Shown: piece after piece, positions 1 to 28,514 of the stretch | Numbering within the stretch: the first letter of the stretch is position 1 | Layout of the letters: each line of letters starts with the position of its first letter | Source: an uncultured archaeon | GTDB lineage: Archaea > Thermoplasmatota > Penumbrarchaeia > JASLWR01 | DNA length: 28,514 nt | Assembly (NCBI GenBank): GCA_964430885.1 | Contig: CAYSHM010000031.1 | Location: 1 to 28,514 of the forward strand | Direction of reading: 5' to 3' | Program-made: the position numbers and the translations under genes | The notes under the pieces: model-generated | Seen by the model: only the letters and a program-made list of their open reading frames with translations | The model's database searches: none | What the model was told of the DNA's origin: nothing

Positions 1-137
1 AGAAAGCCACTGCAAAGAAGGCGGTCCCTAAGAAGAAAGCCACTGCAAAGAAGGCAGACCCTAAGAAGAAAGCCACTGCAAAGAAGGCGGTCCCTAAGAA
101 GAAAGCCACTGCAAAGAAGGCGGTCCCTAAGAAGAAA
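1..137 (+). repeat. 33-bp coding tandem repeat (AAGAAGAAAGCCACTGCAAAGAAGGCGGTCCCT), at least 4 copies
   Basis: Units at 1-29 (truncated), 30-62 (variant GCAGAC for GCGGTC), 63-95, 96-128, and a partial unit at 129-137. Confidence 0.95.
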
Positions 138-230
138 GAGAATGCTAAGGAAAAGAAGAAATCAAAAGGAAAAAAGGGCAAACCTGAATTTAATTCACCA
201 GGTCCTCTTTCATTTGTAGGGAAAAAATGA
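1..230 (+). CDS. 3' end of a protein with a histone H1-like Lys/Ala-rich C-terminal tail (5' part outside window)
   Basis: Frame 3 is open from the window edge to TGA at 228-230. It reads (KKKATAKKA[V/D]P)n-KKKENAKEKKKSKGKKGKPEFNSPGPLSFVGKK*. Not in the ORF track because it has no start in the window. Confidence 0.75.
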   Translation, partial: KATAKKAVPKKKATAKKADPKKKATAKKAVPKKKATAKKAVPKKKENAKEKKKSKGKKGKPEFNSPGPLSFVGKK

Positions 231-263
231 TTTTCCCAGAGTTATTGTATTAAGAAAAAAAAG

Positions 264-386
264 TCCCGTCTCCCGGATTTGAACCGGGGGTCTGCGGATG
301 GCTATTGGCTGACGGATGGGATCAAAACCCTTATTGATCAAAACCAACTACAGTCCGCCGCATTAGCCAGTCTATGCTAAGACGGG
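264..386 (-). tRNA. tRNA-Tyr(GTA) with a 48-nt canonical 37/38 intron (300-347); CCA not encoded
   Basis: Minus strand: CCCGTCT/AGACGGG acceptor stem (C1-G72, A73, the archaeal Tyr identity), anticodon arm GCGGA-CT-GTA-G^A-TCCGC, T-arm CCCGG-TTCAAAT-CCGGG. Bulge-helix-bulge: CTGT/ATAG helix with AGT and CCA bulges. A T8 run follows. Confidence 0.97.
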
Positions 387-533
387 ATGCGGTTTTTTAA
401 TAACTTAGCCCACAATAATCAATATTCTATAAAAAAATTTTTATTGTGGATAGTTGAAAGGATAATACTCTTAATTTTAAGGCGTTTGTGGTTGTTTAGT
501 AGACCATGACCAATTATACTGAATGTCAGATAA

Positions 534-1079
534 TTAATCATCAAGTAATAATTCTAGATAGCTCTTCCTTATATGTCCCTCTAACCCTAATGTTTTGGCA
601 ACATCCATTATTTGATTCTCATAGCCATAGGGATCTTCAATATTTACCATCCGTTCAATTTCCACAAACCACCCCAAACCTTTTACATTATCCAAGCATA
701 CCAAAGTTTCACTGAGATTATACTTGTATCTGTCCTTTTCCACTACTTTTACCTCAATGAAACCCAGGGCGGTGAGCATCTCCTTCAATTTCAATGGTTC
801 TTTGATAGATACCTCATATTCTTTCCTGGCTTTACCGAATAATCCTTCTAACTTTTTGCTCTTATAGGTCAGTACATAATTCTCCTTTTCTCTATTCTCA
901 TGTTTCTTGATAAACCTGATTCTTAATGCTTCATCAGTTTGACTAAAATCCCTAGATGGATGGTTATAATAATGATCTCTTTGAGTGACTGCTTCCAGGA
1001 AATCTCCTCCTGAACCGAGTATTCTTTCCTTTATTATATCCATATCATAAACTCGAAATTTCAATTCCGCTTCTATCAA
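534..1079 (-). CDS. cyaB: CYTH-domain protein (class IV adenylate cyclase / triphosphate tunnel metalloenzyme)
   Basis: N-terminal ExExK (EAELK), QRDHYY, DEALRIR, LTYK, ARKEYE, CLDNVKGLGWFVEIE, and C-terminal KSYLELL. TTG start with GGTGA SD at 1087-1091. Confidence 0.9.
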   Translation of the reverse strand: MIEAELKFRVYDMDIIKERILGSGGDFLEAVTQRDHYYNHPSRDFSQTDEALRIRFIKKHENREKENYVLTYKSKKLEGLFGKARKEYEVSIKEPLKLKEMLTALGFIEVKVVEKDRYKYNLSETLVCLDNVKGLGWFVEIERMVNIEDPYGYENQIMDVAKTLGLEGHIRKSYLELLLDD

Positions 1080-1209
1080 TTAATACTCACCATTATGAAC
1101 CTTTGAATAAACCAATATTGATAAATCGATAATAATTTGGAATATAGATAATAAAATGAAGGAGCAGGGCCGACGTTCGCTTTGTATTCCTATAAATTAT
1201 AATAATTCC

Positions 1210-4200
1210 CTACTCCTCATCGCTTAGACCGCTGATCATATCATCCAGCATACTGATCCCTTCTTCATCGTTCTCTCCTTCAGCCAACTCCTCTTCATCG
1301 TCTTTAATTTCCTCGTTCTCTTCGTAGTCGTCATCCGGCATCTCCGAAGCATCAGTCACATCAGTTTCAAATGATGAGTCAACCATCTCCTCCTCCTTTT
1401 CATCATTTGTAATCTCATCTTCAATCTCTGCGTCATCATGATCATCGGAGGAGGGTTCAGGTGTTGAAGGTTCAGGATCTGCAGGTGGCTCTTCAACAGC
1501 TTCATCCACATCAGGACTAGGTTCGGGCATTTCTTCAATTTCTTCTGGATGGCCAATCTCTTCTTCAGGTGCTAATGGTCCACTTTCATCCAATTCAGGA
1601 GGTAAATAATCCATTTCAGCTTCAGGTTCTTGAATCGGTGGTGATTGGATTGTATCATCCGGTGGAGCTATATGCTCTTCATGGTCTCCCTCCGGTTGAT
1701 CATTTTCCTCATCCAAAGGCCCATCTGACGGGGCTGTACTTGCCTCGGATTTTATAGGAGGTGGCGGTAAGGATGCCCGGCCTTTCACAGGTGCAGGGGC
1801 TTGGGGTAGGGCCTTGGTTCCATCTTTGTTCAAAGCACCGGAAGCAAGCTGAGGAGTTCCCTCCCTTTTTCTTAGCTGCATCTGGGCCTTATATTTCTTT
1901 AAAGCGGAATCCAAATCATTATTCACACTTTCGAAGGATATCCTTTCCAAACTAGATGCTGTAACCATGTAAATGTTTTCTTCAGGTGGCAGGAGTAATT
2001 CATTATCCTTTTCTTTTAGGATACTATCAAGTCTCCGGCTCTCTTCCTTTGATTTCTTACGCCTTTTCAAAATGAGAACCAGCAATATGATCAATGTTAA
2101 TAATAGAATAAGGCCGGCCAATATTAGGTATATATTCGATCCTAGTGATGAGACCCAATCTTCTTTCTCCGTTTCACTGCTCTTGAAGTTCAGTTCTTCA
2201 GAGGATACTCTAGATCCGTTCATGGATTCCGCCCACATTACAATATACATATCATCCTCTTCAACATCATTGGTCCAGAGACTATTCAGGGATAATGAGA
2301 ATTTAGTAACATTACCTGCGCTCAGGTTGAGAGTGGTTTTCTCCAAATAAATATAATCTGACAATGGGCCGGTTATTTTCAGCTTAATTTTAAGATCATC
2401 ATCACCGTAGTTGGCAGCATAGCCAACAATTGAATTTGGTGAATTTTCCCTGAACTCGTACAAATAATTTGGAACTTCGAATCCCACTACTATATTGAAA
2501 ACGGATATATGGATCCGGGGTGCTGGGTCTGCCAAGTCGGTTTTAACAATTCCATCATCTGCTCGGATCTCTATCCGGTAGGTTGTATTGCCGGGAAGGG
2601 ATTGCTTTATGGTATAAGGCGGATTCTTAACATGGGTCCAATCCAGAACCACCTGAGAATTGTCATCGTCAGAAACCAATCTAATTTCATATTCCAGAGG
2701 AACGGATGAGTACTTTGGGTCGGTATATTTGGCTGCGGTCCAGTTCAGGACTGGTTTAGTATCCGTTGTAAAGGTTGGACCATTATAGATCGGAAGCCTG
2801 ATGTTCGGTACCGGTATTATGGTCATCACATCATGGTATACATCGGAATACAAATCCCCGTCGTAGGATTTCAACTGTATGTAATAATCCCCTGGAATTA
2901 ATATGTCGTCTATGGTGAATACTGTTTCTTTTGCCAGATATGTCCATGGTAAGATATTTCCGTTATCAGATGCATTGCCAATTTGAATCCAATAGTAGAC
3001 ATCATCACCGTTCAGATCTTCTGCATCATAGAATTTTATTGTTGGGGTTGTATCGTATGTTGTTAGGTCATCAAGAGGGATATTGGGTTCAGGTAGTAAT
3101 TCTATTATATTCGGAGCAAAGGGTTTTATGTTCTTTGATGGATCTAAAACCTGAATCGTCTGTTCCCTGACCGGTGAATTTTCCTCCCCGTCTGAGGCCA
3201 TAACTTGTACATAAAATGTCCCATATGACAATCTGAAAGGCAGTTTGTAAAAATTATGTGTACTGGTTTCCGTCCATGAGAGAATCTCGTTGCCGTGCCA
3301 ATCGGAGCCTATCTGAATGAAATATGTCAGAACGGAGTTCAGATCCAGGTCTGAGCTATGTTCCCATGATATTACAGGTTGTCTTTCAATTGTATATATT
3401 GGCGATATTGGACCTGGCATGGAAGGCGGCTGGTTTCCCGTTAAAGATATTGCCATTAAAGACTCCTTTATTTCGGATCTGTATTCACCATCACTGCATC
3501 TTACTTGAATGTGATATTCACCTGTATCCAAGACTTTTTCGATCTGATATTCCGCTTCTGTTCCGGTGCTGTACCAGGCCAGGATGGTGTTGTCTCCAGA
3601 AGTGAGGCCGATCTGGATCTCGTAGGTAAGTTCATCATATGGGGTCATATCGTCCAGAGCGCCCCACCATGAGATCAGCGGCATTACCTGTGTTGTGAAC
3701 CGCGGATAAATATTGCTAGGTGCTGAGGGATGAGCGTTAAAGAATAATTCGAGCTCTTGATCCATTACAATTGTGTGGTTACCCAGCCAAATATCACCAA
3801 CGTTCACTATGATGCTGTATGATCCGGGTTCGAAGTCATTTGAGGGGTCAAAGGAAAAATGAAACCTGAAGGTTGAATTGTTCACATTTGTCAGGAACTG
3901 GAGCGTCTCATTTTCATTAAAAGATTCACTATTAAAAATTGTGGATGATCCTCCCTCTTCATCTTCAAACTGAATGAGTATTGTGAACTCCTCCACATCA
4001 TTTGTGTCAATATCCAGAAATTCAAAGGAGATATCACAATGCTCGTCGCCGTAAATGTTCATTAATGTTTTGGATATTGACTGTAGGGTTATCTCGGGGC
4101 TAGTGTTGTTGTAAATGAATAGGATGTCGGTATTTTCATCAAAATCTTGGAAATTGAAATCTGAATCACCATCGCTGATGCCGAAGAACAGATCATAGTA

Positions 4201-5877
4201 ACCATCAGGAAAACAACATTCTAAGTCAATTGATAATTCAACATGCCAATCTCCAGCTCGAACTTTGCTTATTGTCAGTCCTTCATAATCTGAGGATATG
4301 TTTTCCAATATTATCCAGGTTCTGTTCATCTCGTCCCGTATCTTTACAGTTATGGTAAAAACTGAAGGATCTATTGCATCGGGATCATTGATTTCGGTCT
4401 CAATTATAAAGGGTTTGTCCCCAGTAAGATTTATTGAATCGCATGAGCAGGTGATATCCATGATCATCGGTACATATTTTTTCACGATTTGGACGCTTTG
4501 GCTGATATTGAATAATGTGTTATCTATCTCCTGCTGTCCGGATTCATTTATTATTATCAATAAGGAATAATTCCCTTCATCCATCTGTTCGGGATTTGAA
4601 GGGGTCCATACATATTCCGCCATATAGTTCAGGTTCTGGCGAGATAATATGAGTTCAGTATCATTTTTCTTGTTATCGAGGACAGTAATATTCTGGTCCT
4701 CGCCGATAAGTAATAATGTGAAATAATAATCGTCAACGCTTTGTTCATCAATATCATGGAACGTAATGTTCAAATACAAACCTCGATGATCCATTACGTT
4801 GACTGGAGTTTTTTCAAAATGAATTGGCAGTCCTTCCAGATAGGGCGAATACGACAATACGGTCACATTTCCCTCATTGTCATCGAACCTGACATTTCCC
4901 GATACGCCAAATCTCCAGACTATTATTCCTATGTCCATGGGACCGAAAGGAATATTGTTATCAGGGGTCCAATTGTAATAGAAATTGAATCGATTGTCGT
5001 TGATCTTCCGAACTCTCAGGGTTGTAAACCCGCTTGTCTGGTTGTCCACTAATATATGTTCATCAGAATCCTCATCTCTAACGCTTATCGTAACTTTATA
5101 TTCATACGGATCATGGCCAGTACGGTCCAAAAAGTCACCTGTTATATTCGTGGAACCATTGTATCGATATATCTCATTGGGGGTTGCAGAGATGGAAATC
5201 TGATCTACCATAATAATCGGATCGGCCCTGATCTCGACATCATCAATTGCCCAATACTCCTGATTTGAAGAACTGGAGAACCTGAAACGTATCCTGAAGT
5301 TTGGATTCCAATCATATTGTGAAATATCATATTGATATCTATTGAACTGCTGGTGGTCTTTTAGCTGGTCCCCGTTCCATGATTTCAGAACTGTCCAATT
5401 AGTACCGCTGTTTCCCGATACCTCTAAAAAATATAGATCCTGAGCCTCGGTCTCAACAGTTCTCTGATAAACAATGATAGTTGCACCTGTAAATCCGATC
5501 AAATTGATATCCTGGGTAAGGGTTAGTTTTCTGTTATTGGCTTCAGCTGCACCATTTGCCCTATAGGTGCCGGTTCTTGGGTTCTGATTGGATACTGACC
5601 ATCCGTTTTCAGCATGCCATTTCCCCTCTAAAAATTCTCCATCTTCAAAACCTTCGAAGAACACTGCTTCATCCCTGGTACTCCTTCCATTTTTCACCAA
5701 AGAGGATTCATCATGTTCAATCACCGCTCCATTTTCACATTCCCGGCAGTCATTGTCCGACAAAGGGCCAACTTGGACATTCGAATATCTGGTTACCCAA
5801 AATCCTGGTATCAGTAAAATTGAGATCAGTATTATAATAGAGGCAATCTTTCTACATGTAGACATATTCATCACCAT
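1210..5877 (-). CDS. Giant type I membrane-anchored surface protein: signal peptide, jelly-roll domain, ~4 Ig-like repeats, ~4 FN3-like repeats, TM helix, Pro-rich then acidic cytoplasmic tail
   Basis: Hydrophobic N-terminus; FFEGFEDG...WAIDDVEI domain; repeated P-x-ISW...LTYxIQIG...GxYxIQVxxSDG units; TM IYLILAGLILLLTLIILLVLIL followed by KRRKK; many NxS/T sequons. True start may be the ATG at 5865 (GGTGA 5 nt upstream). Confidence 0.85.
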   Translation of the reverse strand: MVMNMSTCRKIASIIILISILLIPGFWVTRYSNVQVGPLSDNDCRECENGAVIEHDESSLVKNGRSTRDEAVFFEGFEDGEFLEGKWHAENGWSVSNQNPRTGTYRANGAAEANNRKLTLTQDINLIGFTGATIIVYQRTVETEAQDLYFLEVSGNSGTNWTVLKSWNGDQLKDHQQFNRYQYDISQYDWNPNFRIRFRFSSSSNQEYWAIDDVEIRADPIIMVDQISISATPNEIYRYNGSTNITGDFLDRTGHDPYEYKVTISVRDEDSDEHILVDNQTSGFTTLRVRKINDNRFNFYYNWTPDNNIPFGPMDIGIIVWRFGVSGNVRFDDNEGNVTVLSYSPYLEGLPIHFEKTPVNVMDHRGLYLNITFHDIDEQSVDDYYFTLLLIGEDQNITVLDNKKNDTELILSRQNLNYMAEYVWTPSNPEQMDEGNYSLLIIINESGQQEIDNTLFNISQSVQIVKKYVPMIMDITCSCDSINLTGDKPFIIETEINDPDAIDPSVFTITVKIRDEMNRTWIILENISSDYEGLTISKVRAGDWHVELSIDLECCFPDGYYDLFFGISDGDSDFNFQDFDENTDILFIYNNTSPEITLQSISKTLMNIYGDEHCDISFEFLDIDTNDVEEFTILIQFEDEEGGSSTIFNSESFNENETLQFLTNVNNSTFRFHFSFDPSNDFEPGSYSIIVNVGDIWLGNHTIVMDQELELFFNAHPSAPSNIYPRFTTQVMPLISWWGALDDMTPYDELTYEIQIGLTSGDNTILAWYSTGTEAEYQIEKVLDTGEYHIQVRCSDGEYRSEIKESLMAISLTGNQPPSMPGPISPIYTIERQPVISWEHSSDLDLNSVLTYFIQIGSDWHGNEILSWTETSTHNFYKLPFRLSYGTFYVQVMASDGEENSPVREQTIQVLDPSKNIKPFAPNIIELLPEPNIPLDDLTTYDTTPTIKFYDAEDLNGDDVYYWIQIGNASDNGNILPWTYLAKETVFTIDDILIPGDYYIQLKSYDGDLYSDVYHDVMTIIPVPNIRLPIYNGPTFTTDTKPVLNWTAAKYTDPKYSSVPLEYEIRLVSDDDNSQVVLDWTHVKNPPYTIKQSLPGNTTYRIEIRADDGIVKTDLADPAPRIHISVFNIVVGFEVPNYLYEFRENSPNSIVGYAANYGDDDLKIKLKITGPLSDYIYLEKTTLNLSAGNVTKFSLSLNSLWTNDVEEDDMYIVMWAESMNGSRVSSEELNFKSSETEKEDWVSSLGSNIYLILAGLILLLTLIILLVLILKRRKKSKEESRRLDSILKEKDNELLLPPEENIYMVTASSLERISFESVNNDLDSALKKYKAQMQLRKREGTPQLASGALNKDGTKALPQAPAPVKGRASLPPPPIKSEASTAPSDGPLDEENDQPEGDHEEHIAPPDDTIQSPPIQEPEAEMDYLPPELDESGPLAPEEEIGHPEEIEEMPEPSPDVDEAVEEPPADPEPSTPEPSSDDHDDAEIEDEITNDEKEEEMVDSSFETDVTDASEMPDDDYEENEEIKDDEEELAEGENDEEGISMLDDMISGLSDEE

Positions 5878-6018
5878 TATTACAGGTAAAAATCTACTAA
5901 TTCAGTTATTTGAATATACATTCCCTTTCATTTTAAATTTTCTGCATTCTTAACTTGACTAAATCTATTAATAAAATTCTGAAGCATGTTGATAATTGCT
6001 ATGACATTTTGAGATATG

Positions 6019-6798
6019 CTATCCTGATGCAGCTTTTTTACACGTACAGTCATCCTGTTTGGGCATTTTTTCCAATATCTTGTTCAATGCTTTGGCCAAG
6101 TTGCCCACCATAGAGTTGACCATCAGAAGAGTTGTTTCATGGGTAATGAGTTCATCGGTCATACCTGCTCCATAGTTCACTGGTAAAAGGATAGGTGTAT
6201 AACAAATGCCTAGTTCCCGGGCAAGTTTGCATTCAGGTCCGATGGTCATTCCAACGAATGAAAATCCCAGGGTTTGGAATAATTTGATCTCTGCCTTGGT
6301 TTCAAAGGTTGGACCGGATAGACAGATATATGTGCCACCATACTGATAATCTATACCGAGATAATTGAATGTTCCTTTGATATGCTGTATAAGATTCATA
6401 CAGAATGGATCGGACATATCAGTATGGACTATTCCTTCATCAGCACCGTTGTAATAGCTGTAAACGCTTTTTGTCATGTCAATGAGCTGATCAGGGATGG
6501 TCAATATTCCCAATTTACATTTCAATTTCAATACTCCGACAGCTGAAGTTGCTATTATCTGCTCCACATTCAGGTCCGCCATGGCCCTGATATTCGCTTT
6601 GTAATTGACCGCGTGAGGAGGATATTGCACATCCGAACCGTGCCTTGAAATGAAGGCAATATCAACTTCCCCCAATTTTCCCATAATTACTTTTACATCA
6701 CCGTATCTTGTTTGAATAATATTTCCCTGTGGGTCTTTTATGCCCTCAAGACTTTCATAAAGCCCGGAACCGCCAATTATTCCTATCATTAGTTTCAC
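6019..6798 (-). CDS. MTAP/PNP-family purine nucleoside phosphorylase, 6-oxopurine type (methylthioinosine or inosine/guanosine phosphorylase)
   Basis: IGIIGGSGLY, SRHG...PPHAVNYKANI, ATSAVG, PDQLID, GPTFETKAEI, VGMT..PE.KLARELGICY. The base-specificity loop is VNYGAG (Asn), not the TDYD of MTAP. Confidence 0.9.
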   Translation of the reverse strand: MKLMIGIIGGSGLYESLEGIKDPQGNIIQTRYGDVKVIMGKLGEVDIAFISRHGSDVQYPPHAVNYKANIRAMADLNVEQIIATSAVGVLKLKCKLGILTIPDQLIDMTKSVYSYYNGADEGIVHTDMSDPFCMNLIQHIKGTFNYLGIDYQYGGTYICLSGPTFETKAEIKLFQTLGFSFVGMTIGPECKLARELGICYTPILLPVNYGAGMTDELITHETTLLMVNSMVGNLAKALNKILEKMPKQDDCTCKKAASG

Positions 6799-7265
6799 CG
6801 TTGTATTTTTTGGTTAATAAATTCCTCTACATATTCAATAATCTCAGTATTATCAGTATATTCCTTTATTATGAGATTGTCATCCCTACAGCCAGCGATC
6901 ATCGCCGACAATCTAGTTCCACGGGGGTCAAACAATACCAACACGGGTATTTTTTTTACAAATAGTGCGTACGAAACCTCAAATCCTGCACCTATGCTGG
7001 GCCCGGATAGTTCAGCTATTACACAGTCGGCTGATTCCAACCACTTAATATCTCTATTATATATGTCCTCATCGGACATCTTCTCCAGCTGCTGCGTATC
7101 ATTCAAATCCAAAGTCTGAGGTCCCGCAATTTCACTAAGGGCTGAGGCACCTAGGGAATGGACGGTCTCGATAATGAACTGATAATTCCTCCTAAATTCC
7201 CTGTTTCCTCTGATAGGACCAGCACAGTAAACCCTTGTTTTATTCAATTCAATTCCCTCTTTCAT
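6795..7265 (-). CDS. DNPH1/Rcl-like 2'-deoxynucleoside 5'-phosphate N-glycosidase (nucleoside 2-deoxyribosyltransferase family)
   Basis: YCAGPIRG, IYNRDIKWLESADCVIAE, PSIGAGFE and LSAMIAG match the DNPH1 motifs YFCGSIRG, DLEWL..ADVVVAE, PSLGVGYE and LSAMIRG. Overlaps the next gene by 4 nt (GTGA). Confidence 0.88.
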   Translation of the reverse strand: MKEGIELNKTRVYCAGPIRGNREFRRNYQFIIETVHSLGASALSEIAGPQTLDLNDTQQLEKMSDEDIYNRDIKWLESADCVIAELSGPSIGAGFEVSYALFVKKIPVLVLFDPRGTRLSAMIAGCRDDNLIIKEYTDNTEIIEYVEEFINQKIQR

Positions 7266-7376
7266 TCTGCCTCAATATTGACCTTATCATTAATGATGTG
7301 AATAATGATGAAATAATCTGAAAAAATTTAAAAAAGTCTATTAATAATGATCAATTGTGTGCCAGAATCTACAAGT

Positions 7377-7688
7377 TCAGCAGCCCTGGGTCGGTCCTAT
7401 CCAAAAACCTTTAAATTCATCCGACGAACTGGACCATTCAATTTTAATATCGTCCACTCTTCCATAAGGCTGTTCTTCAGTGCATTTTCTTATGGTATCT
7501 TCGATGTTCTCTTTCTTTCCCTCGAAAACAGCTTTGACACTGCCGTCAAGGCAGTTGATAACATATCCCTTCACTACGTTCTTTTCAGCAAATTTCTTTG
7601 TGTTTGCTCTGAAAAAAACACCTTGAACCTTTCCTCTGAATCTGACTGTAGCTCTAGTTAGTTCGTGGTTCTGATCATTACAAGCTAT
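7377..7688 (-). CDS. acyP: Acylphosphatase (start uncertain; extends upstream of the tracked 65-aa ORF)
   Basis: The frame continues upstream of the GTG at 7574 with RATVRFRGKVQGVFFRANT (signature with catalytic Arg), then GYVINCLDGSVKAVFEG (catalytic Asn). Coordinate 7688 assumes an ATA start. Confidence 0.85.
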   Translation of the reverse strand: MACNDQNHELTRATVRFRGKVQGVFFRANTKKFAEKNVVKGYVINCLDGSVKAVFEGKKENIEDTIRKCTEEQPYGRVDDIKIEWSSSSDEFKGFWIGPTQGC

Positions 7689-7692
7689 GAAT

Positions 7693-10449
7693 TCATTCCC
7701 CCTTTTCTTCAGCGGATACTTTCATTTTAGTCTTTGCTTCCACTCGTTCTTCTTTGTAATCCGGAACCTTTTTAAAAACGATCTCTTCCTTTCTCCGCCC
7801 CCTCATGATTAGGATTGCAACTATCACGATAATGATGAGCACAACTAGAGCCGAGATGAAAATGGACATGTTCCTGTTCTCTTTCAAAGATTCTCTTACT
7901 TTATCAATTGGGCTTTCCGGCTCTTCATCTGTGTCGGTGGTGGTTCCGCCTCCGTTATTATTAACTGCCCTAATGGTTATTTTGATGCCGTCGGATTCCA
8001 CCTCCGCTCCCGTATTATCCTTCACCTTCAAAACAGCTGTGAAAGTACCGGCTTTTGTATACTTATGTGTAGCTTCTGAGCTGGATTGCCATCCTGTGCT
8101 TTTCCCATCACCGAAAATGAAGTTGTATTCAGCTATGCTACCGTCAGGGTCCTGGGAGTCCACACCTGAAAAAGTGATGCTCTGACCTAAGCTTGCACTC
8201 TTGGATGAAACTGATAAAACAGAATCCGGAAGCAGGTTCACTTTCTCTTCGACCCTGATGTTGACAGTATCATCGTCCTTTTCTCCATAGGTATCAACTG
8301 CGGTGAAGGTAACAACGTGCAAACCCACTGAGAAGGTCATTCTAAGGTTCTGCTCTTCACCGAGTATCACACCTTTCTCGGTCCACTGCATGGATATCAC
8401 GTTATTCTCGTTATCCTCAACAGTGGCTGATAGGACCACTTCAGTTCCTTCTTCTACAACTTTATCCTTTCCTGTATCAACTCTAGGGGGTGTGTTCACT
8501 ATCCTTTCGGTGATTGTAACATTACAGTAATCTACATCTGAAAGGCCGCCGTCATCAGTCACTCTAAGTATGGATAGGTAGATTCCTGCTTCTTCATACT
8601 GATATTCGGTCTTTCCAGTATTGGTAGAGGTCCAGTCGTAGTTCCCATCTCCCTGGAAATCCCATTCGTATTTCATGATTGTTCCATCAGCATCAATACC
8701 TCTGCCTTCGAAGGTTACAACATCATCAAGATACATTTCTATATCTGGACCTGCATCGGCCCGGGGAGCAATATTGGTCAGTTTGATCCAAATTGGATTT
8801 GTTATGGCATAGAACTCATCATCGTCCAATACGGATTTGGCAGTCATTCGGATATACACTTCTTTATTAAGGGGCAGCTGAGAGGTGATATCCATGTCAT
8901 TGATATCTTCATCAAGCTCTATTATGGTTTCATTTTCTCCTATTTCCCCTATATGAAGCTGAATGACGGAGATCTCCCCAAATCGGTTCTGACATGATGT
9001 GTCGATCTCAAGTTCAAATTCCTTTCCTACAAGTGTATCTCCCTGATTGAGCCCTATGTCGAATTTGTCCTTTTCTTCATTTTCAACCGTGAATTTCAGG
9101 AGGGGACCGCTGGTTATGACTGTGTGTCCCTCCCTGAGGGAATCGATAACTCTTTTACCGGTAATTTCACCTGGAATATACTGCAGCAGCCTTACCTTTC
9201 CCATCCTGCCGAAATCACCGTATGCGCCGCTTCCCCCCATGGCAAAAGGTCTTTTTCCCTCAAGCAATAAGGAGGTCCATTTTTCCTGCAGTAGGAGATT
9301 GGTTCCGGAATATGGGTTCCCTCCTTTCCATATCTCCATTCCGGTAGCATTGGCAGGGAAATCACTCCATGGTGAGAACAGACTGTCGTCGGACAGATAA
9401 TCTGAGATATATGCCGCACCGTGATCATCTCCGACAGTGCTGAGAACATCGTCATAGGATATGGCGGAACCCTGCAGTTCAAAATCCCCGTAAATGCGAC
9501 CTGCTCCGTAGACCAGCATCTTGCCGTAATTGCCCAGGGAAGCAGGTCCCTGTGATGGATGTGTGCATATCACCTCTTCGGCTCCCAGCAGTAGAATATC
9601 ATCGTGATCATCATTCTGGCGGGATATCTTGCCCTCTCTTTCCTCGTATATTGATTCGCTGGAAAAAGCAGATGAATTATCGGTGATTCCTATCCAATCA
9701 AGTTTAATGGCCTCTCCAGGTCTTGATATGGCTTCGATAGGTGCTCCGAATTGCGTTCGTGTTTCGGTATAATTGGAATAGACGTGGGGGTCTGCAAAGT
9801 ACCAATCCTGAAAGCTGGACAATCCCTTGCTGACTATCTCTATACTTCTGGACCTTGTCTCATTGATAGCTGCGCGGCTTTCATCCCCTTCTGCATAGGG
9901 TTGATATCCGTCGGATTCACTGCCATAGTACATATCGGGAATCGGAGGTGTGCCAGGAATTTCCGGTGTGGACGGATCGGGGGTATCCGGATTTGATAGA
10001 AGGGTGAAAATTGCCACTGCTCTTGCGTTTCCAATATAGTCACTGCCGGATTGGAGGAAATCTGAATCGGTCAGCTCGATACTGTAGCTCCACGTTTCTT
10101 CCCTGATTATCAATGTTTCGAGCTCCGCGGTATCACCCATATCTCCAGCTTCCAACACCTTGTGGGCGAGTATTTCATCTTCATCGCTATATAGGGTTAT
10201 ATCAACCTGTTTAAGAGGCAAGGATCCTCCAGGAGCTTTGTCAGCATCATGAATAAGCAGCAGAAGGGGGATGTCTTCACCTTTTTTCACGCACCACGGT
10301 GCGTCCATTATTATTTCATATTTGTCCTGCCCTAATTCATTCAAATTTGAATAAGCTGTGGACAATCTGTGGAATGGACCTATTGTACAAAAGGATGATA
10401 GCAGAACAAAAGATGCAATGATCAACGTTCTCCTTGCGGTATTATTCAT
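7693..10449 (-). CDS. Secreted, C-terminally anchored protein with a degenerate PHP (CehA/McbA-like) domain and three PKD-like domains
   Basis: Likely start MNNTARR (ATG 10449, AAGGTGA SD) rather than 10563. Signal peptide; PHP-like motifs DPHVYS, LDWIGITDN, GAEE, MEIW, GGSGAY, AITNPIW; PKD motifs ADAGPD...D.DG.I.KYEWDFQGDG and FIFGDG...THKY..AGTF; TM followed by RGRRK. Confidence 0.82.
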   Translation of the reverse strand: MNNTARRTLIIASFVLLSSFCTIGPFHRLSTAYSNLNELGQDKYEIIMDAPWCVKKGEDIPLLLLIHDADKAPGGSLPLKQVDITLYSDEDEILAHKVLEAGDMGDTAELETLIIREETWSYSIELTDSDFLQSGSDYIGNARAVAIFTLLSNPDTPDPSTPEIPGTPPIPDMYYGSESDGYQPYAEGDESRAAINETRSRSIEIVSKGLSSFQDWYFADPHVYSNYTETRTQFGAPIEAISRPGEAIKLDWIGITDNSSAFSSESIYEEREGKISRQNDDHDDILLLGAEEVICTHPSQGPASLGNYGKMLVYGAGRIYGDFELQGSAISYDDVLSTVGDDHGAAYISDYLSDDSLFSPWSDFPANATGMEIWKGGNPYSGTNLLLQEKWTSLLLEGKRPFAMGGSGAYGDFGRMGKVRLLQYIPGEITGKRVIDSLREGHTVITSGPLLKFTVENEEKDKFDIGLNQGDTLVGKEFELEIDTSCQNRFGEISVIQLHIGEIGENETIIELDEDINDMDITSQLPLNKEVYIRMTAKSVLDDDEFYAITNPIWIKLTNIAPRADAGPDIEMYLDDVVTFEGRGIDADGTIMKYEWDFQGDGNYDWTSTNTGKTEYQYEEAGIYLSILRVTDDGGLSDVDYCNVTITERIVNTPPRVDTGKDKVVEEGTEVVLSATVEDNENNVISMQWTEKGVILGEEQNLRMTFSVGLHVVTFTAVDTYGEKDDDTVNIRVEEKVNLLPDSVLSVSSKSASLGQSITFSGVDSQDPDGSIAEYNFIFGDGKSTGWQSSSEATHKYTKAGTFTAVLKVKDNTGAEVESDGIKITIRAVNNNGGGTTTDTDEEPESPIDKVRESLKENRNMSIFISALVVLIIIVIVAILIMRGRRKEEIVFKKVPDYKEERVEAKTKMKVSAEEKGE

Positions 10450-10723
10450 TATTTCACCTTGATCTAATCTGTATTTTGTTTTGATTTGCTTCAAACTCCA
10501 GAATGGAATTATCATATCTGGTAGTTGCATATCCACTCTTAAATAAAAACCTATCTTCCTCATTTTTAATAACTTTATTCATCACATTCATGTAAAATTA
10601 TATTCTAAATCTGATAAAAATGAACAATGACTTCCTGCCTCACGGGAGAGCTATTGTACAAGGGACCTAAGTAGTTGATGAAAATTTACAATTCTAAATA
10701 TAATCTAGGAGGGTAATACAATA

Positions 10724-10737
10724 AAAAAATTATTAAA
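10724..10737 (+). promoter_or_regulatory. Putative BRE/TATA for the pyrophosphatase gene
   Basis: A-rich stretch followed by TTATTAAA about 60 nt upstream of ATG 10799; GAGGGTGA SD just before the start. Confidence 0.4.
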
Positions 10738-10798
10738 CAATACCTCTTATCCCAGGATAGACTTTCTAAAGTTATCTATATGTCATGAGGGTGAACAT

Positions 10799-13543
10799 AT
10801 GAAAAGCAATGCGGTTATAAAAATTACCGGCGCGTTTATACTTATATTGATTGTGTCCTTCGGGATATTAAACGGTCTATCGGAATTAGGGGCTGATGCC
10901 CAAACAGCAGATAGTAAATCGCCATATTATGGTGCTTCATGCAATCTCAAAATAGTATCCTTCGAGGATGAGGACGGAGTTGTATATGAGAATACATTGG
11001 AAGAGAACGAAACCCCTGAGGACTGGCAGAAGGACAATGGGATCTCCACCTCTATAACCAATCTTGCAAAGTCGGTCATATTTTGGATTCAGGTCAGTTC
11101 CGAAGTGACCGATAGGACCATCAGCACGAGCCCTGGCAGTTCTGGTAATCCCTACAACATTACAATTCCTGACGATTATGTACGGAGACAGAAATATTCA
11201 TTGGATATTGAAGTTGAGGACGGTGATGATTGGAATATAACTTTCAGTGTGACAAATGATGTGCGGCTTTCAGATGATGATATCTCTCTGTATCTGACCG
11301 ATGACGGTTTTAAAAGAGCCAATGAGATGGATCGACTTTCTTTTTGGCTTGCACCCGGGGAATATGCGAATATCAAGGTGGAGGTCAAGGGCCTATCAAG
11401 TCTTTCTCCAGGTGATGAGGTAACAATAACAGTTGTACCAAGCGAAGATACCCCTGGCTGTCATACTCCTACACACATGACCGTAAAGGTAGAAAGCGAT
11501 GACGATTTTTCTGTTATTCATATACTGGGGATCATTGCAGCCTTCATTGGCCTGATATTTGCTTATATATTGTATTTAAACATTTCAAAATCGGACGAAG
11601 GTAATGATAAGGTCAAGGAAATATCAAAAAGCATTAATGAAGGCGCAATGGCCTTCCTGAACAAGGAATACAGGATCTTGGTTATATTCTCATTTGTGGT
11701 AGTGGTAGTTCTTCTCGTTGCTGCGTATATAGCGGAATCAATGACCTATTGGACCCCTGTAACATTTGTTGTAGGGGCTCTGTTCTCTGCAATAGCGGGA
11801 AACATTGGTATGCGAATTGCCACATCTTCCAACGGTAGAACTGCAACAGCTGTTGAGAAGGATCTTAAGAAAGGATTGCAGATCGCCTTTTCCAGCGGAG
11901 CGGTCATGGGCCTTTCAGTTGTTAGCTTAGGCCTATTGGGTGTGTCTGGATTTTATTTCATATTCAAAGATCCAAACATTCTTTTCGGTTTCGGTTTCGG
12001 AGCTTCATCAATAGCCCTTTTCGCTAGGGTAGGCGGGGGGATATATACCAAGAGCGCTGATGTGGGAGCCGATCTTGTTGGAAAGGTGGAGAAGGGCATC
12101 CCGGAGGATGACCCCCGGAATCCCGCGGTGATAGCTGACAATGTGGGTGACAATGTGGGAGATGTAGCAGGGATGGGAGCAGATCTATTTGAATCCTATG
12201 TTGATTCCATTATAGCCGCCATGATACTTGGAGTTGTAGGTGTTGGAACCCTGAATGCGTCCAAAGATCTCGGCGGCTTCATGGGCAAAGCAGTTCTTCT
12301 TCCATTGATAATTGCAGGACTGGGAATTATTTCTGCTATAATAGGAATATTTGTGATCAATAACAGCAAAGAGGTTAAGTCTTTACATGGCTTACTGAAC
12401 AAGGGCCTATTGACCGCAGCCTTGTTTCAGGGTATTACATCCTTAGCTGTTGTGGTTTTCTGGCTGGGAATGGATTACTTTGAGATCTGGGGTGCTATGG
12501 TTGCAGGTCTTGTAAGCGGTTTGGTTATAGGGTATATCACCGAATATTATACCTCGGATGAGTTCAAACCTACAAAAGGAATAGCTGAATCTTCAAAATC
12601 AGGTGCAGCCCCTAATATTATCGAGGGATTGTCCGTAGGTATGATCAGTACTATTGTCCCTGTAGTAATGGTATGTATTACATTGATATTCTCTTTCTGG
12701 ATGGCAGGTCTTTACGGCATAGCGATTTCTGCAGTTGGAATGCTTTCTACTTTAGGTATAACTCTAGCAACCGACTCTTACGGACCAGTAGCGGATAATG
12801 CTGCAGGAATTGCCGAGATGGCAGGAATGGGGAAAAAGGTAAGGGAGAGGGCAGAGAAACTGGATGCCGTCGGAAATACTACTGCCGCTATTGGAAAGGG
12901 TTTTGCCATAGGATCTGCAGCACTTACTGCATTGGCCCTGTTTTCCACATATACTCAAACAACTCAGCTTACTTTCGGAAGTTTATCCCTGATGGACCCA
13001 TATGTCATGGTAGGTGTTTTCATCGGTGTACTTTTGGTCTTTGTTTTTTCAGCTCTCACAATGGCAGCCGTTGGTAAAGCTGCAATGGAGATGGTGGAAG
13101 AGGTTAGACGTCAGTTCAAGGAGATTAAAGGATTAATGCAGGGCAAGCAGAAACCCGAGTACAAGAAGTGTGTAATGATTGCTACCGGCGGTGCTTTGAG
13201 ACAGATGATACTGCCCTCGGTTCTGGCAGTTGCTACACCTGTTGTAGTGGGCCTAGTCCTGGGACCTGAAGCCCTAGGCGGCCTTTTAGGCGGAGCATTG
13301 GTGGCAGGTTTCCTAATGGCAATTATGATGGCCAATTCAGGCGGAGCCTGGGATAATGCAAAGAAATATATTGAAGCCGGGAATCTAGGCGGCAAGGGTT
13401 CAGAAGCCCATAAGGCAGCCGTTGTGGGTGACACAGTAGGAGATCCGTTCAAGGATACTTCAGGTCCCTCTTTGAATATCCTGATAAAGTTGATGTCTAT
13501 TGTATCGTTGGTATTTGCCCCCCTCTTCCTGATACTGCATTAG
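10799..13543 (+). CDS. hppA: K+-dependent, probably Na+-translocating membrane pyrophosphatase with a 236-aa N-terminal extension
   Basis: [68 protein letters not shown] (Ala marks K+ dependence), [33 protein letters not shown] has Glu at the TM6 position typical of Na+-PPases. Confidence 0.95.
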
Positions 13544-13625
13544 GTAATAGGAATTGATTTGGAAAATTATTGATGTTGATGTTCGATCAATCCAAATGAA
13601 TTCGATATTCTCCTCCTTACATTAG

Positions 13626-14393
13626 ATGAGAGGTTACAAATACACTGTATCTCATAGAGATATCATGGAGGAGAACCTGCGTTTTTATACCCTAATATCA
13701 AAGAAGAAGGGAAGCAAAACCATCTCTTTGGATTTTTCCAGAAAGATGCTTGTCATCGGTAACGATGATAGATCATCAAAGAAAAATGGAATTCAAATAC
13801 CAACGCAGTCCATTAAAGATATCTATATTCACAAAGGCAAATCCCTTCCCTTGGGTGTTTTTCATATGGGGGTTTTTCTGGTTCTTCTAGTGGGCACGTC
13901 TCTCTCGCTGGTGGATGTGATATCTGTTCTCGCGTTATTGAAAAAATGGTTGTTCGTTATATTGATCCCTTGTTCAGTTATTGGTTTGACATTAGTGATA
14001 TCATATTTTCTGATAAGAAAGAAGAGCTTGGTTATTGATATCAATGGACGTGATAATATAGAACTGATTGGGGATGTGGCTCAAATGAAGAAGTTACGTT
14101 TTGACATTAATGTTCTAGAAAAGGGCCGGTTATTAGAAGAAAGAAAAATAAGATTTGAAGTGACACCCGTAATCGGCACTTCTACTAATAATGAGAAAGA
14201 GAAAATAAGGGGAATATCAGGAAGCAGAAAGTCAGCAGAAGAGGGCCCTGGTAAAGATGTATTAACTTGTCCTCACTGTGGCAGTTCGGATCTTTATTAC
14301 GAAGCAGGATTGACCACTGGCTATAAATATCACTGTGTGGATTGTGATTATATCGGCCCTTTTGTAATTAGTAAAAAACTAAAACAAATATGA
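13626..14393 (+). CDS. Hypothetical membrane protein with a 2-TM hairpin and a C-terminal zinc ribbon
   Basis: Two hydrophobic segments at about aa 75-128; C-terminal CPHC-x16-CVDC. Start could be the second Met. Confidence 0.75.
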   Translation: MRGYKYTVSHRDIMEENLRFYTLISKKKGSKTISLDFSRKMLVIGNDDRSSKKNGIQIPTQSIKDIYIHKGKSLPLGVFHMGVFLVLLVGTSLSLVDVISVLALLKKWLFVILIPCSVIGLTLVISYFLIRKKSLVIDINGRDNIELIGDVAQMKKLRFDINVLEKGRLLEERKIRFEVTPVIGTSTNNEKEKIRGISGSRKSAEEGPGKDVLTCPHCGSSDLYYEAGLTTGYKYHCVDCDYIGPFVISKKLKQI

Positions 14394-14471
14394 TTTCAAT
14401 AAAAACAAATCAGATATGACCTTTTTGTAAAGAATAATTGATGGAATGCAATAGAATTTTTCTATCAGCGT

Positions 14472-14487
14472 CAAAAGTTTTATTTAC
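14472..14487 (+). promoter_or_regulatory. BRE/TATA promoter for the intergenic sRNA
   Basis: CAAAAG followed by TTTTATTTAC, ending about 23 nt before the first hairpin at 14510. Confidence 0.6.
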
Positions 14488-14508
14488 AAAGCTTTGGAAT
14501 GAACTAAT

Positions 14509-14649
14509 GTCCTTGTCGAAGGCCTTTTTGATCTGCGGATATGATAAAAGGTGCAATACAAGGAATACACCAGGTCCAGTATAGGTCCCCTATTGACCAT
14601 GTCAAACTGACGGGTATGATATCAGGGTCAACCCCTGGACCGAACAATG
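14509..14649 (+). ncRNA. Two-hairpin archaeal box H/ACA pseudouridylation guide RNA (predicted)
   Basis: Hairpin 1: TCCTTGT/ACAAGGA stem, internal pocket, GCCTTTT/AAAAGGT stem, TGA...ATGAT K-loop, ACA at 14567-14569. Hairpin 2: GGTCCAG/CTGGACC stem, CTGA...ATGAT, ACA at 14644-14646. TATA upstream, T6 downstream. Confidence 0.8.
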
Positions 14650-14650
14650 A

Positions 14651-14656
14651 TTTTTT
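14651..14656 (+). terminator. Oligo-T terminator of the predicted sRNA
   Basis: TTTTTT 4 nt after the second ACA box. Confidence 0.5.
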
Positions 14657-14699
14657 CAAATTACGACTAATATTTCAAGTTTAATGAAACGAATAGATT

Positions 14700-17600
14700 C
14701 TATAACCCTTCCAATTCCTTTTCGATATCTTCAATAGAGGGCATCTCAATTCCATCCAGATCGATATCATCGTCTTCCTCTATCTCATCATCATCCACAG
14801 GTTCCCCTTCACTCTCCATTTCTTCTTCTGGGGCTGAGGTGTCATCCGTTCCGTCACCGAGTATGTCCGATACCATGCTGTCAAGATCTTCAATTCCAAT
14901 ATCCAGGTCTAGATTTGCTAGTTCGTCTTCATCTATATCGATATCTTCGATATCCTCTTCCTCCACTTCTTCTTCTTCTTCTTCCATCCCCATAGATGGT
15001 TCTTCATAGCCTTCATCTATCTCCTTTCCACCATCGTCTTCGGAATCGTCCGTATCGGCTGTATCGTCCTTGTCCACGACTTCTTCTTCATCAATTTCTT
15101 CCTCAACAACCGCAGCTTCCCCCACCTCGCTATCATCCTCATCTTCTTCTTCCTTCTCCTCTTTGTCAGTGTCCTCTTCAGCGTCTTCCTTATCGTCACC
15201 CTCTTCCATCTTTTCTTCTTCTTTATCCAATTCATCCTCTTCTTCCTCCTTCTTTCTGAAGAAAAGCCAGAACACGATAAAAGCAAGGATCAGCATGACG
15301 ATAATTAGAATTATCAGTGTAATCAGGACAAGATTATTGTTCTCGTTCTCTATTCTATCCGGATTGACTTCTTGATTACTCCAGAGAACATAGGGTCCTA
15401 ACACATTTTCTCCCTTTGAAACCCATATGGTTGATGTATTGCTTTCATATCCATCCATTGAAATTTCAAGAATGTAAACTCCCTCAGGTAGGTCATTAAA
15501 GGTATAGGTCTTTAGAACCTCGTCATATTCGGGATTATCAAACCTCGTCTTCTCGGTTTTGGGGTTCTTCAATACCACAATTACATCTTCCAGATAATTA
15601 TCGGCTGAATCCTTTACAGTGATTGAGAGCTTTCCGGTAATCGGGCTTTTTACCAAGCTGATATTGGTCCAATTAACGGATGCACCTTGGCTGATGTTAG
15701 ATCTGATTTCTTTAGTGTTATACCCGGCAGCCTTGAATCGGACCCTGTACTTACCAGCTTCCAGGGGGTAATAGAATGATCCTTTGTCATCGGTCTGCAC
15801 GGTCTTGAAATCCTCGAAAACAATGATTGTTGTTTCATTGAAATCTTCATACTGTGCATAGTTATCCTTCAATGTGGAGTTATTTCCAATATATACATAG
15901 GTCATATTTGTGATCATGATATTGGCATATGGAATTGGAGTTCCCGCTTCATCTGTAACATTACCGGCCAATACACCCCAAGTCGGAGGAGGCATATATT
16001 CGGCTAATATCGCATATACATAGACTGTTTCACCTATTTCCACCGTAACATCATCGGACCATTCCAGATAAGTGATCCCTTCAAAAGTGTTCCCGTATAC
16101 GGTCATCTTGTATTTGCCTGGAGGCACATTTTCAAAATATTCCTTTCCATTGCTGCCAGTATAACCAGTGGGTAAATTTCCCACATCGATGAAGAATCCT
16201 TTTAGAGGATCATCAGTAGCATTCTTGACCTGGAAAACAATCCGTCCTGTTGTTATAGGTTTCCCCATGGTGGTGAACTCAAAGGAAATATTGGAAATCC
16301 TGTTGCCTGCCAGGTCAGTGAGATCATAATCTATAATTACCTGATACTCCTCGTTATACTCCAGACCATTTATGAAAAGCAGATAGAGAATTGACCTTCT
16401 CTGGCTTATATTGTTTTCAATCAGGAAGTCAAAGGAAATGCGGTTCTCGTTTGAATCGATGATGGATATTCCTGATTCAATGGTACCGTTGTTGATGATC
16501 TCGGAGAATATTACGGTGTAGTTGATGTCTATATCCATATCTAGTTCACGGTCATCGGGATAGGTTTCTAATATTGTGGGCTTGATATTATCCAAAACTA
16601 TAAGCGGGGCAAATTGGCCGGTTGGATTCGGATCTGAAATATTTATTCCAACCATTCCATTCCCCCGGTCCAGTAGAGTTTCAGTTATTTGACCCCAATA
16701 ATTGTTGTTTATGCCTCTGAAATAAATAACAAGATCGTCGTCATACGTTCCAGGCGGGAAGAAGCCGGGATCAAATTCAAACCAAACTTCTGTCCAAATG
16801 GCCCTGCCTTCACCTGTTAAATTCAACTGCAGCATTATTTCAATAAAGACCATCCCGTCTGATATGTTTTCCCAAGCTCTGGTATTCTCAGTATCAACAT
16901 CCAGTGTGAATTGACCTGAACCTCCAAACAGGCTCCTGATATGAACTGGTCCATGATCAATTACCTGAATTGTGGGCAGGTATACGTTCAAATCGAAATA
17001 TGCGGATGTTGTGGTATAGGGATCCGATACATTGAGATAGATCCGGTGATTACCAATTGAAAGCTGTGCGGTGTCCAGCATAATGACATTCGTGTTCATA
17101 TCCAATGTTTGATCGAGCTGGATGGGGCCTGAAAGATTTGAAACGAACTCGAACTCAAGTAACTGGTAACTTTCTTCGGGATCTATAAAGTCAACATCAA
17201 TGTATATTTCATCCTGCCAAATTACAAATGATGGGTAGTTGTTGATTGATACCGCTGGGGGATGGTTGTCCAATTCCATGTAGAAATCCACTCTTCGGTT
17301 TTCATTGGCTACAAGTATGATATTTTTATAAGTAGATTTGAATCGCGCCTTGGAAACTGATATGTTCACCCTCCCACCGGATATCACTGGGAAATTGAAG
17401 AACCCGCCGGGATTGGTTTGAGTATTGACCTGAGCGCCGCTATTGAATCTTATATCAAGAGATGCATTTGATATTGCAGTCCCGTCCAAATCTGAGTAAA
17501 CATAACCGAAAACGGCAGGAAGTGCATCCAGGTTTAATCCATACACGGTCATGGTTATATTGTTGCTTGACATGTCCATATCCATATATAGGGGCACATC

Positions 17601-20600
17601 ACTCCTCATGGTGATAGTATATTCCGCCCCCTGAAAATGAAGGGTCATGAATGAGAAAGTGATTGTTTTTGTTTCGTTTCGATCCAAACCTATAATGGTC
17701 TCGTATGAATTGAGATATGATGTTTCATTTTCTAATGTATATAGAACAGTGATGTTCAATGGAATATTTTCCCAATCATAGGTTCCTTCATTATGAAGGT
17801 CGATCTCAATCACGATCTCGTCACCCTGTCGATAGGTTTGGCGGTCCTCTGGATTTAGGGGTTCAATTACGATATCAGTATAATTCCATATGAGCACAGC
17901 ACCGAAAGAATGATTGTTTTCCTCTATGTAATCAATTTCCAATGAAGTGTAAAAGTGTACTACATAAGTTCCGTTAAATTCTGGGTTGAAGGACCAGCTA
18001 AATGTCAGTTCATCATCAGGAAGCAGTACGGAATTTAAAACAATAGTATCTTCCAGTTGATATTGCTGATTATCAATATTCTCGACTACAATATCAATCA
18101 CAATACTACTTTCTTTGAGATTCCCATCGTTCCCGACGGTAACATTGAACTCTGTGTTTTCACCGGAATGATATGGATACTTTGCTTTTATGGAGAAATC
18201 ATCCAGATAAAAACCAGCACCGTCTCCCTGAGCGCTGTGGTCTGAGATCAATACAAATCTGAACTGAAGGTCACCGAAATAATCTTTCAATTCCACAACT
18301 CGTCGGGTCCAGGTCTTTTCGGCATAGTTGAATACCTTAAGGACATGCCACGAATTGCCTCCGTCATCCGAGGTTTGGAATTCTACCTTATCATTACCTG
18401 CACTGCCCAGATCGAACCAGGTATAGAATATGGCTTTTGAACCCCATGTGATATCCTGAATAACGGGTGATTTCAGCCAGCAATTTGAGTCCGGTAGATA
18501 AGGGCCCATTATGTTGGTTCCCCAGACATTGTTGCCTGAAACAGCAGCTCCCGGTCCGAGGAACGGAAAATCTCGATCCCAATTATCATTGACTCCGCCA
18601 TGGGCCCACTGGCCGCCTAATCGTTCAAAATCGTCATAATAGACCTGGAATTCTTTTTGTTGGGATACCATGTCAACATCGATTATCGACAGATCATGAT
18701 AATCCAGTATACTGATCTTCTTGGTCACTACATTGTTGCTATGGGTTTCGTCATTTTCCAGAAGGGATTTGAAAATCACAAGATATTCTTTTTCCTGGGT
18801 AAAATTATGAGTATGTTGAATGGTATTCTGTTCCTGGTATGAAATGTTGAAACTGATATTATCATTATAGGAAAAGTCAATGCTCTCCGATACAAATCTA
18901 ACATCATCAAGGTATACACCAGGGTAATCTGAATCTATCCAATCGGATAACACATAGAAACCTATCTGAATTTCCTGCCCGACGTATTGAGAGAGGTTTA
19001 TCGTTTCAAGAATCCATCCCCCTGAAGTACCTGAATACCTCTGACCTATCTCAGTCCATGTAGCGTTGGCAGGATCATCAAGTGTGTGATTGTTAACCAC
19101 TACAACACAGTAGTCGGAGTAGTCCTGCATTGAATGATTGATCGCAAAGGATATATTCGCATGATAGCTATTATCCAGATCAATTGTTTGGTATAGTATT
19201 TCTCTCTGGTTTGATAAATAATTACCTGAGTTCTCTTTTCCAAACCACCAGCTTCCATTTCCTCCGAAGCTGTCAGGATGTGAACTGGTTTCATTAATAA
19301 GGTGCCATAATCCTTCTCCGAGCAGGCTCGTCGTTTCCCAATTTCCCATGCCATTTTCCATATTATCCCAGAGCAGATCCTGATAATTGCCGCTTGCCGA
19401 TCCTATTTTAAGGTTTATATCAAATGACTCGTTCCTTTCCCCTAGATTCTTAACCAGAGCTGAAACGGGGTGTTCACCTGTAGATATATGATTCTCTACC
19501 ATTATTCCCTCTGTTTGAGGGTTTTCAAGAGCGATATCATGCATATCTCTGATTGTTAGAATGTCGATTAGATAGTTATTTGCCGGTTGGTCATCATTTA
19601 TATTATCCACAGAGCAGTTCAGGGTATATTGCCCTTCAAGTTCAGGAGTAATGAGACTGAAGAGTACATTCTGTGATCCGCCCCGAGTAAATAATTGATT
19701 GAATCCCTTGGTTTCTGAGTGCACAGTTGAACCCGTAGAATTTATCAGCTTCAATGAAACGTTGTAATTGGTTATGTTCATGTTTCCCAAATTCTCAGCA
19801 TTGACCGTTATGTTCATAGGTAAGATGGATTTTATCGGACTTAAGGGTTCCAACTCAATACCTGCGCATTCCAGATCATAATAATTCCAGACCATTATGT
19901 TATCAGATGTATAGTTATTATCTGTTCCCTGGTTCTCGTCCTGTTCATGGACTGATACATTTATAGTATAGTTATGGGGTTCAGCAATTCCGGTGTTCCA
20001 ACCAGAAAAATCAACAAATGCTGAACTATCATGGGATAGGGTTTTCTCTTGAATATTTGAGAACACACTTTGGCTGCTTTCATCAGTTATGTTGATGGAA
20101 ACATTGAAGGTTTTTTCTACATTTCCAAGATTAGTAACCGTTGCATTCACAGTTACATCTTGTTGGCTATTAATGATCCTCTTTCCGCTTATCGGATCGA
20201 TTATGACATAATCAGCTCCAATATCATTCAGATCCACTGTAATATCAACGACGTTATCAACAGAAAAATTCATTTTTGTGAAATTATTAGTTGGAACCTC
20301 ATCCAGATTCCATGAATGAGAAACGTTAAATGTGAAAACCCCTTCGTGGGGCGGTATCCAATCCGGTTCGAACAATAGATTGTCAGTATCTCCAGGTACC
20401 GAGTTTATGGTTTGATCGGTGTCGTTATAATAATATCCCAGTCCATCCTTGATCTGAAGGTGTACGGGTACTGCGGCTGCGAACATATTCCCCACATTGC
20501 TGAGAACCCCCGTTATCTCCACATTTTCTCCCACCCCAATGGGTTCGTTCATGTTCAGTAGAATATCATCCACTGCCAGATCGAATAAATTTCTCACTTC

Positions 20601-22199
20601 TACTGTATAGTTGATAAAATCATTACTGGATATCATATCACCCTGGTAAAGGATGGAAACATTGATGTGATATACCCCGTTGGTGTTAATATTCCATGAT
20701 GGGGAATCGAAATCAACATAAACTGATCCTCCAGATTGGATCACCACGTTCTGAATCTCAGAAGAATAAACATTGTTGCTTCCCTCATCTGTTATATTGC
20801 ATAATGCCGTGAGGAATGCGGGATTAATACCGTAGTTCTTGATTGTCACATTGACAATATGGTTCCCTTTGGGCAGCACGCTGCCGGGCAAAGGGGAATT
20901 GATTGAATTTATACCTGCATCGTTATTGACTGCTTTTCTCTCATGTACATACAATACCGTACCTGTGGGATCTTCGGAACATCCAATGATTATTTCATCC
21001 TTGGAATCGAAATCGAATTCACCTGTGGCTAAGGTAAGAGGAGTTTGATCGGGTGCCCCAATGAAATCATTGACCAGAACTCTATTGTTATAGCTGTCGA
21101 ATGAAAGCAGGTCATTACCTTTGAACTCAAGATCATAGACCGAGTTATTATTGCTGGTAGCTAGATAGATATCTGTTTTACCATCACTGTCAATATCGCC
21201 TATTTCCATATCCCATATTTCCAACTCGCCATAAGAGGTGAGGAAAGTGCTAGTTAAATTTACAGCATCATCAGGTGTTGTCAATATTTTCAGATTCCCT
21301 TTATTGTCACACAGGAAAACTTCGGCTTTGCCGTCCTTGTTCAGATCTGCAGCTTCCATATCCAGAGGTAGAACTGCCATATCTTCCGAGAGCTGCAAAG
21401 GCTCGTTGAGTACGAATGAATACTCGTTTGCTCTTTCAGATTCGAAAACATATATTGAACTATAATTGAATTCTCCTACGATAAGGTCCTCATTTTCATT
21501 GAAATCAAGTAAACCATCCAGATCACCCATTGTCATGGAATGGATAGAGTGATCGGTTTCATAGACGAACTCTTCTATGAACTGATAGGTGAAATCAAAA
21601 TGATAGATAATAATTCCTTTCTCCCAACCAACTATCAATTCTCTTATTCCGTCCATATCCATATCGTCGATCAGGATGTCATAGATGGGTTCGCCCAGAT
21701 TGGTCGAATTGGCCAAGGTGTAATTGTCATTGCCTACAACTCCATCATTTTCAAATATCACCAGGTTTCCGTCTCCGCAAGCAAGAATTATATCCTGTCT
21801 TCCATCAAAATTGACGTCACCCACATCAATGTCCAGTATGGAAGCAGACTGAGAATAGTTCGAGTATTTTTCAGTAAATCTATTGTCAATACCCGTGGAC
21901 TCGTAGATGTAGAACCAACCTTCAGAATCGCCAACGATAAATTCGCCAATACCATCTCCATCTAGATCCTGCTGATGGGTTGTGGTAGCAACACATCGGG
22001 GTTCACTTTTTATACTGCTGTTAGTGTCTGTTTTATTCGTCCATATCCTGGTAACGATATTATCTGCGTCAACATCACCCGTGGGAGACCAGGACCCATC
22101 AATTGGTACTATGAACAATCCAACAGGCGCTATTGTGGAGAAAACCATCATCAAGATTATCACTATGGATGCTTTGGTAGTATAAGACCTACTGTGCAT
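14700..22199 (-). CDS. 2499-aa type I membrane surface protein: 7 FG-GAP-like repeats, CARDB/Ig repeats, two jelly-roll domains, carboxypeptidase-regulatory-like and Big_5-like domains, TM helix, highly acidic tail
   Basis: Signal peptide; DLDGDG, DVNFDG, DMDMDG, DLDG, DLNKDG, DIDSDG and EFDFDS Ca-binding loops; repeated D...V.N.G...D....NN CARDB units; TM LVLITLIILIIVMLILAFIVFWLFF-RKK; ~185-aa D/E-rich tail; AAGGTGA SD. Confidence 0.88.
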   Translation of the reverse strand: MHSRSYTTKASIVIILMMVFSTIAPVGLFIVPIDGSWSPTGDVDADNIVTRIWTNKTDTNSSIKSEPRCVATTTHQQDLDGDGIGEFIVGDSEGWFYIYESTGIDNRFTEKYSNYSQSASILDIDVGDVNFDGRQDIILACGDGNLVIFENDGVVGNDNYTLANSTNLGEPIYDILIDDMDMDGIRELIVGWEKGIIIYHFDFTYQFIEEFVYETDHSIHSMTMGDLDGLLDFNENEDLIVGEFNYSSIYVFESERANEYSFVLNEPLQLSEDMAVLPLDMEAADLNKDGKAEVFLCDNKGNLKILTTPDDAVNLTSTFLTSYGELEIWDMEIGDIDSDGKTDIYLATSNNNSVYDLEFKGNDLLSFDSYNNRVLVNDFIGAPDQTPLTLATGEFDFDSKDEIIIGCSEDPTGTVLYVHERKAVNNDAGINSINSPLPGSVLPKGNHIVNVTIKNYGINPAFLTALCNITDEGSNNVYSSEIQNVVIQSGGSVYVDFDSPSWNINTNGVYHINVSILYQGDMISSNDFINYTVEVRNLFDLAVDDILLNMNEPIGVGENVEITGVLSNVGNMFAAAVPVHLQIKDGLGYYYNDTDQTINSVPGDTDNLLFEPDWIPPHEGVFTFNVSHSWNLDEVPTNNFTKMNFSVDNVVDITVDLNDIGADYVIIDPISGKRIINSQQDVTVNATVTNLGNVEKTFNVSINITDESSQSVFSNIQEKTLSHDSSAFVDFSGWNTGIAEPHNYTINVSVHEQDENQGTDNNYTSDNIMVWNYYDLECAGIELEPLSPIKSILPMNITVNAENLGNMNITNYNVSLKLINSTGSTVHSETKGFNQLFTRGGSQNVLFSLITPELEGQYTLNCSVDNINDDQPANNYLIDILTIRDMHDIALENPQTEGIMVENHISTGEHPVSALVKNLGERNESFDINLKIGSASGNYQDLLWDNMENGMGNWETTSLLGEGLWHLINETSSHPDSFGGNGSWWFGKENSGNYLSNQREILYQTIDLDNSYHANISFAINHSMQDYSDYCVVVVNNHTLDDPANATWTEIGQRYSGTSGGWILETINLSQYVGQEIQIGFYVLSDWIDSDYPGVYLDDVRFVSESIDFSYNDNISFNISYQEQNTIQHTHNFTQEKEYLVIFKSLLENDETHSNNVVTKKISILDYHDLSIIDVDMVSQQKEFQVYYDDFERLGGQWAHGGVNDNWDRDFPFLGPGAAVSGNNVWGTNIMGPYLPDSNCWLKSPVIQDITWGSKAIFYTWFDLGSAGNDKVEFQTSDDGGNSWHVLKVFNYAEKTWTRRVVELKDYFGDLQFRFVLISDHSAQGDGAGFYLDDFSIKAKYPYHSGENTEFNVTVGNDGNLKESSIVIDIVVENIDNQQYQLEDTIVLNSVLLPDDELTFSWSFNPEFNGTYVVHFYTSLEIDYIEENNHSFGAVLIWNYTDIVIEPLNPEDRQTYRQGDEIVIEIDLHNEGTYDWENIPLNITVLYTLENETSYLNSYETIIGLDRNETKTITFSFMTLHFQGAEYTITMRSDVPLYMDMDMSSNNITMTVYGLNLDALPAVFGYVYSDLDGTAISNASLDIRFNSGAQVNTQTNPGGFFNFPVISGGRVNISVSKARFKSTYKNIILVANENRRVDFYMELDNHPPAVSINNYPSFVIWQDEIYIDVDFIDPEESYQLLEFEFVSNLSGPIQLDQTLDMNTNVIMLDTAQLSIGNHRIYLNVSDPYTTTSAYFDLNVYLPTIQVIDHGPVHIRSLFGGSGQFTLDVDTENTRAWENISDGMVFIEIMLQLNLTGEGRAIWTEVWFEFDPGFFPPGTYDDDLVIYFRGINNNYWGQITETLLDRGNGMVGINISDPNPTGQFAPLIVLDNIKPTILETYPDDRELDMDIDINYTVIFSEIINNGTIESGISIIDSNENRISFDFLIENNISQRRSILYLLFINGLEYNEEYQVIIDYDLTDLAGNRISNISFEFTTMGKPITTGRIVFQVKNATDDPLKGFFIDVGNLPTGYTGSNGKEYFENVPPGKYKMTVYGNTFEGITYLEWSDDVTVEIGETVYVYAILAEYMPPPTWGVLAGNVTDEAGTPIPYANIMITNMTYVYIGNNSTLKDNYAQYEDFNETTIIVFEDFKTVQTDDKGSFYYPLEAGKYRVRFKAAGYNTKEIRSNISQGASVNWTNISLVKSPITGKLSITVKDSADNYLEDVIVVLKNPKTEKTRFDNPEYDEVLKTYTFNDLPEGVYILEISMDGYESNTSTIWVSKGENVLGPYVLWSNQEVNPDRIENENNNLVLITLIILIIVMLILAFIVFWLFFRKKEEEEDELDKEEEKMEEGDDKEDAEEDTDKEEKEEEDEDDSEVGEAAVVEEEIDEEEVVDKDDTADTDDSEDDGGKEIDEGYEEPSMGMEEEEEEVEEEDIEDIDIDEDELANLDLDIGIEDLDSMVSDILGDGTDDTSAPEEEMESEGEPVDDDEIEEDDDIDLDGIEMPSIEDIEKELEGL

Positions 22200-22501
22200 G
22201 AATTCACCTTACTTCTTTTTATTAGCATACAATACCGTGTAGCCAGTAGTATTTGCATTGTAATATGCTGTTTTGCTATATGGGATTATTCCGAAACAAT
22301 GAACATATTTCCTAGTTCATTGGAAAAGCCCCTTGAAAAGAGCTGGTATGACCTCAAATAGCATAGTTATATCATAATGCTACACATTACTTATCTATAA
22401 TAAATATTCGCCAAGTTTCTATTCAGTTGGTCATAATGTTTTTAACTAAAAATATGGCCACCAGGCTTATAAGAAAAATAAATGGATATCATGTATAATG
22501 A

Positions 22502-22509
22502 TTTAAATA
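22502..22509 (+). promoter_or_regulatory. Putative TATA box for purA
   Basis: TTTAAATA about 53 nt upstream of the TTG start; GAGGGG SD just before the start. Confidence 0.45.
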
Positions 22510-22561
22510 CTCCGAGAAATATGGGTCTGACTGTTATTATTTCAAATCGAGGGGAACACAA

Positions 22562-23854
22562 TTGAGCGTAACTGTAGTGGTCGGTGCCCAATGGGGTGAT
22601 GAAGGCAAAGGAAAGATAGTAGATTATCTTACAGAAAAAAATGATATTGTGGTAAGGTTTCAGGGTGGGAATAACGCAGGACATACAATTGTTATCGATG
22701 GAGCGGTACATAAATTCCACATAATTCCATCAGGTGTGTTCCATAAGAATAAAACACTGATTATTGGAAATGGAACAGTCCTAGATCTGGATGTATTGCT
22801 GGAGGAAATGGATAAGGTTGGAAGAGCAGGGATTTCCAACTTGAACCTTTTCATATCCGATAGGGCGAATATTATAATGCCATATCATCGCGTTCTTGAT
22901 GGCATAGGCGAGGTGAGATTGGGCAGTAAAAAAATTGGGACCACGGGAAGAGGAATTGGCCCCGCTTATTCATGTAAAATAGCCCGATATGGTATTCGAA
23001 TGTGCGACTTGATGGATCCTTCCACTCTGAAGAATAAGATAGAGAGAGGTCTTTCCTGGGCTGAACCTGTTCTGAATGAATCAGGATACGAGGACGATGG
23101 ATCATTAAATGTCCAAAGGATTTTTGAAAAATATATTTCCTTTTCACAGAAACTCCGTGAAAGAATCAAGAATATATCTGTTATTATCCATGAAGAATTG
23201 AAACATGGGAAGAACATATTGTTTGAAGGAGCTCAGGGAATCCTTCTTGATGTTGATTTCGGCACCTATCCGTATGTAACCTCGTCCCATACTGTTTCGG
23301 GAGGGGTTCCCATTGGTGCAGGGGTAGGCCCAACAAATATAGATGCTGTTATTGGGGTGACAAAAGCCTATACCACAAGGGTTGGAGAGGGGCCTTTCCC
23401 TACAGAGCTTGATGATGATGTTGCTCGAAGGCTTTTTGAGGTCGGTAAAGAGGTTGGAACCACAACGGGAAGGAGCAGAAGATGTGGCTGGCTGGATTTG
23501 GTGGCTTTAAAACATGCTGTCATAGTCGGAGGGATAACTGAATTGGCACTCACAAAAGTCGATGTCCTAAATAATTTCTCGAAAATTGAAGTTTGTACAA
23601 AATATGAATCTGATGGTATCTTAGGGGATACATTCCCGGCCGCTGTTAATAAATTGGACAAATGCAAACCGGTTTATGAATCCTTTGAAGGGTGGGATCT
23701 GACCGACATAATCAGAGCCGAGATTAAAAGAAAAGGCCGATCTGCTTTTCCTCAGGAAATGGATAATTTTATTTCATTTATAGAACGCTACCTTGAAGTG
23801 CCGGTTTCAATTCTATCATTCGGTCCTGACAGAAAAGATACTGCTTTTCTGTAA
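22562..23854 (+). CDS. purA: Adenylosuccinate synthetase (long, ~430-aa form)
   Basis: GAQWGDEGKGK, GGNNAGHT, IGTTGRGIGPAY, FEGAQG.LLD.DFGTYPYVTSS, KAYTTRVGEGPFPTE, GTTTGR.RRCGWLD, TKVDVL. Confidence 0.98.
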   Translation: MSVTVVVGAQWGDEGKGKIVDYLTEKNDIVVRFQGGNNAGHTIVIDGAVHKFHIIPSGVFHKNKTLIIGNGTVLDLDVLLEEMDKVGRAGISNLNLFISDRANIIMPYHRVLDGIGEVRLGSKKIGTTGRGIGPAYSCKIARYGIRMCDLMDPSTLKNKIERGLSWAEPVLNESGYEDDGSLNVQRIFEKYISFSQKLRERIKNISVIIHEELKHGKNILFEGAQGILLDVDFGTYPYVTSSHTVSGGVPIGAGVGPTNIDAVIGVTKAYTTRVGEGPFPTELDDDVARRLFEVGKEVGTTTGRSRRCGWLDLVALKHAVIVGGITELALTKVDVLNNFSKIEVCTKYESDGILGDTFPAAVNKLDKCKPVYESFEGWDLTDIIRAEIKRKGRSAFPQEMDNFISFIERYLEVPVSILSFGPDRKDTAFL

Positions 23855-24193
23855 ACAGCACCCTTGTTGGGTGTTATTGCACGTAAACCAATGTCAGATA
23901 CAATGTCCGAGTCATTATTAGGGCGAATGGGAACTAGTTTACATGTCACCAGGAAACAAGTGGTTTACATATAAGAAGAATTGTTCCAATTATTGAAAAG
24001 ATCGAAGTATAGGTCTCCATTAGTTTAAATTGAAATAATATGGTATTGAACCCAAATATTTATAGGGGATTTTTTCACTAAGGCATTATATTATAAAATT
24101 GTACGATAACATGAAATGAATGCAGTATAATCGATGGGCAGTATTCAATCTATATTGTTATTACATGAATATTTTCCCATAGATAATTATTAA

Positions 24194-27100
24194 ATGGGGA
24201 TTGATCGAATGAGAGCCAAACCCTTGGAAAATGATGCCCGTAGCGGGCTGATAATATTAATGATCGTCATTATTTCCATTTTAATAGTGCCTTTTGGCGG
24301 AACAAAGTTGGGAAGGTCCGTTGAAAAAGATATGTCAGCGAAGATTCAAGATCCTTCTTTCATTGATGCTTCCCAAAATGTTCCTGGTCGGACACGTTTT
24401 GCCAAAACCTTCATCGAGGATTTCAATACCGTTGACTACATTGACGGCAGATATACCACTGGAGCAGTCAAAGTGGATAGGGGAGTGGCAGATATGTGGG
24501 CCGAACCCATAATCAATGGGGATTTCGAAGAGGGTGACTTCACAGGTTGGACCCTTCATAGAGTGCAGGGCGGCTCAAATCCGACTAATTGCGAGATAAG
24601 ATCCGGAAGCCCCGATTCCCCGGGTAATTATTACCTGTATTTCTATAGCAATTATCAGTACGGCTGCCATTTCAAGGTCATATCCGAACCGTTCCTGGCT
24701 ACTGCCAACTATCTCCACTATTGGTTTGATGGATATGATGATGATGAATATGGATATGGCTTTCAGATTTTTGAGGAAGGCAATGAGAATAATTATCATT
24801 TCTTCGAGGACAGATATGCCTTGACCTGGGGTGGTGCTGGGGACGGTAACAACGGAGGGGCCAGCGGTCAGAGGACCAAGGCTATTCCTGGTTCACTTCA
24901 GGGAAGACAGTGCAGATTGGCCATATGGCTTGGCGAGGGAGGGTCTGGAGATTGGGGCAGGATGCATATGGATAATATATGGCTTTCGGATTCTCAGGGC
25001 AATCCCATATCGATGAATGCTGAAACAGGAGGCAATATGAAATACATTCAATCTCGGCCCTTGATCAATACTTGGAAATCAGTAGGAGCAGCGAGATTGA
25101 CCTACTATGAATATACTCCTGCTGGCACTGATATCACTTATAACATTACGGTTGACGGCGAGAACTGGTTCAATGTGATCAATGGTTCAATAATACTTTT
25201 TGAAGATATCGCTTCCCAACTGATATGGAACGCTACTCTGACAACTTCGCATCTCGACATATCGCCTTATATTGATAAGATTGTTGTTGATTACGATTAC
25301 GTTAGCGACCCAGAACCTTACACTCCCTCATCTAAGCATTGGGTAGGTTCCTCCAATCCCAAATTGAGATGGAATTTCACAGATCCGGATATAGGTGACG
25401 AGCAATCCCATTATTATGTCGAAGTTTTCAAGGATCCATGGATGAATCAGATGGTATATAACACGACATGGGTCGAATCCGAGACTGCAGAACATACCGT
25501 AACTGAATCTCAGGATGACGGGATATATTATTGGAGGGTCCGGACAAAGGATGTTTACAATGCCCATTCGAATTTCTCTGTTCTGAAGAAGATCATGGTA
25601 GATGCAACCCAGCCCATTGGCAATATTACAATTGAGGATGGGGCGGTGAGTGTCAATGATCAGCTTGTCAATATAGATCTTTATGCAGAGGATCACGGCT
25701 CGGGAATGGATAAGATGCAGATCATCAGTGATACCGGTGTTGCACAGCAGTGGGAACCCTACAAGACCGAAAAAAGGATTGCCCTGTCTCCAACTGACGG
25801 CCTCAAGACTGTGGGAGTAAGATTTAGAGATCATGCCGGAATAATATCCGAGATATTCAATGACACCATTTATTTGGATTATAGAGGCCCAGGTGATATC
25901 AATATTTCCTCCCTTACTCATCCTGATCCCGAACGGTATTTCAGTAACACGGAACCGGTTTTCCAATGGGAAAAACCCATGGAGATTACAGGAATAAAAG
26001 GTTATTCATATCTGGTTGATAATGCCCCCACTTCGGAACCCGACAAAGAGGAAATAATTACCAACAGCGGCAGTATGAATTCCACCATACCGGGTGAATT
26101 TACAGGTCTGAATGACGGTATTTGGTATTTCCACATTATCGCCTGCGATATATATGATCAGTGGAGCAATGCTTCCCACTTTCAATTCAATATTGATTCC
26201 ACAATACCGATTTATACCAACCTCCTCCCTTCAAAGACCCAGTGGTTCAAGAGCAAGAATGTAGAGTGCAGTATTGAATTTGAGGATAAGGGCGGATTCG
26301 GATTGGATCTAGACACAATAGAATATAAGTACAAGAGGAACAACGATACAGATTTTTCTTCCTGGATGAGCGATAAAATTGAGATCGACATTCTGAAGAA
26401 TGGAATTAAGCAGAATCCAGCCAAGGTGAGTTTCTCGGTAATCCTTCCCTTTCAAGAAGGCAGCGGCAACAGGATAAAATGGAGGATCAACGACATTTCT
26501 GGTAATGGCCCTCTAGAGAGCGATGAAGGCCATGTAAATGTGGATTTGACCCCGCCTAATTTCTCAGATCCTTCACCTTCTGGGGATGCCTACTCTAATC
26601 GGGAAACCGTGAACTGCAAGATATTGATACAGGATATTGGAAGCGGAGTTGCAGGCGATAGTATACAGTATTCCTTGTCATTTGCCGGTATTGATGAAGC
26701 GAATTTCGGAAATTGGACCAACGTGAATTCAACAGACGATTCCGAGCAGATAGAAGTAGACTTGAACATCCGTTTCAGTCCAGGGAAAGATAACTACATA
26801 AAATGGAGAGCTAAGGACAGAGTAAGGAATCCATATTCCGAATCAGAACCGATTTTGGTTTGGGTGAATTCTCCACCTGTACCCATTATCAGGAGTCCTT
26901 TGTCTGTAGTTGTCAATAAGGAGTTCAAATTGGATTCAAATGGGACTTTTGACAATGAAGGAGATGAACTCAGTTATACCTGGAAGATCAAGAACCGAAC
27001 AACCAAGGAGCTTCTGTTCGAGGATGATGGTCCATCCATTACATATTCTTTTTCGGAGCCCGGAGATTATATCATTTATCTCATAGTGGATGACGGTAAG

Positions 27101-27757
27101 GGATTCAGCGAAAGTGTCAAGGTTCAGATCACAAGCAGAACACAAGGATCGGGTAATGCCAATGGAGGGAAGAAAACCGGCAACGACAAAACCGGTGAGG
27201 AAAGTGGTGTCTCGACTTTCCTAAAAGAATGGTGGTGGATCATAGCAATCGTGTTGGGTATATTTCTTATCGTTCTGATTTTAATGAATTTTATTGTCAG
27301 CAAAAGAAGGAACGAGGCTGAGCAGGAGGAGGTCCGTCAGAAAAAACTAGAGAAGAAGCAGAGCCAGATCTACGTACCATATTCCACTGGGAGATATTCA
27401 GATTCAAGTCCATCTTATGATAGTTACCAACCCAATGGTACAGATATGTATAACAACCCATCATATGATTCCCAATCAGATAATACCGCAGTGTTCCAGG
27501 GTTATGAACAACCGGTTAAAACCAATACTCAAATCGCAGTTAGTTCCCCTGACAATTCATCAGGAATGCCTCAAATAATACAGAATGGATCTCTGCCTGC
27601 TTCTGATAATGGGCCAGAAATGGAGAATTCCAATGCCGTTCCAGATCAACCTGGGACTCCATATACATTACCTGTTACCACCGAGAGTACTGACAATTCC
27701 TCACGGTCGGCAGAAAAGCCAGTATTGCTCTCTCTTCCACCTCCACCTTCCCATTAA
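24194..27757 (+). CDS. Large type I membrane surface protein: jelly-roll domain, FN3/Ig-like repeats, PKD domain, TM helix, Tyr/Ser/Pro-rich tail
   Basis: Signal or anchor peptide; INGDFEEGDFTGW...MDNIWL domain; DGIYYWRVRTKD and DGIWYFHIIACD repeats; D.EGDELSYTW...FSEPGDY PKD unit; TM WWWIIAIVLGIFLIVLILMNFIV-SKRR. Confidence 0.85.
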   Translation: MGIDRMRAKPLENDARSGLIILMIVIISILIVPFGGTKLGRSVEKDMSAKIQDPSFIDASQNVPGRTRFAKTFIEDFNTVDYIDGRYTTGAVKVDRGVADMWAEPIINGDFEEGDFTGWTLHRVQGGSNPTNCEIRSGSPDSPGNYYLYFYSNYQYGCHFKVISEPFLATANYLHYWFDGYDDDEYGYGFQIFEEGNENNYHFFEDRYALTWGGAGDGNNGGASGQRTKAIPGSLQGRQCRLAIWLGEGGSGDWGRMHMDNIWLSDSQGNPISMNAETGGNMKYIQSRPLINTWKSVGAARLTYYEYTPAGTDITYNITVDGENWFNVINGSIILFEDIASQLIWNATLTTSHLDISPYIDKIVVDYDYVSDPEPYTPSSKHWVGSSNPKLRWNFTDPDIGDEQSHYYVEVFKDPWMNQMVYNTTWVESETAEHTVTESQDDGIYYWRVRTKDVYNAHSNFSVLKKIMVDATQPIGNITIEDGAVSVNDQLVNIDLYAEDHGSGMDKMQIISDTGVAQQWEPYKTEKRIALSPTDGLKTVGVRFRDHAGIISEIFNDTIYLDYRGPGDINISSLTHPDPERYFSNTEPVFQWEKPMEITGIKGYSYLVDNAPTSEPDKEEIITNSGSMNSTIPGEFTGLNDGIWYFHIIACDIYDQWSNASHFQFNIDSTIPIYTNLLPSKTQWFKSKNVECSIEFEDKGGFGLDLDTIEYKYKRNNDTDFSSWMSDKIEIDILKNGIKQNPAKVSFSVILPFQEGSGNRIKWRINDISGNGPLESDEGHVNVDLTPPNFSDPSPSGDAYSNRETVNCKILIQDIGSGVAGDSIQYSLSFAGIDEANFGNWTNVNSTDDSEQIEVDLNIRFSPGKDNYIKWRAKDRVRNPYSESEPILVWVNSPPVPIIRSPLSVVVNKEFKLDSNGTFDNEGDELSYTWKIKNRTTKELLFEDDGPSITYSFSEPGDYIIYLIVDDGKGFSESVKVQITSRTQGSGNANGGKKTGNDKTGEESGVSTFLKEWWWIIAIVLGIFLIVLILMNFIVSKRRNEAEQEEVRQKKLEKKQSQIYVPYSTGRYSDSSPSYDSYQPNGTDMYNNPSYDSQSDNTAVFQGYEQPVKTNTQIAVSSPDNSSGMPQIIQNGSLPASDNGPEMENSNAVPDQPGTPYTLPVTTESTDNSSRSAEKPVLLSLPPPPSH

Positions 27758-27863
27758 TTGTATTTTTCAGGAAAAATAATTAAAATTTAAATCCAAATAA
27801 GGTATAGGCAGAATTTTCGATTCGATGATAATTAATATTATTACAATTAAAGGTGGATTTGAT

Positions 27864-28514
27864 ATGGTTAAGCTCCTTCTAGAAGATAGTATTTCTCGTT
27901 TGATAGCATTGTTAACTGTTTTGTTATTTCTAGCCATGGCTATCTCAGTTGGATCCTTGGATTTCGAGACGCAGGATGAGAATGTTCTAATCATTAGATC
28001 GGCCGATGGTGAAGGGAAAAACACCCTAGCTTCAAAGGAGAGCAGGGGCAGTTACGGCAATATCTTCGTGGAGATCTTTGAGAACAATGATCATATTGAC
28101 AAGGATAAGACAACTGCTTTGGTTCGAACCATGGACCAGCGGTTATATTTATGGGGTACTGGTCCTATCATACCACCTAGCTATGATAATACTATGAATA
28201 TCGATACGAAATCTCATGGCGGAGGTTTCAGCCCTAAGTATAACGAGTACTGGTATCCGCAATGGTCGGGCTCCACCATTTACCGTTATGATATCAATAG
28301 AAATTATATTGGCACCTTCAACAGCGGACAGAGCACTATTATGCAGCTTTGGGGTGATAAGGACGGCACCTACTACACCGCCAATTACAATAATGACCGG
28401 GTTTGTAAGTGGGGGGATATGAATAACAACCAAATATGGTCCACCCATCTTGGATCAAGTTACTATGTGAACGGGGTTTGCTGCGATGAGGATTATGTCT
28501 ATGCAATGAAATAT
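27864..28514 (+). CDS. Secreted surface protein (partial, runs off the window); paralog of the upstream gene with a beta-propeller-like domain
   Basis: ATG 27864 with AAGGTGG SD; open to the window end. Reads MVKLLLEDSISRLIALLTVLLFLAMAISVGS...ESRGSYGNIFVEIFENNDHIDKDKTTALV...WGDKDGTYYTANYNNDRVCKW...GVCCDEDYVYAMKY. Missing from the ORF track because it has no stop in the window. Confidence 0.85.
   Translation, partial: MVKLLLEDSISRLIALLTVLLFLAMAISVGSLDFETQDENVLIIRSADGEGKNTLASKESRGSYGNIFVEIFENNDHIDKDKTTALVRTMDQRLYLWGTGPIIPPSYDNTMNIDTKSHGGGFSPKYNEYWYPQWSGSTIYRYDINRNYIGTFNSGQSTIMQLWGDKDGTYYTANYNNDRVCKWGDMNNNQIWSTHLGSSYYVNGVCCDEDYVYAMKY

Follow-up and report, generated by a model that had tools for sequence, protein, structure and literature searches.

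Does the membrane-bound pyrophosphatase (M-PPase) encoded in this archaeal DNA carry a folded domain on the outside of the cell, and what would such a domain do there? M-PPases, ion pumps driven by pyrophosphate, are described in PMC9405524 as single polypeptides of 600-800 aa without accessory domains, whereas the protein considered here has 914 aa. Its open reading frame (10799..13543, forward strand) lies in a contig of an uncultured member of the Thermoplasmatota, which was analysed at its full length of 28,514 nucleotides (hereafter the window). Residues 1-236 (10799-11506) stand ahead of the pump core in the same frame.

Architecture and translation start

An in-frame segment of 236 aa before the first transmembrane helix (TM1), behind a Shine-Dalgarno (SD) sequence, had been claimed in the original prediction and was borne out by the reading frame, the SD-like motif and the Pfam limits of the core (Table 1). 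We consider it almost certain that signal, predicted Ig-like ectodomain and complete M-PPase form one polypeptide; the proposed fusion of an export signal, a beta-sandwich of ~200 aa and a full pump is supported. The fusion is real and, as predicted from the sequence, translated.

Table 1. Features of the extended pump gene, with positions in the window.
Feature	Position	Strand	Basis or remark
SD-like motif, GAGGGTGA	10787..10794	+	read directly; 4 nt 5' of the ATG at 10799
Residues 1-34, signal-peptide-like N-terminus	10799..10900	+	sequence reading and helix in model
Residues 35-236, acidic ectodomain, predicted beta-sandwich	10901..11506	+	AF2 model, fold matches, dN/dS
Cys48, first of a possible disulfide pair (first/last strands)	10940..10942	+	
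W145-N146-I147-T148, nearly invariant Trp followed by a sequon	11231..11242	+	alignments A1 and A2
Cys221, positional partner of Cys48	11459..11461	+	
Met227, candidate internal start	11477..11479	+	no SD-like motif upstream
Residues 237-914, complete M-PPase core; TM1 ~237-263	11507..13540	+	PF03030, NF001960, model
Ion-gate residues D462 (6.50), E465 (6.53), S466 (6.54)	12182..12196	+	alignment to V. radiata D294/G297/E301
A696 = A12.46, K+-dependence marker	12884..12886	+	aligned to V. radiata A537
Stop codon	13541..13543	+	

The N-terminus reads like a signal peptide, with an n-region containing K2 and K8, a hydrophobic stretch of ~19 residues (~9-27) and A32-D33-A34/Q35, the last being the ADA-Q site at residues 32-35 as originally described. 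The full-length AF2 model has a helix at residues 3-27, and equivalent segments occur in all 28 aligned relatives. Residues 1-34 may serve as a Sec signal that is cleaved off or may stay in place as an extra helix (TM0), for which the hydrophobic stretch is long enough.

It is highly improbable that the mature product lacks the extension, either because translation starts at or near TM1 (for instance at Met227) or because the upstream stretch belongs to a different gene or to a misassembly. In five relatives the record named by NCBI does begin at TM1, but several short annotations start within TM1 itself, and each of the five sequences is an exact suffix of a long ORF, so that the annotation conceals the domain. 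An SD-like motif lies ahead of some start codon near TM1 in 10 of 26 orthologues; the upstream start, however, is preceded by one in all 26 and keeps its signal-like segment, nine of the 26 contain no start codon at all within -25 to +8 codons of TM1, and Met227 has no such motif. The purifying selection on the extension (see below) also argues against a start near TM1, and translation from Met227, which the original prediction had named as a refutation, was rejected. An additional short isoform starting near TM1 may nevertheless exist, given the internal SD-like motifs in the ten orthologues and the short NCBI starts. A missed stop or two separate genes were rejected as well, as the two parts are unbroken by a stop codon in 27 of 28 loci and contigs bridge the junction. 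As to continuity near 11500, which the original prediction had wanted checked, two runs of a single marine metagenome study yielded contigs that span 10500-12000 with 0 differences; this support is not independent, since the present DNA may itself derive from those runs.

The pump core

The Pfam family PF03030 (H_PPase) spans residues 250-906 (E 4.8e-273; 908 bits versus a cutoff of 29.7) and takes in profile positions 2-645 of 645, while NCBIfam NF001960, the model of K+-dependent Na+-translocating M-PPases, spans residues 240-912 (950.4 bits versus 546). Since TIGR01104 (V_PPase) exceeds its cutoff too (836.7 versus 651.9), these models do not discriminate Na+ from H+ pumps. In the full-length AF2 model the core is helical across residues 237-913 with a pLDDT of 80-93, and it aligns to the solved pumps of V. 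radiata and T. maritima with E values of 1e-157 to 1e-173. The Asp/Lys motifs that we take to be the catalytic set of M-PPases, DxxGDPxKD among them, are all present, identical to those of V. radiata and invariant in 26 relatives.

The pump type is suggested by six residues that are invariant in the 26 extended pumps of alignment A2. By alignment to V. radiata and the numbering given in PMC5150537, A696, D462, E465, S466, N893 and K897 correspond to 12.46, 6.50, 6.53, 6.54, 16.46 and 16.50, respectively. According to that paper, Ala at 12.46 marks K+-dependent M-PPases, and a semi-conserved Glu 6.53 with Ser 6.54 is the rule for the K+-dependent Na+ subfamily; E6.53 also occurs in some K+-dependent H+ pumps, so Na+ pumping is only probable here. 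By these residues the protein is predicted to be a K+-dependent M-PPase with an E6.53 Na+-type gate.

Distribution of the extension

A search for M-PPases with similar N-terminal extensions, as originally proposed, revealed an in-frame extension of 154-240 aa before TM1 in 27 of the 28 N-terminally complete M-PPase loci of this Thermoplasmatota class, each beginning with a signal-like start. The fusion is the rule in the class; one genome of the class (G007) has an ordinary pump. G098 and G063 also contain long open frames, but these were rejected as extensions, being stop-free GC-rich read-through without signal or domain.

In the core tree, the extended pumps form one clade of 46 leaves with support 1.0 (43 long and 3 short-annotated, two of the latter, P0020 and P0043, being exact suffixes of long ORFs). 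At least two more extended forms are placed elsewhere, so the extended M-PPases are not all one clade, and at least three state changes (gains or losses) are implied. Between the ectodomains of different branches no relatedness was detected (0.4% for hhalign of A1 versus P0045). The claim of a new architecture thus stood in part: our literature search turned up no M-PPase with an N-terminal ectodomain (the supplement of PMC11210485 might list other long enzymes), but the extension is not peculiar to this gene, as it is a class-wide rule and recurs in the tree. Homology-guided choice of start codons trims the domain in public records, and surveys of such records overlook the architecture.

Composition, fold and constraint of the ectodomain

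Residues 35-236, which had been described as an acidic, beta-rich, Ig-like region, are acidic and are modelled as such a fold. They contain 40 D+E versus 15 K+R, and the net charge is negative in all 28 ectodomains (-9 to -30); the present one is ~60 residues longer than most. The AF2 model of the isolated domain is all-beta with a moderate pLDDT of 69.8 (pTM 0.68). The fold comparison suggested earlier returned a generic Ig-like sandwich: its matches, among them pilins, cohesins and Ig-like N-terminal domains of enzymes, have Z up to 9.4, where a Z of 7-8 is commonly reached by chance, and TM of 0.3-0.5, with no particular family standing out. In the full-length model the pLDDT of the ectodomain falls to 22-64, and no confident docking on the core or the exit channel is seen.

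Near-invariance across the 28 ectodomains is limited to N83 and W111 (alignment A1; mean column identity 28%), and none of the 28 reached the cutoff of any family in a Pfam search. The ectodomain is predicted to be a generic beta-sandwich, without conserved candidate binding or catalytic residues. It is under purifying selection: dN/dS among close pairs was 0.06-0.32 for the ectodomain versus 0.02-0.05 for the core (computable for both in 7 of 10 pairs), and its evolution is 3-10 times as fast as that of the core. With dN/dS well below 1, diversifying selection is not indicated at this resolution.

The two cysteines (48 and 221) and the two N-I-T sequons noted earlier are present, together with one N-E-T. 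The disulfide-closed, glycosylated ectodomain proposed from them was rejected for the class as a whole, since just one of the 28 ectodomains sampled across the class keeps both cysteines (as do 3 of the 7 closest relatives) and sequons are not enriched (19 observed versus 28.7 expected over the 28). One site, W-N-I-[ST], is retained in 6 of the 7 closest relatives.

Relatives and surface-protein likeness

A word-indexed search with residues 1-240 matched only the query itself. With HMMER, the ectodomain gave three matches at E <= 1e-3 among 1.84 billion representatives, namely one extended pump, one DUF11-repeat protein (2.7e-9) and one doubtful repeat protein. The A1 profile gave at least four matches among longer proteins, all of them extended pumps among the matches listed, and over the genome of the window it matched nothing beyond the ectodomain studied here.

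The ectodomain shares with CARDB, NEW3 (NPCBM_assoc) and DUF11 domains a predicted all-beta sandwich of 100-150 residues and the pattern V-x-V-x-N...DW...G-x-x-x-V; no ectodomain of this type, however, reaches the Pfam cutoff of these families. NPCBM_assoc matched 3 of the 28 weakly and below its cutoff (best E 0.0089), and when A1 was compared by hhalign with the CARDB-like domains found in G006 surface proteins, the probability was only 21.9%. A weak match to membrane-proximal domains of the G006 surface proteins (2.4e-7 per genome) was found together with a weak resemblance to that part of a haloarchaeal S-layer glycoprotein model which lies next to the membrane, and an Atlas look-alike with a score of 0.76 serves as a lead only. 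Comparable acidic, beta-rich outer segments occur on two other transporters of this genome, a carrier of the lactate-permease family and an MFS carrier. Giant surface proteins are numerous in the genome, and this window alone encodes four.

Possible roles of the ectodomain

The N-terminus of the pump normally faces outward, so a domain added there would lie on the exit side and require an export signal; the outer N-terminal domain of the original prediction is compatible with this topology. We propose that a Sec-type signal, or an extra helix that stays uncleaved, would take the acidic Ig-like sandwich across the membrane, where it would remain linked through a few residues to TM1 of the complete K+-dependent M-PPase. 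There it would face the cell envelope as a passive module, extending into the S-layer or pseudoperiplasm as a spacer or tether, and would be neither a sensor nor a part of the catalytic cycle. An analogy is offered by some bacterial M-PPases, whose OmpA-like domain at the C-terminus is presumed to face the wall; the publication of such an enzyme (PMC11210485) is one of our reasons for favouring a passive role. The others are the near-invariance of N83 and W111 only, the constantly negative charge, the generic fold matches, the resemblance to surface proteins, the recurrence of extended forms in separate branches and the similar outer segments on two other transporters. Spacing or tethering is the likeliest role, though by itself a tentative choice that we put somewhat below an even chance, while the explanation as a whole, with architecture and role blended, is evenly balanced.

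The ectodomain might instead modulate the pump, as an acidic cap that attracts or buffers Na+ or H+, by binding divalent cations, or by gating in response to outside conditions. Such an effect would be in keeping with the negative charge of all 28 ectodomains and with the short link to TM1, which must keep the domain near the pump's outer face; exported proteins of marine archaea are, however, commonly acidic on their surface, and neither a conserved acidic cluster nor ligand-type residues were found beside N83 and W111. The rapid evolution relative to the core, the lack of detectable relatedness between branches and the undocked full-length model further make modulation unlikely.

Less likely again is a part in assembly, in which the domain would stabilise the homodimer or higher-order arrays or, with the signal peptide, fix the N-out orientation. 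Ig-like domains often pair, and signal and domain are kept throughout a clade, but ordinary M-PPases dimerise and insert without any ectodomain. PMC5150537 describes M-PPases as obligate homodimers, which suits such a part, and places the dimer interface at TMH10 and TMH13. Finally, an exposed interaction site at which partners or particles adhere, or a fast-evolving, virus-targeted face varied by the host, is improbable, because dN/dS is well below 1, an adhesin would be oddly placed on a housekeeping pump and the matches to pilins and adhesin domains are generic at Z values common by chance, even though the domain evolves faster than the core and the genome abounds in giant surface proteins.

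Returning to the spacer or tether, one may ask whether this class routinely adds Ig-like ectodomains to its pumps and transporters, coupling them to the surface layer or organising the pseudoperiplasm. We regard this extension of the idea as rather doubtful; if true, the three or more state changes in the core tree would point to convergence under selection instead of an accident of history.

Comparison with known systems

With this architecture a whole archaeal class would carry an extra folded domain at the exit face of a textbook minimal pump, and it offers a natural handle on two questions, namely whether the outer face of the pump matters and how archaeal membrane proteins are positioned beneath the S-layer. 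A hydrophobic segment ahead of the core is shared with the H+-PPase of Streptomyces coelicolor, which reportedly has 17 TM helices (Mimura et al. 2004, as cited in PMC9405524), the extra segment preceding the 16-helix core; there it is reported to be an extra helix only, without a folded ectodomain before TM1.

The V. radiata (4a01) and T. maritima (4av3) pumps have in common with ours the full-length core, the catalytic motifs, A12.46 and K16.50. The Na+ pump of T. maritima also has D6.50, E6.53 and S6.54, whereas position 16.46 of our protein is N, as in the V. radiata H+-PPase, and not D. Neither pump has the 236 extra N-terminal residues (signal and beta-sandwich) predicted here on the outer side.

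A further parallel comes from bacteria. A 2024 review (PMC11210485) names an 810-aa enzyme as the largest known M-PPase, a Paucibacter-type protein with a C-terminal OmpA-like domain. Like the extended archaeal pump, it bears one extra extracytoplasmic domain at an outward terminus, with a role that is probably related to the envelope. In the Paucibacter type, however, that domain is C-terminal and OmpA-like, belongs to peptidoglycan-containing bacteria and needs no signal peptide, whereas the one described here is N-terminal, Ig-like and archaeal.

The extension is a genuine part of the pump gene

The original prediction, that a signal-like start, an ectodomain (residues 35-236) and a membrane pyrophosphatase (M-PPase) core (residues 237-914) are joined in a single frame, was confirmed both in the window and in relatives of its class. 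The source assembly comprises 3.13 Mb in 44 contigs, and its named relatives are Thermoplasmatota MAGs. M-PPases were found at E ≤ 1e-50 in 33 of 37 collection genomes of the class, and the search for similar extensions was productive: in 27 of the 30 in-class loci fetched and inspected, 154-240 residues precede the first transmembrane helix (TM1), the remainder being one ordinary pump (G007) and two genes truncated by contig ends. Every distinct extension (28/28) begins with a basic, then a hydrophobic, then a small-residue segment. In close pairs the extension is under purifying selection, with dN/dS of 0.06-0.32 versus 0.02-0.05 for the core (seven of ten pairs were computable for both parts; the other three were saturated at silent sites).

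An SD-like motif stands before the signal-peptide start in all 26 orthologues, mostly GGAGG seven bases upstream. In 17 of them a start codon lies in the interval from -25 to +8 codons around TM1, with an SD-like motif at 10 of those 17; in the other nine an internal start is impossible, since no start codon falls in that interval. Translation from Met227 had been named as a possible objection, and this codon has no SD-like motif. The interval 10500-12000, including the region near 11500, is bridged with 0 differences by contigs of two runs, both from a single marine metagenome study; as the assembly may derive from these runs, they add little on their own. Taken together, the loci survey, selection, SD motifs and contig evidence led us to reject a missed stop (the extension is in frame in the 27 loci and under selection), a chimeric assembly (the layout recurs and contigs bridge the junction) and an internal start as a general rule. 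The fusion of extension and pump is thus real and conserved.

Features of the window and of other proteins in the same genome (G000)
Feature	Position	Strand	Remarks
Pump ORF	10799-13543	+	uninterrupted, 914 aa
SD-like motif GAGGGTGA	10787-10794	+	4 bases 5' of ATG
A696	family position 12.46		K+-dependent type
D462, E465, S466	family positions 6.50, 6.53, 6.54		gate of Na+ and Na+/H+ pumps, also some H+ pumps
N893, K897	family positions 16.46, 16.50
ORF downstream of pump	13626-14393	+	255 aa
Giant predicted surface protein	1210-5877	-
Giant predicted surface protein	7693-10563	-	956 aa, C-terminal TM anchor
Giant predicted surface protein	14700-22199	-
Giant predicted surface protein	24194-27757	+
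Lactate-permease-family protein, L053	C5:105405-108296	-	964 aa; signal-like start and acidic beta-rich ~140 aa before first core helix
MFS_1 transporter, L052	C24:15048-16796	+	583 aa; acidic beta-rich ~140-aa insert after first hydrophobic helix
Polytopic protein, L054	C32:19345-22050	-	902 aa

Pump core and its annotation

As judged from sequence, the core is a standard M-PPase. Residues 250-906 cover the whole PF03030 (H_PPase) profile (Pfam, E 4.8e-273), residues 240-912 match the NCBIfam equivalog NF001960 for sodium-translocating pyrophosphatases (950 bits, cutoff 546), and the solved enzymes of V. radiata and T. maritima align at E 1e-173 and 1e-157, respectively. Family positions were assigned by alignment to solved pumps and the numbering rules of PMC5150537. 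All six residues so placed in the table are invariant across 26 aligned extended pumps, and the window pump probably moves Na+.

Within the window's subfamily, one long-branched extended M-PPase (P0005, 868 aa) has catalytic motifs that look degenerate, with the Lys of GGGIYTK replaced and the DNVGDNVGD stretch altered; this protein, which retains the ectodomain and both Cys, is possibly an inactive paralogue. The ORF directly downstream of the pump encodes mid-protein hydrophobic segments and a C-terminal, zinc-ribbon-like CxxC...CxxC pair, with no match in Pfam.

In NCBI, five records named 'sodium-translocating pyrophosphatase' (665-696 aa; loci L005, L008, L007, L010/L021 and L012/L020) are exact C-terminal suffixes of 839-874-aa ORFs. 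They lack signal and ectodomain because their annotated starts fall at TM1 or, in several cases, inside it; gene calls from non-NCBI sources retain the long form. A family description in a 2022 paper gives M-PPases 600-800 aa and 15-17 helices (PMC9405524). The fusion is undescribed in the literature searched, where no account of an N-terminal ectodomain on an M-PPase was found. Surveys built on the short NCBI records would miss the extended layout.

Signal segment and ectodomain

The predicted landmarks (A32-D33-A34 followed by Q35, Cys48, Cys221, two N-I-T sequons and Met227) are all present in the translation, together with a third sequon, N-E-T. The N-terminal hydrophobic stretch, a helix at residues 3-27 in the full-length model, may serve as a cleaved signal or may stay in place as a 17th helix. 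No Pfam or NCBIfam family scored above its cutoff in residues 1-236, where weak matches were to Arch_flagellin, NPCBM_assoc and the membrane-proximal part of a haloarchaeal S-layer glycoprotein model. Likewise, none of the 28 class ectodomains reached a Pfam cutoff, three giving below-cutoff NPCBM_assoc matches (best E 0.0089). HMMER with the ectodomain against 1.84 billion representatives returned three matches at E ≤ 1e-3, one of them doubtful and the others to a further extended pump and to a DUF11-repeat protein.

Modeled with 28 sequences, the ectodomain is predicted to be all-beta, with 11 strands and one short helix (pLDDT 69.8, pTM 0.68). Foldseek and VIA-align returned pilins, cohesins, TTHA1873 and the Ig-like N-domains of GH123 and PAD enzymes (TM-scores 0.3-0.5, Z up to 9.4); the modeled fold appears to be a generic Ig-like sandwich, with no single family prominent. 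Near-invariance is confined to N83 and W111.

The proposed disulfide and glycosylation did not hold up as general features: the Cys pair occurs in one of 28 class ectodomains and three of the seven closest relatives, and the 28 contain 19 sequons against 28.7 expected. W-N-I-[ST] is retained in six of those seven relatives. In one homologue (P0013, 924 aa), an extra insert just behind the signal peptide contains at least four Cys (CPxC...C..PGC, zinc-ribbon-like).

Distribution and phylogeny

Outside the class, M-PPases were detected at E ≤ 1e-100 in 329 of the 401 genomes sampled from the phylum; among the matches listed (185 more lie beyond these), open frames measured ~645-780 aa. Six longer frames were fetched. 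Two (G098, G063) were rejected as stop-free GC-rich read-through and three (G137, G149, G088) have no extension. The sixth, L044 (G040:C8, from another class), has a signal and a CARDB-like domain of ~140 aa on a core only 46% identical, and is likely an independent gain since its place in the tree is among short forms. Of 7972 homologues in a 5.8-billion-protein collection, the best 120 include 21 that exceed 800 aa. In 20 of these, TM1 is preceded by over 100 residues, and every one of the 20 opens with a signal-like segment.

A FastTree phylogeny of 151 core sequences placed 43 long and three short-annotated forms in one clade (support 1.0), outside which fell L038 (G014), L044 and P0045, the extension of P0045 having no detectable relation to that of the main family. 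A quick IQ-TREE tree of 42 rows required at least three changes of extended/short label, and an AU test (LG+G4; group named after the tree was seen) rejected the grouping of all 18 extended rows as one clade (p 5e-50). Topology and AU test point to one old acquisition defining the class-wide clade, with at least two further gains or domain replacements elsewhere.

Outer segments on other proteins

A crude scan of the genome yielded 99 polytopic ORFs; in 28 of them an N-terminal hydrophobic segment is separated from the next helix by 130 residues or more. Eight of the 28 were run against Pfam, and two belong to families with such a layout as the norm (MMPL/RND, FtsX/MacB), unlike L053 and L052. 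The outer segment of L053 has a V-x-I-x-N...W pattern, as in the pump ectodomain, and G001, G002 and G003, the other three genomes of the family, all retain the long layout. An ectodomain profile run against the genome detected no homology to the outer segments of L053 and L052; acidic beta-rich outer segments thus appear to be a habit of the lineage, not a pump-specific device. In L054 an extensive outer region at the N-terminus weakly matches Big_1 and CarboxypepD_reg, and the membrane part matches no family.

The four giant predicted surface proteins in 28.5 kb range from 956 to 2499 aa, with PKD, FG-GAP, CarboxypepD_reg, Big_5 and Reelin-subrepeat-like domains. Two large surface proteins of another genome (L049, L050 of G006) end in two CARDB/NEW3-like sandwiches, a TM anchor and a Pro/Glu/Gln-rich cytoplasmic tail. 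The window ectodomain plus TM1 aligns with this terminal region at 25-31% identity.

Possible role of the ectodomain

The N-terminus of the 16-helix M-PPase core faces outward, so a folded N-terminal domain must be exported, which accounts for the signal segment: this segment would carry the ectodomain to the outer face, near the pump, as only a few residues lie between the end of the domain and TM1. M-PPases have a cytoplasmic hydrolytic centre and a periplasmic or lumenal exit channel, as outlined in the structural account of PMC5150537.

We tentatively lean towards a passive envelope-facing module that would act as a spacer or tether beneath the S-layer, because the domain evolves fast under constraint, retains no more than core-packing residues and an acidic surface, and resembles membrane-proximal sandwiches of archaeal surface proteins, and because extended forms are scattered over different branches of the core tree. 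A sensor or catalytic part fits these observations less well. Ectodomain net charge is negative in 28 of 28 (-9 to -30) and the full-length model (ectodomain pLDDT 22-64) does not fix its position on the pump. An ion antenna or gating element is unlikely, and an aid to dimer formation, arrays or insertion somewhat more so. A surface for adhesion or facing viruses seems improbable. With the layout conserved across the class, an artefactual extension is scarcely credible.

An analogue of the ectodomain also fits a passive spacer or tether. From a UniProt length search, a 2024 review describes an 810-aa Paucibacter M-PPase, larger than those previously known, with an OmpA-like domain (PMC11210485). 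In that bacterial enzyme the added domain is C-terminal, whereas the window pump would bear an analogous one at its N-terminus.

What the first reader, a model, noticed from the sequence alone, without database searches (positions are those of the whole stretch)
14510..14569. H/ACA hairpin 1: predicted guide for a 23S rRNA uridine equivalent to E. coli 2496
Seen: a 7-bp lower stem (14510-14516/14558-14564), pocket strands CGAAG (14517-14521) and GCAAT (14553-14557), a 7-bp upper stem, a TGA/ATGAT K-loop, and ACA exactly 14 nt from the top of the pocket. The pocket reads a substrate 5'-(A)UUGC-UN-CUUCG-3'. Known (from memory): the euryarchaeal peptidyl-transferase loop reads about UUGC-UA-CYUCGAUGUCGG, and the equivalent yeast site is Psi2865, guided by snR46. 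Inference: an unannotated archaeal guide for a eukaryote-like PTC pseudouridine.
Basis: partly seen in the sequence, partly recalled or inferred. Interest (0 to 1): 0.8.

Follow-up and report, generated by a model that had tools for sequence, protein, structure and literature searches.

The report
Archaeal pseudouridine guide RNA, known family
The hairpin is a real guide RNA module that most likely tells an archaeal enzyme to convert one uridine beside the ribosome's catalytic centre into pseudouridine, but it is the counterpart of a guide already characterised in Pyrococcus, so it is a new member of a known family.

Summary
The organism's 23S rRNA contains UUGC-UA-CUUCG. The target is U2530, which aligns with E. 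coli C2496.

The hairpin is the first of two H/ACA hairpins in one small RNA gene, about 14510-14650 on the + strand. The gene has a TATA box at -31 to -24 and a T6 run after the second ACA. Rfam's HgcG/Pab40 model matches it at E=1.4e-7 but below the gathering score.

Pab40 motif 1 was shown experimentally to make Psi2588 in Pyrococcus abyssi (PMC2377435). I mapped that site onto U2530.

Homologues occur in 34 of 41 related Thermoplasmatota genomes. The stems covary. The guide letters track three different rRNA variants.

This scan has already reported Pab40-like RNAs, including the same target site, in Asgard genomes.

No RNA data were available. Pseudouridine formation is inferred.

In passing: this copy lacks the family's third hairpin, and its 23S has C where that hairpin's target uridine (E. 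coli 1915) lies in relatives.

The parts
14479..14486 (+). TATA-like promoter box TTTATTTA, 31 to 24 nt upstream of the first base of hairpin 1
   Evidence: across 44 distinct upstream sequences of homologues, the A+T fraction is 0.84-1.00 at -29 to -23 and 0.36-0.70 around it. The best TTTAWATA-like octamer starts at -33 to -27 in 34 of 44. The consensus is recalled, not from a call. In P. abyssi the RNA-seq 5' end of Pab40 (382,389; PMC4652768 section 5) is the first base of motif 1, which is where my parse of G046 starts.
14510..14516 (+). Hairpin 1, lower stem, 5' strand (TCCTTGT)
   Evidence: It pairs with 14558-14564. 7 of the 8 lower-stem pairs in the family alignment change on both sides.
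14517..14521 (+). Hairpin 1, 5' guide strand CGAAG, which pairs with 23S C2532-G2536 (CUUCG)
   Evidence: 25 of 29 Thermoplasmatota copies end in CGAAG and 27 of 29 in GAAG. The guide tracks rRNA variants: CGGAG with CUCCG in G039, and GCGAGG with CCUCGC in Thermococci.
14522..14552 (+). Hairpin 1, 10-layer 'GA stem' with K-loop. It has 7 pairs (14522-14528 with 14546-14552), U14529/U14545, and tandem G.A/A.G (14530-31 with 14543-44). This is the predicted L7Ae site.
   Evidence: aligned column by column with the HgcG consensus. All 8 pairs of this helix change on both sides in the family. The GA...GA letters are invariant in alignment A1.
14553..14557 (+). Hairpin 1, 3' guide strand GCAAT. 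GCAA pairs with 23S U2526-C2529 (UUGC). U14557 faces C2525 and is unpaired.
   Evidence: GCAA is present in 27 of 29 Thermoplasmatota copies, and GCGA in 16 of 16 Thermococci copies, where it gives a G.U wobble on the same UUGC.
14558..14564 (+). Hairpin 1, lower stem, 3' strand (ACAAGGA)
14567..14569 (+). ACA box of hairpin 1, 14 nt from the first base of the 3' guide
   Evidence: The published range for active archaeal motifs is 14 or 15 nt (PMC2377435 abstract and section 22; PMC4652768 section 10).
14570..14646 (+). Hairpin 2 of the same RNA. The lower stem is 14573-14579 with 14635-14641. The long 5' strand holds a small conserved hairpin (AUAGG-UCC-CCUAU, 14581-14593). The 3' guide is AACCC (14630-14634) and the ACA box is 14644-14646, again 14 nt from the guide. 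The predicted target is 23S U2620 (E. coli U2586).
   Evidence: aligned to Pab40 motif 2. GGGUU-U occurs at LSU 2615-2620, and U2620 aligns with E. coli 2586. The same context surrounds P. abyssi 2678, the site Muller et al. predict for motif 2 of Pf7 and Afu4. The fold of the upper part and the 5' pairing are not settled. A 16S site (GGGUU-U1366) also fits the 3' guide.
14651..14656 (+). T6 run 5 nt after the second ACA, the likely transcription stop
   Evidence: Several homologues end in T runs after their last ACA. That oligo-T acts as an archaeal terminator is established knowledge and was not tested here.

Best explanation
Window 14510-14569 (+) is the first of two box H/ACA hairpins of one small non-coding RNA. 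The RNA spans about 14510-14650 and has its own TATA promoter and a T-run stop. It lies between the 3' ends of two convergent protein genes. The organism is a marine Thermoplasmatota archaeon.

The RNA is a diverged two-hairpin homologue of Pab40/Pf7 (Rfam HgcG, RF00064).

Inferred mechanism, by analogy with solved and reconstituted archaeal H/ACA RNPs:
- L7Ae binds the K-loop.
- Cbf5-Nop10(-Gar1) binds the ACA box, the lower stem and the pocket.
- 23S rRNA pairs with the pocket: UUGC with GCAA and CUUCG with CGAAG.
- U2530-A2531 is left unpaired at the top of the pocket, 14 nt from ACA.
- Cbf5 isomerises U2530 to pseudouridine.

U2530 is the equivalent of E. coli C2496, P. abyssi Psi2588 and yeast Psi2865.

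Shown here: the anatomy, the complementarity, the homology, the covariation of stems and of guide with target, the promoter signal, and the presence of the protein genes. Inferred: transcription, RNP assembly and the modification itself.
For: 1. Anatomy. It fits the productive '10/5/9' fold, with ACA at 14 nt.

2. Target. Only one rRNA site fits, U2530 = E. coli 2496. No tRNA site fits (0 of 38). It is the only one of 25 genome-wide hairpins of this architecture with an rRNA target, against 0 of 11 controls.

3. Homology. HgcG/Pab40 matches at E=1.4e-7 with motifs 1 and 2 aligned. HgcG matches are found in 34 of 41 related genomes. In the Thermococci class, 25 of 41 genomes match and 20 of 41 are above Rfam's cut-off. 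My hairpin-1 model finds this locus alone in the own genome (E=3.6e-7).

4. Same site as the validated guide. Pab40 motif 1 gives Psi2588: CMCT positive, in vitro '+++' (PMC2377435 Table 1). In G046's 23S, only one of 160 offsets puts U at all 12 published Psi positions. Under that offset, 2588 is the U of UUGC-UA-CCUCG, which aligns with U2530.

5. Stem covariation. 88% of cells are paired, 15 of 16 pairs change on both sides, and 0 of 500 shuffles reach the observed values. Slid controls give 40-54% paired. The alignment was fitted to the model, so it leans towards the structure.

6. Guide-target covariation:
- rRNA CUUCG with guide CGAAG (UGAAG or AGAAG in 2 of them), in 15 relatives with both recovered, plus the own genome.
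- rRNA CUCCG with guide CGGAG, in G039.
- rRNA CCUCGCU with guide AGCGAGG or GCGAGG, in Thermococci: 30 of 30 rRNAs and 16 of 16 guides.

7. Promoter. A TATA-like A+T peak lies at -29 to -23 in 44 homologues.

8. Proteins in the own genome:
- Cbf5, 409 bits.
- Nop10, 68.5 bits.
- L7Ae family, 105 bits.
- A 76-aa ORF that matches seven NCBIfam Gar1 models, best E=6.4e-11, all below their cut-offs.

9. Duplex strength. The important 5' duplex (3' guide) is four Watson-Crick pairs. By the same calculation it is slightly more stable than the validated Thermococci one (-1.9 against -1.5 kcal/mol).
Against: - There is no evidence of transcription.
- Only 9 guide-target pairs form. The 3' duplex is much weaker than in Thermococci (-3.7 against -11.1 kcal/mol). 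Muller et al. report that this side matters less.
- I could not run RNAsnoop, so the published -6.0 and -27 kcal/mol cut-offs were not applied.
- The Rfam score is below the gathering threshold (32.8 against 77). The genome search with RF00064 did not recover the locus in the own genome, apparently because of its first-look filter.
- Gar1 is only weakly detected. Pfam PF04410 gives E=0.075 on the ORF, and nothing at E<=0.001 in the genome.
- Among the Thermoplasmatota sampled the target sequence is invariant apart from G039. There, pocket conservation alone cannot separate function from slow drift. The argument rests on variable stems around an invariant pocket, plus G039 and the comparison with Thermococci.
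- One relative (G040) has a different hairpin-1 pocket that does not fit this site, although its 23S has the same sequence.
Confidence: 0.85

Rival explanations
1. The RNA is a real H/ACA-type RNP component, but in this organism hairpin 1 is not a productive pseudouridylation guide. With only 4 + 5 pairs it may bind the pre-23S transiently as a folding chaperone, or it may be a decaying module on the way to loss, as hairpin 3 has been lost.
For: The 3' duplex is short and weak (-3.7 kcal/mol). U14557 is mismatched. This same RNA has lost one hairpin. Non-modifying roles for archaeal sRNPs are discussed as a possibility in PMC3608112 section 13.
Against: The geometry is the productive 10/5/9 fold. 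The pairs at n-1 and n+2 are Watson-Crick, as the published rules require. The 5' duplex is at least as strong as in the validated Pab40.1-L2588 pair. Muller et al. found efficient modification with weak 5'-guide pairing. The pocket letters are kept in 27 of 29 copies while the stems change.
Confidence: 0.08
2. Hairpin 1 guides a different uridine, either in another RNA (mRNA, another sRNA, pre-rRNA spacer) or through non-canonical pairing. On this view the 23S match is a coincidence inherited from the family.
For: Single H/ACA motifs can guide two or three sites (PMC2377435 abstract). I scanned only mature 16S, 23S and 38 tRNAs, not spacers or mRNAs.
Against: U2530 is the only rRNA site with 7 or more pairs. 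The guide follows the rRNA at two different positions in two lineages, which a coincidental match would not do.
Confidence: 0.04
3. It is a chance hairpin, or a structured but untranscribed intergenic relic with no RNA product.
For: No RNA data exist for this organism in the runs served. The fold z-score is modest (-2.23).
Against: Homologues with compensatory stem changes exist in two phyla. A TATA box sits at a fixed distance. The same locus is unique in the genome for the model. The sequence is identical in contigs of 4 DNA runs of one study, two of which may be the source.
Confidence: 0.02

Closest known systems
Pab40 / Pf7 / Pho40 (Rfam HgcG, RF00064), motif 1, which guides Psi2588 of Pyrococcus abyssi 23S rRNA (Muller et al. 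2008, PMC2377435)
   Same: - The position in the RNA is the same: first hairpin, starting at the transcript's 5' end.
- The layer counts are the same: a closing G.U, 7 further layers and tandem G.A in the upper stem, a 5-nt 3' guide, and ACA at 14 nt.
- The 23S uridine is the same.
- The second hairpin is also homologous, including the conserved GGUCCC element in its 5' strand.
   Different: - The guide letters differ in step with the rRNA: CGAAG/GCAA here, GCGAGG/GCGA there.
- The 5' guide is 5 nt, against 6-8 nt.
- The lower stem has 7 pairs, against 8.
- The stems are A+U-rich (40% G+C against 66-78%).
- The RNA has two hairpins, not three.
- The score is 32.8 bits, below Rfam's gathering score of 77.
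- The phylum is different (Thermoplasmatota).
- There are no experimental data.
Yeast snR46, the H/ACA snoRNA for 25S Psi2865 (table in Sloan et al. 2016, PMC5699541)
   Same: It is an RNA-guided pseudouridylation of the homologous large-subunit uridine by a Cbf5-family enzyme. P. abyssi 2549, 2588 and 2603 match yeast 2826, 2865 and 2880 with one constant offset of 277.
   Different: Eukaryotic snoRNAs have the hairpin-H box-hairpin-ACA layout without a K-turn or K-loop (established knowledge, not tested here). I did not compare sequences with snR46, so homology of the guides themselves is not shown.
Pab40-like three-hairpin H/ACA RNAs of Asgard archaea, reported earlier in this scan (for example e1-5701679 and e1-5593541). 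These are unchecked AI notes.
   Same: They belong to the same family. In e1-5701679 hairpin 1 is read the same way, as a guide for LSU U2496, the yeast Psi2865 site.
   Different: They come from another phylum and are mostly three-hairpin. Here there are two hairpins, and the third one's target uridine is absent.
Hvo1 / sR-h45 motif 1 of haloarchaea, which targets H. marismortui L2621 (named in PMC4652768 section 14)
   Same: It is relevant to hairpin 2 only. Muller et al. equate P. abyssi position 2678 with the Psi found in H. marismortui and H. halobium. The predicted hairpin-2 target here (U2620, preceded by GGGUU) has the same sequence context as P. abyssi 2678.
   Different: I made no sequence comparison with the haloarchaeal guide. 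The hairpin-2 fold here is unresolved.

Membership tests
Archaeal box H/ACA guide sRNA (class) | Hairpin of lower stem, internal loop (pseudouridylation pocket) and upper stem, followed by an ANA/ACA box | tested here: met
   Both stems are 7 pairs, the pocket is 5 + 5 nt, and ACA is at 14567-14569.
Archaeal box H/ACA guide sRNA (class) | K-turn or K-loop closing the upper stem, giving a 10-layer 'GA stem' (14 of 15 productive P. abyssi folds) | tested here: met
   There are 7 pairs, a U/U layer and tandem G.A/A.G, which makes 10 layers. GA...GA is invariant in A1. Binding of L7Ae was not tested.
Archaeal box H/ACA guide sRNA (class) | 14 or 15 nt between the upper stem's closing pair and the ACA box | tested here: met
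   14 nt.
Archaeal box H/ACA guide sRNA (class) | Both pocket strands pair with a substrate around an unpaired UN, with no mismatch or wobble at n-1 and n+2 and at most one wobble in the 5' duplex | tested here: met
   UUGC pairs with GCAA and CUUCG with CGAAG, all Watson-Crick, and the unpaired UN is U2530-A2531.
Archaeal box H/ACA guide sRNA (class) | Duplex energies below the published cut-offs (RNAsnoop: 5' duplex -6.0, whole complex -27 kcal/mol) | not testable with these tools
   RNAsnoop was not run. With RNAduplex-type energies the 5' duplex is slightly better than the validated Thermococci one (-1.9 against -1.5), and the 3' duplex is weaker (-3.7 against -11.1).
Archaeal box H/ACA guide sRNA (class) | Genes for Cbf5, Nop10, L7Ae and Gar1 in the genome | tested here: inconclusive
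   Cbf5, Nop10 and L7Ae are above their curated cut-offs. Gar1 is seen only as a 76-aa ORF that hits seven NCBIfam Gar1 models below their cut-offs (best E=6.4e-11), and Pfam gives E=0.075. The genome is 91.6% complete.
Archaeal box H/ACA guide sRNA (class) | A stable small RNA is made, and the target uridine is pseudouridine | not testable with these tools
   No RNA run was listed. Only DNA contigs could be laid.
HgcG / Pab40 family (Rfam RF00064) | Match to the family covariance model at or above Rfam's gathering score (77 bits) | tested here: not met
   The score is 32.8 bits with E=1.4e-7, and there is no hit at gathering. None of the 34 matching relatives reaches 77 either (best 76.9). 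In my reading, the cut-off appears to reflect the Thermococci genomes that reach it (20 of 41). I therefore call this a diverged homologue, not an Rfam-defined member.
HgcG / Pab40 family (Rfam RF00064) | Motif 1 directed at the uridine equivalent to P. abyssi 23S 2588 | tested here: met
HgcG / Pab40 family (Rfam RF00064) | Three H/ACA motifs in one transcript, the third directed at the helix-69 uridine (P. abyssi 2016) | tested here: not met
   No third hairpin follows 14646. 29 of 30 relatives' loci have one. The own 23S has C at the corresponding position.
HgcG / Pab40 family (Rfam RF00064) | Motif 2 with a long 5' strand that holds an extra small stem-loop | tested here: met
   The window's AUAGG-UCC-CCUAU aligns with the GAGGUCCCCUC element of the model. 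The feature is described for Pab40 motif 2 in PMC2377435 section 20.

The most novel reading that the evidence does not exclude
This RNA records the joint loss of a guide and its target. The family's third hairpin directs pseudouridylation of the helix-69 loop uridine (E. coli 1915), one of the most widely conserved rRNA pseudouridines. That hairpin was dropped in the lineage of this genome, and the target uridine itself is a C there. The same C occurs in at least two other families of the phylum. In one of them the HgcG-like RNAs also lack the canonical third hairpin. If this holds, these marine archaea are natural 'knock-outs' of the helix-69 Psi1915 site. They would also show that guide modules are shed once their substrate base is gone, while hairpins 1 and 2 are kept.
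Probability: 0.5. Interest if true: 0.5.

Novelty: new member of a known kind. Interest (0 to 1): 0.33.

Why it matters
- It adds a phylum, Thermoplasmatota, to the range of the Pab40/HgcG guide family. The RNA is in 34 of 41 sampled relatives, and all of them lie below Rfam's cut-off. Standard annotation therefore misses it throughout the group.
- The guide for the uridine next to the peptidyl-transferase centre has been kept and re-tuned to three rRNA sequence variants. This supports the view of Muller et al. 2008 that this pseudouridine is ancient and shared with eukaryotes.
- For annotation, the hairpin-1 model built here, or a widened Rfam seed, would recover these genes.
- Hairpin 1 itself is not surprising to a specialist, because its Pyrococcus counterpart and target are published.
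- The side observation on the lost third hairpin and the U-to-C change in helix 69 is the part that could open a new question.

Tried and rejected
- Expression. The look-up of sequencing runs listed no RNA holder. Read laying could only lay DNA contigs of 4 runs of one study, two of them possible sources of this DNA. They were identical to the window, with no variants. This says nothing about transcription.
- Rfam at gathering thresholds found nothing in the window.
- The genome search with RF00064 on the own genome missed the locus twice. The hit it did list (C44, E=1.82) is noise. The lack of a hairpin-3 match there is therefore uninformative.
- I searched the own genome by script for a relocated third hairpin (GGTCA or GGTTA ... 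GTTA ... ANA with stems). Only one poor candidate turned up, on C34.
- My first two hairpin parsers failed on many homologues with bulges or loop insertions. I replaced them with a covariance model.
- I first looked for the Thermococci target with the motif CGATGTCG and found only unrelated genes. Their rRNA reads CGCTGTCG, which an alignment then showed.
- The 23S position computed from the Rfam-delimited start in G046 was 2614, not 2588. An offset test resolved this.
- Gar1 was not found by Pfam at E<=0.001. A weak hit led to the 76-aa candidate.
- The upstream 255-aa ORF (13626-14393) has only weak zinc-ribbon hits and no evident link to the RNA.
- Literature. Two searches for H/ACA RNAs in Thermoplasma or Thermoplasmatota returned nothing on the subject, judging by titles and abstract starts, and by passages in one review. 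One search found 4 papers. One search found 7 papers, of which 5 were listed.
- Supplementary figures of PMC2377435 and PMC4652768, which draw the Pab40.1-L2588 pairing, were not consulted.

Full report
THE OBSERVATION

Reading 14300-14800 confirms every element at the stated coordinates:
- Lower stem: TCCTTGT paired with ACAAGGA (14510-16 with 14558-64).
- Pocket strands: CGAAG (14517-21) and GCAAT (14553-57).
- Upper stem: GCCTTTT paired with AAAAGGT (14522-28 with 14546-52), closed by a G.U pair.
- Loop: TGATCTGCGGATATGAT.
- ACA box: 14567-69, 14 nt after the first base of the 3' pocket strand.

The thermodynamic fold of 14505-14652 on the + strand gives exactly these two stems with the pocket open (z -2.23). 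The complement folds less distinctively (z -1.16).

A second hairpin with its own ACA (14644-46) follows directly. A T6 run (14651-56) comes after it.

The region lies between the stop of a + strand ORF (14393) and the stop of a 2499-aa - strand ORF (14700). The small ORFs that overlap it are 47-51 aa.

THE TARGET

The window is contig C31 of a 3.13-Mb, 44-contig genome. Its single 23S (C2:148981-151901, -) and 16S were located with Rfam models.

The 23S contains UUGCUACUUCG once. Scanning 16S and 23S for any U flanked by 7 or more contiguous guide pairs gives only U2530, with 4 + 5 pairs. The base 5' of UUGC is C, so U14557 is unpaired.

A MAFFT alignment with E. coli K-12 rrlH puts U2530 opposite C2496. 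None of 38 tRNAs has a site with 7 or more pairs.

IS IT MORE THAN CHANCE?

A strict architecture scan of the whole genome on both strands required:
- tandem GA...GA on a stem with 7 or more of 8 pairs;
- ANA at 14 or 15 nt;
- a lower stem of 6 or more pairs;
- guides of 5-8 nt (5') and 5-6 nt (3').

It finds 25 hairpins, against 11 in the reversed sequence. Only the window's hairpin has an rRNA target of 9 or more pairs, and none of the 11 controls does. This scan misses irregular motifs such as hairpin 2, so it is a specificity control and not a census.

WHAT IT IS

At E-value thresholds, Rfam's HgcG (Pab40) model matches 14456-14677 (+) with 32.8 bits and E=1.4e-7. The gathering score is 77, so the default scan is blank.

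The alignment places hairpin 1 on Pab40 motif 1 layer by layer. It places hairpin 2 on motif 2, including the small GGUCCC stem-loop in the 5' strand. It deletes motif 3.

What I read of the literature:
- Muller et al. 2008 (PMC2377435; passages read) identified Pab40 in P. abyssi. They detected it by Northern blot. They showed that motif 1 guides Psi2588 of 23S (CMCT positive, in vitro 80-100%). [quoted passage not shown]
- Toffano-Nioche et al. 2015 (PMC4652768; outline and sections 10, 12, 13, 14 read) classify productive folds as 10/5/9 or 10/6/9. The window's hairpin is 10/5/9, subfamily 55. Its pairs at n-1 and n+2 are Watson-Crick.

MAPPING 2588 ONTO U2530

Through a Methanofastidiosia MAG found with the neighbouring pyrophosphatase I reached its class. 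There, 20 of 41 genomes have HgcG hits above Rfam's cut-off.

One of them, G046, has its hit at the coordinates that PMC4652768 prints for Pab40. In G046's 23S, only one of 160 offsets tested (+26 from the Rfam-delimited start) puts U at all 12 published Psi positions. Under that offset, 2588 is the U of UUGC-UA-CCUCG. An alignment of 30 Thermococci-class 23S segments with the own sequence puts that U opposite U2530.

Yeast Psi2826, Psi2865 and Psi2880 (snR34, snR46, snR34; table in PMC5699541) equal P. abyssi 2549, 2588 and 2603 plus 277.

CONSERVATION AND COVARIATION

HgcG matches at E<=0.01 occur in 34 of 41 genomes of the own family, class and phylum sample, all below 77 bits.

I built a model of hairpin 1 from 20 copies. 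It recovered 45 copies among 48 sources: the window, 28 of 30 Thermoplasmatota loci and 16 of 17 Thermococci-class loci. In the own genome it finds only this locus.

On that alignment:
- 88% of cells are paired.
- 15 of 16 pairs change on both sides.
- No shuffle of 500 reaches the observed values.
- Sliding the partners drops pairing to 40-54%.
The alignment is fitted to the model, which favours the structure.

The pocket, by contrast, is nearly fixed. 25 of 29 Thermoplasmatota copies end the 5' guide in CGAAG, and 27 of 29 have GCAA in the 3' guide.

The guide follows the rRNA where the rRNA differs:
- 20 Thermoplasmatota 23S sequences, plus 10 from a further family, read UUGC-UA-CUUCG. Their guides read CGAAG.
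- G039 reads CUCCG, and its guide reads CGGAG.
- All 30 Thermococci-class rRNAs read CCUCGCU, and all 16 guides read GCGAGG.

Both RNAs were recovered in 17 relatives. In 16 of them the pocket fits. G040 has a different pocket.

TRANSCRIPTION SIGNALS AND PROTEINS

Upstream of hairpin 1, 44 distinct homologues show an A+T peak of 0.84-1.00 at -29 to -23. The window has TTTATTTA at 14479-86. For Pab40 the RNA-seq 5' end is the first base of motif 1, matching my parse.

The genome encodes Cbf5, Nop10 and an L7Ae-family protein above curated cut-offs. It also encodes a 76-aa ORF that resembles Gar1 only weakly.

LIMITS

No RNA run holds the sequence, so transcription and the modification are inferred.

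The 3' duplex is weak (-3.7 kcal/mol against -11.1 in Thermococci). The 5' duplex, which Muller et al. find more important, is slightly stronger than the validated one. RNAsnoop cut-offs were not applied.

HAIRPIN 2 (OUTSIDE THE FINDING)

Its 3' guide AACCC, again 14 nt from ACA, complements GGGUU before U2620, which aligns with E. coli U2586. The same context surrounds P. abyssi 2678, the site Muller et al. predict for motif 2 of Pf7 and Afu4. Its upper fold and 5' pairing are unresolved. A 16S site also fits the 3' guide.

THE MISSING THIRD HAIRPIN (IN PASSING)

29 of 30 relatives' loci carry a third hairpin with guides GGGUYA and GUUR (parses). These guides fit UAAC-UA-UGACCC in helix 69. 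The target is the U at E. coli 1915, which is P. abyssi 2016. The window's RNA has none.

The own 23S reads GUAAC-C-AUGACC at that place. All 19 sequences from 17 relatives, and G046, have U.

The C variant is in 18 of 401 sampled genomes of the phylum, in two other families. How many of the 401 have this rRNA segment assembled is unknown.

In one of those families:
- 8 of 40 genomes have the segment. All 8 have C, and one also has a U copy on a contig end.
- 6 of 40 have HgcG-like hits of 163-233 nt. These carry hairpin-1 pockets CGAAG/GCAA and no canonical third hairpin, though a different long 3' domain follows.
- None of those 6 genomes has the rRNA segment, so the link is at family level only.

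VERDICT

The thing is a diverged, two-hairpin member of the Pab40/HgcG guide family in a new phylum. Its first hairpin is aimed at the already known conserved site.

The scan has reported the same family, and the same site, in Asgard genomes before. Earlier notes on this genome call it a marine Thermoplasmatota archaeon. That agrees with the nearest pyrophosphatase relatives.

Noticed in passing
window 14647-14700; own 23S at G000:C2 (L130), LSU position 1955: The RNA lacks the family's third hairpin. That hairpin has guides GGGUYA and GUUR, targets the helix-69 U at E. coli 1915, and is present in 29 of 30 relatives' loci. The own 23S has C at that very position, where 17 relatives and a Thermococci genome have U. 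The C variant is in 18 of 401 sampled genomes of the phylum. In one of the other families that carry it, the HgcG-like RNAs also lack the canonical third hairpin.
   Followed up: partly
window 14570-14646: Hairpin 2 has 3' guide AACCC, 14 nt from its ACA. This fits GGGUU-U2620 of 23S (E. coli U2586, P. abyssi 2678). The 5' strand holds a small hairpin around GGUCCC that is conserved from Thermoplasmatota to Thermococci. Its GGUC could pair with the GACC that follows the target. A 16S site (U1366) also fits the 3' guide.
   Followed up: partly
L021:1646-1750 (-) and L020 (G001 and G003, same family as the window's genome): In these two relatives the apical loop of hairpin 1 carries an insertion of about 50-60 nt between the two GA elements. 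The pocket (AGAAG / GCAA) is kept.
   Followed up: no
L005 (G008) and L006:259-313 (G040): Hairpin 1 of these two relatives has quite different pocket letters (CTAGATG / TGGAA and TGGCAAAT / CGACGACC). The first module seems to have been re-aimed at other sites. G040's 23S still has the UUGC-UA-CUUCG sequence.
   Followed up: no
upstream of hairpin 1 in 44 homologues; window about 14500: Besides the TATA peak there is a sharp A/T preference at position -10 (0.95) and at -33 and -34 (0.82, 0.70). These may be a promoter-proximal element and BRE.
   Followed up: no
L161-L165 (family f21), downstream of hairpin 2: The HgcG-like RNAs of this family continue with a long (about 100 nt) different 3' domain. 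It starts with CTGTCGCG and ends in GTTGGGTGACAGCGRCAA. Its fold and any target are unknown.
   Followed up: no
G000:C2:242363-242431 (+) and G000:C5:131973-132033 (+): These are two further strict H/ACA-type hairpins in the own genome. They have 8 of 8 upper-stem pairs, the same 3' guide AGCAT and ANA at 15 nt. No rRNA target of 9 or more pairs was found under my rules.
   Followed up: no
G000:C11, L150:1435-1665 (-): This 76-aa ORF matches seven NCBIfam Gar1 models (best E=6.4e-11, 42.4 bits), but all below their cut-offs, and Pfam Gar1 only at E=0.075. It is probably a divergent Gar1 that annotation by cut-offs would miss.
   Followed up: partly
window 10799-13543 (+): The membrane pyrophosphatase has an N-terminal extension. 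Relatives found by tblastn start matching only at residues 92-262 of 914.
   Followed up: no

Follow-up and report, generated by a model that had tools for sequence, protein, structure and literature searches.

Does the gap at 14394-14699 of this archaeal contig encode a guide RNA for rRNA modification, and if so, which uridine would it address? The window, i.e. the whole stretch of 28,514 nt that was analysed (contig CAYSHM010000031.1, assembly GCA_964430885.1), derives from an uncultured member of the Thermoplasmatota. A preliminary description had read 14573-14649 as the second hairpin of an H/ACA sRNA, aimed at the equivalent of U2586 in E. coli 23S rRNA, and had suggested that alternative folds of its upper region might provide more than one pocket. 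Our analysis indicates that 14573-14646 on the + strand is probably the second and last hairpin of a two-hairpin H/ACA sRNA that guides pseudouridylation of U2620 in the organism's own 23S rRNA. In Thermoplasmatota, the sRNA appears to correspond to hairpins 1 and 2 of HgcG/Pab40/Pf7/Afu4.

Genomic context

The host genome comprises 3.13 Mb in 44 contigs and is 91.6% complete. The 306-nt gap between convergent ORFs contains a box H/ACA sRNA of two hairpins (approximately 14510-14656, + strand; Table 1). It is preceded by a 255-aa ORF on the + strand that ends at 14393 and lacks a Pfam family, and is followed by a 2499-aa ORF on the - strand that has its stop at 14700 and carries FG-GAP and CarboxypepD_reg domains. 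The promoter-proximal part of RF00064 aligns at the TATA-like run, which is a possible archaeal promoter of the sRNA, and the T6 run behind hairpin 2 is a likely archaeal transcription stop. RNA contigs of two metatranscriptome runs, with which 5-6% of sampled words are shared, map at 14721-14951 only, within the 3' end of the large ORF; the sRNA is uncovered in these single contigs, and contigs from standard libraries cannot show the absence of a small RNA.

Table 1. Elements of the predicted two-hairpin sRNA and its flanks (window coordinates)
Feature	Position	Strand	Basis and remarks
TATA-like A/T run TTTTATTTA	14478..14486	+	Sequence; ends 24 nt before hairpin 1
Hairpin 1	14510..14569	+	P1 14510-16/14558-64; P2 14522-29/14545-52; aligned to RF00064 hairpin 1
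Hairpin 1, guides and motifs	5' guide CGAAG 14517-21; 3' guide GCAAU 14553-57; GA 14530-31 and 14543-44; ACA 14567-69		
Hairpin 2, P1 lower stem, 5' strand GGUCCAG	14573..14579	+	Perfect 7 bp with 14635-41
Hairpin 2, pocket 5' strand: linker UAUA, then 5' guide GGUC (14584-87)	14580..14587	+	Complementary to target GACC
Hairpin 2, P2 upper stem, 5' strand CCCUAUU	14588..14594	+	Pairs with 14620-27; covariation
Hairpin 2, K-turn GA, non-bulged strand, inside UUGA	14595..14596	+	GA in 40/45 homologues, fixed position
Hairpin 2, C-stem CC 14597-98/GG 14613-14 and small variable hairpin cap	14597..14614	+	Covariation
Hairpin 2, K-turn bulged strand: 3-nt bulge UAU 14615-17 and GA 14618-19	14615..14619	+	UGA invariance
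Hairpin 2, P2 3' strand UAUCAGGG	14620..14627	+	Covariation; C14623 bulged, U14620 opposite U14594
Hairpin 2, linker UC between P2 and 3' guide	14628..14629	+	NC in 45/45; C14629 invariant
Hairpin 2, 3' guide AACCC	14630..14634	+	First base 14 nt before ACA; AACCC in 39/45 homologues
Hairpin 2, P1 3' strand CUGGACC	14635..14641	+	Pairs with 14573-79; covariation
Hairpin 2, ACA box after 2-nt spacer GA	14644..14646	+	ANA 45/45, ACA 38/45, 2-nt spacer 41/45
T6 run	14651..14656	+	Sequence; directly 3' of the hairpin 2 ACA region, no third hairpin

Architecture of hairpin 2

All elements on which the preliminary description was built (GGTCCAG 14573-79/CTGGACC 14635-41, AACCC, GGTC 14584-87, CTGA 14607-10 and ATGAT 14616-20) were recovered at their positions. 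As expected of an archaeal H/ACA motif, the lower stem (7-bp P1) adjoins an ANA box (2-nt spacer, ACA 14644-46) and the target uridine is placed 14 nt from ACA, within the usual 14-15 nt. The upper stem P2 has 6 bp and one bulged C (C14623), with the pairs C88-G27, C89-G26, C90-G25, U91-A24, A92-U22 and U93-A21 (last two digits of 145xx/146xx). Above it, the two GA and the 3-nt bulge UAU of a K-turn can be recognized by sequence. Comparison of homologues assigns the K-turn to UUGA 14593-96 with AUGAUA 14616-21, the sheared pairs being G14595.A14619 and A14596.G14618. We take the AUGAUA strand to be C-box-like and the UUGA strand to be D-box-like, with the A-U pair 14621/14593 in place of the usual G-C. 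No aligned homologue deviates from UGA 14617-19 or from GG 14584-85 of the 5' guide, and A14596 is nearly invariant.

This assignment departs from the preliminary description in the choice of K-turn partner. CTGA 14607-10, which had been matched with ATGAT, falls inside the variable apical part, in the cap hairpin GUCA 14601-04/UGAC 14608-11, and the conserved partner is GA 14595-96, found in 40 of 45 homologues at a fixed distance of 7 nt from GGGYC. The apical part varies in length and sequence among homologues; the 2-bp C-stem is formed in 29 of the 37 that have a long apical part, and the remaining eight of the 45 homologues have a short K-loop instead. Nor is the upper region atypical, as had been proposed. 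The functional rules of Muller et al. 2008 name an H2 of 6 bp, a distance of 14-15 nt to ACA, and a decisive 3' guide (PMC2377435), and the comparative structure is canonical because its 6-bp H2 and its 14 nt to ACA satisfy them. It differs from the textbook pocket, which has no nucleotides between P2 and the 3' guide, by UC 14628-29 at this place.

Homologues and covariation

Rfam at the gathering threshold gave no match in the window. When the gap was searched in the E-value mode of cmscan, RF00064 aligned at 14456-14677 with 32.8 bits (E 1.2e-7; cut-off 77 bits), covering hairpins 1 and 2 and the strings GGUCCC and AACCC, and skipping the third hairpin of the model. Because the score is below the 77-bit gathering cut-off and the third of three consecutive hairpins is absent, we name the locus a two-hairpin homologue and not an RF00064 member by the Rfam criterion. 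RF00064 has matches in 53 of 151 genomes of the phylum, one of which reaches the cut-off. Whole-genome RF00064 runs on the host genome and on the phylum did not recover the present locus, an omission that we attribute to the prefilter, this copy being AT-rich and limited to two hairpins.

We retrieved 51 homologous loci, of which 49 had a hairpin 2 that could be parsed (L040 and L041 did not), and 45 distinct sequences were used after exclusion of L054 (poor parse) and three duplicates. They share a common plan: a 7-bp P1, a linker of 1-6 nt, GGGYC (AGGUC here), a P2a that is always 7 nt long, GA (40/45), the variable apical part, a 3-nt bulge ending in U, and an invariant GA after this U. In 32 of the 45, the 3' strand of P2 is 8 nt long and has one bulge; in the other 13 it is 7 nt long. 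A covariance model of motif 2 (R1), built from 13 sequences of equal linker length (alignment A3), finds one match in each of the 51 sources; its single match in the host genome is so by construction, since this locus sits in the R1 seed. Across the phylum, R1 matches 89 of the 151 genomes; it does so in all 26 members of the same class (this genome counted) and in none of nine in family f16. The hairpin does not travel with its neighbourhood. An H+-pyrophosphatase is encoded nearby, for which 12 related loci were retrieved from Thermoplasmatota or Thermoplasmatales MAG records, and R1 found no hairpin in the flanks of the pyrophosphatase homologue in the 10 other genomes searched. A narrow literature search found no report of H/ACA guides in Thermoplasmatota; in the available part of PMC3608112, Thermoplasma is mentioned for rRNA gene organisation only.

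The paired regions covary. For five P2 and two C-stem pairs in the MAFFT alignment A2, 83.3% of cells are paired vs 61.4% in shuffles, and 66 cells have double changes vs 22.4 when shuffled, a value reached in 0 of 500 shuffles; slid partners give at most 49.7%. The corresponding figures for alignment A4, which leans towards R1 because it was fitted to it, are 92.2% vs 68.8%, with slid controls at most 46.6% and both-side changes in 14 of 15 pairs (176 such cells). In A4, P1 is 98.2% paired over 48 distinct homologues, with both-side changes at all seven pairs. Independently of the model, P1 is perfect (7/7) in 41 of 45 homologues with 26 different 3' strands, and has 6.91 pairs on average vs 5.33 when given the 3' strand of another homologue with the same freedom. 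The MAFFT alignments A1 and A2 mis-align the 5' strand of P1, which is why RNAalifold saw only part of P2 and an invariant GGG/CCC pairing; the covariance model R1 was used instead. Taken with the RF00064 match and the architecture shared by 49 of 51 loci, covariation bears out the earlier call of an H/ACA hairpin, and judged from comparative sequence this is a real, conserved, and canonical one.

Folding energy alone is weak evidence and would not carry the sRNA call. Hairpin 2 has a z-score of -2.44 (3 of 200 shuffles as good), and hairpins 1 and 2 together have one of -1.35 (17 of 200). Without constraints, the naked RNA folds into a structure that is 6.6 kcal/mol more stable than the functional open-pocket fold, mainly owing to possible pairing between GGG of one guide strand and CCC of the other. 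The same gap occurs in all 45 homologues (range 3.6-12.9, median 6.9 kcal/mol), and this copy is therefore typical of the family. The K-turn string GACC copies the 3' half of the target in 23 of 45 homologues. Conceivably, though this is doubtful, self-pairing of this string and of the GGG/CCC guides holds the naked RNA shut before it is remodelled by L7Ae.

Predicted rRNA target

Targets were sought in the organism's own 23S rRNA (contig C2, 148981-151901), 16S rRNA (C2, 232771-234239), and 38 tRNAs. The best fit for the pocket UAUAGGUC/AACCC is 23S U2620, where nine Watson-Crick pairs (5+4) flank an unpaired U2620-A2621, and bipartite complementarity around an unpaired UN of the kind expected for H/ACA guides is thus present at this site; the GACC that is paired by GGUC is located just 3' of the unpaired UA. 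The runner-up, 23S U1531, has three pairs on the 3' guide and two G.U. Both guide strands, GGUC and AACCC, had been correctly identified in the preliminary description, and the target that it named, the third U of GGGUUUAG, ranks first in the set scanned. The sequence GGGUUUAGACC occurs once in the 23S rRNA (chance expectation ~0.04 in the 5.9-kb locus; at least one occurrence in 9 of 200 shuffles), is identical in the 23S rRNA of four relatives, and aligns without indels to the E. coli stretch GGGUUUAGAAC.

We adopt the label E. coli 2586 from the available text of PMC2584109; in the disrupted E. coli 23S copy used here, the third U is nt 2587 of the annotated feature. In the same portion of that paper, H. 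marismortui Psi2621 corresponds to E. coli 2586 and m3U2619 to E. coli 2584, and for H. volcanii the accessible part of PMC7075261 gives m3U at 2603 and Psi at 2605. Because m3U and Psi are placed at the equivalents of 2584/2586 and 2603/2605, the third U is the one modified to Psi in haloarchaea, and it is also the base left unpaired in the pocket of hairpin 2.

All five Watson-Crick pairs of AACCC with GGGUU are kept in 39 of 48 distinct rows, and in two rows with AGUCG both changes are transitions that keep wobble pairing, giving four pairs via two wobbles. This variation agrees with selection for pairing to GGGUU. Twelve of the 45 homologues have GGGCC as their 5' guide, which leaves a C.A mismatch with GACC of the unchanged rRNA; in these lineages a register shift by one would let two upstream bases (AC or AU) pair instead. 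The shifted register is unworkable for the present copy (AGGUC), and the plain register fits with four pairs.

The guide-target duplex is short, 9 bp in all, and only 4 of these are on the 5' guide.

How safe is the step from pairing to modification? One reading, which we consider unlikely, is that the hairpin is a genuine and conserved H/ACA hairpin that does not modify U2620 here, being inactive or having a chaperone-like role in the folding of 23S rRNA. There is a precedent in P. abyssi, where the equivalent uridine U2678 is unmodified despite a homologous hairpin, motif 2 of Pab40 (PMC2377435), and such a reading would also accommodate a duplex of just 9 bp with a 2-nt unpaired linker and a 5' guide that is mismatched in a fraction of the homologues. 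[quoted passage not shown] The 5' guide is reported to be less important than the 3' guide (PMC2377435), and it is the latter that has five conserved Watson-Crick pairs here. Furthermore, the H. volcanii homologue is active, according to the part of PMC7075261 available.

Alternative folds

The competing pairings pointed out in the preliminary description exist: ATAGG 14581-85/CCTAT 14589-93, TTGAC 14593-97/GTCAA 14601-05, TTGACC 14593-98/GGTCAA 14626-31, and CCCT 14588-91/AGGG 14624-27, the last of which is the base of P2. An H/ACA guide that reaches another or an additional uridine through an alternative fold of the upper region would not be without parallel, since up to three sites can be served by an archaeal H/ACA motif, and motif 2 of Pab40 adopts another fold in which its 5' strand carries an additional stem-loop (both from the available part of PMC2377435). 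In this copy, ATAGG/CCTAT and TTGACC/GGTCAA can form, and U1531 offers a second-best site. Yet these helices are complete in just 2 of 45 and 1 of 45 homologues, respectively, the latter being this copy only. The ACA spacing would be wrong: TTGACC/GGTCAA would leave a 3-nt 3' guide at 12 nt from ACA, outside the functional 14-15, and U1531 forms only three pairs with the 3' guide. Scans with other pocket definitions yielded, at best, sites of 8-10 pairs with many G.U among them. We therefore regard more than one pocket as improbable and do not follow the preliminary description in this respect. That there is no sRNA at all, and that the structure is a terminator or 3'-UTR element between convergent genes, a small ORF (overlapping short ORFs of 47-51 aa occur), or a chance hairpin, would suit the position between convergent ORFs with a T-run after it and the modest folding z-scores, but is very improbable in view of conservation with compensatory changes in 89 of 151 genomes, independence from this neighbourhood as judged from the retrieved pyrophosphatase flanks of 10 other genomes, the match to the independent Rfam model RF00064, and the combination of exact ACA spacing, K-turn, and unique rRNA complement.

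Hairpin 1 and the helix-69 hairpin

The predicted guide for U2620 is accompanied by a hairpin 1 of 10/5/9 layout, whose best target is U2530 of the own 23S rRNA with 4+5 Watson-Crick pairs. U2530 is found 90 nt before U2620 and aligns to the column of E. coli 2496. The validated target of Pab40 motif 1 is P. abyssi 2588 (PMC2377435 Table 1), and the spacing 2530 to 2620 equals that of P. abyssi 2588 to 2678 (90 nt). The earlier suggestion that both hairpins aim at the peptidyl-transferase region is thus supported, the site of hairpin 1 being in the same 23S domain.

The third hairpin serves as the helix-69 guide in Pyrococcus and haloarchaea. Of the 49 parsed homologues, 37 possess it, among them both genomes identified from the same family, and 12, this one included, lack it. 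A search with a sequence-only model of hairpin 3 (R2) gave nothing in the host genome, which is 91.6% complete, at E up to 10; in controls, R2 found hairpin 3 in five of five genomes, three of them outside its building set. A regular-expression search for hairpin 3 returned 14 chance-like matches and was replaced by R2. It is conceivable, though doubtful, that the lineage dropped the helix-69 guide hairpin that normally comes after hairpin 2. If so, the organism would either be without the nearly universal pseudouridines of helix 69 (E. coli 1915/1917) or use an unrecognised route to them, and would nonetheless have kept two guides aimed at the peptidyl-transferase region.

Protein partners

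Genes for three of the proteins of archaeal H/ACA particles were found above cut-off: Cbf5 (420 bits vs 242), L7Ae (146.8 bits vs 134.6), and Nop10 (71.2 bits vs 68). Gar1 had no Pfam match in this genome (91.6% complete) or in three others of its family, and its Pfam cut-off is passed in only 5 of 26 relatives. A weak candidate is a 76-aa ORF (phmmer E 6.4e-5; 13.3 bits in Pfam, below the 29.3-bit cut-off).

Discussion

Most likely, hairpin 2 directs pseudouridine formation at the E. coli 2586 position, a role that experiments have established for its counterpart in H. volcanii. By analogy with the family, L7Ae would bind the K-turn formed by UUGA and AUGAUA, and Cbf5-Nop10(-Gar1) would bind the lower stem and the ACA box. 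The 23S rRNA would then pair with both strands of the pocket, GGGUU with AACCC 14630-34 and GACC with GGUC 14584-87, so that U2620 and the next A would be left unpaired at 14 nt from ACA, and Cbf5 would convert U2620 to pseudouridine. We infer transcription, RNP assembly, and modification of U2620 from this analogy.

Several features of the locus are shared with motif 2 of the HgcG/Pab40/Pf7/Afu4 family (RF00064). Hairpins 1 and 2 come in the same order, the pocket strings GGUCCC and AACCC align, the K-turn and the ACA spacing agree, and hairpin 1 aims at the position validated for motif 1 of Pab40. For motif 2 of Afu4 and Pf7, the predicted target is the equivalent of P. abyssi U2678, a pseudouridine in haloarchaea (PMC2377435). 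In P. abyssi itself, motif 2 has the K-turn mutation and a different validated target, U1932 (PMC2377435), whereas the present copy resembles the unmutated Pf7/Afu4 type. Unlike the RF00064 family, it has no third (helix-69) hairpin, the T-run following directly after hairpin 2, and it is AT-rich (51% GC for this hairpin) and scores below the Rfam cut-off.

The closest functional parallel comes from haloarchaea. HP1 is a homologue of Pf7 stem II and a guide for Psi2621 (E. coli 2586), as set out in the available text of PMC2584109, and stem-loop SL1 of H. volcanii sR-h45 makes Psi2605 in vivo and in vitro, as reported in the accessible part of PMC7075261. Going by the statements in these portions of the papers, SL1 (HP1/Hvo1) is homologous to hairpin 2 and has the same target uridine (E. 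coli 2586), an unpaired UN at the target, a spacing of ~15 nt to the ANA box, and, in the upper stem, additional 3'-side bases between pocket and G.A pairs. The upper stem of H. volcanii is described there as having 8 and 10 bases with two single-base bulges (Majumder et al., PMC7075261), and the bulged C14623 and unpaired UC 14628-29 of the present hairpin resemble this arrangement. The organization of the sRNA differs: haloarchaea, according to the available part of PMC2584109, have this hairpin in the 5' position, with a long spacer and then the helix-69 hairpin behind it, and lack hairpin 1 of Pf7, whereas the present sRNA has hairpin 1 but no helix-69 hairpin. H. volcanii Hvo1 has been described as a 10/5/9 fold (PMC4652768). 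Hairpin 2 shares with this class (Toffano-Nioche et al. 2015) the 9 nt from pocket to ACA (7-bp stem plus 2) and a 5-nt 3' guide and, if C14623 and U14628 are bulged, the ~10 layers from the pocket to the distal G.A pair (PMC4652768). As the class is defined in the text, a difference is that the closing layer of the upper stem would be a conserved C/C juxtaposition (14587/14629) and no base pair.

In conclusion, the locus is an ordinary member of a well-known archaeal guide family and opens no new pseudouridylation question. Its annotation adds an sRNA gene that was missed by the Rfam cut-off and by the whole-genome Rfam run, which is of modest practical value. The homologues provide a clean comparative structure for a hairpin whose fold in Pyrococcus was called ambiguous. 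The analysis extends HgcG/Pab40-type guides to uncultured marine Thermoplasmatota, and with matches in 89 of 151 genomes, a predicted guide for the position adjacent to the P-site, E. coli 2586, appears to be widespread in the phylum.

Pairing in the hairpin 2 pocket

Two facing bases at the hairpin 2 pocket of the H/ACA sRNA vary little among the 45 Thermoplasmatota homologues. C14629, in the linker that joins the upper stem to the 3´ guide, is invariant (45/45), and the C that it faces, C14587, is nearly so. The kink turn and C-stem supply a GACC (GA from the former, CC from the latter) that matches the 3´ half of the target in all four bases, as it likewise does in 23 of the 45 homologues; when the fold is left unconstrained, the 5´ guide GGUC pairs with this internal GACC.

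Both guide strands occur in variant forms. In two loci of one family (L019 and L022, f20), the 3´ guide AACCC is replaced by AGUCG, both changes being transitions and wobble pairing with GGGUU being retained. The 5´ guide reads GGGCC rather than GGGUC in 12/45 homologues (families f10, f20, f19 and f6), and GACC is unchanged in their 23S rRNA. Pairing with GACC is restored here only by a one-position shift in register together with the joining of an upstream AC or AU. An unpaired C adjoining the upper stem has also been described in SL1, the Haloferax volcanii hairpin that guides Psi2605.

Hairpin organization of the sRNA

Hairpin 1 fits U2530 of the organism's own 23S rRNA with 4+5 Watson-Crick pairs. 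In alignment, this uridine corresponds to E. coli C2496 and to P. abyssi Psi2588, the second of these being the validated target of Pab40 motif 1. Hairpin 3, the helix-69 guide, is missing downstream of hairpin 2, and none was found in the whole genome (G000, 91.6% complete) searched with R2, a model of this hairpin that recovered it in 5/5 control genomes. The two-hairpin form, devoid of hairpin 3, is seen in 12 of the 49 parsed homologues. In G001, a relative from the same family, the unit formed by hairpins 2 and 3 occurs twice, on separate contigs.

Locations of the features discussed
Feature	Location	Strand	Remark
H+-pyrophosphatase ORF	window 10799-13543		914 aa
Hairpin 1	window 14510-14569	+
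Kink turn/C-stem GACC	window 14595-14598	+
Region lacking hairpin 3	window 14647-14699
Metatranscriptome coverage	window 14721-14951		two runs
23S rRNA gene	G000:C2:148981-151901
16S rRNA gene	G000:C2:232771-234239
Putative divergent Gar1	G000:C11	minus	76-aa ORF
Hairpin 2 + 3 unit, copy 1	G001 C95:19803-19938
Hairpin 2 + 3 unit, copy 2	G001 C30:1972-2085

Genomic setting and protein partners

The 3´ end of a 2499-aa FG-GAP/CarboxypepD_reg ORF is represented in metatranscriptome contigs from two runs, whose sequence there matches the window exactly. In the H+-pyrophosphatase ORF the Pfam match begins at residue 250, which points either to a long N-terminal extension or to a start codon placed too far upstream.

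The Pfam Gar1 model reaches its own cut-off in only 5/26 genomes of this class. One short ORF possibly encodes a divergent Gar1, judging by its similarity to the Gar1 of a relative (phmmer E 6.4e-5); against the Pfam model it scores 13.3 bits, under the cut-off.

About 81 kb separates the 23S from the 16S rRNA gene on their shared contig; the two are thus unlinked, as is reported for Thermoplasma (PMC3608112).
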